Source of the DNA: Phycisphaerae bacterium
Lineage (GTDB): Bacteria > Planctomycetota > Phycisphaerae > UBA1845 > Fen-1342
Reading direction: 5' to 3'
Assembly: GCA_050115495.1 (NCBI GenBank)
Contig: JASFQK010000039.1
Coordinates: 1 to 64,000 of the forward strand
DNA length: 64,000 nucleotides
Position numbers and translations under genes: made by a program. This document shows positions 1 through 64,000 of this stretch, piece by piece; position 1 is the stretch's first letter; every line of letters starts with the position of its first letter. The notes below the pieces were generated by a model. It had not been told where the DNA came from, did not search any database, and was given only the letters and a program-made list of their open reading frames with translations.

Positions 1-125
1 GCGGACGCTGAATGGCGCGAAGCTTCTGCCGGACGTGATCGCCAGCGTCCGCTTCATCGACGGAGAAAAACCCGAGAAAGCCGCCGCCTGATCACGACGC
101 CATCAACGACTTTTGACAATAGCTC
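1..125 (+). mobile_element. Right end of IS256-family insertion sequence (terminal IR ...CAACGACTTTTGACAATAGCTC)
   Basis: AT-rich terminal motif ~30 nt after the transposase stop; sequence after 125 is the middle of an unrelated gene. Confidence 0.65.
2..91 (+). CDS. C-terminus of IS256-family transposase (partial, runs off window start)
   Basis: Frame 2 reads RTLNGAKLLPDVIASVRFIDGEKPEKAAA*, resembling IS256/mutator transposase C-termini; followed by an IS256-like end. Confidence 0.7.
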   Translation, partial: RTLNGAKLLPDVIASVRFIDGEKPEKAAA

Positions 126-631
126 CCATCGGGTTGACCGACAACTTCTATGATGACTACGGCGTGGAGCGCTCCAGCCTCTCGGCCAGCGAACCCCTCG
201 GTGCGCATGAGGTCTACGTGGCTGATTTCGTCGGACCGTTCGTGCTGGTCCCGACTCAGGACTTCACCGGCAAGCTCAGGTTAGTGCGATCAGGGGGTAC
301 CCAGACCGGCTACTACCACAATGCCGGGGAGTGGATTCCCATCCGGACGGCTTCCGCGCCCACTGAGGACATCGCCATCCAACTCCACGCGTGGAGCCAC
401 AACTATGCCTTTCAGCATCACGATGTCCGCGCGGCGTTTGACAACTTCACGGTGACGACCGGGCAGGTTGTCTGGATTCCAGAGCCAACGACTCTTTGCC
501 TTTGCATCGCTTTCCTTGCCTGCCTGGTGAGGCGAAGACCGAAGCGAGATCGTGTGCGCAGTGATGCCGTAGTTCGCCGAGGATCTGCCGTTGCACCGGC
601 TACAGCACATCTTCGCGCGGCAGGGCTTTGA
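126..631 (+). pseudogene. 3' part of a PEP-CTERM exported protein gene, 5'-truncated by the IS
   Basis: IPEPTTLCLCIAFLACLVRRR sorting motif; no signal peptide or RBS; ORF start lies inside the IS end. Confidence 0.65.
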
Positions 632-675
632 GTTAGACCGCTCGACGATGTGCCTGTGGATGGCGCACGTCGCCC
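560..675 (+). pseudogene. IS66-family transposase (TnpC) relic
   Basis: *FAEDLPLHRLQHIFARQGFELDRSTMCLWMAHVA matches the IS66 TnpC KYxDHLPLYRQxxIxxRxGxELSRSTLxxW segment; in-frame stop, no flanking transposase sequence. Confidence 0.65.
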
Positions 676-705
676 GACGGTCGGCACAGAATCGTCGCGG
701 ACAGA

Positions 706-796
706 CCGTTGAAAAAGGGGACAGGCACTTCGCCGCGCGCGGTCTCTGCGCACGCCCGCACCGGCTGGGCTCGGAGCCAGTTCCCTCTCTCAACGG
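706..796. repeat. REP-like extragenic palindrome
   Basis: Arms CCGTTGAAAAAGGGGAC (706-722) and GTTCCCTCTCTCAACGG (780-796), 14/17 complementary, with internal GGCTCGGAGCC palindrome. Confidence 0.55.
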
Positions 797-817
797 ACGG
801 CTCGCCGAGCTGGCGGG

Positions 818-1189
818 TCAGTCGTCGATCTTGCGGGTCCGGGTGCGGCGTTCGCGGACTTCGCCCTGGGGCGGCGCGTCGGCGTGGGGATTGTTGCCGT
901 CCCACTCGCCGGTGTCGGCGTCCATCCATTCCTTGCCGAGGACGCGGCCGTCGTCGGCGAAGAAGATCTGGGCGGCGGTATGCCGATTCAGGTCCCCGTA
1001 ATACCAGATGTCGGCGAGGACGGCCTCGGGCTTGCCGAGGATCTGCGTGACGTCCTCACGCTCGTCGACGCCGGGTTGGATCATGTCGAAGCGTTCCCGC
1101 GTGAACTTCTGGGCGCAGCCGGCCAGCACGAGCAGCATGCCACAGCCCAGTAGAAGCTCGACGCAGCGACGGTTCATGCAGCGCATCAC
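818..1189 (-). CDS. Small lipoprotein, BamE/SmpA-OmlA-like fold
   Basis: Lipobox LAGC; IQPGVDEREDVTQILGKP...WYY pattern. Confidence 0.6.
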   Translation of the reverse strand: MMRCMNRRCVELLLGCGMLLVLAGCAQKFTRERFDMIQPGVDEREDVTQILGKPEAVLADIWYYGDLNRHTAAQIFFADDGRVLGKEWMDADTGEWDGNNPHADAPPQGEVRERRTRTRKIDD

Positions 1190-1303
1190 GAGTGTCCTCC
1201 TTGCACACGAGGCCCCACCGCCTGCCTCGGGACGGACGGAGTATACGCGGGACCCGCCCTGTTAGACACCGCCCGACCGGCGAGGAATGGGTCCCCCGGG
1301 GCG

Positions 1304-1347
1304 AAAAAGGTCGGCGGCACCGGTCTGCGCGAACCGGTGCCGCCGAC
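1304..1347 (-). terminator. Rho-independent terminator of the 1471-2292 gene
   Basis: Perfect 15-bp stem GTCGGCGGCACCGGT/ACCGGTGCCGCCGAC followed by a T tract on the minus strand. Confidence 0.8.
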
Positions 1348-1470
1348 TCAGAGGAAGGAGGACGTTCTCCTCGAAGGCGGCGGAGGCTCCCCAACCGCCG
1401 CGAAGCTTACCGCGCGGGCCTCCGTGCCCGCGCTGGTCAGGCCCATTCACCCCACCCCATTTGCACGCGT

Positions 1471-2292
1471 TTACGAACCGCGCGACTTCTCCACGACGTC
1501 GAGCGCCGCCAGAATGCGGGCCCGCGTCAGGGCGATCTGTGCCGTTGTCTGGCACTTCGTGTGGAGGTCGCCGATGACCCACTCACAGTCGCCTGTGCCG
1601 GTGCACTTGGCCGGACAGCCCTTGCTCTCGTCCTTACTGCAGGTGGCGTTGCCGGTCGCCTGCTTGCCGTCGGCCGACACCTTCTTCATGCAGGTGGCGG
1701 GGTCGCAATCCTGGAGCTTGCCGTCACGCATGCACTGCAAGCGGACGCCATCGGCAGCCTTGCGGGCCCCCTGGGCGACGCGCGTGGCGTCGTCCTGGCT
1801 GGTGAACTTGAAGGTACCGACCTGGTACTCGACCTTCTCGTGGTTCTTCCTGGCCATGCTCTTGGCGGTCATCGGGCAACTGACGCACTCCTTGCCGACG
1901 GCGTAGCGGACCGAGGTCAGCGTGGCGAGATGGTCTTCGAGCACCTTCTCGTACGCCTGGTCGGCTTCGGCCTTGTCGGTGTAGGTCTTGTCCGCTACGA
2001 GGTAGGTGATCTTGGACTCATCGTCGCCGGCCATCTCGCGGGCCTGCTTCGGGCACTGCGTGGTTTTGTCGCCGACGCGGTAGGTGATCAGCGGCATCTC
2101 AGCGTCGGCCAGCTTCTGGCCGGCACACTGGTCGGCGGCGGCGGTCGTCTTGTCGCCGGTCTGGCAACAGGTCTTGGCCGTCGTGTCCTTTGTCTCGGCG
2201 GGCTTCTTGTTGCAGCACTGACCGAAGGCGTTGGCGGCGAACGCCGCGGCGAGGACCAACGAGAGGGAAGCTATCCAGGTTCGCATGTTCAA
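1471..2292 (-). CDS. Secreted cysteine-rich hypothetical protein with internal repeats
   Basis: Signal peptide (LVLAAAFAANAFG); GAGG RBS; repeated YxVGxxxxxCPxxA units; own terminator. Confidence 0.8.
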   Translation of the reverse strand: MNMRTWIASLSLVLAAAFAANAFGQCCNKKPAETKDTTAKTCCQTGDKTTAAADQCAGQKLADAEMPLITYRVGDKTTQCPKQAREMAGDDESKITYLVADKTYTDKAEADQAYEKVLEDHLATLTSVRYAVGKECVSCPMTAKSMARKNHEKVEYQVGTFKFTSQDDATRVAQGARKAADGVRLQCMRDGKLQDCDPATCMKKVSADGKQATGNATCSKDESKGCPAKCTGTGDCEWVIGDLHTKCQTTAQIALTRARILAALDVVEKSRGS

Positions 2293-2576
2293 CCTCTTTC
2301 GAGTGTATCTGGTTCGTGGACCGATTTGGCGGCTCCGCCGGCTCCGCCGCCGGCATCTACCGTGTCCAAACCCGGGCTTAGGCCCGAATATTCCGGGATC
2401 GGGCCCGTTCCCGGAGGCCGGCGCCGGCGGCCTGGCTGGCGCAAAACGCGGCGCAGTGTTATAGGACTATTCGTACTATTTTGGTACGATTTCCTCCGCC
2501 CTACCCGGCGGCGGGGGCGGCCCGTACACTGCCGACGACGCCGAATCTGACGGAAACTCAGCCGAAAGGAACGCAA

Positions 2577-3581
2577 ATGCGACACGCCTCGGTCAGTTTG
2601 CTTGCCCTGCTACTCATCTCGCCGGCGGCTCAGGCCTGGGACGCCGACGTGCATCGGACGATTACGTACACCGTCCTGGAGAGCCTCGGCGAGGACGCGC
2701 CGGTGTGGCTGCGGGACGTGGAGACGCAGCACCGCGTCGCCTTCCAGGCGAACCAGGTGGACCGCTGGCGGAGCTCGCCATCGCTGTCGCTCAAGCACGA
2801 GAACGACCCGGACCACTACCTGGACGCCGAGCTGCTGGACCAGTTCGGTCTGACGCTGGAGACCATTCCGCGGCTCCGCGGCGAATATCTGCGGGCGATG
2901 GTCGTGGCCAAGGTGGAGCATCCAGAGAAGATCGATCCGTACGACCCAGCCAAGGATACGGCCCACACGCATGAGTGGCCCGGTTTCGTGCTGCACGCCG
3001 TCGCCGAGCATTACGCCAAGTTCCAGGCGGCGCTGGTGCAAGTGCGAATCCTGGAGCAGCTCAACGAGCCGGCCCGGGCGGAGCAACTTGCCCAGGCGCG
3101 GGCGATCGCCGTATATCACCTGGGCAACCTGTCCCACTTCGTCGCCGACATCGCCCAGCCACTGCACACCACGAAGCACTACAACGGCTGGGTCGGCGAG
3201 AACCCGGCGGGGTATAAGTGGCGCGACCACTTCCACGCGTACATCGACGGTGGCCTCACCGAGACGCACCACCTGGGCATCGCCGAACTGCGGCCGGTGG
3301 TGCAGCGTGACGTGAAGGTCAACGCCGCCGATCCGTGGGAGGACGTGCTGAAGTACTTCGCGCGGTCGAACGCCCAGGTCGAGCCGCTGTACGCCCTGGA
3401 ACGGGACGGGAAGCTCGATGGTCCCGAGGGGCGGGCGTTCGCGCTGGAGCGTCTGGGCGATGCGTCGTCGATGCTGCGGGCGCTGGTGCAGGCGGCCTGC
3501 ACGAGCAGTGCGACGCCGACGGACGAGCAAGTGAAGTCCTGGGTGCGCTACAACGCGTTCGATCCGTCGCGGCTGCCCTGA
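2577..3581 (+). CDS. S1/P1 nuclease / Zn-dependent phospholipase C superfamily protein, secreted
   Basis: Signal peptide ending AQA-W; W..H, HYLD, HFVADIAQPLH and HAYID zinc-ligand motifs; AAGGA RBS before ATG 2577. Confidence 0.8.
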   Translation: MRHASVSLLALLLISPAAQAWDADVHRTITYTVLESLGEDAPVWLRDVETQHRVAFQANQVDRWRSSPSLSLKHENDPDHYLDAELLDQFGLTLETIPRLRGEYLRAMVVAKVEHPEKIDPYDPAKDTAHTHEWPGFVLHAVAEHYAKFQAALVQVRILEQLNEPARAEQLAQARAIAVYHLGNLSHFVADIAQPLHTTKHYNGWVGENPAGYKWRDHFHAYIDGGLTETHHLGIAELRPVVQRDVKVNAADPWEDVLKYFARSNAQVEPLYALERDGKLDGPEGRAFALERLGDASSMLRALVQAACTSSATPTDEQVKSWVRYNAFDPSRLP

Positions 3582-3607
3582 GCAGAGACGGTACGCGCTG
3601 ACGGGCG

Positions 3608-4507
3608 TTAGAGACCGGTGGTCGAGAGCGTGGGGAACAGCGCCGGGGAGCGAGATGCGCCGTCGATGGCCTGGCGGCGTACGAGGGCGCCGGGCGGCTC
3701 GGCCGGGGCCAGCCCGATCACTCGCCCGAAGAAAGCCGCGGCGACGTCTGGCGTGCGTTCGTGGCCGAGACCCTTCAACCAGAACCAGGCAACGTTCGCG
3801 TAGCCGTGGGTGTTGTACCACTCGACGGCACGCTTCGACTCACGTTTACAGATGGCGAAGTCGTTCTGCGTGTTCACGATCAGCACGGGATGCTGCCGTG
3901 AGCGGCCGACCGCGCTCTCATCGAGAATGCTTTCGGAGAAGTTCGACTGCCGGACCGCCAGACAGGTGAAGCGCTCCGGGTAGTGGTTCAGGAAGTAGTG
4001 GGCGAGGTAGCCGCCGGAGGACCAACTTGTGGCGAGCACGGCCCGGCGGTCGGCGGCGGTCGTCGCGAAGAGGTCGTCGAGGATGGCCAGCGTAGCCGCT
4101 TCGTCGCTGGCCAGGGCCGGGTTCACGTGGCGGATGGGGAACTCACCCAGCAGGCTGACCGCGCGCAACTCCGGGGCGACCACGATGAAACCGTAGCGGT
4201 CGGCCTCGGCCTCCCACTCCCGGGCCTGGGCGTAGGCGCTGTCGAAGGGCTTCATGCCGTGGAACGAAACGACGACCGGCCAGCGGCGGCTCGCCCGCTC
4301 CTGTTCCGTGCCGGCGACGTACGCCTGCGGCAGATAGCGCCAGTAGCCGCGTTTGGTGGTCGGTTCGACCTGCCGGGTCAGCTCGCCGCCGCCCCGCGGC
4401 TGGGGCACGGCACAACCTGAGGCCAGCAGCAACAGGCCGAGGATGGCGAGGGCTTGCGCCCGCCGGCAGAATCGGGCGTTCGGTGTCTTGTTTCTGAAGT
4501 CACTCAT
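3608..4507 (-). CDS. Alpha/beta-hydrolase lipoprotein (PHB depolymerase/esterase-like)
   Basis: Lipobox ASGC; PVVVSFHG; nucleophile elbow SWSSGG; D and H (GLGH) triad candidates. Confidence 0.75.
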   Translation of the reverse strand: MSDFRNKTPNARFCRRAQALAILGLLLLASGCAVPQPRGGGELTRQVEPTTKRGYWRYLPQAYVAGTEQERASRRWPVVVSFHGMKPFDSAYAQAREWEAEADRYGFIVVAPELRAVSLLGEFPIRHVNPALASDEAATLAILDDLFATTAADRRAVLATSWSSGGYLAHYFLNHYPERFTCLAVRQSNFSESILDESAVGRSRQHPVLIVNTQNDFAICKRESKRAVEWYNTHGYANVAWFWLKGLGHERTPDVAAAFFGRVIGLAPAEPPGALVRRQAIDGASRSPALFPTLSTTGL

Positions 4508-4651
4508 GCTCGCGTGCTACAACCGTATCGGCAGGTACGTTATTCCGCCATGTGGTGTCGGCGGCGGCGTTCGACGTGGCGAGCGTACGGGGTAACGCGG
4601 CACAAGGCGTTGTCATAGCTATCGTTATGAAGACGAGTATCCTGATCGGCG

Positions 4652-6397
4652 TCACGAATTCTTCGCGGCGGGCTCGGCGCGGAGCAGATGCTCGCGAATC
4701 ATGGCAATCAGTCGGCGGCGGTCGATCGGTTTCGTGGCGTAATCGTTGCACCCCACGCTCAGGCACATCTGCCGGTCCTGCTGCATGGCGTGGGCGGTCA
4801 GGGCGATAATCAGCCCGGTGTAGCCGGCCTGCCGCAGGCGGCGGGTCGCCTCGTAGCCGTCCATGACGGGCATCTGCATGTCCATGAGAATGACGTCGAA
4901 CGGCTGGCCGGCGGCGAGCGCCTGCTCGCAAGCGATCTGTCCGTTGTCCGCCACGGTCACGTCGGCGCCCGATTTGCGGAGCATGTGGGCGATCAGCCGT
5001 TGGTTGTCGGGGCCGTCCTCGGCGAGCAGGATGCGACCGTGCAGTTCGGGGACGGGGGCGGGCTGAGGCTTGCTCGGTTCGGCGTCGGACGCATCGTCGA
5101 GCTTCGGCTCGTTTATCATCTTCACGCCCAGCAGCGATCCGGTGCTGACGGTGATGGAAAAGCGGCTGCCCTGGCCGGGTTCGCTGGTCACGGTGATGCC
5201 GCCGCCAAGTGCCTTGGCCAGACGCATGCTGATACTCAGACCCAGGCCGGCACCGCCGAACTCGCGGGTGGTCGAGGTGTCAGCCTGCTGGAAGGGCTGG
5301 AAGAGGCGGGCGATCTGTTCGGGGGTCATGCCGATGCCGGTGTCGGTCACGTCGAAGCGGAGCATCGGTGTGTGTGGGGCGTTGTCGCCCGGGCCGGGCA
5401 GCTCGAGCCGCACGTCGAGGGTAACGGAGCCCTTCCGCGTGAACTTCACGGCGTTGCTGGCCACGTTGAGCAGGATCTGGCTTAAACGTGTCGGATCGGT
5501 CTGAATCTGCTCCGGCAACGGTCCGGCGAAGTTCACGGTGAAGTCGATCCCCTTCGCGCGGGCCCGCGCGCTGATCGGTATGTAGAGACCCCGGACGACC
5601 TCGAGCGGCGGGAAGGCGACGCGCTCAACGGTCATGCGGCCGGCCTCGATCTTGGAGATGTCCAGGATGTCGTTGATGACCTTCAGAAGGTGTTCGGCGT
5701 TACGCGAAATGGTGTTGAGATACTCCGCGTGTCGGGTGCGGCCGTGCTCGCACTTCTGCGGGCACTCTTCGGCGATCTGGCTGATGTAGCCGAGGATCGC
5801 CGTCATGGGGGTGCGAATCTCGTGGCTCATGTTGGCCAGGAACTCGCTCTTGGCGCGGTTGGCTGCCTCGGCGGCTTCGCGGGCGTCCTCCAGAGCGCGG
5901 TTGATGGCGAGGAGCTCGTCCTGCTGGGCGCGAAGCTGCTCGCGCTGGGCCTGGAGCTCGAGGTTCTGGGCGCGTAACTGGCCGGCCTGGGCCCGCAGTT
6001 GCCACTCGGCGCCGCAGCGACCGCGGGCGTAGCGGATCGAGCGTTCAAGCAGCGCGGCGTCGGTGTACCCCTTGAGCAGGAAATCTGCCGCCCCGGCCTG
6101 CGTCGCCTCGACGTCGGCCTCGCGGTCGGACTCGGCCGTGAGCACGATGAAAGGTGCGGCGCAGTGGTGGCGCACGGCCTGCCGGAGCAGACCCAGCGAC
6201 TTGCGCCCATCGAGACGATACTCCAGCAGGCACACGTCGAAGCCGCCGCGAAGGATGCGGCGCAGGGCCTGACCGTACGTGGTCACGCGCTCGATGGCGT
6301 AGTCCTGGCCGGCGATCTGCTCGAGCAGATCGCAGGTCACCCGGTGGTCCTCGTCGCTTTCCTCGACGAGCAACACACGTATTACGTCACTGCCCAT
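4652..6397 (-). CDS. Hybrid histidine kinase (REC-coiled coil-HisKA-HATPase-REC)
   Basis: [18 protein letters not shown]-box, NAVKFT, DTGIG, GLGL; C-terminal [20 protein letters not shown]. Confidence 0.9.
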
Positions 6398-6816
6398 GGC
6401 CCGCTCCTCGCGCTGCGCCGCTGGACGCCACGGTCCCCGGCGAGCGCCCCTCAAGACAGCCGGTCTCCCCGACGGGGAGCCGGTGCGCACCGTGCTGCAC
6501 GACCACGGGTGCGTTCGAACGTCGACTCACACTCCACTCCCTATGCCAGCCGGCGGGCGCAGCACGGTGCCTCGCGAGAAGCAGCCCTCGGCGGGGTCGA
6601 CCCGACAGATCGTGTTCTCATCCTGGAGTGTCATCGTCCAAATCCGCACGGCCGATCATTCGCCGCGCGGGCCGGCACGATGACGGGCGACTGTTATCGG
6701 AAGGAGGTCGGTGCTGCGCCGCCGCCGCCGCCCCCCCACCCCACCGGATGGGTCGATTCCCTCGAACACCATGCGGCCCCGGGCGGCCTGGCGGCGCAGC
6801 CATTTCGACCATCGTG

Positions 6817-8925
6817 TTATTCAGCGCCGGGGAATCCGCCGGCGGGTTCTGCCGACGCTGGCGACGCGCTGCCACTCCGACGTCCGCTAACCACACCGAC
6901 CATCCGGCCCACCATGCTGCGCATGGTCTGCGCCTGGGCGGCGAGCTCTTCGGCGGCCGAGGCGGACTCCTCGGCTCCCGCGGCGTTCTGCTGCGTGACG
7001 CGATCGACCTGCGACACGGCCGTGTTGATTTCGTCGACGCCCTGGGCCTGCTCCTCCGAGGCCCGGGTGATGCCTTCGAGCAGGTCGGCGACGCCGGTGA
7101 TATCGGTGACGACGGTGCCGAGCACGCTGCCCACGTCGGCCGCGACGCGGGCGCCGTCGCGGGCGCGCTCGACGGAGTTCTCGATGAGGCCGGTGACGTC
7201 GCCCGAGGCCGATGCCGCGCGCTGGGCGAGGTTGCGCACCTCGTCGGCAACGACGGCGAAGCCCTTGCCGTGCTCACCGGCGCGGGCGGCCTCGACGGCA
7301 GCGTTGAGGGCGAGCAAGTTGGTCTGGAAGGCGATCTCCTCGATGACCTTGATGATGCGGCTGATCTGCCCGGAGGAATCGTTGATGGCGGCCATGGCTT
7401 CGTTCAGTTGCACGACCGTGTGGTCGCCGGTGTTAGCACCGGTGCGGGCCTTGGTGGCAAGCCCGCTAGCCTGGCGGGCGTGCTCGGCGTTGTTGCGGGT
7501 CATGGTGGCCATTTCCTCGAGGGCGTTGCTGGCCTTCTCGAGCGAGGAGGCCTGCTCACTCGCTCCTTCAGCCAGTTGCTGCGCGGCGGAAGCCACCTGG
7601 GAAGCAGCTTCGTTGACCTGGTCGGCGCCCTCGTTCAGGCCCTTGATGAGCCGGGTAATCGGGCGGGCCACGCCGCGAGCGACGAAGAGGGCCATAGCGA
7701 TGGCCAGCACCAGCAGCACCCCACCGGCGCCCGCACACCAGGTGAGAGCCGTGGCGGTGGCCGCGTCCTGCGTCTGCCTGCCGGCGGCGAGAGCTTCCGC
7801 CGTCTGCTTCTCCATCTGCGTGGCGGCCTCGAAGAACTCGTCTTCATAGGCACCGACGCCGATGACCCAGTCCCACGGCGCGAAGTAGGCGACCTTTACC
7901 ACCTTGTCGCGCGACACCGTATCTCCGGCGTTCTTCCAGGCGTAGCGGGCGTCGCCGATCCCGCCCTCCTTCAGCGCCAGGGCCGTGTCGCAGATTTCCT
8001 GAATGAAGAGATTGCCGTTGGCATCCTTCGCGCCGGAGATGTCCTCACCGTCCCGCGCGCCATCCTTGGAGATCACGTAGTAGCCGCGCGTATCGCCCCG
8101 GGCATTGAGCACGTAGACGTAGCCGCTCTTGCCCACCTTGATCGACATGATTGCCTCTCGCAGTGCGGCCAGGATCTGCTCGGGCACACCGACATACAGC
8201 GCCCCCACCCATTCGCCGTCACTGAGGATCGGCCTATACGCCGTGATGTACCACTGGTTCACAACGTACGCCCGTCCGCGGAACGTCTCCCCCCGCTGCA
8301 GGGCGGCGACGACAGGATTGGGCGTCCCGTCCGGATTGACCGCTGGGATGTACGTCCCGATGGCCCGGGTGTTGTCCGTCTTGGGCACGTTCGTGCAAAC
8401 GCGCAGAATGTCCCCCGCCGAGTTCATGCGCTGAAACACGGTGCACGTACCACCCACGAGGCGCTGCACGTCGTCCACGACCGGCGAGGGCGTGCTGATG
8501 TCGGTATTCGGCGTCAACCAGGTGTCGCCAAGACCCATCTTCGGCAGCGACACGTCCGCCGCTTCGTTCGTGTACTGGTTGACCGCCCGCCAATCGAGCG
8601 TCTCCTCAGCGAAGTGGATCTCGCCGGTCGAACTCAGCACGAGTTGGGCCACGTTCAGATCATGGTTCACCTTCTGCTGGAGCAGCTCGTGCTGGGCCTG
8701 ACACATGTCTCGCACGTTCTCGGCGACGTGCGTCAGGTCCGTCATGCCGGCGTCCACCAGCGCCTCGCGGGCCCCAGCACTGCCCTGCTGCAAGGCATGT
8801 TCGGTCTGCGAGGCGGTCTCACGGAAAGCGTTGTTCGTCTGCCACAGAAGAATGGCGGCGATGACTGCCGCCGGGACGATGGCCAGAACCACTTTCGACA
8901 GGAGGAGCTTGGTCTGCAATCCCAT
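6817..8925 (-). CDS. Methyl-accepting chemotaxis protein with Cache sensor domains
   Basis: Two TM segments; [37 protein letters not shown] signalling hairpin; WDWVIGVG Cache motif. Confidence 0.95.
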
Positions 8926-9622
8926 GAGTCTGACTCCGTGTTCGTGTCCCCTGAGCCGGCCACATCGAACGGTATCCCCGCTCCGCAGTCGGCGCAGGAC
9001 CGTCCGCCAGAGCATCGAGGTTGGCCTCGAACCATCCGTATGTGCGGCGCCGGATCACCCCGTTGGGTATCTCGGCAACCGACCGGCGCCCGAGCGGGCA
9101 GCGTGAACGGTGTACGGGACACATCGGTCATTCTGTCCGCCGAATGCCCTAGATTCCCCGAATCATGCGTCGGCTGTTTAAGTCCGATACAAGGCCGATT
9201 TGTTCAGGAAACGCAGGGCGCACGGCGTGTGAATCGAACGGCATTGTCGAGCCACGTCCTCTTCATAGCGTGGCGGTGTATGTGCGGGAGCCGACATGTC
9301 CGGGAACGGCTCTGAGAACAGCGCGTTTCGCAAGACGACGCTTGCCCATTGGGTAGTCCGCGCCAATGCTCTCTATGCAGGAAGGGGCGTGGCTGGAAGA
9401 GCCGTGCCACGCTGGCCAGCCGCGGACGCATGTTTGTATCCAGAATCCACTTATAGTGAGCCGCCCGTGCGTCCGATCCCACATCCGGGGCGTGTCGCGT
9501 CCAGGTGAGTTCGTCCCCGGACGCAGGACGACACGTCATCTCGATCGCGAGTTCGCTGCAAAACAAGGGCCTGTATGCACGCACTGCGAGTGAGCAGCGC
9601 ATGTCGTATCCCGGCCGGACGC

Positions 9623-12397
9623 ATGCGCGCCGTGTGGGCGCTGTTCGCGTACGCGGCTCTTCTCCTATGGCCCCTGCCAGCGACAGCATCCAATCAACCG
9701 GACCCGACGATCGCTCCGGGCACGCGTGTGCTGGTGTTGCACTCGTACCACGCGGGCTTCTCGTGGACGGATAACATCACGCGTGGGCTGCGGCGGGTCC
9801 TGTCCGAGAGCACTCAGGGCGTCGAGCTGTGTTTCGAGTTCATGGACGCCAAACGGCTCGACACGCATGCACACCATAGGCGGCTGGCGGAGCTGTACCG
9901 CGGCAAGTACGCGGATCGCCCCGTCCAGGTACTGATCGTCGCCGACGACCCGGCGTTGCACTTCCTGCTGCACGAAGGGCGGGATCTGTTTCCAGGCGTG
10001 CCCGCCGTCTTCTGCGCCGTGAACGACTACGACCCGGCCGTGCGCGCCAGCGGCCGGCCGCTCACGGGCGTGGTGGAAACTGCCGGTATCCACGAGACGA
10101 TGGAAGTCGCCCTGCGCCTGCACCCCGGGGTGCGGCAGGTCGCCGTAATCTCGGACGACACGTTGACCGGGCGGGCCCTGCAGGAAGCGGCGGCGCGGGC
10201 GTTCCGTGAGTACGAGAACCGCCTGCGCTTCACATACCTCGACAAGCTAACGCTGGACGAACTCCAGGCGCGGGTGGCGGCACTGCCCGACGACGCGCTG
10301 GTCTTTGCCTTCATGTTCCGGCGGGACGAGTTCGGGCGGGCGCTGAACCACGAGCTCAACATGGAGCGTCTGGCCGCGCATTGCCCCGTGCCCATCTACA
10401 GCGTCTGGGAGTTCTATCTCGGACACGGGATTGTGGGCGGCATGCTGAGCGGCGGGACGGCCCAGGGTGAGGCTGCCGCCCAACTGGCTTTGCGTGTCCT
10501 GCGCGGCGAGGACGCCGCGTCGATCCCGGTCGTTACCGAGAGCCCCAACCGGCTGATGTTCGACTACCGGCAACTGGCCCGCTTTGGCATCGCCGCGGGA
10601 CGCCTGCCGCCCGGCGCCATCGTGGTGAACCGACCGTTCTCGTTCTACCAGGCGTACAAGACGCGGATCTGGGCCGCGGGGCTCGTGCTGACTCTGGCGG
10701 GTGCCGGGCTGGTGATTGTGGCGGCCAACGTCGCCCGCCGCCGGCGTGCGGAACATGCGCTGCGGACGGCGGAGAGCCTGTTGCACGCGGCAATCGAGCA
10801 GTCCCCGGCCGGCGTGGTCGTCGCGCAGGCGCCGGACGGGCAGATCTGCCTGGCCAATTCGGCCGCCCTGGAGATCCGCGGCGCCGAGGCCAGCCTGGTG
10901 ACGAACATTCCCGCGTCTCTGCACGCCGAACGCTGGCAACTGTACCACGCGGACGGCCGGCCCTGCCCGCCGGAAGAGCAGCCGTTGCTACGGGCGGTGC
11001 TCCACGGGGAGACCAACCGGAACGTCGAGTTGCGGATTCGGCGGGACAACGGTGAGGACCGCTGGGTTCTGGCCAACGCGGCGCCGGTGCGCGATGCGCG
11101 GGGTCGCATCGTGGCCGGGGTCGTTGTCTTCACCGACGTAACCGATGCCAAGCGGGCGGAGCACGAACACTGCAAGCTCGAGGCCCAACTCCGGCAGGCA
11201 CAGAAGATGGAGGCGGTCGGGCAGTTGGCCGGAGGCGTGGCCCACGACTTCAACAACATCCTGACCGCGATCTTCGGGAACGTCGAGCTGGCCGTCAGCG
11301 CCCTGGAGGCGCAGGTGCCGGGCGATGCCCGCGTGCTGGACGGCATTCAACAGATTGAACGCAGCGCCCAGCGGGCGTCGGCGCTGACGCGGCAACTGCT
11401 GGCCTTCAGCCGCCAGCAGGTCGCCCAGCCCGTGGTGGTCGACCTGAACCGCACGCTCTCCGGAATGGAAGACATGCTGCGGCGGCTGATCGAGGAAGAC
11501 ATCTCGCTGGAGCTGCGCCTGGCTCCGGCGTTGAACACGATCTGCGCGGATGCCAGCCAGATCGAGCAGGTCATCATGAACCTGGTAGTCAACGCCCGCG
11601 ACGCCATGAAGAACGGCGGGCGGCTGACAATCGAGACGGCGAACGTGGCAGAGGGCGCGTCGGCGGCCGCGCGACCGGGCATGCGCCCGGGGCCCTGCGT
11701 GGTGCTTGCCGTCACGGACACCGGCTGCGGGATCGACGCCGCCACGCTCGACCGCGTCTTCGAGCCCTTCTTCACCACCAAGGGCCGGGGGCAAGGCACC
11801 GGCCTTGGCCTGGCCACGGTCTACACGATCGTGCGGCAAAGCGGCGGCCACATCACCGCCGACAGCGAACCGGGGCAAGGCTCGACGTTCCGCGTCTACC
11901 TGCCTTCGGCCCGCGGACGAGCGGTGCCGGCCAGCGACAGCAGCAAGTCAACGGCTGAACCGACCGGCACGGAGACCATTCTGCTGTGCGAAGACGACCG
12001 GGCGGTCCGCGACCTGGCAGCGCACATCCTGCGCGGCGCCGGCTATCGCGTGCTGGATGCCGAGGACGGCGGACAGGCCCTGCAACTGGCCGCGAATCAT
12101 GACGGACCGATTCACCTGCTGCTGACCGACGTCATCATGCCGGACATGAACGGCCGCAGGCTGGCGGATACGATTCTGGCCGGCACATCGGACATCAGGA
12201 TTCTGTTCGTGTCCGGGTATACGTCGGACGTCATCGGGCATCACGGGGTGCTGGACGAGGGGGTTGAGTTTCTGGCCAAACCGTTCAGCCGGCGGACACT
12301 GCTGGCCCGGGTGCGCCAGGTGCTCGACGGCGTCCCGCAGCATACCGGCACGTGCGGTGAGCGCAATACTGCCAGCGAGGCCTCCCCCCATCCTTGA
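9623..12397 (+). CDS. Hybrid histidine kinase (periplasmic ABC-SBP-like sensor, PAS, HisKA, HATPase, REC)
   Basis: VLVLHSYH sensor start; GQLAGGVAHDFNNIL; NARDAM; GTGLGL; LLTDVIMP. Confidence 0.9.
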   Translation: MRAVWALFAYAALLLWPLPATASNQPDPTIAPGTRVLVLHSYHAGFSWTDNITRGLRRVLSESTQGVELCFEFMDAKRLDTHAHHRRLAELYRGKYADRPVQVLIVADDPALHFLLHEGRDLFPGVPAVFCAVNDYDPAVRASGRPLTGVVETAGIHETMEVALRLHPGVRQVAVISDDTLTGRALQEAAARAFREYENRLRFTYLDKLTLDELQARVAALPDDALVFAFMFRRDEFGRALNHELNMERLAAHCPVPIYSVWEFYLGHGIVGGMLSGGTAQGEAAAQLALRVLRGEDAASIPVVTESPNRLMFDYRQLARFGIAAGRLPPGAIVVNRPFSFYQAYKTRIWAAGLVLTLAGAGLVIVAANVARRRRAEHALRTAESLLHAAIEQSPAGVVVAQAPDGQICLANSAALEIRGAEASLVTNIPASLHAERWQLYHADGRPCPPEEQPLLRAVLHGETNRNVELRIRRDNGEDRWVLANAAPVRDARGRIVAGVVVFTDVTDAKRAEHEHCKLEAQLRQAQKMEAVGQLAGGVAHDFNNILTAIFGNVELAVSALEAQVPGDARVLDGIQQIERSAQRASALTRQLLAFSRQQVAQPVVVDLNRTLSGMEDMLRRLIEEDISLELRLAPALNTICADASQIEQVIMNLVVNARDAMKNGGRLTIETANVAEGASAAARPGMRPGPCVVLAVTDTGCGIDAATLDRVFEPFFTTKGRGQGTGLGLATVYTIVRQSGGHITADSEPGQGSTFRVYLPSARGRAVPASDSSKSTAEPTGTETILLCEDDRAVRDLAAHILRGAGYRVLDAEDGGQALQLAANHDGPIHLLLTDVIMPDMNGRRLADTILAGTSDIRILFVSGYTSDVIGHHGVLDEGVEFLAKPFSRRTLLARVRQVLDGVPQHTGTCGERNTASEASPHP

Positions 12398-12416
12398 GCT
12401 GGCCGTAGCGTGGCAG

Positions 12417-15074
12417 TCAACCCAGGATTCTGCGGACGCGTTCCAGCAGCGCCTGCCGCCGGTAGGGTTTCTCGAGCAACTCCAGGCCGTCGTCGAGGAC
12501 GCCGTGGTGGGCGATGACGTCGGCCGTGTACCCGGAGACGAACAGCGTGCGCAGTCCCGGCCGCTGCTCGCGTAGCACGTCGGCGAGCTCTCGCCCGTTC
12601 ATGTCTGGCATGATGACGTCGGTCAGCAGCAGGTGAATCGGCCCGTCGAACGCGGCGGCCATCTCCAGGGCCGCGGGCCCGTCGACCGCCGCCAGGACCT
12701 GGTAGCCGGCGTCGCGCAACATCTGCGCGGTGAGCCCGCGCACTGTTTCGTCGTCCTCGCAGACGAGGATGGTCTCGTCGCCGCCCGATGCGGCGGCTCC
12801 CATCGGTGCGGGAGCGGCGGTAGCCGGCGCCACGGCGTCGACCGCCGGCAGGTAGACGCGGAACGCGGTGCCTCGCTCCGGCTGGCTGTCGACGGCGATA
12901 CTCCCGCCGGCCTGTTGGACGATGCCGTACACGGTGGCGAGCCCCAGGCCGGTGCCCTGACCGGGGGGCTTGGTGGTGAAGAAGGGCTCGAAGATGTGCT
13001 CGACGGTCTCGGCGTCCATGCCGCAGCCGGTGTCGCTGACGGTGAGCAGTACGTGCGGCCCGGTTTGACTACCGCCATGCAGACCAACGGTGTCCGATTC
13101 CAGCACCACGTTGGTGGTGGCGACCGTCAGGCGGCCACCATCGGGCATGGCGTCGCGGGCGTTCACGACGAGGTTGAGCAGCACCTGACCCAGTTGGCCG
13201 GGGTCGATGTGAACGCTGCGCAGGTCAGAGGAGAGCTGCAGGTCCAGGACGATGTTCTCGGCGAGCAGGCGGCGGAGCATGTTCTCGACCTCCGCCAGTG
13301 TCCGGTTGAGATCCACGATCTGGGGCTGAGCCACCTGCCGCCGGCTGAAGGCCAGGAGCTGGCGGGTGAGCATGGAGGCGCGATTGGCACTGCGTTCGAT
13401 CTGGCCCAGCTCTTCGAGCAACGGTGCCTCTTCGGGGAAACGGCGCTGCAGCTCGGCGAGGGCCAGCTCGACGTTTCCGAGAATCGCCGTGAGGATGTTG
13501 TTGAAATCGTGGGCGACGCCGCCGGCGAGCTGTCCGACGGCCTCCATCTTCTGCGATTGGCGAAGCTGGGCAGCGAGGCGTTCCCGCTCTTCCTCGGCGC
13601 GTTTGCGCTCCGTGATATCCGTAATGAAGCCTTCGAGAGCCTCGAGCTGCCCGTCGGCGTCGAAGGCGGCCTGGCCCTGCTCCCAGACCCACCTCTCCTC
13701 CCCGCCGCGTGCGATAATGCGGTAGGTCAGCCGGAAGGGTCGCTTGGCTGCCAGACCACGCTGCACTTCATCCCACACGCCTTCGCGATCGTCGGGGTGA
13801 ATCAGGTCGGCGTAGGACAGCGCGCGGTTGTTCAGTAAATCGGAGGACGGGTAGCCGGTCAGCGACAGGCAACCCTCACTGACGAACTCCATCGTCCATT
13901 CCGGATCGTTCCGGCAGCGGTAGGCCATGCCCGGCAGATTGCTCATCAGCATGGCCAGCCGGCGTTCGCTTCGGCGAAGGGCGAGCTCCGTGTCGCGCCG
14001 CGCGGAAATGTCCGTGACCACCGCGAACGACCCGCAGTACTCGCCGCGGGCATCGCGAAGAATCTGAGGCGTGATGATGGTGGTCACTTCTGTGCCGTCG
14101 GAGCGAAGCCAGGCAATCTCGTAGGACTCGGCAGCGCCCAGTCGGCGTTCCGCCATGCGCGCATCGTGGGTTTTCCGAGCGTCCACCCGCATGTACTCGG
14201 TCACCACGTGCCCCACCAAAGCAGACCGCTCCCGCCCAAGTATCTGGCAGAAGCGGTCGTTCACGAAGGTGAATTGCCCGTGCTCGTCCTGGGCAGCCAA
14301 GCCATCGTTCATCGACTCGATCAGCCGCCGGTAGTTCGCTTCGCTTTCCCGCAGGGCGGATTCGGCCGCTCGGCGGCGACGTTCTGCCCTCGCCCCCTGC
14401 CAGATCAGGACCGCGGCTAGCACGGCCACGATGCCGAGCACGGCCGTCGTCACGGCGATCAAGCGTCCCACGAGAACGGCGCGCTCGCGAGCCACGTCGT
14501 CGAGATACACGCCAGTGCCGACCACCCAGCTCCAGGGAGCGAACTCGTAGACGTACGAGAGCTTGGGCACAACGTGGGCGCGGTCGCCACGCCGCTGCCA
14601 GTTGTAGCGCACGAAACCCTCGCCATACTCCCGCACTACGCGCTCTCCCTCCTGGACGGCCACCCAGCCGTCCGGGTCGATTTCCTCCGTCAGATCCTGC
14701 CCCTCGAGATCCGGACGGTACGGATGCAGCAGCATGCGCGGACGCCGGTCGTTGATCCAGAAGTAGCCCTTGCCCCCAGCGCCGTAACGCAGGCTGCGGA
14801 CAACATCCAAAGCTTCAGCCTGGGCCTCCGCGCGCGTCAACTCCCCGTTTTGCACATGCTCTTCGAGCCGAGCCAGTATCCCGCACACGGTGTGCGTCAG
14901 TTCCTGGATCATCTCCTCCTTGCGCGCCAGAAGCCCTTCCTCGTACACCGGCAGGATGAAGGCGAAGACTGCGGCAACGAACAGCACGAGACCGACCACC
15001 GTGGGCAACACCACACGGACGACCAGACTTCGCCACACTGCACGCCGCCCGATGGAGGCTGAGTCGGCAGCCAC
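12417..15074 (-). CDS. Hybrid histidine kinase (single Cache, 2xPAS, HisKA, HATPase, REC)
   Basis: GYFWIND..HPY..KLSYV Cache motif; PAS repeats; AHDFNNIL H-box; REC domain. Confidence 0.9.
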   Translation of the reverse strand: MAADSASIGRRAVWRSLVVRVVLPTVVGLVLFVAAVFAFILPVYEEGLLARKEEMIQELTHTVCGILARLEEHVQNGELTRAEAQAEALDVVRSLRYGAGGKGYFWINDRRPRMLLHPYRPDLEGQDLTEEIDPDGWVAVQEGERVVREYGEGFVRYNWQRRGDRAHVVPKLSYVYEFAPWSWVVGTGVYLDDVARERAVLVGRLIAVTTAVLGIVAVLAAVLIWQGARAERRRRAAESALRESEANYRRLIESMNDGLAAQDEHGQFTFVNDRFCQILGRERSALVGHVVTEYMRVDARKTHDARMAERRLGAAESYEIAWLRSDGTEVTTIITPQILRDARGEYCGSFAVVTDISARRDTELALRRSERRLAMLMSNLPGMAYRCRNDPEWTMEFVSEGCLSLTGYPSSDLLNNRALSYADLIHPDDREGVWDEVQRGLAAKRPFRLTYRIIARGGEERWVWEQGQAAFDADGQLEALEGFITDITERKRAEEERERLAAQLRQSQKMEAVGQLAGGVAHDFNNILTAILGNVELALAELQRRFPEEAPLLEELGQIERSANRASMLTRQLLAFSRRQVAQPQIVDLNRTLAEVENMLRRLLAENIVLDLQLSSDLRSVHIDPGQLGQVLLNLVVNARDAMPDGGRLTVATTNVVLESDTVGLHGGSQTGPHVLLTVSDTGCGMDAETVEHIFEPFFTTKPPGQGTGLGLATVYGIVQQAGGSIAVDSQPERGTAFRVYLPAVDAVAPATAAPAPMGAAASGGDETILVCEDDETVRGLTAQMLRDAGYQVLAAVDGPAALEMAAAFDGPIHLLLTDVIMPDMNGRELADVLREQRPGLRTLFVSGYTADVIAHHGVLDDGLELLEKPYRRQALLERVRRILG

Positions 15075-15329
15075 GCTGGCATCCTCGTTCTTGTTCGTCG
15101 CAGGCCCGAAGTGGTCCGGCTGCCCTTTACCGACGGGCGCTGCGCAGTATGGCGTCTGCGCAGACCAGCCCGGTGGCTAGGGCACGCACATGGCCACGGC
15201 GGGCCGACCCAGAACTGACCCGTTCGGCACACACTGGCCAACAGACGATACTATCGCCATGTTTAGCCGTCGGCTAGCGGTCGTCTCGGCGACCCGGCCC
15301 GGCAGTCGCCCTGGTTCAGATCGGCCGGT

Positions 15330-17783
15330 TCAGTCCGTGAGCACGAGTTCCCGGCTCTCGAACGGGACGGGGTAGGCGGTCAGCCAGGCCTCAGGCGTAA
15401 GGTCGGTGCCGCCGCCGGTCAGGCCGAGCACGATGACCTCGATCGTCCGCCCGGCGAGCGCCGGCGACAGTGGGAAGTAGTAGGTGTAATTGCTGTCGCT
15501 GGAGACGTTCTTGTACTCCCACGTGTTGCTGGGGTAGGAGACGGCCCGGTCGGGGGCGCCGATGAGCCGATCGTCGACGCGCAACGCCGCGTACGCCCGC
15601 TCGTCGCCGTGCTGGCCGCGAATCGGCACGGTGAGGACGGTATTGCGAGGGATCTCGTCGGCAACGAAAGACAGGGACCAGGCGGCGACCGCCGGCCGCG
15701 CGGCGTACGCTGGCAGCAAGTTTGAGGCCCGCCAGGTCGTGCGAGGCAAGGCTACACCGTCGCAGTACGCCTCGATCTCGGCGATCCGCCGTGGGGCGCC
15801 GTTAATGCGCAGGTAGCGGAACGGCTGATCTGCGGGCATCTTCAGTTCGGCGATGGTGCCGACGCCTTTCCATGCCGGGGCGAGCGCGGTCCAGGTGCGC
15901 AGATCGGGCGAGACCTCGGCGACGGCGTCATCCGCGAACGCGTGCAGTTCCGGAGCGAGGTTGGCGGATTCACGGTCGCGCATGCGGAGCACGACGCGGT
16001 CGGCGTGCAGCAGCTCGCCGAAGTCGACGCGGAGCACGCGATCGGCCAGGCGGGCGGCGAACTGGGTGTTCAGATCGCCGTCGAACAGGTTGCGATCCCA
16101 GATGCCGCGGTTGATGAACATCTTCTGCTCGAAGAAGGCGGCGCGGGCGGCTTCGACCTGCGGGATGCGGCTCGGACCGCTGCGCGCCATACAGCGCACC
16201 TCGAGCGCGTTGCTGTCCGCCGCGAAGCACGTCGCCTCGAAGAGAGCCTCGGCATCGTCCGGTACGTCCGTCAGCGTCAGCGTGCCGAGCTGTCGATGCC
16301 AGGGCTGGCGCAGCGGCGCACCGGCGAAGGTGATGCGCACTTCCTCGCCGTCGGTGAGTGCGTCGAGCGGCGTGCCGTCCAGCGTGGCGTGCGTGAAACG
16401 GTGCCCCCCCGCCGCCAGACGCACGGTCGCTTCGGTACCGGGCATGCCGAGCACCTTGACGATTGCCGGCTTGCCGGGCGTATCGCGGACGATCTCGTAG
16501 TCGCAGCCTTCGACGGCGATCTCCGCAATCGTGGCGGTCGAGGCCAGCAGCAGGAGCGTGCGGAAAGGCAGGACCTCGACGTTGACCTCGCTGCCCCAGG
16601 CGAAATGCCCCAGCACGCGCTCAGACGGATGCAGACGGCGCAGCTCGACGGTCTCCGCCGGCGCGAGCCCGAGTGATTCGTCGAGGCGCACGGTGCGCGT
16701 CGCCGGCTGCCAGGTGAGATTGCGCAGGGTGATCAGGCGGGTGTGGGCGTCGCCGCGAGAGACGGCCGTCGGGCCGTACTGCGCTTCCGGCAACTGCTGG
16801 GCCGTGACCAGGATGTCGCGATAGCGGCGGTGCAGGTTGAACAGGCGAGCCATGTGGGCCAGCTCATCATCACGCAAAAACCACGGGTTGCCGTAGATCT
16901 GCGGGGCCATCAGCAGGCTGCGGTTGAAGGCCTGGAGGACCAATTCGTCCTCCCAGTAGTCAAGGCACGAGGACAAGCAGAGGCCGTGGTCTTCCATGAG
17001 CCGCGTCATGCCGGGCGTGAGTGGGCGGGCCAGGGCGCCGGCGCGATGATGGGTCGCCGTGCCCGTGTTGCTCATGAACACGTCGATGTAGGTCTCCTCC
17101 CCTTCCCACAGCGACGTGGTGACGTACGGCGTCACTCGGCCGAACTTGACCCGCTCATTCAGCACGATCAGGTCCGGACAGTACTGGCGGCAGGCGCGGA
17201 GTGCGTCGATCAGGGCGTCCTGCTTCTCTTGACGGAGCTGGCCGGCGACGCTGTCGAGCTTGAACAGGATGAAGTTGTGGTCGCGGCAGAAGGAGATGAG
17301 CATCTCCTGGCGGACTTGCTCCTCTGCGGGTGTATCGCCGAAGCCGTCTGGGCCGAGCCAGATGCCGAGCCGGCAGCCGAACTCGGCGGCCTTGTCGACC
17401 AGTGGGCCAAAGCCGCGCGGGAATTGCGCCCGGAACTCCTCGGTGTCCATCGTTCCGTAGTGGGCCGGGATGAGACGGCCCACGCCCGCCGTGTAGGGCC
17501 CGTCGTCGATGTTGCCGACGTCCAGCGAGTAGACGTCGAGGGCCATGCCGTACTCGTCGTGCAGCCATTGGAAGAACGCAAGGTTGGTGAGGGTGTGCGC
17601 TTCGGTCGAGCCTTCATACTGGCTGTTGATCCAGTCGAAGAAGTGGGTGCGCGACGGCGTCTGCTCGTCGGCTCCGGGGAACACCTCGACGGCGTTCTGC
17701 GCACAGCCGGCCCCGACTGCCAACATCAGAATGATCGCCGGCAAGAAGTAACCACGACGCTTCTTCGGGAATTGTGCCGTCAC
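15330..17783 (-). CDS. Large lipoprotein, putative glycoside hydrolase (GH27/GH36-like TIM barrel plus beta domains)
   Basis: GAGGAGG RBS before GTG 17783; lipobox AGC; YSLDVG, LGIWLGP and LFKLD motifs resemble clan GH-D barrels (inference). Confidence 0.55.
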   Translation of the reverse strand: MTAQFPKKRRGYFLPAIILMLAVGAGCAQNAVEVFPGADEQTPSRTHFFDWINSQYEGSTEAHTLTNLAFFQWLHDEYGMALDVYSLDVGNIDDGPYTAGVGRLIPAHYGTMDTEEFRAQFPRGFGPLVDKAAEFGCRLGIWLGPDGFGDTPAEEQVRQEMLISFCRDHNFILFKLDSVAGQLRQEKQDALIDALRACRQYCPDLIVLNERVKFGRVTPYVTTSLWEGEETYIDVFMSNTGTATHHRAGALARPLTPGMTRLMEDHGLCLSSCLDYWEDELVLQAFNRSLLMAPQIYGNPWFLRDDELAHMARLFNLHRRYRDILVTAQQLPEAQYGPTAVSRGDAHTRLITLRNLTWQPATRTVRLDESLGLAPAETVELRRLHPSERVLGHFAWGSEVNVEVLPFRTLLLLASTATIAEIAVEGCDYEIVRDTPGKPAIVKVLGMPGTEATVRLAAGGHRFTHATLDGTPLDALTDGEEVRITFAGAPLRQPWHRQLGTLTLTDVPDDAEALFEATCFAADSNALEVRCMARSGPSRIPQVEAARAAFFEQKMFINRGIWDRNLFDGDLNTQFAARLADRVLRVDFGELLHADRVVLRMRDRESANLAPELHAFADDAVAEVSPDLRTWTALAPAWKGVGTIAELKMPADQPFRYLRINGAPRRIAEIEAYCDGVALPRTTWRASNLLPAYAARPAVAAWSLSFVADEIPRNTVLTVPIRGQHGDERAYAALRVDDRLIGAPDRAVSYPSNTWEYKNVSSDSNYTYYFPLSPALAGRTIEVIVLGLTGGGTDLTPEAWLTAYPVPFESRELVLTD

Positions 17784-17866
17784 CACAAGCCTCCTCACAG
17801 AATCGCTCGAACCGACACGGTCAGCGAATGCCCGCCCGAGGCGCTGGGGGGACGACGCACGAGCCC

Positions 17867-17896
17867 ATTGTACGAAGTCGGCGCGCGGCAAGTCAA
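17867..17896 (-). promoter_or_regulatory. Sigma70-like promoter TTGACT-N18-TACAAT
   Basis: Near-consensus hexamers upstream of the 17783 start. Confidence 0.55.
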
Positions 17897-17907
17897 CGCG
17901 CGGCCGA

Positions 17908-18918
17908 TCAGCCGCCCTGCACGTCGAGGACCACGCGATAGCGGGCCTGGCCACTGCGCAGATGGTCGAGGGCGGCGTTCACGTCGTTCAGGCGGAAGTG
18001 CTGCGTCACCGGAGCGATACCGTGCCGCGCGCAGAAATCCAGCATCGTGGCCATCGTCGGCGGGCTGCCCAGCGGCGTGCCCGAGACCGATTTCTGCCCC
18101 GTGATCAAGGCCATGACCGTGGTCGGCACAGGCTCCAGCACGGCGCCGACGAAGTGCAGCCGGCCTTTCGGTCGCAGCGCCGCGAAGTAGGCCGGCCAAT
18201 CGAGCGGCACGTTCACTGTCACGAGAATGAAGTCGAACGCACCGGCGAGTTTGCGGAGGGCGGCTTCGTCGCGGGAATTGACCACATGATGGGCACCCAG
18301 ATGCCGGGCCTCGTCGCCCTTGGCTGCGTTGCTGGTGAAGGCCGTGATCTCACACCCCCAGGCCCGCAGGAATTGCAGGGCCATGTGGCCCAGTCCGCCG
18401 ATGCCGACCACGGCGACGTGGTCGGTGGGCCGTACGCCGAACTGTACCAGCGGATTGAAGACGGTGATGCCGCCGCAGAAGAGCGGGCCGGCGTTCTCGG
18501 CGTGCACACCCGCGGGCAGCGGGATGGTCCACGCGAAGTGGGCGCGGACCTTGTTCGCGAAGCCGCCATGCCGGCCGACGATGGTGTCCTCGCGGCGGGC
18601 GCACAGGTTGTGATCGCCGTGGAGGCAGGAGGCGCAGGTCATGCACGAACGGCTGTACCAGCCGAGGCCGACGATCTGGCCGCGCTGCACGTTCGGGACG
18701 GCGTCGCCGACGGCGGCCACGCGGCCGATGACCTCGTGGCCGGGCACGAGCGGGTACTGCGTCATCTGCCAGGCGTTGTCGATCATCGACAGGTCGGAGT
18801 GGCAGATGCCGCAATAGTGAACGTCGATCTCGACTTCGTCGGCCGCCAGCGGTCCTGCTTCGTACTCGAACGGCTGGAGCGGCTGGCCGGGACCGGCGGT
18901 CGCGTAGGCTTTGATCAT
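17908..18918 (-). CDS. ahr: NAD(P)-dependent Zn alcohol dehydrogenase / aldehyde reductase (Ahr/CAD family)
   Basis: CGICHSD, GHEVIG, CxxCxxC..C structural Zn, GIGGLG; AGGAG RBS. Confidence 0.85.
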   Translation of the reverse strand: MIKAYATAGPGQPLQPFEYEAGPLAADEVEIDVHYCGICHSDLSMIDNAWQMTQYPLVPGHEVIGRVAAVGDAVPNVQRGQIVGLGWYSRSCMTCASCLHGDHNLCARREDTIVGRHGGFANKVRAHFAWTIPLPAGVHAENAGPLFCGGITVFNPLVQFGVRPTDHVAVVGIGGLGHMALQFLRAWGCEITAFTSNAAKGDEARHLGAHHVVNSRDEAALRKLAGAFDFILVTVNVPLDWPAYFAALRPKGRLHFVGAVLEPVPTTVMALITGQKSVSGTPLGSPPTMATMLDFCARHGIAPVTQHFRLNDVNAALDHLRSGQARYRVVLDVQGG

Positions 18919-18943
18919 GGTCAACTCCTGCAACCGGTCGGCT

Positions 18944-21925
18944 CTATTCCGGTGGCTGTTGTTCGTCTGCGTCGCCGCGGGCGCGGCGTTTGGCCTCGAG
19001 GAGGCGGGCCGCGTAGCTGCTGGCGGATGTTCGTGGCGGACGGCGCCGCGGGGCCGGGGCCGAGACGACGGGCTTGTCGGCCTCGACGCCGCCGAGGGCG
19101 CGGGTCAGTTCGTCGATGGCGCTTTGGGCGGGTTGGGCGGCGCGGCGGGCGGCATCATCGGCACGGGCCTGGGCATCGTCGTCACGAACGCGGGTCTTCA
19201 CGTCGCGCAACGTGGCCAGCGTGGCGGCACTTTCGGTCGCGGGCCGGCCGGCCAGTTCGCGGATGAACTTGCGTACGCCGGCGACCGCCTCCGCCGGCGT
19301 GATGCCGATCCGGCGAACGGCCACGTCGAGCAGGAAGAGCAGCAGCACGAGCCGCAGCACGTCTTCCCAGAACGGCCGGCGTACCTGGACCGGCTGGATG
19401 CTCGACGCGGCGAAGATCAGGTCCGACTGATTCATGTTCAGCACGCGGCCGCCGGAGCGCCGGGCGATCTCGCCGAGCACCATCTCATTATCGCGGAGCG
19501 TGCGATACTCCGGCGAATAGCTCATCACCACGCCCGTGCGGGCCACGCCAACCTGCCCCTCGCCGAGGCTGTACGGAAGCTGAACCAGGTACGTCCCGGG
19601 GTCGTCGGCGGGGAAGACCGCCTCGAAGCGGCCGGCGCCGGTGCGCTCCACGGGGAGCGATTCGCTCGAGAAATCCGGGTGGATCAGCCGGCCACCCACC
19701 GCGAGTGCCCCCTGCACATCCTGCGGCAGATGCTCGGCGGAGATGACGACGTGCGCCTGGCCGTCCTTGACCGTCGATTCGATCGCCAGGTCTGAGGAAT
19801 TGGCCGGTCGGCCGGCGTAGCGCACGGCCTGCGTCCACACCTTGCTAAAGCCGGACCAAGTCACCCAATCCGGCCCCCATTTCGGCCAGAGCCCGCTGGT
19901 GAAGGCTACCACGCGGCCCAATCCCACCTGCCAGCAGGCCAGCACCGGCACAGTGTCCTCTTCGGTCGTCCGCACCAGTGGCACCTGCGCCAGCGGTTTC
20001 GACGCCGTCACGACGTGGCCGTGCAGCGCCGGGATATCGCGGGCGGTGAAGCCCTGGAGGATGCCGTTGTCGCCGCCGGTGTGCAGGCGCGGCTGAAACA
20101 ACTGCTCGTGGAGACCGGAGCGGCTGGCGATTACGGTCTCGCGGACGAAGATCTGCGGCAGCGGCCGGGCACCCTCGGCGACGTACGTGCGGCCGCCGGT
20201 GAGCGTAGCGATGCGGCCGAGCAGCTCGCGGTCGGCGTCGGGGCCGACGGCGATTGTGGAGATGGTGATACCGTGGTGCGCGCAGAGCTTGGCGAGCGAG
20301 TCGAAGTCGGCGGGCACGGACTGCCCGTCGGTGAGCACGACGATGTGCTTCAGGCTGGTGGTGGCGTCCTTGAGGGCGACGTAGGCCTGCTGGAGCGCGG
20401 GGAACATGTCCGTGCCGCCGCCGGCGCCGAGTGTGGCCAGTTGGGCGGCGATCGTGGCCTTGTCGCTGCCGGCGCGCGGCGTCACGAGCCACTGGGCGAT
20501 GCCGTCGAAGACGATCACGCCGACGCGGTCGAAGCGGCTGAGCAGTTGCACGGCGGCGGCGGCGGCTTGGCGGGCCATGTCGATCTTCTCGCCTTCCATC
20601 GAGCCGGAGCGGTCGATGACGATGATCATGCTCAGGCTGAGGATCTTCAGCTTGTCGCGGCTGGTCTCGACGGGAAGGATGTCCTCCAGCGGCGTGTGGG
20701 CGTAGCCGCCGACGCTGAAGGCCCGATCGCCGCCGATGACGATCAGTCCGCCGCCCTGGTCGCGAACGTACGAGGCGAGGGCGCTTTGCCGCATCTCGCC
20801 GAGCGAGAAGGCCGACACGTTGTTCAGGATGACGGTCGAGGCGTCGGCTAGCGACGCCGGATCGGCGGGCAAGTCTTCCACGGCGATTTGCCCACACTCG
20901 ATGCCGCCGGAGGCGAGGGCTTCGATCAACAAGGAGGCCGCAGTCGCGTCGACGGGGGTCGCGTCGGTGTCGGTCACCACGAGAACACGGTCGGCCTCGC
21001 CCACGATGGTGAAGGCCCGGCCCTCGTTGTTGTAGGGCAGCTTGTCGGCGGCGTTGGCGGGCTGCACGACGGCGCGGAAGCGGTGCACGCCGGTCGACCG
21101 TAGCGTGACGGGAAAGACAAGCCGTGTCGGCCCGGCGGCCAGATCGACGGGCATACCGGTGCTGCTGCTGGATGGATCGAGATCGACGAGCTGGTCGTTG
21201 TGGTACAGCAGCACGCGGATGGGCGCGGCCACCTGCGAGCGCAGGACGAGTTGCAGGTTGATCACCTCGTCCCGCCGGGCGGTGGCGGGCGCGGTGAGCT
21301 GGTCCACGAGGATCTCGTCGTCGTAGGTGTAACGCAACGGCACGACGTCGACCGGGACGCCGGCGGCGGCGCAGGCTTCGGCCTCTTCGGCGGCGCTGCC
21401 GAGATTCTCGTTGCCGTCGGAGAGGACGACGAGCCGCCGAGCGGTGTCCGCCGGCAGCAGGGCCAGTCCGAGGCGTATGGCGCCGGCGATGTTGGTGCGG
21501 TGCGGCTCGACCGGGCTGTCGACGCGGTCGATGATGAGCTCGGGGCGGGCTGTCTGCTCGACGGCGGCTCGGCCATCGAAGCCGAGCAGGGCCACGCGGT
21601 CCTTGTCCGGGCGCACCCTGGCGGCGGCCTCCTGCACGAACTGCCAGGCCGCCCCGCGTGACCCCGCCGGAATGCTGTCCGACTGGTCGACGGCGAAGAC
21701 GACCGATTGGTCATCGGTCGTGCGGATCCACTCCGGGCTGGCCAGGGCACAGGCCATGGCGGCGATGACCGCGCAGCGCAGACCGATGGCCAGCGCCCGC
21801 CGCACTGGACCCAGTCCGGCCAGCGAGCGAATACTGAGCAGAACGATCAGCGGTGTGATCGCCAGCGCGATCAGGTACCACGGATGGGTGAACCCGACGA
21901 AGAATGACCAGTCGTTGCCAGACAT
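18944..21925 (-). CDS. Membrane-anchored double VWA domain protein with GATase-like domain
   Basis: N-terminal TM (BatA-like); DQSDS and DRSGS MIDAS motifs; LSDG/LTDG; GGGLIVIGG; C-terminal TM. Confidence 0.85.
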   Translation of the reverse strand: MSGNDWSFFVGFTHPWYLIALAITPLIVLLSIRSLAGLGPVRRALAIGLRCAVIAAMACALASPEWIRTTDDQSVVFAVDQSDSIPAGSRGAAWQFVQEAAARVRPDKDRVALLGFDGRAAVEQTARPELIIDRVDSPVEPHRTNIAGAIRLGLALLPADTARRLVVLSDGNENLGSAAEEAEACAAAGVPVDVVPLRYTYDDEILVDQLTAPATARRDEVINLQLVLRSQVAAPIRVLLYHNDQLVDLDPSSSSTGMPVDLAAGPTRLVFPVTLRSTGVHRFRAVVQPANAADKLPYNNEGRAFTIVGEADRVLVVTDTDATPVDATAASLLIEALASGGIECGQIAVEDLPADPASLADASTVILNNVSAFSLGEMRQSALASYVRDQGGGLIVIGGDRAFSVGGYAHTPLEDILPVETSRDKLKILSLSMIIVIDRSGSMEGEKIDMARQAAAAAVQLLSRFDRVGVIVFDGIAQWLVTPRAGSDKATIAAQLATLGAGGGTDMFPALQQAYVALKDATTSLKHIVVLTDGQSVPADFDSLAKLCAHHGITISTIAVGPDADRELLGRIATLTGGRTYVAEGARPLPQIFVRETVIASRSGLHEQLFQPRLHTGGDNGILQGFTARDIPALHGHVVTASKPLAQVPLVRTTEEDTVPVLACWQVGLGRVVAFTSGLWPKWGPDWVTWSGFSKVWTQAVRYAGRPANSSDLAIESTVKDGQAHVVISAEHLPQDVQGALAVGGRLIHPDFSSESLPVERTGAGRFEAVFPADDPGTYLVQLPYSLGEGQVGVARTGVVMSYSPEYRTLRDNEMVLGEIARRSGGRVLNMNQSDLIFAASSIQPVQVRRPFWEDVLRLVLLLFLLDVAVRRIGITPAEAVAGVRKFIRELAGRPATESAATLATLRDVKTRVRDDDAQARADDAARRAAQPAQSAIDELTRALGGVEADKPVVSAPAPRRRPPRTSASSYAARLLEAKRRARGDADEQQPPE

Positions 21926-21990
21926 CACCGCCTATTATCGGCGATGCTGGCGCCAAGGCAATCACCCGTGACTACGGCCGTCGCCCCCGG

Positions 21991-23424
21991 TCAGCTTTTC
22001 TTCAGGGCCTGCCGCACACCTTCGGCGTACGCCGGATCGGCCTTGGCGAAGTGGCCGAGCTGGCGTTCGATGATCTCGGCGGGGACGCCCTGCATGGCCT
22101 TGGCGATGGCGGCGTGCAGGCGGCCGCGCTGCTCGGCGGACATCAGCCGGTACAGGTTGCCGGCCTGGACGAAGTCGTCGCTGCCGGGGTGCGGGTCGTA
22201 GCGGTCGGCGTCGCCGCTGATGCGCAGCGGGGGCTCCTTGAAGCCCGGGTCTTCGGCGGGGCCGCCACGACTGTTGGGCTCGTAATTGACGCTGCCGCCG
22301 CCGTTGTCGTCGAAGCGGATCGCACCGTCGCGGTAGTAGGTGGCGACGGGGCAGCGCGGCTTGTTCACCGGGAGGCTCTCGTAGTTCACGCCGAGGCGGT
22401 GACGGTGGGCGTCGGCGTAGGCCACGATGCGGAATTGCAGCATCTTGTCGGGGCTGTGGCTGACGCCGGGGACGACGTTGCCGGGGGAGAACGCCGACTG
22501 CTCGACCTCGGCGAAGTAGTTCTCCGGGTTGCGGTTGAGCTCCATCACGCCGACCTCGATGAGCGGGTAGTCGGCGTGCGGCCAGACCTTGGTCAGATCG
22601 AAGGGGTTGTAGGGCGTCTTCTCGGCGTCCTTCTCGGGCATGATCTGGACCATCAGGCGCCACTTGGGGAAGTCGCCCTTGGCGATGGACTCGTGCAGGT
22701 CGCGCTGATGGCTCTCGCGGTCGCGGCCGATGATCTCGGTCGACTCGGCGTCGGTGAGCGTCTGGATGCCCTGCAACGTCTTGAAGTGGAACTTCACCCA
22801 GAACCGCTCGTTCTTCGCGTTGATGAAGCTGTACGTGTGGCTGCCGTAGCCGTTCATGTGGCGGTAGCTCTTCGGCAGGCCGCGGTCGGAGAAGAGGATC
22901 GTCACCTGATGCAGGGTCTCGGGGCAGAGCGACCAGAAGTCCCACTGCATCGTGTTGCAGCGCATGTTCGTCGCCGGGTCGCGCTTCTGCGTGTGGATGA
23001 AGTCGGGGAACTTGTACGCGTCGCGGATGAAGAACACGGGCGTGTTGTTGCCGACCAGGTCCCAGTTGCCCTCGTCGGTGTAGAACTTCACGGCGAAGCC
23101 GCGCACGTCGCGTTCGGCGTCGGCGGCACCGCGTTCGCCGGCGACCGTCGAGAAGCGGACGAAGCACTCGGTTTTCTTGCCGGTCTTGGCGAAGATGGAG
23201 GCCTTGGTGTACTTGGTGATGTCCCCTGTGACGGTGAACGTGCCGTAGGCACCGGAGCCCTTGGCGTGCACGACGCGCTCGGGGATGCGCTCGCGGTTGA
23301 AGTGGGCGTGCTTCTCGAAGAGCTGCCAGTCCTGGACGAGCAGCGGTCCGCGCGCCCCTGCGGTCAGGCTGTTCTGGTTGTCACCGACGGGAATCCCGGC
23401 CGAGGTCGTGAGTTTCGGTTTCAT
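21991..23424 (-). CDS. katA: Monofunctional heme catalase (small subunit)
   Basis: [21 protein letters not shown] and [14 protein letters not shown] signatures; AGGA RBS. Confidence 0.95.
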
Positions 23425-23842
23425 GGTTCATCCTTCCTGGTGTGCATGACTGGTCTGCTCGCCCTTTGGCACATGTCGGATCCGCATTGATGTCGCCCGC
23501 CGGTCCTGTCGGCAGACCGGCGTTGCATCCACGGCTCGACGGCCACAGCATGAGCGCCGCCCACGACCCGCCGGCGGTCACCACCGAGCAAGCGGAGGAT
23601 GACCGTCGGAGATGGTGGGCTCGCCAGATCGCCCTCCCGCGCACAGCGGGCGGGGCTCGCGCCGCCGTTATGCACTCAACCTGAACAGATGCCCAAACTG
23701 CTGCGCAGGATCACCCGTAGGTGCGGTGTTGTCAAGCTTAAGCGCCCCATACGCTTGCCGGACGCGGACCGGGCGCGGAAGATGGTGGCCTGTTCGCGAG
23801 GCCAACGGCGGTCCCTCGTGCCGCCGTCCAGGGAGTCGTGTC

Positions 23843-24907
23843 ATGTTCCGCAAGCAACACCCGCCGGCGGGGTCGCAGCCCGGCACGCTCATGATCCACG
23901 CCCGGGCCCAGCGCCCGGTGATCCGGGTCATGAAGTACAAGCCGGACCGCCTGGAGGAGCACGACGTCGCGGCGGTGGCGGAGCTGCGGGATCTGCTGGA
24001 ACCGGGCACGGTCTGCTGGATCGACGTGCAGGGCCTCGGCGACGAGAAGGTCCTGCGCGAGTTCGCCGACCTGTTCTCGATTCACCCGCTGGCCCTGGAG
24101 GACGTGGTCAACGTCCCGCAACGGCCGAAGGTCGAACGCTACGAGCAGCATACGTTGTATATCACGCGCATGGCCTTGCTGCGCGACGGTGAGATCGAAC
24201 GGGAGCAGGTCAGCGTCTTCGTCGGGCGCGACTACGTGCTGACGTTTCAGGAGTGCGCCGGCGACGTGTTCGATCCGGTCCGTAACCGGATTCGCCAAGG
24301 CGGCCCCGTGCTGCGCAACTCCCGGTCCGACTATCTCGCCTACGCCCTGCTCGACGCGGTGATCGACGGCTACTATCCGATACTGGAGCTGTTCGGCGAG
24401 AAGCTGGAAGCACTGGAGGACGAGATCGTCGCCCGGCCCCGGCGAGGTGCCCTGCACGACATCCACCAGGTGCGGCGCGACCTGTTGGCCGTCCGCCGGT
24501 CCATCTGGCCGCAACGCGAGGCAATCAGCACGCTCATCCGCGACGAGAACCCGCTCTTCAGCGAAAACGTGCGCGTGTACCTGCGCGACTGCTATGATCA
24601 CTGCGTGCAGATCATGGACGCGGTCGAGACGTATCGCGAACTGGCCGCCGGCCTGCTGGACGTGTACCTCTCCAGCGTCGGCAACCGCCAGAACGAGGTC
24701 ATGAAAGTGCTGACCATCATGGCCAGCATTTTCATTCCGCTGACGTTCATGGCCGGCATCTATGGCATGAACTTCCAGAACATGCCCGAGCTCCACACGC
24801 GCTGGGGCTACCCGCTATTGCTGGTGGCCATGACCGGTGTGGCCGTCGTGATGGTCGTCTACTTCCGGCGGAGGGGCTGGATCGGCGAGCGGCGGAGCGA
24901 TGACTGA
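23843..24907 (+). CDS. corA: Magnesium/cobalt transporter CorA
   Basis: IHPLALED, QRPKVE, PLTFMAGIYGMNF, MPEL motifs; two C-terminal TMs. Confidence 0.95.
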   Translation: MFRKQHPPAGSQPGTLMIHARAQRPVIRVMKYKPDRLEEHDVAAVAELRDLLEPGTVCWIDVQGLGDEKVLREFADLFSIHPLALEDVVNVPQRPKVERYEQHTLYITRMALLRDGEIEREQVSVFVGRDYVLTFQECAGDVFDPVRNRIRQGGPVLRNSRSDYLAYALLDAVIDGYYPILELFGEKLEALEDEIVARPRRGALHDIHQVRRDLLAVRRSIWPQREAISTLIRDENPLFSENVRVYLRDCYDHCVQIMDAVETYRELAAGLLDVYLSSVGNRQNEVMKVLTIMASIFIPLTFMAGIYGMNFQNMPELHTRWGYPLLLVAMTGVAVVMVVYFRRRGWIGERRSDD

Positions 24908-24942
24908 CAAGATGCACATGGTGGGAGCAAGGAGGCCCGCCT

Positions 24943-27900
24943 TTGATCGATAATACATACGCCAAACCACGGGTGGCGGGCTGGCATGCCCGCCTGTTCG
25001 CCGTGCTGCTCCTGTTGGGGATGGGGCTGACCGCCGCGGCGCAAGACACAACGTCGAAGCCGGCGGAGTCGCAGCCCCAGGCCGAGCCGCCGCCGACCAC
25101 GACCCAACCGGCTACAACGCAACCGGCCCCGACGCCGCCCACTGAGACCACCACCGTCGTCGTCGCGGAAGAAGCCGAGGCCAGCACGACCGTCCCCACG
25201 CGAGAGAGCGTTCAGGATCGTCTCGCCCAGATTCAGGCGGCCGCCGACCTGACCGACACCGTGAAGACGGAGCTGCTCGGGCTGTATCGGCAGGTGCTCG
25301 ACCAAGTCACCGTCGCCGAGAACCGCGACGCCAAGATCAAGGAGCTGGAGACGGGGCGGGTTCGCGCCCCTGACCTGCTGAAGGAGGTCAAAGCCCGTGT
25401 CGAAGCGTTGACGACCCGGCCGACCAGCGCCCCCGCTCTGGACGTGGCGCCCGAAGACACGGTCGAGACGCTCAACCAGAAGCTCGCCGCCCGCGAGGCG
25501 GATCTGCGCACGTTGCAGGACGCCGCCAAGAAGCTCGATGACGAAGCCGAAAACCGAGCCGCCCGGCGTTCGGCCATTCCCGATCTGCTCGCCGACGCCA
25601 GCAAACGCCTCGAACGGATCACGAAGGACCTGGCGGCGCCCGCGCCCACCGGCACGCTGCCGCAGGTGGCCCTGGCCCGGCGGACCCTGCTGCTCGCCCA
25701 GAAACGGGCCGTCGAGCTCGAAAGCCGCGAGTACGAGGAGGAGCAGCGTTTCTACGAGGCCCGCGGAGCCCTGCTCAACGCCCGCCGGGAGGAAGCCCGG
25801 TTGGCGGTCGTCGCTGCCCAGGCCACCGTGTCGGCGTGGCAGGAGCTCGTCAACCAGCGGCGCCAAACCGAGATCGAGCGACAGCAGCAACAACTCGCCA
25901 CCGAGGAGCTGCGCCGGGCACCAACGGCAGTGCGCGAGCTGCTCGCCAGCAACAAGGCGCTGGCGGACGAGTGGGCCACCGTTGACCAGCACATCAAGGA
26001 GGTCCAGGACAAGTACAAGGAAGTCACAGAGAAACGGACCAAGCTCGAAAAGGAGTTCACCGACCTGCGGCAGAAGGACCGCGAGGATCCCGAGGGTCTG
26101 GCCGCGGTCGTCGGCCCGGAAATGCGTCGCAAGCGGGACGAGCTGCTGCTCCTGCGCTCCTACGAGCGTGAGCTGCGCGGGTACACGAAGGAATCCGCGC
26201 GGACCGAGCGGCGGGTCTGGGAGATCGACGAGGAGACGCTCGAGCTGACCGACGTTTCCGCCCGGGCGGAGGAGATGATCTCCTCCGTCATCGCCGACGT
26301 GCCCGAACGGTTCCAGGAACGCCTGAAGCAGCGTGTGCAGGAGCTGTACACCACGCGCCGCGATACGCTCAAGCAGATCCAGCCCGACTACCACGCCTAC
26401 GCCGAGGACCTGCGTGAACTGCGGGCAGCGATGACGCAGACCCTGGCGAAGGCCGACGAGTTCCGCGACTTCATCGATCAGCACATCCTGTGGCTGCGCA
26501 GCATGGAACCGCTCACCTCGATCCGGCTGCCGGACAACTTTCTGAAGCGTGACGCACAGTGGAGCACCATCGGACGGGCCCTGCTGCACGACCTGCTGGT
26601 ACGAGCGGCGATCTACGCGGTGGCGGCGATGGTCTTCGCCGGCCTGCTGCTCGCGCGCAAGCGAATCCGGGCAACGTTGCGCGAGCTGGGCCAGCGCGTG
26701 GCTCGCCCGCTCACCGACCGCTACCGCTGGACGCTGCAAGCCGGCGTCCACACGGTGCTGTTCACGCTGCCGTGGCCGGCGCTGCTGGTGTTCGCCGGCT
26801 GGCGGCTCGGCTCCGCCGTGGACGTCACGGACGAGGCGTCGTACGAACTCGCCCAGGCGTTGACCAATGGGCTGTACATGGCCGGACTGGTGCTGTGGAC
26901 GCTGAACCTGGCGCGGCAGGTCTGCCGGGCGAAGGGGCTGGGTGAGGCGCATTTCCGCTGGGATTCCGGGGCCGTGCGGTTGGCCCGGCAATGCATCGAC
27001 TGGGCGACGCCGCTGATCGTGCTGGTCGTTTTCGTCGTTTACGCGACCGAGCGTCACGCCGACGCCGCCTGGCGGGCTTCGTTCGGACGGATCGCGTTCA
27101 TCGTGGGGATGATCGTCCTGCTGGTTTTCCTCCAGCGCCTCTTGCGACCGTCCACCGGCATCCTCGCCCCGCGGATGCGAAAGCACGAGACCGGCGGCCT
27201 GTATACGTTGCGTTACGTCTGGTACCCGCTCGTGCTGCTGGCCCCGCTCGTGCTGGCCGGGGCATCGGCCGCAGGCTACCACTACACCGCTGTGCGCTTC
27301 GCCGAAGACCTGGTGCGAACGTGCTGGCTGCTGCTGGGTATTGTCCTGCTGCACGCCATGCTGGTCCGCTGGCTGTTCGTCGCTCAGCGGCGGCTGGCCA
27401 TCGAGCGGGCCCGCAAACGCCGGGCGGTGGCCGCTGAGGCGGCGCGGGCCGCCAACCAGCCCCCGGTCAGCGAGGCCATCGAGCTCGACGAAGAGAAGTT
27501 GAACCTGGTCTCCATCGGCGACCAGACCAAGCGGCTGCTGCGCAGTGCGGCGGCGGTGGCTTTGTTCGTCGGGTTGTGGCTCATCTGGGCCGACCTGCTG
27601 CCCGCGCTCGGCTTCATGCAGCAGATCGAGCTCTGGCCGTACACCGTGGCGGCGGCCGACGGTACCGCACCCGCCGCCGGCGGCACGGGCGAGGAAACCG
27701 CCGTGGGCCTCAGCGGCGGGCCGCGGGTCGAGTACATCACGCTCGCGCACCTGGCGATCGCCATCGTCGTGGCCGTCGTGACCTACATCCTGGCCAAGAA
27801 CATCCCCGGTCTGCTGGAAATCGCCATTCTCCAGAAGCTACCGCTGGACACCGGCGGGCGCTATGCGATCACCGCTCTGGCCCGTTACACGATCGTCGTG

Positions 27901-28569
27901 GTCGGGACGGTCATCGCCTTCGGCGCGATCGGTATCGGCTGGTCGAAAGTGCAGTGGCTCGTGGCGGCCATGACCGTGGGTCTGGCCTTCGGCTTGCAGG
28001 AGATCTTCGCCAACTTCGTGTCGGGCTTGATGCTGCTGTTCGAGCGGCCCATCCGCATCGGCGACACGGTCACCATCGGCGACGTCAACGGCACCGTCAC
28101 CCGCATCCGCATCCGGGCGACCACCATCACCGACTGGGACCGCAAAGAGCTCATCATCCCCAACAAGGAGTTCGTCACCGGGCAGGTGATCAACTGGACG
28201 CTCTCCGACCCGACGCTACGGATCACGCTGCCGGTGGGCATCGCGTACGGCTCAAACGTCGAGCTCGCCGAGCAGACGCTGCTGCGCCTCGCCCGCGAGC
28301 ACTCCAGCGTTCTGGAGAGTCCCGAGCCACACGTGATCTTCACTGGCTTCGGCGACAGCACACTGGATCTGGAATTGCGCGTCTACATCTCCGGCATCGA
28401 GCACCTGCTGGCCACGCGCCACGAGATGAACAAAGCCATCGACGCCGCGTTCCGCAAGGCGAACATCGAGATCGCCTTCCCGCAGCGCGACCTGCACATT
28501 CGCACGATCGGCGATGCACTGGCCGTCACACGGGCGGCGCGGCGGCCCGATTCGCCGCCGGGTCAGTAG
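24943..28569 (+). CDS. mscK: Large MscS-family mechanosensitive channel (MscK/KefA-like)
   Basis: Signal peptide, long periplasmic coiled coil, many TMs, GLAFGLQEIFANFVSGL..ERPIRIGD, IAFPQRDLHI. Confidence 0.85.
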   Translation: MIDNTYAKPRVAGWHARLFAVLLLLGMGLTAAAQDTTSKPAESQPQAEPPPTTTQPATTQPAPTPPTETTTVVVAEEAEASTTVPTRESVQDRLAQIQAAADLTDTVKTELLGLYRQVLDQVTVAENRDAKIKELETGRVRAPDLLKEVKARVEALTTRPTSAPALDVAPEDTVETLNQKLAAREADLRTLQDAAKKLDDEAENRAARRSAIPDLLADASKRLERITKDLAAPAPTGTLPQVALARRTLLLAQKRAVELESREYEEEQRFYEARGALLNARREEARLAVVAAQATVSAWQELVNQRRQTEIERQQQQLATEELRRAPTAVRELLASNKALADEWATVDQHIKEVQDKYKEVTEKRTKLEKEFTDLRQKDREDPEGLAAVVGPEMRRKRDELLLLRSYERELRGYTKESARTERRVWEIDEETLELTDVSARAEEMISSVIADVPERFQERLKQRVQELYTTRRDTLKQIQPDYHAYAEDLRELRAAMTQTLAKADEFRDFIDQHILWLRSMEPLTSIRLPDNFLKRDAQWSTIGRALLHDLLVRAAIYAVAAMVFAGLLLARKRIRATLRELGQRVARPLTDRYRWTLQAGVHTVLFTLPWPALLVFAGWRLGSAVDVTDEASYELAQALTNGLYMAGLVLWTLNLARQVCRAKGLGEAHFRWDSGAVRLARQCIDWATPLIVLVVFVVYATERHADAAWRASFGRIAFIVGMIVLLVFLQRLLRPSTGILAPRMRKHETGGLYTLRYVWYPLVLLAPLVLAGASAAGYHYTAVRFAEDLVRTCWLLLGIVLLHAMLVRWLFVAQRRLAIERARKRRAVAAEAARAANQPPVSEAIELDEEKLNLVSIGDQTKRLLRSAAAVALFVGLWLIWADLLPALGFMQQIELWPYTVAAADGTAPAAGGTGEETAVGLSGGPRVEYITLAHLAIAIVVAVVTYILAKNIPGLLEIAILQKLPLDTGGRYAITALARYTIVVVGTVIAFGAIGIGWSKVQWLVAAMTVGLAFGLQEIFANFVSGLMLLFERPIRIGDTVTIGDVNGTVTRIRIRATTITDWDRKELIIPNKEFVTGQVINWTLSDPTLRITLPVGIAYGSNVELAEQTLLRLAREHSSVLESPEPHVIFTGFGDSTLDLELRVYISGIEHLLATRHEMNKAIDAAFRKANIEIAFPQRDLHIRTIGDALAVTRAARRPDSPPGQ

Positions 28570-28582
28570 CCGCCGGTTTCGC

Positions 28583-29341
28583 TCAGTGATTTGCGGTGAT
28601 GCAGGTTTCGAGCCGCGACTCGAACGTTGCGTAGTCCACCGGCTCCACCGTGATCAGCCCGGGGACGCGGTCCAGGAGCACGTCGCGGACCATCTGCTGC
28701 ATGGCCCGCCGATAGCGCTCGATGTCGGCGGTGCTCAGCGCGTCCGGGTCGGTGTCGAAGGTCTGCTCGATCCGCCAGAGCACGTCCATCTCCTCGTGCC
28801 CGATGAGCAGGTGCTTGCGGTAGATCACGTGCACCGCCCGCCGCGCCGGCCGGTAGGCGATGTAGTAGTGGTATTCCCGCCGCGGGGCGACGATCGAATC
28901 GTCGATGAAGTAGCGGCTGCGCTGCGGGTCCGCCCGACGGACGCAGCCGAGCACCGAGGCGATGACATCGCTCACCGTGTGGTCCCGTCCGCTGATCAGG
29001 ATGAACTCTTCGCGTTCGAGCGGCGGACCCTCGCCACGCAGTGCGGCGACGGCTTCACCGGCGATCCGGAAGCCGCCCGCCCCGCACAGGCACACGTGGC
29101 CGAGCTGCGTGCAGACATCACGGTAGCCCACCGTCACCGTCTCCACGCCGGTGGGATAGCTGCCGGCGAAGACGCCGTGTGCGCAGTGGAATTCGATCGG
29201 CGACACGGCCAGTGCGGCGGAATGAGCCTGGTTCCATTGCTGCGGCCCGCGCGCCGCTGGCGACTGACAGCCGCAGAGATTGACGACGGCCAGCAGCGGC
29301 AGTACCCGGCCGAGCCACGTGGTGAGGTTCGTACGGATCAT
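28583..29341 (-). CDS. FmdE-like domain lipoprotein
   Basis: Lipobox LCGC; LGHVCLCGAGGFRIA resembles FmdE HGHxCPGxxxGxR. Confidence 0.55.
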   Translation of the reverse strand: MIRTNLTTWLGRVLPLLAVVNLCGCQSPAARGPQQWNQAHSAALAVSPIEFHCAHGVFAGSYPTGVETVTVGYRDVCTQLGHVCLCGAGGFRIAGEAVAALRGEGPPLEREEFILISGRDHTVSDVIASVLGCVRRADPQRSRYFIDDSIVAPRREYHYYIAYRPARRAVHVIYRKHLLIGHEEMDVLWRIEQTFDTDPDALSTADIERYRRAMQQMVRDVLLDRVPGLITVEPVDYATFESRLETCITANH

Positions 29342-29643
29342 CGGTCCTCCAACGCCGCGGCCGCCGGAGCGGGCCTCTCCCACCCGGCGAGCGGCGGTGC
29401 GAACGCGGTCTTACGGAGTTTCCGCCTGTTCGGCAAGACGTCGTCGCACCGCGTGCCCGGCTTGTCGGGCAGCGCTGGCGGCGAGTATGATCGGGATCAC
29501 GCCTCCGCTGTGTCGCGGGGCGGTTGTCTGGTGGTGCAGGTCGACCCGCGCCAATAGGGCAATCGCCGGCGGGACCAGACGCTGCACCGCGCAGCGACGC
29601 CCGGCAACGCGAGGCGGACGACCACGTTGACGTGGGGTGTCGA

Positions 29644-30939
29644 ATGGAAATCGAGAACGTGCAACCGCTGTACGAACGTCACGGCGGATTCCTCTGGGGC
29701 CTGGTGGGCAGCGTGATCGGCGCGGCCGCCGGGGCCGCGGTCTGGGCGGCCGTGGCGATGCTGTCGAATTACGAACTAGGCATCATCGCCTGGCTCCTCG
29801 GCGGTCTGGCCGGCTGGGGCATGGCGTGGGGGCATCATCGGGGGCGGGTCGGCGCCGGCCTCACCGCCGCCCTGATCGCCCTGCTGGGCATCCTGCTCGC
29901 GCGCACGGTGATGTTGAGCTACTTCTTTCGCGAGGACCTGGCCGCCGCGGAGAGCACGCTGGCCCTCTACGAGCGGCCCGCCGAGCAAGCCGAGAAGATC
30001 ATCCAGCTCGCCCACGACGACGCCACCGAGGAATCGAAGCGGGAAGGACGCTGCCCGTTTGACGAGCAGTACATGCAGACCGTGGCCAAAGCAGCCGCGC
30101 ACTATCTCGCCCTGCCGGAACCGGAACTCGCGAAGGCGTATGAGGAACACCAGCAGTGGCGACGCGAGGGTCGCCTGGAAGACCGAGCGTGGCTGGAGAT
30201 GGCCCTGCCCTCCTACTTCGCCACCGAGGAGCACCCGGAGATCTTTCTCGACCAGGAACCGATGACGCCCGAACGGTGGGAAGCCTGCCGCCACGACGCG
30301 CAGACGCGCGCTGCCGCCCTGAGCGCCGACGAGCAGGCGGCCACCTGCCGCCGGCTGGTCCAGCTCTGGACGGTGGCTTCACACGACTGCCATCGCCGCC
30401 TGATGGAGAGCCACGCCGCGTTCGAGGACAGGCCGCGAGAACTGGAGCTCTTCCGTCAGGCCTACGCGGAGGCGAAAGCGCTGTCGGACGATGAGCTTGG
30501 CCAGCGTTACCTGGCGGCCATGAACTGGGACGACGAGGGACAGTGGGAGGATCCGGCGTGGCTGCGGCTACGTCTGGCGTACATCTACGCCGAGGATGCC
30601 TGGCGGCAACGTGAGATGAAGTCGTGGATCGATTCCCCAACACCGGGAGCAGCCTGGGACGCGTGCATCGAGGACGGTTTGCAGCGGGCGGCTGCGGTCG
30701 CCGAGGCATCGCTACCCGACGTTGTCCGCAGGGAGCACAGCGAGATCGAACACGGCAGCCGGCAGCGTGAAATGGCTGTGGGGCGTGCCCTGCTCCCCTT
30801 CGCCCCGCTCATTCTGGCGGTGCTGGGAGTCCAGTGGATCGACATCATCTTCATCGGACTGGCGGTCTTCACGGCCTATCGCGTCGCCACCCGTCGGTAC
30901 CGGCAGGCGAAGGCAGCCAACCTGCCGGACGTCCCGTAA
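29644..30939 (+). CDS. Membrane protein with duplicated soluble domain, unknown function
   Basis: Three N-terminal TMs, C-terminal TM (IDIIFIGLAVFTAYR), internal ~125-aa repeat. Confidence 0.7.
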   Translation: MEIENVQPLYERHGGFLWGLVGSVIGAAAGAAVWAAVAMLSNYELGIIAWLLGGLAGWGMAWGHHRGRVGAGLTAALIALLGILLARTVMLSYFFREDLAAAESTLALYERPAEQAEKIIQLAHDDATEESKREGRCPFDEQYMQTVAKAAAHYLALPEPELAKAYEEHQQWRREGRLEDRAWLEMALPSYFATEEHPEIFLDQEPMTPERWEACRHDAQTRAAALSADEQAATCRRLVQLWTVASHDCHRRLMESHAAFEDRPRELELFRQAYAEAKALSDDELGQRYLAAMNWDDEGQWEDPAWLRLRLAYIYAEDAWRQREMKSWIDSPTPGAAWDACIEDGLQRAAAVAEASLPDVVRREHSEIEHGSRQREMAVGRALLPFAPLILAVLGVQWIDIIFIGLAVFTAYRVATRRYRQAKAANLPDVP

Positions 30940-31000
30940 CGTCCAGGCTGGGCACTGGACGTCTTCACCGCGGACACCACACAGCAGGTGCAGCCAACCG

Positions 31001-31825
31001 ATGACACCCGACCCCGCCGTCTGGAACGGACAATACAAGCTTCCCTGGAACGACCCCGCCTTCAGCCGGCGGATGCTGGCTGAGCACCTGTCGCAGGAGC
31101 ACGATCTGGCCAGCCGCCGGACTGACTGGATCGACCGGCAAGTCGACTGGCTGCACGCGCGCCTGCTCGGCGGCAAGCCGGCCCGCGTGCTTGACCTGGG
31201 TTGCGGCCCGGGGTTCTACGTCCGCCGGCTGGCGCCGCGGGGGCATCAGTGCCACGGCATCGACTTCGGGCCGGCGTCGATCGAGTACGCCCGACAGCAT
31301 CATCCCGCCAACACGCCCGGCGAGTACATCCTCGCCGACGTGCGCGACGCCGAGTTCGGCGGGCCACACGATCTGGCGATGATGCTGTACGGCGAACTGA
31401 ACGTGTTCTCGCCGGCGGAGGCGGCGGCGATCATCGGCAGGGCGCGGGCCAGCCTCGCGCCGGGCGGCGTCCTGATCGCCGAAGTGCAGACGCCGGAATC
31501 GGTCGAGGCCGCCGGCCGCGCTGCGCCTTCCGAGCAGCGGTCGGCATCTGGGCTGTTCTCCGACCGGCCGCATCGCTGCCGCACGGAGAACCGCTGGCTG
31601 CCGCAGGAGCGGGTGACGGTCCAGACGTTCCACGTCACCGACGACGCCGGCGGGCCGCCGCAAGAGTACCGCTCCACGACAAAGGCTTGGCCGGACGATG
31701 AGCTCGTCGATCTCTTCCTGGGCGTCGGCTTTGCGCACGTCACCCGCCGGGAGGATTGGCCGAGCAACACCGACAGCCTGGCCCTCTGGCTGGCGACGAC
31801 AGAAGAGGTGACCGCCAGCGACTGA
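31001..31825 (+). CDS. Class I SAM-dependent methyltransferase
   Basis: VLDLGCGPG motif I, GIDF, LAPGGVL; PWNDPAFSRRMLAEHL N-terminus. Confidence 0.9.
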   Translation: MTPDPAVWNGQYKLPWNDPAFSRRMLAEHLSQEHDLASRRTDWIDRQVDWLHARLLGGKPARVLDLGCGPGFYVRRLAPRGHQCHGIDFGPASIEYARQHHPANTPGEYILADVRDAEFGGPHDLAMMLYGELNVFSPAEAAAIIGRARASLAPGGVLIAEVQTPESVEAAGRAAPSEQRSASGLFSDRPHRCRTENRWLPQERVTVQTFHVTDDAGGPPQEYRSTTKAWPDDELVDLFLGVGFAHVTRREDWPSNTDSLALWLATTEEVTASD

Positions 31826-31898
31826 CCGCCGTGCGCTTGCACGATCGAGCCAGACCGGAGACGATCCGGACACAACGACATCGGGGAGTGAGTGTGCC

Positions 31899-33836
31899 AT
31901 GCTGAATCTCCAGATCGAGCGCCTGAGGAAGCTGCCACCCCATGCAGACGAAACGTGGCAGGCCGGCCTGTTCCACATGCCCATGTGGGTTGAGGATGAT
32001 GAGGGCGGTCTCTTTCGACCGTGGTTTGCGCTGTGCATCGCCCCGGTCACGCGGCGCGTTGGATCGGCGCAGCCGCGGGTCGCGCCCGAGCGTGCCCCGG
32101 GGCAGGTGCTCGATGCCGTCGGCAGCCTGGCCACCGGGCAGTACGGCGGCTACCGCCCGGGCCGGGTGGCAGTCCGGGCGGCGGACGTCGCCGAGGCGCT
32201 CCGCCCTGCGCTGGCCGAGATCGGCATCGAGGTGGTCGAGCAACCGGAACTGCCCGATCTCTACGAGGCCTATCGGGAGATGTCCCGTGTCTCCCTGGAA
32301 GGCGAGGAAGACCCCGCCGCCCTGGTTGTTAAGGGCGTGACCATCGAACACTTGCGAGCCTTTGCCGAGGCAGCTCGGGATTTCTACCAAGCCGCACCCT
32401 GGCAGCATCTGTCCACCGACGACCTCATCGAGATCGTCGCCCCGAAGCCGCCGACCGGCCTGCGCTTCGCCACCGTGCTGGGTGCCGGCGGCCACGAGTA
32501 CGGCATGGGCTTCTATGACTCGCGCCGGCGTTACGAGCGCATATACGAAACCGCCGACCCGCACAGCGTCCTCACGACCGGAACCCCCGTCTGGTCGTTC
32601 AGCTACGCACCGGTAATGGCCATGCCCTTCGGGGACGCGGACGCCTGGGAGCAACATAACCTGCCCGTCGCTGATGAAGACGCCTATCCGCTCCTGGCGT
32701 GCTACGGTTCGAAGCAGACCATACAGCGCCCGACTCCGCGGCAATGGGCCTTCGCTGAAGGGCTGCTGCGGGCGCTCGCCGCTTCGACCGAGGCCGAGAT
32801 GGACACCGGCCGGTGGTCCAAGACGGTCGAGACGATCGACGGGCCGGCGGAATACACGCTGTCGTTGCCGCTACTGGAGGAGCCACCCAAGGACGCCACG
32901 CGCGGCTGGGCGGCCGGCCCACCCGATCCGCGCGCCATGGAGCGGATGTACACCGACATGGAGCGGGCGGCCCAGCGAGCCGGCGTCTCGTCCGAGAAGG
33001 AGCTCGAGGCGTTCTACAGGGAAAGCTTCCTCAACAAGCCCGTGCCGCGCCAACCGGGGCGCACGCCGCTGGAACGCGCCCAGGATTTGATCTACGAGGC
33101 ACTGGCGACCGGCGGCCGCCGGCAGTTGCGCTTCGTTCGTCAGGCGCTCGAAGTCTGCCCCGACTGCGCGGACGCCTACGTCCTTCTGGCCGAACGAGAG
33201 ACGGACCCGCAGCGTGCCGGTGAGCTTTACACCCAGGGCGTTGCCGCTGGTGAGCGCGCCCTCGGCCCCGAGGTGTTCACCGCCGACGCGGGGCACTTCT
33301 GGGGAATCCTGAAGACGCGGCCGTACATGCGGGCGCGGGCCGGGCTCGCTCAGTACTACGAGCACACCGAGCAGTGGGACGAGGCCATCACGCACTACCA
33401 GGACATGATGCGCCTCAACCCCAACGACAATCAGGGCGTACGTTTCGCGCTGGCCGCATGCCTCCTGCGCAAGAAGGACTACGCCGCCGTGGAGAAGCTG
33501 CTCGCCCCGCGCGAGGAGCCGGCGGCGCACTGGCACTTCCTGATGGCGCTGACCGCCTTCGCCGCCGGAGGCGACACGCCGGAAGCCCGCGAGCGGGCGA
33601 AGGCCGCCCATAAGTTCAATCGCCACGTGCGCAAGTACCTGCTGGGCCGCGCCGAGTTGCCGGATGTGCCGCCGCTGGGCTTCCATCCTCGCGAAGACGA
33701 CGAAGCCGTCTGCGTGGTCTACGACATGCTCGAAGACTGGCACGGGGTCGAGGGTGCCCTGGCCTGGTTCGAGCAGACCACGAAGTCGCCGCCGCGCAAG
33801 CGCCCGCGACGGGCGAAGTCCGGCGGCAGGCGCTGA
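31899..33836 (+). CDS. Conserved hypothetical protein with C-terminal TPR region
   Basis: AQDLIYEA..ALEVCPDCADAYVLLA, FWGILKTRPYMRAR, LNPNDNQGVR helical-repeat pattern. Confidence 0.75.
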   Translation: MLNLQIERLRKLPPHADETWQAGLFHMPMWVEDDEGGLFRPWFALCIAPVTRRVGSAQPRVAPERAPGQVLDAVGSLATGQYGGYRPGRVAVRAADVAEALRPALAEIGIEVVEQPELPDLYEAYREMSRVSLEGEEDPAALVVKGVTIEHLRAFAEAARDFYQAAPWQHLSTDDLIEIVAPKPPTGLRFATVLGAGGHEYGMGFYDSRRRYERIYETADPHSVLTTGTPVWSFSYAPVMAMPFGDADAWEQHNLPVADEDAYPLLACYGSKQTIQRPTPRQWAFAEGLLRALAASTEAEMDTGRWSKTVETIDGPAEYTLSLPLLEEPPKDATRGWAAGPPDPRAMERMYTDMERAAQRAGVSSEKELEAFYRESFLNKPVPRQPGRTPLERAQDLIYEALATGGRRQLRFVRQALEVCPDCADAYVLLAERETDPQRAGELYTQGVAAGERALGPEVFTADAGHFWGILKTRPYMRARAGLAQYYEHTEQWDEAITHYQDMMRLNPNDNQGVRFALAACLLRKKDYAAVEKLLAPREEPAAHWHFLMALTAFAAGGDTPEARERAKAAHKFNRHVRKYLLGRAELPDVPPLGFHPREDDEAVCVVYDMLEDWHGVEGALAWFEQTTKSPPRKRPRRAKSGGRR

Positions 33837-33956
33837 GGTCACGGCCCCTGTTGTGCCATAGAGAGGCAGGTCGATCGGCGGGCGAAGCTCGCCCTACGGC
33901 TCGCCGCGAGCCTCTCACGCTGTGAGGAAGCAAACGCGCTTTTCGTAGAGCCGCGG

Positions 33957-33988
33957 TTGCCGACAAAGGAACGTGTACGTATAATACG
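33957..33988 (+). promoter_or_regulatory. Sigma70 promoter TTGCCG-N17-TATAAT overlapped by palindrome CGTATAATACG (putative MarR operator)
   Basis: Perfect -10 at 33980-33985; 17-nt spacer; 11-bp palindrome 33978-33988 just upstream of marR. Confidence 0.7.
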
Positions 33989-34013
33989 CATCTTAACTTT
34001 GTGAGGCCGCCGC

Positions 34014-34502
34014 TTGCCCCGCTCCAGACCTGCCAAAGACGACATGTACCATCTGGAAGCCTCCCTCGGCTTCCTGGTCTACCGCGTGCACCAGCACGCC
34101 GCCGCCGCGTTTCGCCACGCCCTCGAACCGGTGGGGCTGACCCCGCCGCAGTTCGGCGTGCTGGCCCGGCTGTGTGTGGAGAATGGCCAGCGCCAGGCTA
34201 CGCTCTGTGAACGCTGTGCCGTCGACCCGAATACGATGGTCGGTATCGTCGATCGGCTGGAGAAGGCCGGCCTCGTCGTCCGCCGGCGGGACCCGCAGGA
34301 CCGCCGGGCGTGCCTCGTGCAGATCACCGCCAAAGGTCGGCGGGCGTTCGCCGGCTGCGCCCCGGCACGTGCCGCCGCCTCGGCTGAGGCGTGGGCGGCG
34401 CTAACACGCGCCGAGCAGGGCCGCCTGCGAAACCTGTTGCGCAAGGCACTGCGTCTCCCGCCGCTACCCGCTCAAGGAAAGGACCCCGCTGATGGCTGCT
34501 GA
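34014..34502 (+). CDS. MarR-family transcriptional regulator (start TTG 34014 or ATG 34044)
   Basis: GLTPPQFGVL, VDRLEKAGLVVR..DPQDRR..ITAKG. Confidence 0.9.
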   Translation: MPRSRPAKDDMYHLEASLGFLVYRVHQHAAAAFRHALEPVGLTPPQFGVLARLCVENGQRQATLCERCAVDPNTMVGIVDRLEKAGLVVRRRDPQDRRACLVQITAKGRRAFAGCAPARAAASAEAWAALTRAEQGRLRNLLRKALRLPPLPAQGKDPADGC

Positions 34503-35820
34503 ACCGCCGGTACAAGCGACCAACTCCACCGCCCCCACCAGCAACGGGCGTCCCGCCAGCCGGCGGCGCCTGCTGCTGATCGTGCCGCTGGTGCTGGCCG
34601 GTCTGGGCTACGCCGGCTACTGGTACGTCTGGAGCTTCTCGCACGAACACACCGACGATGCTCAGACGGAAGGGCACATCCACGCTGTCGCCGCCAAGGT
34701 CCCCGGCTACGTCGCCGAGGTCTGCGTCGAGTCGAACCAGGTCGTCGCCGCCGGCGATGTGCTGGTGCGCATTCAGGCGGACGATTACGAGGCCCAGGTT
34801 CGTTTGGCAGAGGCCCGCCAGGGCCAGGCCGCGGCCGACCTCGCCGTCGCCCAGCAGATCGTCACGGTGCTGCGTGGCAAGACAACCGCGGCTATCGCCG
34901 CTGCCCAGGCCGCCGTCCGTGAGCAGGAAGCCCAGCTCGAAGCCTCCCGCAAGGACGCCGAGAGTGCTCAGGCCAACCTGGCGGCGGCCACCGCCGGCCG
35001 TGACCAGTCCCAGGCCCAGGTGCAGGCTGCCCAGGCCGATTACGACTACGCTGGCTACAACCTCCGCCGCATCACGGCGCTGCGTGAGGAGAAGCAAGCC
35101 GCCGAAGATGAGATCCAGTTGGCCGAGGCGCAGTACCGCGCCGCTGAGGCGAAGCTCGCCGCCGCCAATGAGGCAGTCAAGCTCGCCGGCGCCCAGATCG
35201 ACGCCGCCGAGCACGCGTTAGCGGCGGCCGAGGCGAAGGTCCTCGTCGATGAGGCCACGGTCGATCAGCAGAAGAGCAAGCTCGACGATGCCATGACCGG
35301 CCCGGACCAGGTCCGCGCCGCCGAGGGCCGGGTCGAAATGGCCCGCGCCGCCCTGCTCGCCGCCGACGCCCAGCTCGACGTGGCCCGCCTCAACCTGAGC
35401 TACTGCACGATCACCGCTCCCGCCGGCGGCGTGGTCAGCAAGCGCTCCGTCGAGCTCGGCCAGTACCTCCAACCGGGTCAGCCGTTCCTCGCCCTCGTGC
35501 CGCTCGACGACACGTGGGTCGTGGCCAACTTCAAGGAAACGCAGCTGCAGAATCTCCGGCCCGGACAGCCGGCCACGCTCCGCGTCGACGCCTATCCGGG
35601 CCACCCGTTTCACGGGCACATCGACAGCATCGCCGCCGGCACCGGGGCCCGTTTCAGCCTCCTGCCGCCGGAGAACGCGACCGGCAACTACGTGAAGGTC
35701 GTGCAGCGCGTGCCGGTGAAGATCGTGCTCGACGCCGATCAGCATGACCCGCAGCGACCGCTGCGACCGGGCATGAACGTCATCGTGACTATCGACACGT
35801 CGGAGCAGGCCGGATCGTGA
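34492..35820 (+). CDS. emrA: HlyD/EmrA-family membrane fusion protein
   Basis: TDDAQ, VANFKETQL, FSLLPPENATGNYVKVVQRVPVKI. Confidence 0.9.
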   Translation: MAAEPPVQATNSTAPTSNGRPASRRRLLLIVPLVLAGLGYAGYWYVWSFSHEHTDDAQTEGHIHAVAAKVPGYVAEVCVESNQVVAAGDVLVRIQADDYEAQVRLAEARQGQAAADLAVAQQIVTVLRGKTTAAIAAAQAAVREQEAQLEASRKDAESAQANLAAATAGRDQSQAQVQAAQADYDYAGYNLRRITALREEKQAAEDEIQLAEAQYRAAEAKLAAANEAVKLAGAQIDAAEHALAAAEAKVLVDEATVDQQKSKLDDAMTGPDQVRAAEGRVEMARAALLAADAQLDVARLNLSYCTITAPAGGVVSKRSVELGQYLQPGQPFLALVPLDDTWVVANFKETQLQNLRPGQPATLRVDAYPGHPFHGHIDSIAAGTGARFSLLPPENATGNYVKVVQRVPVKIVLDADQHDPQRPLRPGMNVIVTIDTSEQAGS

Positions 35821-37415
35821 GCAACGTGTCGGCGCTGACGCTGGACACTCGCACCGCGGCGCGGGAGCTCGCGCCGGGTGGCGTCAACCCGTGGTGGGTC
35901 GCCGTCGCGGTCATGCTCGGCACCTTCATGGAGGTGCTGGACACCACGATTGTCAACGTCGCCCTGCCGCACGTCGCCGGCAACCTCTCCGCCGGCGTCG
36001 AAGAAAGCACCTGGGTCCTCACCAGTTACCTGGTCTCGAACGCCATCGTCCTGCCGGCGTCGGGCTGGCTGGCCCGCCGTTTCGGACGCAAGCGGCTGTT
36101 CATGGCCTGCATCATCGTTTTCACGATCAGCTCGCTGGCGTGCGGCTTGGCCCAGAGCCTGCCGGCGCTCATCGTCTGCCGCATCCTGCAAGGGCTCGGT
36201 GGCGGTGCCATGCAGCCTATCTCGCAGGCGATCCTGCTGGAGAGCTTCCCCCGCCGCAAACACGGTCTGGCCATGGCCGCGTTCGGCATCGGCGTGGTCA
36301 TCGCCCCGATCATCGGGCCGACGCTCGGCGGCTGGCTGACGGACAATTACTCCTGGCGCTGGTGCTTCTACATCAATCTGCCCGTGGGCATCCTGGCTCT
36401 GCTGCTGATCCAGACGTTCGTCTTCGACCCCTCGTACCTGCGGCAAAGCAAGCCCGGACGCATCGACTACCTCGGGCTGGGCTTGCTCGCCCTCGGACTG
36501 GGCACGCTCCAACTCGTGCTCGACAAGGGGCAGACCGAAGACTGGTTCCAGTCGCCCTGGCTGACGAAGGTCGCCATCGTCAGCGCGGCCTCGTTGATCC
36601 TGCTCGTCTTCTGGGAACTGCGGGCCGAGCACCCCATCGTCGATCTGCGCGCCTTGCGTGACCGCAACCTCGCCCTCGGCACCATCATGATGTTCGGCTT
36701 CGGTGCCGCTCTCTACGGCAGCACCGTGCTCTACCCGATCATGCTGCAAACGCTCCTGCACTACACCGCCCTGCTCAGCGGTTTCGCCCTCTCGCCCGGC
36801 GGCCTGGCCACGCTGCTGTTCATGCCGATCTGCGGGCGGCTGGTCGGCGTGGTCGACCCGCGCAAGCTGATCTTTTTCGGCTTCAGCGTCTGCTCGCTCT
36901 CCCTGTTCATGATGTCGGGATTCAACCTGCAAGTGGACTTCAACGCCGTCGTCTGGCCGCGTATCGTCCTCGGCATCGGCATGGCGTTCACCTTCGTTCC
37001 GCTGACGGCGGTTACGTTCACGACGATCCCGCGTGAGGACATGGGCAACGCCACCGGCATCTACAACCTCATGCGCAATATCGGCGGCAGCGCCGGCATC
37101 GCCATGGTCACCACGCTGCTCGCTCGCCGTGCCCAACTCCACCAGAGCACCCTCGTCGCGAACGTGACGCCGTACGATGTCCAGGTGCAGCGCTCGCTGG
37201 AGCAGTCCGCGCACATGCTCCAGGCCGCGGCCCCGCCGGGGGCCGTCGTCGCACCGACGCCGCCGGTGGCCGTGCTCTACGGCGAAGTGCAGCGGCAATG
37301 TACGATGCAGGCGGTCCTGGACAACTTCTGGCTGATGGGCGTGGTGATGGCGGTGCTGGTGGTCGGGCTGCTGCTGCTGCGTCGGCCCCGGCATGCCCCC
37401 GGAGCCCACGAATGA
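35817..37415 (+). CDS. emrB: DHA2-family (EmrB/QacA) MFS efflux permease
   Basis: MEVLDTTIVNVALP, WVLTSYLVSNA, GPTLGGWLTDNYSWRWCFYINLP; GTGA overlap with emrA. Confidence 0.9.
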   Translation: MSNVSALTLDTRTAARELAPGGVNPWWVAVAVMLGTFMEVLDTTIVNVALPHVAGNLSAGVEESTWVLTSYLVSNAIVLPASGWLARRFGRKRLFMACIIVFTISSLACGLAQSLPALIVCRILQGLGGGAMQPISQAILLESFPRRKHGLAMAAFGIGVVIAPIIGPTLGGWLTDNYSWRWCFYINLPVGILALLLIQTFVFDPSYLRQSKPGRIDYLGLGLLALGLGTLQLVLDKGQTEDWFQSPWLTKVAIVSAASLILLVFWELRAEHPIVDLRALRDRNLALGTIMMFGFGAALYGSTVLYPIMLQTLLHYTALLSGFALSPGGLATLLFMPICGRLVGVVDPRKLIFFGFSVCSLSLFMMSGFNLQVDFNAVVWPRIVLGIGMAFTFVPLTAVTFTTIPREDMGNATGIYNLMRNIGGSAGIAMVTTLLARRAQLHQSTLVANVTPYDVQVQRSLEQSAHMLQAAAPPGAVVAPTPPVAVLYGEVQRQCTMQAVLDNFWLMGVVMAVLVVGLLLLRRPRHAPGAHE

Positions 37416-38740
37416 CCGCGACCGAGCCGCGTCCGGGCCGCTTCGGTCATGCTTTCCGAGCACTGCGTCACTGCAACTACCGCCTCTTCTTCGCCGGCCA
37501 GGCCGTCTCCCTGATCGGCACGTGGATCTCGCGCATCGCCATCGGCTGGCTGGTCTACCGGCTGACCGACTCGGCGTTCATGCTCGGCTTGGTCAGCTTC
37601 GTGGGGCTGGTGCCGGCGTTCCTGCTGACGCCGCTGGGCGGCATCGTCGCCGACCGTATCCCCCGTCGGCGCGTGCTGGTGTGCACGCAGATCATGCTCA
37701 TGCTGACTTCATTCGCCCTGGCCTTCTTCGCGTTACGAGGCACGATCACGCCCGTGCACATGATCGTGCTCGGCGCGATACAGGGGTTGTGCAACGCCTT
37801 CGACGTCCCCGCCCGGCAGGCGTTCGTCGTGGAGATGGTCGAGGGTCCGGCCGACCTGGGCAGCGCCATCGCCATGAACTCGATGATCTTCAACAGCGCC
37901 CGGCTGCTCGGACCGTCCATCGCCGGCGTGCTGATCGCCGTCTTCGGCGAAGGGCTGTGCTTCCTGATCGACGGGGCGAGCTTTCTGGCGGTGATCAGTG
38001 CCCTGCTGGCCATGCGCGTCGCCGTGCGGGAGACGGCTCACAAGGACCACCACGTGTTGCACGAGCTACGCGAGGGGCTGGCGGCGGCGTTCGGCTTCGC
38101 CCCGATTCGAGCGATCCTGCTACTGATGGCCCTGACCAGCCTCGTGGGCATGCCCTACGCCGTGCTGATGCCCGTCTTCGCTCGCACCGTATTGCATGGT
38201 GGCGCGATCACGCTGGGCTTCCTGATGGCCGCCGCGGGCGTCGGCGCGCTGCTCGGCGCACTCTGGCTGGCGATGCGCGAGAGCGTGCTCGGGCTCGGCC
38301 GGCTCATCGCCGCCGGCGGGATCGTCGCCGGCATCGCCCTGGTGGCGTTCGGCCTGTCCAGCACGTTGTGGCTGTCGTTGCCGATCCTGCTGGTGATCGG
38401 CGTGGCGTTGATGGTGCAGAGCGCCGCCTGCAACACGATCGTGCAGACTATCGTCGACGACGCCACACGCGGCCGCGTGATGGGTTTCTTCGCCATGGCC
38501 TTCCTGGGCACCATGCCGTTCGGCAATCTGCTGGCCGGCACGCTGGCCCGGCACGTCGGCGCTCCGCGGACCGTCATGCTCGGCGGCTGCGTGTGCATCC
38601 TGGCCGCGACCATCTTCGCCCGGCTGCTGCCCGGGCTGCGCGAGCTGATCCGACCGATCTACATCGCCCGCGGCATTCTGCCCCCCCTGCCCGAAGGTGT
38701 CGGCAGCACCGCCGCCCTCGTTCCACCCGCCCGCGATTGA
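37412..38740 (+). CDS. MFS transporter (transmembrane secretion effector-like)
   Basis: NYRLFFAGQAVSLIGTW, FDVPARQAF, ~12 TMs; ATGA overlap. Confidence 0.88.
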   Translation: MTATEPRPGRFGHAFRALRHCNYRLFFAGQAVSLIGTWISRIAIGWLVYRLTDSAFMLGLVSFVGLVPAFLLTPLGGIVADRIPRRRVLVCTQIMLMLTSFALAFFALRGTITPVHMIVLGAIQGLCNAFDVPARQAFVVEMVEGPADLGSAIAMNSMIFNSARLLGPSIAGVLIAVFGEGLCFLIDGASFLAVISALLAMRVAVRETAHKDHHVLHELREGLAAAFGFAPIRAILLLMALTSLVGMPYAVLMPVFARTVLHGGAITLGFLMAAAGVGALLGALWLAMRESVLGLGRLIAAGGIVAGIALVAFGLSSTLWLSLPILLVIGVALMVQSAACNTIVQTIVDDATRGRVMGFFAMAFLGTMPFGNLLAGTLARHVGAPRTVMLGGCVCILAATIFARLLPGLRELIRPIYIARGILPPLPEGVGSTAALVPPARD

Positions 38741-39028
38741 CACCCGTTTTCCCACACGCCACGTCGTTTGACACCCGTTGGTCGCCTTCAACCGACGGCG
38801 ACGCCACGTCTCCGGTTTCCAGTACCAGCGTTGACGACACCAGAACTCGCCGTCCCGTGACGCTGGGCACCGAACGTACCGCCCTTCCGGCGAAGTCGAG
38901 GGCGCCATACACCGATACAACACCGTGGCGCCGACAGCAGTACCCCGCGCACGGGGTGGTCGAGGCCGCCTTCGCCAATCGCGAGCAAGTCGCCACACCG
39001 GAAGCCACGAGCGGACACGGTACGCACC

Positions 39029-39595
39029 ATGGTCGGGCTGATCCACAGGCTGTTGTTTGGCTTGGTCGAGTCGACGGCCGGCAGCGGGGCCCTGCGCGAA
39101 ATCCGCCGCCGCGCCGGGATCGCCGACGAGCGCATCTTCCAGATGGCCCAGACCTACGACGACGAGGAATGGCGGCGGCTGTTCGGGGCTACGTGCGACG
39201 TGCTGGGCCTCACCCGCGAGCAAGCGGAAGAGGCCTTCGCCGCGTACTTCATCCGTGACGCCCTCCAGCGCTGGCCCGGGTGGTTCGCGATGTGCTCCAA
39301 CGCCCGCGAGTTCCTGGAGCGCCAGCCGAAGATCCACAACAGCATCGCCGCCAGTGTCCAGGATCCGGCGGCCCGACAGGCCATGCAGGACAAGTTCAGC
39401 GTCATCAGCAGCGACGACGAGCTGATCGCGCATTACCGGTCCGCCAACCAGCTCTGCGGGCTCTACAAGGCGATGGCCCGACACATCCTGGCGCACTACG
39501 GCACGTCCGGGACGATCGACGAGGTGCGCTGTCAGCGGAATGGGGACCCCGAGTGCGAGATCCACATCCGCTGGGCAAAGGGGGGCGCGTCGTGA
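39029..39595 (+). CDS. H-NOX (heme NO/O2-binding) domain protein, divergent
   Basis: 188 aa; MxGxI start, YDDEE, proximal His (PKIHN), YxS motif (YRSAN), C-terminal cysteines; heads a kinase operon. Confidence 0.8.
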   Translation: MVGLIHRLLFGLVESTAGSGALREIRRRAGIADERIFQMAQTYDDEEWRRLFGATCDVLGLTREQAEEAFAAYFIRDALQRWPGWFAMCSNAREFLERQPKIHNSIAASVQDPAARQAMQDKFSVISSDDELIAHYRSANQLCGLYKAMARHILAHYGTSGTIDEVRCQRNGDPECEIHIRWAKGGAS

Positions 39596-41301
39596 CGTCC
39601 CTGCACTCCGCCGCGCCGACCGCCAGCGCCGATCAGATTCGCGCGTGGATCGATGCGCTCTGCGACCAATTGTCGCGAGGCGTCGATGGACGCTTCGACT
39701 TCATCGTCAGCGTCGACACCGACGACGAGACGATCGGCAAGCTCCAGATGCTCATCAACTTTGTCCTCGACGTCGCCCGCCGGGCCATGCAGGAACAGCA
39801 GGCCCAGCAGCAGCGTCTGGAGCAGGTGACGCAGCGCCGTGCCCGGCTGAACCTGCTGCAACAGGAGCTGCTCGGTCCCGGCGATCTGACCAGCAAGCTG
39901 AAGGAAGTAACCACCAACGCCGTGCAACTGCTGGATCTGGACTTTTGCCGCATCTGGGTAACCAGACCTGGGGATCGGTGCGCGTCCGGTTGTCCGCATG
40001 CCCCGTCCACGGCCGGCGAACCGAGGTGCACGAAGACGGGCCACTGCCTGCACCTGCTGGCCAGCTCGGGCCGCTACACGCACACCGACGGCGGGCTCCA
40101 CGCCCGCATTCCGTTCGCCTGCTACAAGATCGGGGCAACGGCCGCCGACACCGGACACAAGCTGGTGACCAACGACATCCTGAACGATCCGCACGTCCAT
40201 GATCACGAGTGGGCCCGGAGCCTCGGCCTGGTGTCGTTCGCCGGCTACCAACTCCGACCTCCCGGCAGCGAGGCTATCGGGGTGCTCGCCGCCTTCTCTC
40301 GCAATCCGATCACGCCCGACGTCGACGGCGTGTTGGAGACGCTGGCCAACTCGGCGGCCCTGGTGATTCAGCGTGACGTGGCGGAGGAAGAGCAGAAAAC
40401 GCTCCAGGGCCAGTTGCTCCAGGCCCTGCGGCTGGAATCCGTCGGGCGGCTGGCGGCCGGTATCGCCCACGAGATCAACACGCCGACGCAGTTCGTCAGC
40501 GACAACACGCGCTTCGTGGCCGCGGTCTTCCCGAAGCTCAGCGAACTACTAGCACAGCACAAACACTTCCTCGAAACCTGCCGCGACCAGCAGATGCCGT
40601 CCAACCACGTGGCTGAGCTCATCACCGCAATGGAACAGGCCAAGCTGGACTACCTTCTCGACCAGATACCCGAGGCGCTGTCCGATTCGCTGGAGGGGCT
40701 CGAACGCGTCACCTGCATCGTGCGGGCCATGAAAGACTTCGCCCATCCCGGCCAACAGGCCTTCGCCTCGGCCGACCTCAACCGAGCCATCGAAAGCACG
40801 GTCACGGTGGCCCGCAACGAGTGGAAGTACGTGGCCGAGATGGAGTTGAATCTGGACCCAGCCCTGCCACCGGTCGCCTGCCAGTTGGGCGAGTTCAACC
40901 AGGTCATCCTAAACCTGGTGGTGAACGCCGCCCATGCCATCAAGGACGTCGTCCAGTACGGCGCCGGCAAGGGCACGATCACCGTCTGGACGCGACACGA
41001 CGGCGACTTCGTGGAGATCCGCGTCAGTGACACCGGCCCGGGCATCCCGCCGGAGATCCGCGACAAGGTCTTCGACCACTTCTTCACGACGAAGGAGGTC
41101 GGCAAGGGCACGGGACAGGGCCTGTCCCTGGCTCATCGGGTAATCGTCGAGCAACACCGCGGCTCGCTGACGTTCGAAACCGACGTGGGCCGGGGGACTA
41201 CCTTCGTCATCCGTCTGCCAGTGGAGGCGCCGCCGTGCGCGGCGCGAGCCAGCGCCGATGAGGCCGGATCGCCATTGCCTCTGTCGGAGTCCGCCCTGTG
41301 A
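39592..41301 (+). CDS. Soluble histidine kinase with Cys/His-rich GAF domain (H-NOX-associated)
   Basis: GTGA overlap with H-NOX; AAGIAHEINTP H-box; NAAHAI; GTGQGL; no TM. Confidence 0.88.
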   Translation: MTSLHSAAPTASADQIRAWIDALCDQLSRGVDGRFDFIVSVDTDDETIGKLQMLINFVLDVARRAMQEQQAQQQRLEQVTQRRARLNLLQQELLGPGDLTSKLKEVTTNAVQLLDLDFCRIWVTRPGDRCASGCPHAPSTAGEPRCTKTGHCLHLLASSGRYTHTDGGLHARIPFACYKIGATAADTGHKLVTNDILNDPHVHDHEWARSLGLVSFAGYQLRPPGSEAIGVLAAFSRNPITPDVDGVLETLANSAALVIQRDVAEEEQKTLQGQLLQALRLESVGRLAAGIAHEINTPTQFVSDNTRFVAAVFPKLSELLAQHKHFLETCRDQQMPSNHVAELITAMEQAKLDYLLDQIPEALSDSLEGLERVTCIVRAMKDFAHPGQQAFASADLNRAIESTVTVARNEWKYVAEMELNLDPALPPVACQLGEFNQVILNLVVNAAHAIKDVVQYGAGKGTITVWTRHDGDFVEIRVSDTGPGIPPEIRDKVFDHFFTTKEVGKGTGQGLSLAHRVIVEQHRGSLTFETDVGRGTTFVIRLPVEAPPCAARASADEAGSPLPLSESAL

Positions 41302-43112
41302 TCACCAAACAGCAGAAGCCGGAGACCGGCGTAGCCCGCCGCGAGGCACGACGACTGTGGCTCGCCCTGGTCGTGCGTATTGTGCTGCCCTCCGTGGCGG
41401 GCGTCTTGTTGTTCTCCGCCGCCATCTTCCTGGTCATTCTCCCCACCCTCAAACAGACCCTCATGAATCGGAAGCGGGAGGTCATCCGCTCTCTGACGCA
41501 GGCGGTTTGTGCCGAACTGGCCAGCTTCGAGCGACAGGTGCAATCCGGGCAAATGAGGAGAGCGGCGGCCCAGGCGGAGGCCATCGCCCTGGTCCGTGAC
41601 ACTCGCTACGGCAGCGACGCAAAAGACTACTTCTGGATCATGGACACGCACCCCCGCATGATCATGCATCCCTATCGGCCCCATCTGAACGGTCAGGATC
41701 TCACCGAGTACGCCGACCCCCGGGGCACCCACCTCTTCGTGGATGCCGTCCACGCCGTGCAGGGCGATGGACACGGTTACATCAGCTACATGTGGCAGTG
41801 GAAGGATGACCCCACGCGCATCGTCCCCAAGCTCTCCTACGTCCAGCGCTTCGCCCCCTGGGACTGGATCGTGGGCACCGGGCTGTACACGGACGACGTG
41901 GCCGCCGAAATCGCCGCCGTCTCACACCGGCTGGCCTCGGTCGCCGCCGGCGTACTTGGGATCGTCGCCTTGCTGGCCGGCTATGTGGCCTGGGGCAGTT
42001 GCCGGGCCGAGCATCGCCGGCAACGTGCGGAAGCCGCCGTGCGGCGACTGAACGAAGACCTGGAGCAGCGTGTCCGGGAACGGACCGCGGAGCTGTTGCA
42101 GACCAACGAACGACTGCGGGTCGAGATCGACGAGCGACAGCAGATTGAGGAAGCGCGGGCTCTTCTCCAAAGCCAGCTCGTACAAGCGCAGCGGCTCGAG
42201 GCCGTCGGCCAGTTGGCCGCAGGGATCGCCCACGAGATCAACACGCCCACGCAGTTCGTGAGCGACAACACGCAGTTCGTGGCCGCCACGTTCCCGAAGC
42301 TGACCGGGCTGCTGCAGCAACACGCCCAGCTTCTGGACGTCTGCCGCCGGGGCGCCGTACCGGATGCCCAACTCAACGAGTTCGTCTCGGCGATGAAAGA
42401 AGGCAAGCTGGACTACCTGCTCGAACAGATCCCCGAGGCGCTGTCCGATTCGCTGGAGGGTCTCGAGCGTGTGACGCGGATCGTGGGCGCCATGAAGGAG
42501 TTCGCCCATCCCGGACAGCAGGGCCTCTCGCCCGCCGACCTGAACAAGGCCATCGAGAGCACGATCACCGTGGCCCGCAACGAATGGAAGTACGTCGCCG
42601 ACGTCGAGCCGGACCTGGACCCGGCGTTGCCGCCGGTCCCCTGCCTGCTCAACGAGTTCAACCAGGTCATTCTGAACCTGATCGTCAACGCGGCCCACGC
42701 CATCAAGGACGTCGTCGGAGACGGCGGCCACGGCAAGGGCACGATCGCCGTCAGCACGCGCCACGACGACGGCGTGGCCGAGATCCGCGTCAGCGACACC
42801 GGAACCGGGATCCCCGTGGAAGTGCGGGACAAGATCTTCGATCCCTTCTTCACGACCAAGGAGGTGGGCCGGGGCACGGGGCAGGGTCTGGCGATCGCCC
42901 ATCGCGTCGTGCAGAAGCACCACGGAACGCTGACGTTCGAGACCGAAGTCGGTCGGGGAACGACGTTCATCATCCGCCTGCCCGTTGAGCCCGGCGTTTC
43001 GACGGGCGCGGCACGCGAAGCGTGCCAGTCCAAGTTCGTCTCCCTGAATGCACCGACCCCGGCCGACGGAGGCCCGGCGGTCGAGGAGCCCGGACCGGAG
43101 TATGCCCAATGA
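41298..43112 (+). CDS. Membrane histidine kinase with single Cache domain
   Basis: Two TMs, DYFWI..HPY..KLSYV, AHEINTP, HATPase; GTGA overlap. Confidence 0.9.
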   Translation: MITKQQKPETGVARREARRLWLALVVRIVLPSVAGVLLFSAAIFLVILPTLKQTLMNRKREVIRSLTQAVCAELASFERQVQSGQMRRAAAQAEAIALVRDTRYGSDAKDYFWIMDTHPRMIMHPYRPHLNGQDLTEYADPRGTHLFVDAVHAVQGDGHGYISYMWQWKDDPTRIVPKLSYVQRFAPWDWIVGTGLYTDDVAAEIAAVSHRLASVAAGVLGIVALLAGYVAWGSCRAEHRRQRAEAAVRRLNEDLEQRVRERTAELLQTNERLRVEIDERQQIEEARALLQSQLVQAQRLEAVGQLAAGIAHEINTPTQFVSDNTQFVAATFPKLTGLLQQHAQLLDVCRRGAVPDAQLNEFVSAMKEGKLDYLLEQIPEALSDSLEGLERVTRIVGAMKEFAHPGQQGLSPADLNKAIESTITVARNEWKYVADVEPDLDPALPPVPCLLNEFNQVILNLIVNAAHAIKDVVGDGGHGKGTIAVSTRHDDGVAEIRVSDTGTGIPVEVRDKIFDPFFTTKEVGRGTGQGLAIAHRVVQKHHGTLTFETEVGRGTTFIIRLPVEPGVSTGAAREACQSKFVSLNAPTPADGGPAVEEPGPEYAQ

Positions 43113-44308
43113 CCCGCGTGCTGTTTGTCGATGACGAGCCCAAGATTCTGCGCGGCCTGGAGCGCATGCTCCACGGGCTCGATTGCGGCTGGGAAACCGC
43201 CTTCGCCACGAGCGGCCGCGAGGCGCTAGCCTTGATGGACCAGCAGCCATTCGACGTGGTGGTTTCCGACATGCGCATGCCCGAGATGGACGGCGCTGCG
43301 CTGCTCCGCGAGGTCATGGAGCGCCATCCGCAAGCCGTCCGCATCGCCCTCTCCGGACACTCGGAGCACGACCTGGTGCTCCGCTCCATCGGCGTGACGC
43401 ACCAGTACCTCGGCAAACCCTGCGACGCCGCCCAGCTCCAGGGCGTCATCACCCGGGCCATCGCCCTGCGCCAATTTCTGGCTGAACCCGCGCTGCGCTC
43501 CCTGGTCTCGCAGCTCTGGAGAATCCCCAGCATGCCGGAGGCCTATCGCGAGCTGATGGCCCAAATGCAGCGGCCCAGCACGTCGCTCAGAGATCTGGGA
43601 CACATCGTGACCCGCGACGTGGGCATGACCGCCAAGATCCTCCAGATCGTGAACTCGTCATTCTTCGGGCTTCCACGACACGTGGCCGATCCTGCACAGG
43701 CCGTCTGCCTGCTCGGGCTCAACGCCCTGCGGGCCCTGGTCATGACGATTCACATCTTCACGGAGCTGCGGCCGGACCGGGTCCACGACGTCGCGCTCGA
43801 CAATCTGTGGACACATTGCACGGAGACGGGCGCCATCGCCAAGATGATCGCCGCCGAGCAGGGCTGCGAGCGCGGCACATGCGACCACGCCTTGGTCGCC
43901 GGCCTGCTGCACGACGCCGGCAAGCTCGTCCTGGCCGCCAACCTGGGCGAGCAGTACCGCGCCGCCATGCATCGCGCCGCCGAGGAAGGTATCCCCCGGG
44001 CCGAAGCAGAACGCCAGGTGTTCGGAGCCACGCACGCCGAGGTCGGCGCGTATCTCCTGGGTCTCTGGGGACTGCCTGATCCGGTGGTCGAGGCCGTCGC
44101 CTTCCACCACCACCCCGCAGACTGCTCCGCGAACACCTTCACGGCCCTCACCGCCGTACACGTGGGGCATGCTCTTCAGTACGTGTCCAAGGGAGCCGGT
44201 GAAGAAGAGCTGTCCCAGAAGCTGGACATGCAGCACCTCCAGCAACTGGGCCTAGCCGAACGCTGGCCGGCCTGGCGCGACCTGTGCATGTCGAGGGCCG
44301 AGGCATGA
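43109..44308 (+). CDS. Response regulator with HDOD output domain
   Basis: VDDE..SDMRMP..KP receiver; TAKILQIVNSSFFG, GLLHDAGKL, HAEVGAYLLGLWGLP, FHH. Confidence 0.9.
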   Translation: MTRVLFVDDEPKILRGLERMLHGLDCGWETAFATSGREALALMDQQPFDVVVSDMRMPEMDGAALLREVMERHPQAVRIALSGHSEHDLVLRSIGVTHQYLGKPCDAAQLQGVITRAIALRQFLAEPALRSLVSQLWRIPSMPEAYRELMAQMQRPSTSLRDLGHIVTRDVGMTAKILQIVNSSFFGLPRHVADPAQAVCLLGLNALRALVMTIHIFTELRPDRVHDVALDNLWTHCTETGAIAKMIAAEQGCERGTCDHALVAGLLHDAGKLVLAANLGEQYRAAMHRAAEEGIPRAEAERQVFGATHAEVGAYLLGLWGLPDPVVEAVAFHHHPADCSANTFTALTAVHVGHALQYVSKGAGEEELSQKLDMQHLQQLGLAERWPAWRDLCMSRAEA

Positions 44309-45477
44309 GCGAACGCATCCTCTGTGTCGACGATGAGCCCAAGGTGCTCCGTGGCTTCCAACGCCAGTTGTACGAGCACTTCGACGTCGTGACCGCTACC
44401 GGCGGCGCCGAGGCGCTCGACATCATTGCGACAAACGGGCCCTTCGCCGTGGTCGTCTCCGACATGCGCATGCCCGGCATGGACGGCATCGAGTTTCTCT
44501 CCGCCGCCCGGCAGCGCGCCCCGGACAGCGTCCGCATCATGCTCACGGGAAACGCCGACCAGCAGACCGCCGCCCAGGCCGTCAACGAAGGCCACATCTT
44601 CCGCTTCCTGAACAAGCCCTGCGCGCCGGAAGCGCTGCTGGGGGCTCTCCAGGCCGGCGTCGTCCAGTACCGCCTCGTCACCGCCGAGAAAGAGCTGCTC
44701 GAGAAGACGTTGCGCGGAGCAATCCGTGTGCTGGCCGAAGTGCTTTCGCTCACCAACCCGGTCGCTTTTGGTCACGCCGCCCGCGTGCAGCGGCTCGTCT
44801 CCCGCCTCGGCCGGCACATGCACGTCGAGCGTCCCTGGCAAAGCGAGATCGCCGCGGCCCTCTCGCAGATCGGCTGCGTCACCGTTCCGCCGGACACGCT
44901 CCAGCGAGCCTACAGCGGCGGCCCGCTTCAGCCCCAGGAAATGCAGATGCTCGACGCCCACCCGGGCATCGCCAGCGATTTGATCCGCAACATCCCGCGC
45001 CTCGAGGAAGTGGCCCGCATCGTCGCCTACCAGAGCAAATGCTTCGACGGCTCGGGTGTGCCCGACGACGACGTCCGCGGCGGCCACATCCCGCTCGACG
45101 CCCGCATCCTGAAGGTCGCCTCCGATTTCGACACGCTCCGCTCCAGCGGCCAGACCGCCCCGGCCGCCCTCGAGGAGATGCAGGCGCGAGCCCACCTGTA
45201 CGATCCGGCGGTGCTGGAAGCCCTGGGGGCTCTGATCGCGGAGGATGACCCCTTCGAGATCCGCGAAGTGGCTCTGGAAGACGTCCGACCACGGGCGGTA
45301 CTGGCCGACGACGTGCGTACGCCGGCCGGCTGCCTACTCATCAGCAAGGGGCAGGAAATCACGCCCTCCGTGCGCAGCCTGCTCTGCAACTACGCCCGCA
45401 AGCAGGGTCTCGAGTGGGACATGCGCGTGCGTGTTTACGTTGAACGACAGGTTCATCGGCCGACGGAAAACGCCTGA
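44305..45477 (+). CDS. Response regulator with degenerate HD-GYP domain
   Basis: Intact receiver; LSQIG in place of LHDIG, YQSK..DGSGVP in place of HHE..DGxGYP, IPLDARILKVA. Confidence 0.85.
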   Translation: MSERILCVDDEPKVLRGFQRQLYEHFDVVTATGGAEALDIIATNGPFAVVVSDMRMPGMDGIEFLSAARQRAPDSVRIMLTGNADQQTAAQAVNEGHIFRFLNKPCAPEALLGALQAGVVQYRLVTAEKELLEKTLRGAIRVLAEVLSLTNPVAFGHAARVQRLVSRLGRHMHVERPWQSEIAAALSQIGCVTVPPDTLQRAYSGGPLQPQEMQMLDAHPGIASDLIRNIPRLEEVARIVAYQSKCFDGSGVPDDDVRGGHIPLDARILKVASDFDTLRSSGQTAPAALEEMQARAHLYDPAVLEALGALIAEDDPFEIREVALEDVRPRAVLADDVRTPAGCLLISKGQEITPSVRSLLCNYARKQGLEWDMRVRVYVERQVHRPTENA

Positions 45478-45506
45478 GGCAGGAGACAGCCGACACGCGA
45501 CACATC

Positions 45507-45710
45507 GTGCTCCTGGTGGATGATGAGCCGAAGGTGCTCACCGCACTCCAGCGTCTGCCGCGGCACGAGTCGTACGAGATTCTCACGGCTGGCAACGCCG
45601 AAGAGGCCCCGGAAATCCTCACCCGCACGCCCGTCGCAGCGATCCTCAGCAACGAGGAGATGCCGGGCATGCGCGGATCGAAGTCTCTGGCCCGGGTGGC
45701 CCGTGACTAA
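45507..45710 (+). pseudogene. Truncated response-regulator receiver fragment
   Basis: VLLVDDEPKVL..ILSNEEMPG then TAA after ~67 codons; phospho-Asp replaced by Asn. Confidence 0.7.
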
Positions 45711-45949
45711 CGACGCAACCCGACCCTCCACGCGCGGTCGCGGACCGTCGAGATCGGATTCGCCTCCACGTGGGCATCAGCGCAGACCTGGAGGACTTCT
45801 CGCCAAGCCAGACCAGAACGCAGTTAACGATATCACGGTGCCGGTGCTCTGCTACCCCGGCCGGGACAGCGCCGACCTGCGTAACCTATTACCAGACAGC
45901 ATGTTAGCGACACACTGCACTGAAGGAAAGCATCCGGAATCGTCGGGGC

Positions 45950-45978
45950 GTTACGAATCTCGTAACCGTTTCCGAAAC
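45950..45978. promoter_or_regulatory. Adjacent palindromes GTTACGA-ATC-TCGTAAC and GTTTC-C-GAAAC (putative operator)
   Basis: Perfect inverted repeats in AT-rich DNA just upstream of the 46019 gene. Confidence 0.45.
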
Positions 45979-46018
45979 AGTATTGAAAGCGCTGCGCAGT
46001 CCTGTTATTGTTACGGTC

Positions 46019-47239
46019 ATGAGCCAGGGCTGCCCCAGCACCGGTATGCGTCCCCCGCTCGAGGAGCAGGCGCGCCAAGTGCTCCATCGGGTCCGACGCG
46101 CCTTCGCCGCCATCATCGACCTTACCTGCGGCGCGACGAAACGGAGCACGCAAATCGCAGATCGGCTCAGGGTCCACCGCAAGTTGGCTTGGCAGATCAG
46201 TAAGGTCGCCCACACGCCGGACGCGTTTCACGCAGCACGGTTTATCCCGGCCCCCGGCAACATGGAGACCTTCCTCGCCGCGGCACGAAGGCGCGGCGTG
46301 ACCGAGGAGCTGCTTCAGGCGGCGGCAGCGGCCGTCGCGGATTTCGAGAATCTGGTCCCCGCCCACGCCGACGATCGCCGGTCGCTCGAACTCATGCTGC
46401 TGGGGTGCTCCAGCAAGCCCGACGACGACGCTGAAGCAGCCTTGCGCCGCTCGGCGTTCCTGAGCAATGCGCTCACCTGGGGCGTCCAAGCCAAGACGCG
46501 GCTCGTCGCCAATCTCCTGGCACCGACCGGCGACGGGAGCCGTTTCGACCTCGTGCGCATCCGGGGGTATACCGACTTTCGGCGAAATCGTCCCAATCAG
46601 CCCTGGATCGTGTCGTATACGCGCTCCGCGACGGACAACTGGGGCGCCCTACCAGAATCGCCTGAGCCCATCGACGACACCGGTGGCCTGCCCGTACCGC
46701 TGTTGTGCCAATTCTGCTCGGATCCTTTGCCCGCCTTTCGCCGGCGGCCCGGAACAGAGGGCTGCGTCGTGGACGAGCTGGCGCCTGGACGAGTGGGGAA
46801 CACTGGTGCGGTAACGTTCTTCACAGGCGAGATCAGTCGCAATTCGGCCACGCGCTACCGTGACGCGGAGAACACGTTCAACGAATTCTCGGCTCGCATC
46901 CAGACGCCGACGGAAGTACTGGTCTTCGACGTGTACGTGTGCGACAGCATGTTCGGCCCGATCGAGCCGAAATCCGCGTTATACAGCGCGCTCGTAAGCC
47001 CGAGTTCGCGTGACGAGGGCGATCGCCTGCCGATTGTGACGCAGGTGACGCATCTGGGGCGCGGTCTGGACGTGATCTTCACGCCGGACGTGCCGCGCTA
47101 TGTCGACTTGACGCAATACGTCTTCGATCGGCTGGGCTGGGATGAGGCCCGGTTCGACGTATACCGCGTGCGCATGGAGTACCCACCCATGCCCACGGTG
47201 TTGACCATTGCGCATCCTCTGCCGGACCAGCCACGCTGA
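46019..47239 (+). CDS. Hypothetical protein with possible N-terminal HTH (start 46019 or 46046)
   Basis: Long ORF with coding-like composition; STQIADRLRVHRKLAWQISKV resembles an HTH. Confidence 0.7.
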   Translation: MSQGCPSTGMRPPLEEQARQVLHRVRRAFAAIIDLTCGATKRSTQIADRLRVHRKLAWQISKVAHTPDAFHAARFIPAPGNMETFLAAARRRGVTEELLQAAAAAVADFENLVPAHADDRRSLELMLLGCSSKPDDDAEAALRRSAFLSNALTWGVQAKTRLVANLLAPTGDGSRFDLVRIRGYTDFRRNRPNQPWIVSYTRSATDNWGALPESPEPIDDTGGLPVPLLCQFCSDPLPAFRRRPGTEGCVVDELAPGRVGNTGAVTFFTGEISRNSATRYRDAENTFNEFSARIQTPTEVLVFDVYVCDSMFGPIEPKSALYSALVSPSSRDEGDRLPIVTQVTHLGRGLDVIFTPDVPRYVDLTQYVFDRLGWDEARFDVYRVRMEYPPMPTVLTIAHPLPDQPR

Positions 47240-47542
47240 GTGCCGGCGGGTTTCATCGGCGACCGGTATCGTGGTCGCCGCCGTGAGTCGGAAAGGCCCG
47301 ATTCACACCCATCGTTCGTCTCGTAGTCGCTGCGGGCGGGCGATTCACGTTGTCTGTGAGGAGGAAAGAACCAGGTCCTGCCGAACAGCACAGATCGCCC
47401 GAACCGCCGCGCGGATCCTCGCCGCCGTGGTCACCGAAGTAGCAGACTGCTTCGCGGCCCTGCGGGGAATGGAGTTACAGGAGCACCCGGTACAGGACCG
47501 GGTCGCTGAGGGAAGCCCGTTTCTGAGGAGTAGGAGTGGATT

Positions 47543-48244
47543 ATGAAATGCAACGCGAAAATCCTGGGATGTCTGCTGCTGGCAAGCCTGTGGCTGCCTG
47601 CGGCCAGCGCGACCTCGCTGCTGGTAAGCGAGGCGCAGGGCACGTTTCTCTACGGCTACGGCTCTTCGACCTGGGACGAGATGACCGCCACACTGGACGA
47701 CGTCTTCGACACCGTTGACGTCGTTCCCGACTTCACGAACCTCGAGCAGATGCTCAGCTACGATCGCATCTGGCTCGACCAGCGCTACCAGGGCAGCACG
47801 TTGCAGCAGGTCGAGGTCGACAACATCGCGGCGTTCGTGGCCACCGGTCGCCGCGTCGTGCTGATGGGCGAGCGCGAAGGCTGGACCGACTGGAACAACC
47901 AGATCCTGGGCATCGGCGGCGGCACGTTCGACTACCGATACTACGGTTACACGTCACCGATCCTGGCCCACTCGATCACCCACAGTGTCTCCTCCGTCAT
48001 GCTGGACATGGCCGGCACGGCCATCGGCGGCACCGAGCTGTTCGATGTGAACTTCGCCACGCTGTGGTGTCCGCAGCAGAACATGCTGACCGTGCTCGAC
48101 ATCAACGTGTGGGACGACAACCACTGGAACACGGCGGATGACGCGCAGTTCGCCAAGAACGTGGCGGACTGGCTCGTCGCGCCGGAGCCCGGCTCGCTTT
48201 CGTTGCTGGCCGTAGCCGCCCTGCTGCTGCGCCGGCGTCGCTAG
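47543..48244 (+). CDS. PEP-CTERM sorted exported protein
   Basis: AGGAG RBS; signal peptide; C-terminal APEPGSLSLLAVAALLLRRRR. Confidence 0.9.
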   Translation: MKCNAKILGCLLLASLWLPAASATSLLVSEAQGTFLYGYGSSTWDEMTATLDDVFDTVDVVPDFTNLEQMLSYDRIWLDQRYQGSTLQQVEVDNIAAFVATGRRVVLMGEREGWTDWNNQILGIGGGTFDYRYYGYTSPILAHSITHSVSSVMLDMAGTAIGGTELFDVNFATLWCPQQNMLTVLDINVWDDNHWNTADDAQFAKNVADWLVAPEPGSLSLLAVAALLLRRRR

Positions 48245-48275
48245 TATCCTGAGTCCGAACGTCACTGACAGAATC

Positions 48276-48337
48276 GGGGAGTGCGAAGCTCCGCGGCGCG
48301 ACCGCAGATGGAGCTTCGCACTCCCCTCTTTCATTTT
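48276..48337 (+). terminator. Terminator hairpin between convergent genes
   Basis: Perfect 17-bp arms GGGGAGTGCGAAGCTCC/GGAGCTTCGCACTCCCC followed by TCTTTCATTTT. Confidence 0.7.
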
Positions 48338-48367
48338 CACTGTCGCCGCGTGATGCGCCCACGCCCG

Positions 48368-51300
48368 TCACGGTACCGGCGAGACAACCTCCTCGCCCTC
48401 GGACGATTCCGGCAACAGCGTGTACCGCTCCATCTGCGAGCCGTTGACGCACAGCACGGTCGCCCGCTCGCCCGGCGGAGCCGGCACGGCGTAGAGCAGG
48501 CTCACCTGGTCATCAAGCTTCCGGTCGGCGATGACCTGCCCGTCGTCGTCGATCCAGATCAGCCGGCCGCCGGTCTCAGTGCTCCTGAAGCTGCTCTCAT
48601 CCACTTGTTCACGGACGTACAACGCCAGCCCAACCACGTACTCAACGCGTCCATCGCCGTCGAAGTCGCCGCCCACGGCCTCAGCCTGGCCCTGAACACC
48701 TGGTCCCAGCGTCGGCTCGAGCTTCCATAGGAGTTCACCGCGCGGCGAGTAGAGACACAGCAACATCCGCATGCGGGACCCGTCGAAGGTGGTGTACCGA
48801 GCAGCCGTGCACAGCCAGCAGACCTCGCCATCGACCGGAACACCGCGCACGGCCTGCACATCCGCGCCTTCCAGTCCCGGCAGACGCAGTTTCTGCACCA
48901 CACCCGTACTGGGCTTCAGGATCGAGACGCCGCCCTGGTAGTCGGGGAAGATCAGCTCCACCTCACCGTCGCCGTCGACGTCCTGCTCGGACATGTTCCA
49001 GCGTGAGCCGGAGAACATCATCGACTCCTCCAGGTTCACGCGTGCGTTACCGCCGGGCTCGTCTGGCGCCGTAATAGCCATCCCCAGCCCCTCGTCCTCG
49101 TCAAAGGAGGCAGCCGTGATCGTCTCGCCGGCGGCCAGCTTGCCCACGCAGTCGGCCAGTGCGGTTCGCACATCCTCCGTCCACGTCGGGAACACCGCCT
49201 TTACCTGCCCCGCCGAATCCACGACGTAGACGAGCGGCAGACAGGTCACATGCCACTCCTCCGCGATCCCGTGCTCGGCGTCGCTGATTTGCGGGAACCG
49301 TACGCCGCAGCGCTCGACCGTTTGCCGCATGATCGCTTCGCCCGCAGCGCCGTTGCCGTTAACACCGACGAAGCACACGTTGGCCGCGCTGTCCGCCGCC
49401 AGGCGCTGCATCTCGCGGAGCAGCGGCTCCGCCTGTGGCATCCACGTGGCCCAGAACGCGACGACCACGACCTTCCCGTGCTCGGCCGCCAAGTCGAACC
49501 GCCCGCCGTCGAACGTCGTGCCGATCAATGCGGGTGCCCGTTGACCGAGCAGCTTGTCCGGCTGGGCAATCTCGTCACTACATGTCCAGTAATACGGATC
49601 GTACACACGCGTGCCGGGCGCGTTCGGAACGAACGTGTCGTCGGGGATCTCCGCATCGGTCTCCACGTCGCGCAGGGTGATCACGATCTCCGCCTTCTCC
49701 ACCGCCTCGGGGTCGCGCTCGTACGACTGGCGCAGCACCGCCCGATAGCCCTCCGTGTAGTCCAGCCGGAATTCCTCGAAGAGTTGGCGCTCGCCGTCGA
49801 TGAACGCCTCGAACGGCAGCATGCTGCCATGCTCGAGACGGTCCAGCCGGAAGCGCCCGCTGAGCAACCGCCCCGCACGGCCCTCGCGTTCGGCGGGCTG
49901 CACGCCAGTCACAACCACGATCGGCAGGTACTCGTCACCGTCCTCGCCGCCGGCCAGCACCGCCGCCAGCGGATGTCCGCCGCCGACGGGTTCTCTGGAC
50001 AGCGACCACGGCGCACCGCCGAGCGCCTCGGCCGTCGTCATGCTCGGGGCCGTGTACGACCAGCGGCCGCGACTCGGCCAGTACCACTTGACCTCCTCGC
50101 CATCGCTGTACGCGTGCGTGTAGTCCCACTTGACCGCGATCCGGCCATCCGCCGAGGCGAGCGTTCCGTCAATCCGCCCTTCCTCTAACGGTCGGCCCTT
50201 CTGTTCCAGCCGTGCCTCGTAGCAGTAGCTGTCGCGGTAGCTCTTCAACGCCCGGTAGTGGGCCAGCGTGGCGTCGAGAACGGCCCGCGCCTCGGGCGAT
50301 TCCTCCGGAAGTGGCTCCCCCGGCACCGCGCCCCCAGCTCTGAGCAAGCCGGCCAGGAAGCCTCCCAGCACGGATCCCCCACCGCCCGACGGACCTTCCA
50401 CTTCGTCGTCGTCACTAGCAGCCGCTACGGGACCGCTCCCGGAGACGTTGCGCACATGTCGCCCAACGGCGGCCGCCAGCGCCTCGCCGCGCAGGTCGCG
50501 CTCGATGACCTTTCCGTCCGGCCCGATCAGGAACTTCGCCGGAATGCCGCCGACGCCGTACAGATTGGCGATGGGACCTTTGTCCGCCTTCTCCGCCCAG
50601 ATCTGGATCCAGGGCAGCTCCCGGGCGCTCGCGAACTTCTGCGCCGTCTCTGCGTCCTTGTCGAAGCTGATCCCGACCACAACGAAGTTGTCGCCGCCGA
50701 ACTCCTCGTACAGCTTCTTCACCTTCGGCAACTCGGCGACGCAGGGCCCGCACCAGGTCGCCCAGAAATCGATGAACACCACCTTGCCGCGCAGCTCGGA
50801 GAGCTTGAACGGCTTGCCGTCCAGCGTCTTCGCCTCAAAGTCGGGAGCGACCACGCCCGCGTGAATCGACTGCACCTTCACCTTGGCGATGTCCCGCTCC
50901 ACCGTGCTCTGCCCGACGGGCAGAGTCATCTCCTGGGACCAGGAGATGTCCTTCGGCCCGGGGCCTCACCCCAAGGCTGTGCGTTTGGCGTGTCGTAACA
51001 GCTTCACCGTGTGCGTGCCCGGCGGCAGGCCGTGCAGCTCGTACCTTCCGTCGGCGTCGCTCAGTCCGCCGATGACCGTCCCGTCGTCCGTGTGGATCTG
51101 AACGTTGACCATGGCGAGCGGCTTGTCGTCAGCGTCCAGCACGCGGCCGGCGACCGTCAGACCCTCTTTCGGCTGGAGCAGAACTTCCGCCGTCTCGCCC
51201 ACCGTCGCGGACACCGCTCGTTCGAAGAGCACGGGCGCGTAGGGCAAATTGGCGCCGGTTCCCCAGACAATCACCTTGTAGCGCTGGCCGGCGGGGAGTG

Positions 51301-51934
51301 GCCCGATCGGCCTCAACCTGGCGCCCGGCTCGCCAGACAGCGACCGCGAGTAGAAGAGGAGGCGTTGGTCGGCGTCCTCGTCCGCGCCAACACTGGCCCC
51401 ATCTTCCCCCTCCCCGAGCGGGGCCGCCAGCATGACCGCCAGGTATGCCCGCATGCCTTTGGGTAGCTCGGGCAGCTCGATATCCAGGCAAGCCCCCTTC
51501 TCCAGCCGTAGTCGCAACGGCTCCTGCTGGAGGTCCGCCGGCTTGATGTTCGGCAGGGTCGCGAAGCCGTGCTCGGCGTCACCGGCGAGAATGAGCCAAT
51601 CATCCTCCAGGGCGGCGAGATTCCGCAGGACAAAATGCCCTGCTGGATCGGTCATGGCCCGGCAGCAGTAGCGTCCGTTCGCCTTGGCGAACATTCCGAA
51701 CAGGTACTCGTTGTCGGCGCACACGCGTGCCCCGACCTCGTCATCGTACTCCAGGTATCCCTTCGCCCGATGGACGAGGACGACGGGCATACCCGCCGCC
51801 GGCTGGCCACTGTCGGCGAACTCCACGACGCCTTCGAGCTGATTGATCCCCGGCTCGCCCCCCACTGCCAACCCCGCGGCCAGCACGGGCCATAGCGCAG
51901 CCACCATCCACGTCGAGACGCGCTTCGTACTCAA
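48368..51934 (-). CDS. Exported multidomain redoxin (carboxypeptidase-regulatory-like beta sandwiches, TlpA-type thioredoxin WCGPC, LolA/DUF2092-like region, degenerate thioredoxin, FG-GAP-like repeats); probable selenoprotein with in-frame TGA at 50966-50968
   Basis: ORFs 50966..52300 and 48368..50929 share a frame, separated by one TGA plus 12 sense codons; AGGAGGT RBS before TTG 51934 and signal peptide; hairpins follow the TGA. Confidence 0.75.
50907..50965 (-). promoter_or_regulatory. Putative bacterial SECIS element (two tandem hairpins)
   Basis: mRNA: UGA-GGCCCCGGGCCGAAGGA-CAUCUCCUG[GUCC]CAGGAGAUG-A-CUCUGCCC[GUC]GGGCAGAG; first loop starts with G, 26 nt after the UGA. Confidence 0.65.
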
Positions 51935-52445
51935 GCTGCACCTCCTGTTCGCGAAGATGTTACAGTAATGCTGACAAGTCCAACCCCATACCCGGTGGCA
52001 CCAGCACGCGAGACTTTGTCGATAGGGTTCCCGTCCCTGTGGAAACTGCTGTCCACCCACGTGTATGGTAGTGGTCGCCAATGGCCCCGTCCACCCGGCC
52101 GGCGCGACTCCGCCGAAACCCCACCGGACGTCGCGGGCCCCCGGCGCCCCCCGCCATGCGGCCCCCGGCGCCCCCCTGCGATTCGCGCGGAAACGACCAG
52201 GACCAGGCCTGGGCCACGTGCCGGTAGCAACTGCGTGCACGCGGACAGACCAGTCCGAAAGGAACGATCGAAGGGGTCCAAAGCCGCGCGCCGCGATCAA
52301 TCACGTGGACGCCAACGGACTAGTCCCGGAGGGACGGCTGAAGATAGCCCAGCAGGAACTGCTGGGACCCGCCGGCCGCCTCCGATCCCCAGTCCCGAAG
52401 GGACGACTGAACGCCGGGTGGCGCAACGAATCCTTCAGCCCACGC

Positions 52446-52889
52446 TCACTCCGCCGCCAGGAGCCGGATCTGCCCGGGGGCCTTCAGACACAATTGATAC
52501 GCTCGCTCCGGCGTGCGGTCGCGGTCCAGGTCGAACCGCACCTCGAACCCCATATCGCAGCCGTCTCGATCCTGCACGCCGGAGACGGGCACTTTCATCC
52601 CGTCGCTGCGCTGATACGCGCAAACCGACAGCACAATGCGTGCAGAGGCCGCCCATCGGGCAAGCTCCCGCAGCGCGTTCTGCTCCGCCTCCTTGTTCGG
52701 CGCGGTGGCCACGTGCGACAGCAGGTCCTCAAGCTCGCCGAGCCGGCGCATCCTCCGCCGCCAGATGACCTCCCGAATGATGAGGACCACACTCGCGGCG
52801 ATGAACAGCCACCAAACCAGCGCGGTGGCTAACCGAAACGCAAGGTGGAAGCTATCGCTGTCGCCGTTCCAGAACCCCAACAATCCCAT
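52446..52889 (-). CDS. Hypothetical membrane protein
   Basis: AAGGA RBS; N-terminal hydrophobic segment followed by RRRMRR. Confidence 0.55.
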   Translation of the reverse strand: MGLLGFWNGDSDSFHLAFRLATALVWWLFIAASVVLIIREVIWRRRMRRLGELEDLLSHVATAPNKEAEQNALRELARWAASARIVLSVCAYQRSDGMKVPVSGVQDRDGCDMGFEVRFDLDRDRTPERAYQLCLKAPGQIRLLAAE

Positions 52890-53100
52890 GCATCCAATCC
52901 TTTCCGGATGCGCCCCTCACTGACCCCGAGAAGCCACCCTGTCCCTCAGATCACTTCTGCCGCGTATCCACAACGGCCCCGTCCTCGCCGGGTTGCCGCG
53001 TCGAGACCTGCTTCTCGATCCGCCGGCCCGAACAATCATACGCGATCTCGACCTTCCGGTCGCGCTTTCGCCGGCGAGCCGGAAAGCTGCGTTCGGCGAA

Positions 53101-53760
53101 TCACTTCGCCGGCGCCCACGGGCCCGTAATGGTCACGGCTTCCCAGACCGGGCTATCCGGGTCGTTCCGCACGACCGAGAAAGGCTGGGGGTTAAACGTG
53201 AGCGTCGCACGCGCTCCGATTCCCCCTGTCTCCCCGGCATAGAGGAACACGAGTCTTGGTGGCCCACTCGGATCATCCGGGTACATGAGCGTATGGTGAG
53301 AACGGTTCTCCATAACGAGCGCTTCGTCGACCTGGTCACCCAGCTCGATGATGCGGCTGAACCGCGCGTTCGGTCGTTCCGTAAACGTCAGCTCAGGACG
53401 GCCATCCGCGTCGAGGTCGGTATACCACTCCTCGCGGCCCCACACGATCAAGAGGCATCTCTTGACATAGACAACCTCCCGGGCGTCGTTGAGCACACAA
53501 ATCATGCGCTCATCCGCGTCGTCCCGGACCGCCGCGATGTACGCGGTAACGTGCGTTCCGACACACGCCTTGATCGGGACAGACACATCCAACACGTCGT
53601 CTTGCACGACGAGCCGCGCCGACCTGATGAGTTCCAGGAACTGGGCGTGGTCGACGACATCCCGCGTGCGCCAGTATTGCCACACGCCCAGGCCAAGCGC
53701 AGTAACAACGACAAGACCGAGGAGGTGCCCCCAGCGTGTCTTGCGGATGCCGGATTCCAT
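53101..53760 (-). CDS. Hypothetical membrane-anchored protein
   Basis: AAGGGG RBS; N-terminal TM; DLDADGRPEL Ca-binding-like loop. Confidence 0.6.
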   Translation of the reverse strand: MESGIRKTRWGHLLGLVVVTALGLGVWQYWRTRDVVDHAQFLELIRSARLVVQDDVLDVSVPIKACVGTHVTAYIAAVRDDADERMICVLNDAREVVYVKRCLLIVWGREEWYTDLDADGRPELTFTERPNARFSRIIELGDQVDEALVMENRSHHTLMYPDDPSGPPRLVFLYAGETGGIGARATLTFNPQPFSVVRNDPDSPVWEAVTITGPWAPAK

Positions 53761-53974
53761 GATTTCCCCTTAGCGAAAGATGGTACAACCACTTGGCTCG
53801 TAGTCCATGCTCTCCGGAATAGGTTCTCCCGGAAGCTCCCCCCGGGCAACCCGTCGCACGCCGGCGGCGTCGGCGTACCGCCGGATCGGCGACCGATCGT
53901 CGTCATAACACTGGAACGTCCCCACCGCAGCCCCTATCTTTTTCCAAACTCCCACCTGCACCCGGAAACGACGA

Positions 53975-53995
53975 ATGCCCGCTCGTCACGGGCAT
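53975..53995 (-). terminator. Hairpin downstream of the tRNA-Gly fragment
   Basis: ATGCCCG/CGGGCAT stem ~8 nt past the tRNA 3' end, weak T tract. Confidence 0.5.
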
Positions 53996-54002
53996 GTTCG
54001 AG

Positions 54003-54044
54003 AGCAGGTGATGGGACTTGAACCCACGACATTCACGTTGGCAA
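54003..54044 (-). pseudogene. 3' half of tRNA-Gly(GCC); att-site remnant
   Basis: Minus strand TTGCCAA-CGTGA-ATGTC-GTGGG-TTCAAGT-CCCAT-CACCTGC-T: anticodon loop, T arm and acceptor 3' strand; no D arm or 5' strand upstream. Confidence 0.85.
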
Positions 54045-54572
54045 AGTCACCAAGAGGACCCGGCCGAGAAGCCCGAAGCCTCGCGACACCAGTAGTTTAG
54101 ACGATCTTCGCACCTATTGCAAGTCATTCCAAACGACCGCGGTTTTTAGCGGTAGAACGCGGTTTCGGGGGACCATTTTCGGTACATACCGGATTCGTAC
54201 CGGGCGTCTACCCGACCCGCCTCCGGACTCCGAAGACTACAGGAGCGGTAGCGCTCGACCGCCTCCGCGGCTCTCTGGTGATTGGGCCCGCCTCTACCCC
54301 CTGCCCGCGCTTGTCGCGTTCAACCACGGCCGACCCTGGACGTTCTGAGGCCGCTGGCGCGGCGGTGTGGACTCGCGGGTGTCAGGTTGGACCGGGGTTC
54401 GGGGGGCAGTGCCACGGGATGATGATGAGGGGCAGAACGCCCCGACACGAACGCTGCCAAGGCGTCCGGAGCTACTGACGGGCCCGGATCAGAGCATTCG
54501 TCTGCCGCTTGGTCCGCTTGCCGGCTTTCTGCGAGGGTCTACGCAAGGCAGCAGACGCAGCATTCGCGCTTG

Positions 54573-55421
54573 CTACTCTGTCCCCGGATAGGGCGAGACA
54601 GTGACCATGTTCTCGTCCGAGCTAACGACCTTCCCGATAACAAAGACCCCTGATTGACTGGCCCACTGGGCCCCCTTGGGCACGATGACCGAACATGTCA
54701 CGCCCGGGTGCTCCACGCTTTCAACGGCGACCTTCGCAACGGTGCGACCAGCGGTCTCTGTGATCGAAAGCACTGAGCCGTTGAAAGCCAGCGTTTCGCC
54801 CACCTTCTCGCCACCACTGAGAATCACTTCCAAAGCGTATTCCGTGAAGCAGTAATCGTAGGCCCCGTGGCCCTCCACGATAAGTGACGACCCCTGCCAT
54901 CGCCTCGCAGGCTGCGCCTCTACGGCTCCGGACAGCCGCTTGATCGTGCGGAGGTACTCTGAATGCCGCTCATGGAACTGCTTCACGAACTTCTTGTCAG
55001 CCTTCTCCGCCAGTTCTTCGGCGTGCTGTTCGCAGAAGTCGAGGTAGGCAACGTATGCCGCCAGATTGTCGCGGCGAGGAAGCACCCTCTTCTGCCCCTC
55101 GCACTGCCAGCACTCTTCACGAGTCCCGTTCCGCTTCTTGATCCAGCCCTTCCCATCGCAAAGCGCGCAGTCCACTTTCTTCTTGTCGATTTCTCTGTCA
55201 AACCGCCCGATCTCGCGAACGAGTGACAGCTTCTTCGGTCCCTCAGGTTTCTGCCTCGCGGGGGGCTTCACCGCCGGCGCCGTCGTTGGCGCGTGTTCCG
55301 GCGGTTCCTTGGGTTCCTGCGCATGGGCGGTCTTTACCCCGATCAGCCCAACGATGATGGTACTTGCTGCCAGCCACACGAAACGCTGTTCTGCCCGCCT
55401 TCGTGCTCTTGAGAATCCCAT
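54573..55421 (-). CDS. Exported/membrane-anchored cargo protein with DnaJ-type zinc-finger motifs
   Basis: AAGGAG RBS; signal/TM; CALCDGKG and CWQCEGQK; beta-rich C-terminus. Confidence 0.7.
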   Translation of the reverse strand: MGFSRARRRAEQRFVWLAASTIIVGLIGVKTAHAQEPKEPPEHAPTTAPAVKPPARQKPEGPKKLSLVREIGRFDREIDKKKVDCALCDGKGWIKKRNGTREECWQCEGQKRVLPRRDNLAAYVAYLDFCEQHAEELAEKADKKFVKQFHERHSEYLRTIKRLSGAVEAQPARRWQGSSLIVEGHGAYDYCFTEYALEVILSGGEKVGETLAFNGSVLSITETAGRTVAKVAVESVEHPGVTCSVIVPKGAQWASQSGVFVIGKVVSSDENMVTVSPYPGTE

Positions 55422-55563
55422 TGTGAAGCTCCTTTGCGGACCGTCGTGACGACCCTACTTATCCGCGAGATGCTGTAAACCGGCGTCTATCAGCGTGTAC
55501 TTCGCTCGCGGCTTTGCAACAGTAGCCATGCGTCCCCCAGCATAACAACACGCCGGCCACGGC

Positions 55564-55604
55564 GAAAGAAAACCCCGCCCCGGGGAGCTTCCGGGGCAGG
55601 GCGA
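55564..55604 (-). terminator. Rho-independent terminator closing the element core operon
   Basis: Minus strand CCCTGCCCCGG-AAGCTCC-CCGGGGCGGGG-TTTTCTTT. Confidence 0.75.
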
Positions 55605-55644
55605 GCATCCGGCGGAACTTGAGACCGGATGCCCAGCAACCGAT

Positions 55645-55962
55645 TCAGCGTTCCGGCCGCCAGCCCAGCGGGCAGTCGCCGGCCGGGCCGTGCCGACGAA
55701 GATCGGACAGGCACCGTGCATCGGCGGGGCTAAGGCGGCACTTCCGGGCTTGCCAGTGGTGGCACACTGCCTCGGCGACCGGGCAGGGTTCGGGGCCGGT
55801 GACCGGCGGCGTGACCGGCTGGGGCAGCGCGTCGGCCGTCACGCCGCGCGGACAGGTCTTCGGAACCTCGAAACCGCGGAGCAACTCGGGCTGCGTCCGG
55901 CACATGCGGCAGGCGATTCGCTGACGGCAGAACGACGTCCTCAACCACGGCTTGCATTTCAT
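55645..55962 (-). CDS. Small Cys-rich hypothetical protein
   Basis: ATGA overlap with the upstream gene; CRMC, TCP and DCPLGW motifs; ends before the terminator. Confidence 0.6.
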   Translation of the reverse strand: MKCKPWLRTSFCRQRIACRMCRTQPELLRGFEVPKTCPRGVTADALPQPVTPPVTGPEPCPVAEAVCHHWQARKCRLSPADARCLSDLRRHGPAGDCPLGWRPER

Positions 55963-56552
55963 GGGCCGGGCTCCTGGCTTATTTGGCCGCCGCCGTTGCA
56001 CATGTTCCGGTAAATGCCAGTGTACCCGGCGCATGAAATGATCTGGTTGTCATGCGGCCCACTGGCAGATAGGCACGGACCCTCCAGTTCGACAGCGGCG
56101 TGGAACGCGAACCAGTGGTATTGAGTCTCGACAATGCTGATGTCTAGCCCGCCCGACATGGCCTCGACGATGATGTAGGCGCTGTACGTGTTAGAGCTGA
56201 GCGGGTCGCCTTCGCAGTACCCATCGGTATAAGCCTCTCTCAGTATTGACTGTGACACTAACACAAACCACTTGCATGGGCTGCCAAGTCCCTGCGTCAG
56301 CACGTGCGTTCCGTCGAAGCCGGACAGCGTAAATCTATATCTATAACCAGGGGGAGAGTCCCACGGGCAGCACTCTCCGCATGTACCGTCCATTCCGCTT
56401 ACAAGAACTGTGCGATGTAGTGGGGTCACCCCAGAGCAATATTGGCACGGGTCGCCAGGTGCAACGCTGGTGTCTTTGCACAGCTTCGGCAGCCCGTTTT
56501 TGCATACCCTCGGGAGCCCGTTGCTACAGAGCCGTGGAAGTCCTTCGATCAT
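55959..56552 (-). CDS. Cys-rich hypothetical protein with triple N-terminal GLPxxC repeat
   Basis: ATGA overlaps on both sides; visibly lower GC than host genes. Confidence 0.65.
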   Translation of the reverse strand: MIEGLPRLCSNGLPRVCKNGLPKLCKDTSVAPGDPCQYCSGVTPLHRTVLVSGMDGTCGECCPWDSPPGYRYRFTLSGFDGTHVLTQGLGSPCKWFVLVSQSILREAYTDGYCEGDPLSSNTYSAYIIVEAMSGGLDISIVETQYHWFAFHAAVELEGPCLSASGPHDNQIISCAGYTGIYRNMCNGGGQISQEPGP

Positions 56553-57241
56553 CGCGCCCGTCCCTCGGCGGCTCGCACGGCCAGCATCGCCGCCTTATCG
56601 CGCGCGACCTTCGCGGCGAGGATGGAGCGTTGCACTTCCGCCTCGGCCTGCAGCTCCTCGCGACGCAGCCGACATTCCAGCTCGTCGTCGGCCGCGCGCC
56701 GGTCCAGGCGGTTGGCGACCTCGGCCGGCGTCTTGCCCGGCGGGCAGCATCCAATGCCAGCGTACCCGGGAACGAACGGAATGGGTCGGCCGAGATAGCC
56801 TTCCGGATGCACCTCGGTCGGTTCCGCCGCCGGCAGCGCGCGTGTGACACACTCGTCAAATTCGTCGTCGGTGAGGATTCGGTGTAGCTGACCGACGCGA
56901 TTGTGCTCGCACCACAACGAGAAATCGCGCCGCAGGCGTTCGGCGGAAACGCGCAAGGCGGCGTGAACGGCCACACGTTCGCTGACGAATCGCGCGAAGG
57001 TTTCCGCCCGGCCGTCCGCGGCGGCGACACGCCGCTGCGCCGCCGCCCGCTCAGCAGCCGCTTCCTGCCGACGCGTTACCTCGGACGCTTCCATCATCCT
57101 GAGCTGGATGCCGAGCGAACTTCCCCACACGAGCGCCAGCTTGCGCTCCGCCTCCACCACGCGCTTTTCGAGCGCGGCAAGACGTGAGGCGTCACTGCTG
57201 GCTTTCGAGGCTACACTTGTCTTCGAGGATGCACTAGCCAT
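56549..57241 (-). CDS. Hypothetical protein, coiled coil plus primase-C-terminal-like winged helix
   Basis: GGAGGG RBS; FARFVSERV..VSAERLRRDFSLWCEHN resembles the D5/P4-primase C-terminal domain (inference). Confidence 0.55.
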   Translation of the reverse strand: MASASSKTSVASKASSDASRLAALEKRVVEAERKLALVWGSSLGIQLRMMEASEVTRRQEAAAERAAAQRRVAAADGRAETFARFVSERVAVHAALRVSAERLRRDFSLWCEHNRVGQLHRILTDDEFDECVTRALPAAEPTEVHPEGYLGRPIPFVPGYAGIGCCPPGKTPAEVANRLDRRAADDELECRLRREELQAEAEVQRSILAAKVARDKAAMLAVRAAEGRAR

Positions 57242-57539
57242 TGCGTGCCCTCCGCGCGGCGTCTTGCTGCGCCGCGTACGTTTTCGCCCGTCGCTTGGCG
57301 TCTCGCACCGTGGCCGGCACCGCCTCGTCTTCGTCGCCGCCGTAGACGCGGTCCGCGAGCCGGGAGAGCTGGAGCCTGTCCGCGCTCGTGGCGGCGGCAA
57401 GGCTGGGCTCACGCCTCCGATGCGACAGCGAAACGACGTCGCCCACGCGCACGAGCCGATCTGTGTCGCCACCGACCTCCGAGAAGATGGGCGCGCCGCG
57501 CTCGTCCACACCGACCAACATGAACTCACCAGAACTCAT
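57234..57539 (-). CDS. Hypothetical protein
   Basis: AAGGA RBS; translationally coupled to both neighbours. Confidence 0.55.
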   Translation of the reverse strand: MSSGEFMLVGVDERGAPIFSEVGGDTDRLVRVGDVVSLSHRRREPSLAAATSADRLQLSRLADRVYGGDEDEAVPATVRDAKRRAKTYAAQQDAARRARNG

Positions 57540-57835
57540 AGCACACGTCCTTTCTTGCTGCGCCGCCTACGCGGCGTCGTCTTGCACTTGCCTTTCACGA
57601 CTACCTCAAGTCGTTCCATGCCGTCGGCGACCGACCGCGGGCCGGCCTCGCCGGTGAACGCATCTGTCCATTCCTCAACCGAGCACGACGAGAACGGGCC
57701 GCCGGGGCCGATGGTGGCCTTGGCCATTGCCGCGAGCTGCCCAACGACGGCTCGCCGCATATCCGCGCTTGCTTGCCGCCGACGAGCGGCCGCGCCGATC
57801 AACCGTTCGAGTCGAGCCCAACCTCGCCACGACAT
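57536..57835 (-). CDS. Hypothetical protein
   Basis: GGGAG RBS; ATGA overlap with the next gene. Confidence 0.5.
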   Translation of the reverse strand: MSWRGWARLERLIGAAARRRQASADMRRAVVGQLAAMAKATIGPGGPFSSCSVEEWTDAFTGEAGPRSVADGMERLEVVVKGKCKTTPRRRRSKKGRVL

Positions 57836-58164
57836 ATGCGACTCCCTTCCGACAGCTCGTCGGCCAGCGCTTCCAGGGCTTCGATTCGCTCGAAAACGTC
57901 CGCCTCGGTCGGTCGGCCGAGTGTGTAGCTCAACAACAGGCGGACTGCGTTCAAGTCACCGTTCTTAGCGTCCTTCACGAGCCGGCGGGCAATGGCTCGC
58001 ACGTCTGCCGGTTCAACGGCTCTCACAAGTTCTGCCCGCAACGTCGCAACTCGTCCGGCCAGCGGGTGCCCCGGCCCGCCGGCGTTGCCCTTCAGGAAAC
58101 GTCCGTTGGGGCCGCGCTCCGGCCCGCCGTTTCCACCGTTAGTTGACGGTCGCCGCTGTGCCAC
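57799..58164 (-). CDS. DUF5681-like / terminase-small-subunit-like protein
   Basis: GRFLKGNAGGPG..R then helical AKNGDLNAVRLLLSYTLGRP, typical of the GxFxxGxSGNPxGR family; GGAGG RBS. Confidence 0.6.
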   Translation of the reverse strand: MAQRRPSTNGGNGGPERGPNGRFLKGNAGGPGHPLAGRVATLRAELVRAVEPADVRAIARRLVKDAKNGDLNAVRLLLSYTLGRPTEADVFERIEALEALADELSEGSRICRGEVGLDSNG

Positions 58165-58180
58165 GCCTCCAGCCTCCACA

Positions 58181-58549
58181 TCAGCCCATCGGGCGGACGG
58201 CCACCGTGACGACGCAATCCTGATCGTCGTAGCCGTCCTTCGACGCCCGAATGGTCTCGGAGTAGTCGCCCGGGTCCAAATCACGCCCGTCAATCGTCAC
58301 GTCGAACAAGGTCCCGTCCTGGCACGTCGCGGGGATCGTCAGCCACGACGCACCTGCAAGCTTGGCAAGTGTCGCATCGCCCTCGAACGCCGGGCTTCCT
58401 GAGAGAGTGAGCGCCACCGTCTTCGTCTGGGCCTGCCCGGCGGGTCGGGAGCCGGCCTGATCCCGGACGGCCCGCGGCGTGAACGCACCGCCCGGGTGTC
58501 GGATCGTGAGGCTCAGGGCCAGCGGATCGAACGAGAGGACGTCTGCCAT
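58181..58549 (-). CDS. Small beta-rich (Ig/PEGA-like) hypothetical protein
   Basis: GGAGGT RBS; LDPGDYSETIRASKDGYDD pattern. Confidence 0.6.
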   Translation of the reverse strand: MADVLSFDPLALSLTIRHPGGAFTPRAVRDQAGSRPAGQAQTKTVALTLSGSPAFEGDATLAKLAGASWLTIPATCQDGTLFDVTIDGRDLDPGDYSETIRASKDGYDDQDCVVTVAVRPMG

Positions 58550-58813
58550 GTCGGCTACCTCCGTGTTAGGTTCGTGTTAGCGCCACCCGGCCGGCCGCAG
58601 TGTCCGGATAAAAGCCGCGTTCCGAGAATGTGAACGCTGGTCGCCCGCCGAAACCCGGTACGTACCGTCCCGGATGGGGCCCACAGCCGCCCCGCGCCCT
58701 GCCGCAACTCCAGCTTCCGCAACGCCTTGCGACGAGCGGCTGAACCGGTGACGTTCTCTCTGCTGAGGAGACTGTCACAACGCATCCTCGCGTACGTCCA
58801 TGACGACCCGCGT

Positions 58814-59500
58814 TCATGCCGGAAACTCCATTTGCCGCTGTCGCTGGTCGGGAACGTTGTACAGATTCACAACCGTGCCGGCTGCCAACCGCGAAGCGAC
58901 TCGGTCGTCATACAGGCCGGCGAGTCGGTCGAGGTCCAGATTGCTGGCGACGACCAGCGGGCGGCAGAATCGCCGGTCAATCGCTTCGGTCAGCACTTCC
59001 CGGGCGAATTCGCTGGGGTCGCCACGGACGCCAAGCTCGTCGAGTACGGCGAGAGTCGCGCGTTGCCAGCGCTCCCACACGTCTTCGGGATAGAGCCGTG
59101 TTTCGGCGTGGGAGCCTTCGTCCCACAGCTCGCCGCACTTCGCGCGGCGTACGGTTTCGGTCAGCGCGCCGAACGTGGTGTAGCGGGCTAGCCCTCGGCA
59201 ACGATCAGCCAGGTACAGGCTCGCGCAGGTCTTGCCCACTCCGGGGCCGCCGCACAGCACGAGCGGCCAGGGTCGCTTGCCGCTCACAACATCGCACATC
59301 GCGGTCTCGATTGGCCGTGGAATGCGTTCGCGCAGCCGGAGCGCTTCCAAACGATGCTGCACCCGGCCAGGGTGCGGCCAAGTTGTCATGCGATAGAAAC
59401 CGGGGTACGGGCCGACGGGCAGGTGTCCGCCGGGCTGCTGCCACTCCGTCGGGGCCGCGGGTGCGTAGCCTGCGCGTGTCATGAAATACCCTCCCTGCAC
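58814..59500 (-). CDS. DnaC/IstB-like AAA+ ATPase (helicase loader)
   Basis: Walker A GGPGVGKT, Walker B LAVLDELG, IDRR, ASNL, DRVASRL. Confidence 0.85.
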   Translation of the reverse strand: MQGGYFMTRAGYAPAAPTEWQQPGGHLPVGPYPGFYRMTTWPHPGRVQHRLEALRLRERIPRPIETAMCDVVSGKRPWPLVLCGGPGVGKTCASLYLADRCRGLARYTTFGALTETVRRAKCGELWDEGSHAETRLYPEDVWERWQRATLAVLDELGVRGDPSEFAREVLTEAIDRRFCRPLVVASNLDLDRLAGLYDDRVASRLAAGTVVNLYNVPDQRQRQMEFPA

Positions 59501-60240
59501 CGGTGCGCGTACTTGCCGGGCGCGGCCACCACGCGGGCGGGCGAACGTGGCTGCCCGTTGCCCCCGCCTTGCTTCGGCGGAAAAAGGCCCTGCCAGCCGG
59601 CGCCGATGCTCGTGCGAATGCTCTCAATTGCCGCCGGCTCGCCCATCCCTTCGAGCGCTGTGAGCTGGGCGGTTAGCGTGCGGGCCGTGCAGGTGAGCCG
59701 GCGTTCGTGCCGGTAGGCCAGCCATTCCGCCCACGCGACCCGGAATTCGGGGGTGTCCAGACTCAGGGGGATCGTCACCGACGCTGCTGCCGCCGCCGCC
59801 GGTTTGCGCTTGCGCGCCCTATTCTGGGTATCTGGAAGATTCTCTTCTCGTTCAGTCACACTGGTTGTGACGTGCTCGTCACACTGGTTGTGACGTAACA
59901 TCCCGCTGGTTGTGACGCCGCCAACCACTGGTTGTGACGTCCTACTGGTTGCGACGTCACACTCTGCGTGACGCAGAAGCCGATAGCGGTTCGGCCGCCG
60001 ATCCTCGCAACTGCCGCGGACCACGCTCACGAAACCGGCCGCCACGAGCCTCGCAATAGAGGCTGGCACGGTGTTCGGGTGGACATGGGCGAGGTGAGCC
60101 AGCGCGCGTACGCCAGGGTTGCCCTCGTGGCTCTCGAAGTCGCAGTGCGTCGCCAGGGCTGCATAGACGGCCAGGTCCACGGCCCGCACTTCGCCGTGTT
60201 CCATCAACGCCCGCGGCACCTTGCCAAAGAGGTAGGTCAC
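59479..60240 (-). CDS. Phage-type replication initiator with N-terminal HTH
   Basis: LAVYAAL..PGVRALA..IARLVAAGFV..NRYRL wHTH; C-terminal WAEWLAYR..SIGAGWQGLF; internal iterons; upstream of dnaC-like gene. Confidence 0.8.
   Translation of the reverse strand: MTYLFGKVPRALMEHGEVRAVDLAVYAALATHCDFESHEGNPGVRALAHLAHVHPNTVPASIARLVAAGFVSVVRGSCEDRRPNRYRLLRHAECDVATSRTSQPVVGGVTTSGMLRHNQCDEHVTTSVTEREENLPDTQNRARKRKPAAAAAASVTIPLSLDTPEFRVAWAEWLAYRHERRLTCTARTLTAQLTALEGMGEPAAIESIRTSIGAGWQGLFPPKQGGGNGQPRSPARVVAAPGKYAHRCREGIS
59855..59956. repeat. Iteron array, 5 x CTGGTTGTGACG (putative replication origin)
   Basis: Copies start at 59861, 59884, 59906, 59928 and 59945 (last has 1 mismatch). Confidence 0.85.
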
Positions 60241-60250
60241 GGCCGGTCCC

Positions 60251-60529
60251 TCAGCAGCCCTTCGCGACCAGTTCGCGCTCGGCCGCCTCGGCCCGACGGT
60301 CGGGGGCCGGCGGGACGGCGCCGGGCGAGTTCAGGCTTTGTATGAACCGCTGGCAGGCTTCCCGTGAGGTGTGCCGCACTCCGCCTAGGACGACGCTCTC
60401 CAAGCGCTGGCCGCGGACGCCGTGCAGCGTCCACCTCCAAATCGTACTGATGTGGGCGGGTTTCGCTGGATTGATGACCCGCGCCGCCTTGCGGAGCGGA
60501 ATGAGTTGCTCCACGGTCGTGTCGATCAT
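60251..60529 (-). CDS. DUF1580-type HTH protein (excisionase/AlpA-like)
   Basis: LIPLRKAA..HISTIWRWTLHGVRGQRLES..GG..TSREACQRF; AGGAG RBS. Confidence 0.8.
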   Translation of the reverse strand: MIDTTVEQLIPLRKAARVINPAKPAHISTIWRWTLHGVRGQRLESVVLGGVRHTSREACQRFIQSLNSPGAVPPAPDRRAEAAERELVAKGC

Positions 60530-60594
60530 GGTGAGGCTCCTGCAAAGTGTTACTCACTTCGCAAGTCTTCCTCACAAACGCGACCGTATCACTT

Positions 60595-60610
60595 CGTAAC
60601 GTGCGTTACG
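60595..60610. promoter_or_regulatory. Palindrome CGTAACG-TG-CGTTACG, putative operator upstream of the HTH-replication operon
   Basis: Perfect 7-bp arms; two nearby TCACTTCG direct repeats. Confidence 0.45.
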
Positions 60611-61538
60611 GTTTACGATCAGTCGTCCGGGGGCTCCACTGGCGAATGCGCTGCTCAACCCACTTGCGAGGGTAGTATTTTTCCCCGTTGTCCGGTGCGT
60701 GGAGCACGTCGGCGTCGTTCAGGACGCCCGCGCGGCGGTCGGCTTCCTCCCAGTTTTGCAGTGTGCTGCGCGGAGGTCGCTTCCCGCCCTTGCAGAACTC
60801 GTCGCCGTTGATGATCGTGTTCGCGCCGACGTGGGTCGAAGGTGGCGTCCAGGGGGGCGGCGCTACAGCGGTGAGGACGTCGGCTTTCCCCGGGGGTGGC
60901 CCCGCGAGCCGCTGGTCCCGGAGAATGCTGGCGCCGCGCGGAGTGAGCATGATCCTGATGCGCCGCGACCGGATGCGTTCCACCAAGTCAGACGGCTTGT
61001 CGCCGAGCTTGCAGAGCCCCACGCCCACGTATCCGTGCTGACGGCGCCCGACGCTGTTCGTGATCCGCGTCAGCCCCTTTGATACGCCGGGCAGGCCAAC
61101 GACGTGGGCCTCAAGCTCCGCTTCGTTCATGCGGTCGGCGCCGCGTATTCCCTCGGCTATGGCCCATTCGCGGTAGTCCCGCGCGACGGCCAGGGGGAGC
61201 GCCCCCAGCTCGAACGCCAGGGCCAGCCGTTCCGCTGCGTACCGGTCGAAGTGCGTGCCCTTTCCCGTCCGCGGTGCGCTCTCGCCCGAGACCGCTTCGC
61301 GCGTCCGCCCCTCAAGTTCGCGCTTGATGCCCCTGAGGTCGGCTTCGTCGCCGGGATTTCCGTTCCTGAAACAGATGATGCCCTGATGCTCGGGGTCCAT
61401 GAGCCAGCCGAGTACATCGGGATGCCGGAGCTTCTCGGGCAGTTCGGCGACGAACAGCGGATTACCCGCTTCCTCCAGATGCCGGAGAAGCTCCAAACAC
61501 ACTGGGGGCACGGCGTCGATATGAATGGCCTTGTTCAT
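60606..61538 (-). CDS. Hypothetical protein, possible C-terminal HTH regulator
   Basis: GAGGT RBS; PPRSTLQNWEE..YYPRKWV resembles a MerR/xis-like HTH; lies between integrase and DUF1580 gene. Confidence 0.6.
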   Translation of the reverse strand: MNKAIHIDAVPPVCLELLRHLEEAGNPLFVAELPEKLRHPDVLGWLMDPEHQGIICFRNGNPGDEADLRGIKRELEGRTREAVSGESAPRTGKGTHFDRYAAERLALAFELGALPLAVARDYREWAIAEGIRGADRMNEAELEAHVVGLPGVSKGLTRITNSVGRRQHGYVGVGLCKLGDKPSDLVERIRSRRIRIMLTPRGASILRDQRLAGPPPGKADVLTAVAPPPWTPPSTHVGANTIINGDEFCKGGKRPPRSTLQNWEEADRRAGVLNDADVLHAPDNGEKYYPRKWVEQRIRQWSPRTTDRKP

Positions 61539-61639
61539 CTTGGCGACCTCGCGCCCGGGCCGCACGGTGGGGTCGCACGTCCACCGCGCGGGCACCGGGC
61601 AGTTCGGCGGGGATCAACCGCCGAGTTCATGTTACCCGA

Positions 61640-62962
61640 TCACCCGATCTGGCGTGCAATCTGGACCGCCAGCCGCGAATCTCTCTCCGCGTACACCTGC
61701 GTCACTGCCGCGTTTGCGTGTCCCAGCGCGACCTGCGCGCCCTCCAGGCCGAATTCTCGCCGAACAGCGGTTGCAGCGGCATGACGAATCTGGTTCGGCG
61801 CGAACGTGTTCTCGCGCCGCCACGCCAGCACGTCTGGCCAGCGGTCGCCCAAGCGGGCCCGCCATTCGGTCGCCGACTCTCCCCTGAGGCGTTTCAGGTC
61901 GGCGGGCAACGGCCATACGGCGAGGCAGGCACGCGAAATGGCCCTGGCGTACGCCGTGACGGCGTACCGTTCACCCGGCGCCCGACGTCGTCGGCGCTTC
62001 CGGTGGGTGCCGGGCCGGTTGCCGCACGACAACGGCGTCGTCCGGGCCGCATGCCGGGCCTCCAGACGCTCCCGTTCCTCTTCGGCCGGCGAGAACAGGA
62101 ATCCGGGTCTCAGGAACGGCGTGATTGCGGCCTGCGCCAAAGGCCCCAGAGCGATTACCCGCCGGCGACCGTGGTGTGCCGTCTTGTGCTCACAAAGCGT
62201 CCACAACCACACTTCTCCGCTGCGGTCGATGTCCTCGCCACGAATCGCGCACGCCTCGCCGGGCCGGCAACCGCAGGCGCGTTGCAGTTCGACGAGCGCG
62301 CGTACCTGCCTCGACAGGTGCGGCTTAATCGCGTCCAGAACGTCATCCGCGACGGGCTCCACGTGCCGCGGCTCCGGCGCGCTGCTCTCGTGCATGCGGA
62401 GCCCCTCGACCGCGCTCAAACTGTGCCACACGGACTCCGGCACCAACTCTTCACGTGCGGCCCACCGAAAACATCGCTTCACGATCTGAATTTTCCCATT
62501 GATCGTCTGGCGGTTGTGCCCGAGGTCGATCATCCGCTGTCGGACGGTGAGCAATGCCCTCGCTCGGAAGCGGTCCGCGGGCTCTCTGGCGAATAGCTCG
62601 CGCACCGGGCGGAGAGCTTGCTTGATCCGGTCCAGCAAATCCGACAGGCGCCGGCGGTTCGGGTTGGCGTAGTATCGCTCGGCGTAATCGAGGTACTTCG
62701 CGAGCACCTCCGCGACGCTGACCGGCTCGACGGGCTGTTCGGGCAGGCGCCGACCGCCGGCCAACCAGCGCCCGATGATCTCGACGTATCGCTCACGACT
62801 CTCGGCCGAGCCGTGCTCGCCGAGATAGTGGTCCTTGCCGTTCAACGAGACGATCGCCCTTCCGCTGGCGCGGTGCAACCGGTATTTCGGGATGCGGACG
62901 CCGGGGGGAGCCTGGAAGATGGGGGGTTGCGGAACCGTGTTTCTTCGCTGTTTTCGGGGCAT
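61640..62962 (-). CDS. Tyrosine recombinase / integrase
   Basis: AGGAGGT RBS; arm domain PKYRLHRASGRAIV..DHYLG; catalytic GCRPGE, HKT, NQIRH, LGH, TQVY. Confidence 0.95.
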   Translation of the reverse strand: MPRKQRRNTVPQPPIFQAPPGVRIPKYRLHRASGRAIVSLNGKDHYLGEHGSAESRERYVEIIGRWLAGGRRLPEQPVEPVSVAEVLAKYLDYAERYYANPNRRRLSDLLDRIKQALRPVRELFAREPADRFRARALLTVRQRMIDLGHNRQTINGKIQIVKRCFRWAAREELVPESVWHSLSAVEGLRMHESSAPEPRHVEPVADDVLDAIKPHLSRQVRALVELQRACGCRPGEACAIRGEDIDRSGEVWLWTLCEHKTAHHGRRRVIALGPLAQAAITPFLRPGFLFSPAEEERERLEARHAARTTPLSCGNRPGTHRKRRRRRAPGERYAVTAYARAISRACLAVWPLPADLKRLRGESATEWRARLGDRWPDVLAWRRENTFAPNQIRHAAATAVRREFGLEGAQVALGHANAAVTQVYAERDSRLAVQIARQIG

Positions 62963-63077
62963 TGTGCGACCTCCTGAGGCGATGCCCGGTATGTACCGGG
63001 TTTTCGCTGACTTCAGGCCGCACCGTGCTCCGTCGCACGGGTACGCTAACTCAAGCGTTCGGCGAGACTTACAACAC

Positions 63078-63151
63078 TGGGCGTTACAGGACTCGAACCT
63101 GTGACCTCATCCGTGTGAAGGATGCGCTCTAGCCGACTGAGCTAAACGCCC
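63078..63151 (-). tRNA. tRNA-Val(CAC)
   Basis: GGGCGTTTAGCTCAGTCGGCTAGAGCGCATCCTTCACACGGATGAGGTCACAGGTTCGAGTCCTGTAACGCCCA folds into a full cloverleaf; CCA not encoded. Confidence 0.95.
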
Positions 63152-63189
63152 GACAAACTGGCGACCGACGTCGCCACCTATCCTTGTCT

Positions 63190-63218
63190 ATTCTGATCTC
63201 ACGCCGGCGGCGCGTCAA
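63190..63218 (-). promoter_or_regulatory. Sigma70-like promoter of tRNA-Val (TTGACG-N17-CAGAAT)
   Basis: Hexamers and spacing ~40 nt upstream of the tRNA. Confidence 0.5.
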
Positions 63219-63409
63219 GATCGGCGGCGGCCGGCGGCGCGGGGGCGAATCGCCGATTCGGACGTTGTACGGGGCTGAAGGCCACCGCGAGCCGTCGTCG
63301 ACACCGGGCCAACCCGTCGTCGGCGCGAGTCATCGCCGACAGAGACCGTCGCCGCCGCCAGGGAGCACGGGCCGTCGTCGGCGCCGGCCGGGGTGGTACA
63401 ATCAGGGGC

Positions 63410-64000
63410 ATGAACGCTGATGTACCCCAATCCATCCCGCTGCCGCTGTCCCAATCCGAACCCCAACCGCCGTCGCCGCGCCGTCGCCGGCTGCCCTCGT
63501 GGCTCAAACGGCCGGTGCCCGTGGCCGAAGCCCTGCTGAAGACGCGCAAGCTCATCAACGGACTCGAGCTGAACACTGTGTGCGTCGAGGCCCGCTGCCC
63601 CAATCTGACCGAATGCTGGTCGCGACACACGGCGACCTTCATGATCCTCGGCGACAAGTGCACGCGTGCCTGCCGTTTTTGCGCCGTGCAGACCGCCCGG
63701 CCCGAGCCGCCCGACGAGGCCGAGCCGGAGCACCTGGCCGAGGCGGCAGAGCGGCTGGGCCTGCGGCACGTGGTCATCACGTCCGTGTGCCGCGACGATC
63801 TGCCCGACGAAGGGGCCGGCCAGTTCGCCCGCTGCACGCAGGCCGTGCGCGGCCGACTGCCCGAGGCGACGGTCGAAGTGCTGGTGCCCGATTTCCACGC
63901 CCGGCGTGAGTGCATCGCCGCCGTTACCGACGCCGCCCCCGAAGTCTTCAACCACAACGTCGAGGTCGTGGCCCGCCTCCAGAAGCAGGCTCGCCCACAG
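63410..64000 (+). CDS. lipA: Lipoyl synthase (partial, runs off window end)
   Basis: LPSWLK, TVCVEARCPNLTECW, ATFMILGDKCTRACRFC, VFNHNVE; TGGTACAAT extended -10 lies 7 nt before the ATG. Confidence 0.95.
   Translation, partial: MNADVPQSIPLPLSQSEPQPPSPRRRRLPSWLKRPVPVAEALLKTRKLINGLELNTVCVEARCPNLTECWSRHTATFMILGDKCTRACRFCAVQTARPEPPDEAEPEHLAEAAERLGLRHVVITSVCRDDLPDEGAGQFARCTQAVRGRLPEATVEVLVPDFHARRECIAAVTDAAPEVFNHNVEVVARLQKQARPQ

Follow-up and report, generated by a model that had tools for sequence, protein, structure and literature searches.

Two open reading frames that appear as separate genes in the window (the whole 64,000-nucleotide stretch of DNA analysed) are almost certainly one gene for an exported protein containing selenocysteine (Sec), and it is very likely that the UGA at codon 323 is read as Sec. 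The original prediction placed both open reading frames in a single frame with only a TGA between them. Translation of 51934-48368 on the minus strand confirmed this, giving 1188 codons and a stop, with one internal stop, the TGA at codon 323, in the context ...LLRHAKRTALG*GPGPKDISWSQEM.... The predicted length of approximately 1188 residues holds for this gene; however, it is a minority form, as the long C-terminal extension was present in 5 of 42 family sequences and the conserved unit stops soon after the first redoxin domain. The following features were assigned:

51941..51946, minus strand, ribosome-binding site AGGAGG, 6 nt upstream of the TTG at 51934 (sequence)
48368..51934, minus strand, whole read-through gene, 1188 aa, with one internal TGA (translated sequence)
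51860..51934, minus strand, probable cleavable signal peptide, approximately aa 1-25 (by eye; the N-termini of homologs are similar)
51494..51853, minus strand, beta-sandwich domain 1, approximately aa 28-147, transthyretin/CnaB-like, with a conserved hydrophobic F-x-x-x-N-G insertion (model strands 5-118; family consensus)
51167..51493, minus strand, beta-sandwich domain 2, approximately aa 148-256, with a conserved GPLP (model strands 121-225; family consensus)
50870..51160, minus strand, beta-sandwich domain 3, aa 259-355, CarboxypepD_reg / transthyretin-like, bearing the predicted Sec loop (PF13620; structure model)
50966..50968, minus strand, in-frame TGA, codon 323, predicted selenocysteine (frame, paralog and homolog conservation)
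50927..50948, minus strand, predicted bacterial SECIS hairpin, 9-bp stem, loop GUCC, 26 nt past the UGA (folding; family conservation)
50453..50857, minus strand, TlpA/ResA-like redoxin domain, aa 360-494, with an intact WCGPC at 394-398 (Cys395 and Cys398, 50752-50741) (PF00578, PF08534, Foldseek)
49604..50311, minus strand, possible LolA/DUF2092-like domain, approximately aa 542-777, long form only (a lead from Atlas look-alikes at 0.92-0.96, including DUF2092 and LolA clusters)
49172..49552, minus strand, second redoxin domain, degenerate, FWATWMPQAE, without a CxxC (PF00578)
48371..48967, minus strand, C-terminal region with possible FG-GAP-like repeats (weak PF13517 match below cut-off, E 0.0003-0.002)

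The ribosome-binding site lies ahead of the upstream part, as proposed. The N-termini of some homologs (L135, L136 and P0141) are lipobox-like. The ATG at 51907 is the start chosen in a shortened database entry (P0171). The next in-frame ATG after the TGA (50929-50927, 13 codons downstream) coincides with the end of the hairpin, of whose 3' arm it forms the last three bases, in agreement with its earlier placement within the stem. The region 50300-51934 was identical to a contig from run X1 (depth 20.9), which may be the source run, and a 292-nt X3 contig from another study crosses codon 323 with one difference, located elsewhere. As the same letters are present in the X1 contig and in the independent X3 contig, an assembly error is excluded for the TGA; the concern over a sequencing error was addressed at the level of contigs.

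A paralog in the same genome, 46% identical, has a TGA in the same column. The order-wide profile search covered 279 genomes and found 44 matches, spread over 37 of them; the TGA is present in 42 matches and absent from two. The order and phylum profile searches together gave 45 distinct homologous segments (42 TGA, three TGC), with the TGA retained in homologs down to approximately 30% identity. Chance could not account for such agreement in the paralog and in 42/45 segments. The three TGC forms were found in G599, G601 and G618, and a fourth Cys homolog is P0152 (MBL8858998.1). TGA or Cys in homologs was the pattern that the original prediction had anticipated, and neither the Trp, Arg or Gly that it named as contrary evidence nor a TAA or TAG was present at the codon-323 column among the 45 segments. 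A metagenome pattern open to any TGN gave 21 matches, comprising 17 family members (all TGA, 11 of them new) and four chance matches; the combined tally is 53 distinct TGA segments and four Cys forms. A Cys-form query over 201 genomes of the phylum recovered G618 again and nothing else.

Across 42 sequences collected with a pattern that demanded the first redoxin Cys as well as either Cys or a stop at the site, and thus unable to count exceptions because the site was preselected (the unbiased counts are the 42/44 and 42/45 above), the CxxC lies 71-73 residues past the Sec/Cys site in every sequence and no other Cys is common to all. This set left out a decayed copy in G571 and second copies in G544 and G547 that are cut by contig ends; L021 (G019), whose frame lacks the N-terminal part, was not used in the protein alignments. 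All four Cys forms alter the CxPC motif, to CGMC or CRTC, and in a quick tree this joint change falls on one branch. In one protein, P0076, the Sec/Cys loop and the CxxC have both disappeared from an internal copy. The decayed G571 copy carries extra TAG codons. A scan of genome contigs gave 78 loci, mostly generic redoxins, and among 11 inspected only L023 and L024 belong to the family. L025, L026, L017 and L018 match in domain types and were rejected, as the Sec loop is absent. Clustering of the gene neighbourhoods of 45 loci showed within-genus synteny only, with no conserved neighbours hinting at a substrate.

The predicted hairpin (CAUCUCCUG-GUCC-CAGGAGAUG, 50948-50927) has a folding energy of -13.5 kcal/mol. 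The bacterial SECIS consensus comprises a loop of 3-9 nt, a stem of 4-16 bp, a G in the first two loop positions, a spacing of 16-37 nt and a minimum free energy of -7.5 or below (PMC13188914, Fig. 2 legend), and the hairpin of this gene agrees with it in loop (GUCC), stem (9 bp), spacing (26 nt) and energy. In the family, the spacing is 23-26 nt in 39/39 TGA members. The leading loop G of the original prediction is present here; however, in the single best fold of each member a G occupies the first two loop positions in 29 of 39 and is absent in 10. The hairpin is conserved beyond the demands of the protein. Resampling of synonymous codons under an unchanged protein sequence gave a mean folding Z of -2.13 for codons +6 to +14 (37/39 below -1; 26/39 with p<=0.05), against +0.40 to +0.63 in three control windows. 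The stem is 84% paired with 21 compensatory cells (0/500 shuffles), figures of covariation that are inflated by relatedness, and RNAalifold on 14 sequences recovered the hairpin, with a term for covariation (-0.12) that was negligible. No Rfam family matched the surroundings of codon 323 at its gathering score. Close relatives show a further hairpin at codons +15 to +20, which was rejected as not supported family-wide (window +16 to +24, mean Z +0.63).

The genome encodes selA, selB, selD and a tRNA-Sec(tca), the machinery that the original prediction called for, and its selD itself contains a TGA. Among the 37 other carrier genomes, selA was found in 36, tRNA-Sec in 34 and at least one of them in all 37; the co-occurrence with selA is weak evidence because 236 of the 279 genomes of the order have selA. 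The stops after long coding-like frames in this genome were 1132 TGA, 949 TAG and 386 TAA. TGA is thus a normal stop, and the commonest, and codes 4 and 25 are therefore inapplicable. A search of the whole genome for coding-like sequence that continues through stops was too unspecific (119 TGA, 165 TAG, 50 TAA) and missed SelD. No stop lies within the domain match of the ASPIC-UnbV gene of this genome. Two genes with a DsbD-type membrane domain (DsbD_TM) are present.

Members of the core family have a probable signal peptide followed by three beta-sandwiches and then a redoxin domain of the TlpA/ResA type, with its CxxC 71-73 residues past the Sec. An AlphaFold model, built with Cys in place of Sec, was compact with four domains (pLDDT 89.9, pTM 0.82) and placed codon 323 in a loop between two strands of one domain. 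The best structural match of domain 1 was 5fgs_A (Z 8.9, rmsd 3.8, 103 aligned). In domain 3, PF13620 scored above cut-off across aa 260-312 (52-58 bits vs 32.3), and model residues 232-328 aligned with 5aq0_B on both sides of codon 323 (rmsd 1.8, 79/82 residues) with a Z of 7.8, which is middling for a common fold. On the model, domain 3 is complete only with the strands encoded past the TGA, which bears out the earlier proposal that the TGA interrupts a carboxypeptidase-regulatory-like beta sandwich before its last strands. The loop motif is R314-x3-R318-x3-G-U-G-P-G-P-x-D. Among the Foldseek and VIA-align matches listed, there was no redox-active beta-sandwich such as nDsbD.

The redoxin domain scored above cut-off for PF00578, PF08534 and PF13905 and below it for the ResA model NF002854, and its Foldseek matches were of the ResA/TlpA type (TM of target 0.82-0.88 to ResA-type chains). 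Cys395 lies 72 residues after codon 323, close to the approximately 70 first estimated. A Pfam search of the LolA/DUF2092-like region (approximately aa 542-777) gave no match. The second redoxin domain lacks Cys in four of the five long forms and has one Cys in the fifth.

The one gene would encode an exported selenoenzyme, presumably periplasmic or envelope-bound, in which UGA 323 is decoded by SelB and tRNA-Sec via the downstream hairpin. The lone Sec is predicted by the model to sit on a Gly/Pro-rich hairpin loop inserted in the third transthyretin-like domain, near two conserved arginines. It would most likely be the reactive nucleophile on an oxidised envelope substrate, which may be a peroxide, disulfide or persulfide. 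The oxidised Sec may then be reduced by the CxxC of the adjoining TlpA/ResA domain, and DsbD/CcdA would in turn recharge the CxxC from the cytoplasm. What the sequence shows is the codon with its Cys counterparts, the predicted hairpin, the machinery, a constant spacing and an intact CxxC; to the mechanism as a whole, an intramolecular relay in which the Sec loop is recycled by the fused CxxC, we assign a probability of approximately 0.5. More tentatively, and with a somewhat lower probability than the relay itself, a transthyretin-like fold treated as a non-catalytic scaffold may have gained a Sec active site on an inserted loop and, with the fused TlpA domain, make up an envelope selenoreductase that is complete in itself, passing electrons along the chain Sec, CxxC and DsbD. 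This would be mainly a Sec family with Cys as a single derived branch, hence missed by Cys-seeded searches.

Within a selenoprotein, the Sec might instead serve as a soft ligand that binds haem, a sulfur species, or a metal or metalloid (Cu, Hg or As); the TlpA domain would then only keep it reduced or assist in its loading and unloading, by analogy with the action of TlpA on the copper chaperone ScoI. This role would suit a single Sec placed on an exposed Gly/Pro loop together with the conserved Arg314 and Arg318, Foldseek matched the redoxin domain to a TlpA-ScoI complex (4txo) among other structures, and many selenoproteins are predicted metal binders (PMC13188914). We consider it unlikely, however, as the family alignment reveals no further Cys, His or Met that is conserved close to the site and the 45 loci have no recurring metal-handling neighbours. 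Marginally less likely still, the Sec loop may act independently of its own CxxC and bond another protein or subunit (an envelope cross-link, oligomer or docked partner), while the redoxin serves substrates of its own, for instance apocytochromes. In structure, the beta-domains are similar to stalk domains of pilins and surface proteins, and the redoxin is of an ordinary ResA/TlpA type that normally works alone. The fixed CxxC spacing (42/42, preselected set), the compactness of the four-domain model and the loss of both sites together in the degenerate P0076 copy argue against such independence.

Readings without Sec fare far worse. The UGA could be a true stop that separates two neighbouring genes, or a leaky one at which Trp or Cys is inserted, so that selenium-independent read-through yields a short and a long product; public gene callers do end the protein there, and this gene offers the ATG 13 codons downstream. 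However, the upstream product would be without the last strands of its own domain, the codon is never TAA, TAG or Trp while Cys homologs exist, TGA is a normal stop in this genome, and a restart is not conserved, with an in-frame ATG within 36 codons in only 12/39 members at five different places. This reading is improbable. A pseudogene arising from a nonsense mutation, or a sequencing error, would have a precedent in the decayed copy of one relative (G571), but is already refuted by the conservation of the TGA in 42 segments down to approximately 30% identity and in the paralog; the identical codon letters in the contig of the independent study also stand against it, and its probability is negligible.

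The Sec-containing protein with a fused CxxC appears, on sequence evidence, to represent an uncatalogued exported selenoprotein family in Phycisphaerae. As had been anticipated, gene callers split and miss it: among the top-ranking results of two protein searches, 33 entries of the family were inspected, and all 33 stop just ahead of the TGA codon. Databases list the N-terminal halves as 'carboxypeptidase regulatory-like domain proteins', which reveals a blind spot. The family is not listed in a recent catalogue of 119 selenoprotein families, and none of the NCBIfam release 20.0 selenoprotein models, among the best 25 of 26 families, scored above its curated cut-off; the best, NF041054, reached 54-80 bits (top 80.1) against a cut-off of 300, with all matches on the redoxin parts. 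Cys homologs are scarce, and searches for Cys/Sec pairs therefore have little starting material. The family would add a selenoprotein whose Sec belongs neither to a thioredoxin motif nor to a metal-cofactor motif and lies, probably in the cell envelope, within a very widespread domain that is not regarded as redox-active; one Phycisphaerae order (selA in 236/279 genomes) may be an unexplored source of selenoproteins. The natural Cys forms are approximately 465 aa long (e.g., MBL8858998.1) and need no recoding for expression, which makes the proposed relay directly testable.

In the N-terminal Ig-like domain of DsbD with its thioredoxin-fold partners, and in Prx-Grx and MsrAB-thioredoxin (PilB) fusions, a non-thioredoxin redox centre exchanges with, or is recycled by, a thioredoxin-fold CxxC. 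The likeness is a works-like analogy only: here there is a single Sec without its own resolving Cys, and no sequence or fold match to these proteins was found among the listed structural matches. CarboxypepD_reg / transthyretin-like domains serve as stalk or accessory modules and are not known to be redox sites. Domain 3 fits their profile and fold (PF13620; PDB 5aq0, 1qmu) but bears the inserted G-U-G-P-G-P loop. The redoxin fold, FWATWCxPC, export signal (by eye here) and DsbD/CcdA genes in the genome resemble the extracytoplasmic thiol-disulfide reductases TlpA/ResA/CcmG (NF002854, NF047696; PDB 1su9, 1jfu); however, the redoxin here is fused behind three beta-sandwiches, one with Sec, and scores below the NCBIfam cut-offs. 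Sec and a redoxin fold also share a single chain in the UGC-containing TlpA family (NF041054, WAxxUGC), redoxin UxxC, Prx-like UxxC/UxxU and VPGUxxT (NF041383) proteins. In those, Sec replaces an active-site Cys, whereas here it lies outside the thioredoxin-fold active-site motif, in another fold 72 residues upstream, and both Cys of the CxxC are kept (intact in 42/42 of the preselected set). The gene otherwise resembles bacterial selenoprotein genes with a SECIS inside the reading frame, in its in-frame UGA, hairpin within 16-37 nt downstream, short loop with leading G, SelA/SelB/SelC/SelD and Sec/Cys pairs. Cys homologs of selenoproteins are usually far more abundant than Sec forms (PMC13188914); in this family, unlike the usual case, the Sec forms outnumber the Cys forms by 53 to 4.

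The frame from 51934 to 48368 on the minus strand was translated and contained exactly one internal stop, the TGA at codon 323, in the context RTALG*GPGPKD, as expected from the original prediction of a single frame joined by this codon. The well-spaced ribosome-binding site claimed for the upstream part was present as AGGAGG, 6 nt before the TTG start, and the downstream ATG proved to lie inside a hairpin stem, as proposed. The stretch was unchanged in the matching contig of a public sequencing run (X1, depth 20.9; compared at contig level, and possibly the window's own source). Codon 323 was also spanned by a contig from another study, with one difference, located elsewhere (contig level).

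Features of the window
51934-48368, minus strand: read-through frame, 1188 aa
50966-50968, minus strand: TGA, codon 323, predicted Sec (U323)
50929, minus strand: downstream ATG, end of the 3' arm of the hairpin
52400-63151: lower-GC3, mostly unannotated ORFs; a probable integrated element, immediately upstream of the selenoprotein gene
61643-62962: phage-integrase gene (PF00589) ending this region, adjoining the next feature
63078-63151: tRNA-Val(cac)
7215-7291, plus strand: tRNA-Val with anticodon aac (ARAGORN), unusual for bacteria; located within a long ORF, possibly a false call

The TGA was conserved among homologs. A paralog in the source genome (contig C21; 46% identity over aa 27-500) carries TGA in the same column. 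In 41 related genomes, each of the 12 matches covering the site had one TGA, always at that column, and the remaining two spanned the redoxin only. A domain profile gave 44 matches in 37/279 genomes of the order (TGA in 42, none in two), matches in 9/401 genomes of a class sample, and a match in one additional genome of the 401 searched in the phylum. After extraction and deduplication, 45 segments comprised 42 with a stop in a G-x-G context and three with TGC; a fourth Cys homolog was MBL8858998.1. A metagenome pattern admitting any TGN codon returned 21 matches, of which four were chance matches and 17 were family members, all with TGA and 11 of them new. Trp, Arg, Gly, TAA and TAG, the first three of which would have counted against the prediction, were not seen at the site among the homologous segments and metagenome family members. 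The records of close homologs give Phycisphaerae or Planctomycetota as title or source. The totals were 53 distinct TGA segments and four Cys forms (a Cys codon at the Sec column); as queries were mostly built from TGA members and 8-17 candidates were scored per genome, divergent Cys forms may be under-counted. This balance differs from that of usual bacterial selenoproteins, for which the review PMC13188914 describes Cys homologs as usually far more abundant and Sec-to-Cys changes as rare. The Cys forms grouped in a single branch (support 97) of a quick tree rooted only at its midpoint.

Several loci were noted alongside. A decayed copy (L144, G571:C110), with additional TAG stops and a disrupted frame, retains the G-TGA-G site. 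In genus g57 (L145, L138, L139), two tandem paralogs both carry TGA, next to a gene that we take from its sequence to be NqrA-like; synteny was confined to the genus. In locus L022 (4536-12000; G000:C21), the source-genome paralog closes a run of same-strand genes with apparently secreted products, whose upstream regions have a repeated sequence in common; one neighbour contains an NHL repeat. A further selenoprotein candidate lies at G000:C24:38902 on the minus strand, where the surroundings of an in-frame TGA look coding (YGPGCG*TMH).

The predicted hairpin just 3' of the UGA, with G opening the apical loop, was present in the gene (9-bp stem, loop GUCC, 26 nt from the UGA, -13.5 kcal/mol) and satisfied 4/4 published bSECIS consensus criteria (PMC13188914). 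Across the family the hairpin held, with a spacing of 23-26 nt in 39/39 members, but the leading G was found in only 29/39. When synonymous codons were resampled with the protein sequence fixed (n = 39), codons +6 to +14 were more stable than expected (mean Z -2.13; 37/39 below -1; 26/39 with p ≤ 0.05); three control windows gave Z of +0.40 to +0.63. The stem formed by nucleotides 22-28 and 35-41 from the UGA was 84% paired, with 21 compensatory cells (0/500 shuffles); relatedness inflates this result, and two of five measures were not above shuffles. One of the three Cys genes no longer has the hairpin, and the other two have a weak or residual one (Z +2.0, -1.0 and -1.6). In the Cys-encoding L135 (G601; Z -1.6), a stem resembling a SECIS persists at the usual spacing and may be left over from a replacement of Sec by Cys; L136, from the same genus, has lost it.

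The machinery sought in the source genome was found: selA, selB and selD, each above the curated cut-off, and a tRNA-Sec with anticodon tca; selD has its own in-frame TGA. Among 37 other carriers, selA was present in 36 and tRNA-Sec in 34, a co-occurrence that adds little because 236/279 genomes of the order have selA. Family f6 has selA in only 12/35 genomes, and the gene was not found there (0/35). Genome-wide reassignment of TGA was excluded, since long coding-like frames in the source genome end most often in TGA (1132 TGA, 949 TAG, 386 TAA). A conserved restart was not found: any in-frame ATG within 36 codons occurred in 12/39 members, at five positions. We consider that the UGA is decoded as Sec (probability approximately 0.95), and that readings of the UGA other than Sec are very improbable.

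An AlphaFold2 model (aa 28-494, 41 sequences, Cys in place of Sec; pLDDT 89.9, pTM 0.82) comprised three beta-sandwich domains and a redoxin matching ResA/TlpA structures. Codon 323 is placed by the model in a 12-residue loop joining two strands of domain 3. This domain matched the carboxypeptidase D transthyretin-like domain (5aq0_B; Z 7.8, rmsd 1.8, 79/82 residues) on both sides of the codon, consistent with the claim that the TGA interrupts a carboxypeptidase-regulatory-like sandwich; a product ending at the TGA would be missing the final strands of this domain. Invariant positions were Arg314, U323 (Sec or Cys) and Gly324; Arg318, Gly322, Gly326 and Pro327 were nearly so. The CxxC anticipated about 70 residues downstream lay 71-73 residues after the site in 42/42 sequences, with no other Cys common to all. 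The predicted length of about 1188 aa held for the frame but not for the family, in which 36/42 proteins end 172-229 residues past the site and 5/42, including this gene, have a long extension. The extension contains a second redoxin without CxxC, weak FG-GAP repeats and, as a lead, a LolA/DUF2092-like region. Additional N-terminal copies of domain 1 occur in some members. The protein entry P0076 (778 aa) is a tandem duplication whose second copy stops at the Sec site.

That gene callers would split the gene was evident from the databases: of the best 150 representative-protein matches, 28 were family members, and every one of these stopped immediately before the codon (the other 122 were long repeat proteins matching a generic domain), as did 5/5 matches in a separate search, one being the gene itself. 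The halves are named 'carboxypeptidase regulatory-like domain-containing protein' in GenBank (MFH1748777.1, NLG42756.1, HUU99061.1), and no NCBIfam model scored above cut-off for the protein. The family is absent from Table 1 of PMC13188914 (119 selenoprotein families), and neither 'carboxypeptidase' nor 'Planctomyc' was found in the available main texts of PMC13326102 (BSepDB) and PMC12013277 (deep-Sep); BSepDB Table S2 and its web database may bear on novelty. Full-text searches, with subscription journals largely outside their scope, found no description. We conclude that this selenoprotein family is genuine and uncatalogued, and that the structural setting of its Sec is new.

A lone Sec without its own resolving Cys, an intact CxxC at a constant distance and a probable export signal suggest a relay, in which Sec would act as the nucleophile toward an oxidised envelope substrate and then be recycled by the TlpA domain of the same chain, with DsbD/CcdA supplying that domain (two such genes in the source genome). 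We give recycling by the CxxC an even chance. All four Cys forms change CxPC to CGMC or CRTC, and in P0076 the degenerate first copy retains neither the loop nor the CxxC; support for Sec-CxxC coupling from these is thin, the Cys forms being one branch. No gene neighbourhood was conserved across the family that would point to a substrate. Sec might instead bind a metal or metalloid, which we consider unlikely, or act independently of the CxxC, by a narrow margin the less probable of these two; the joint loss in P0076 speaks against it.

The family falls outside the thioredoxin-fold selenoprotein families, which are defined by Sec within the active-site motif, a feature that it lacks. In Prx-Grx, in PilB and in nDsbD with its partners, a redox module is paired with a thioredoxin-fold reductant; by analogy, this family may work like such a module fused to its own thioredoxin-fold reductant.
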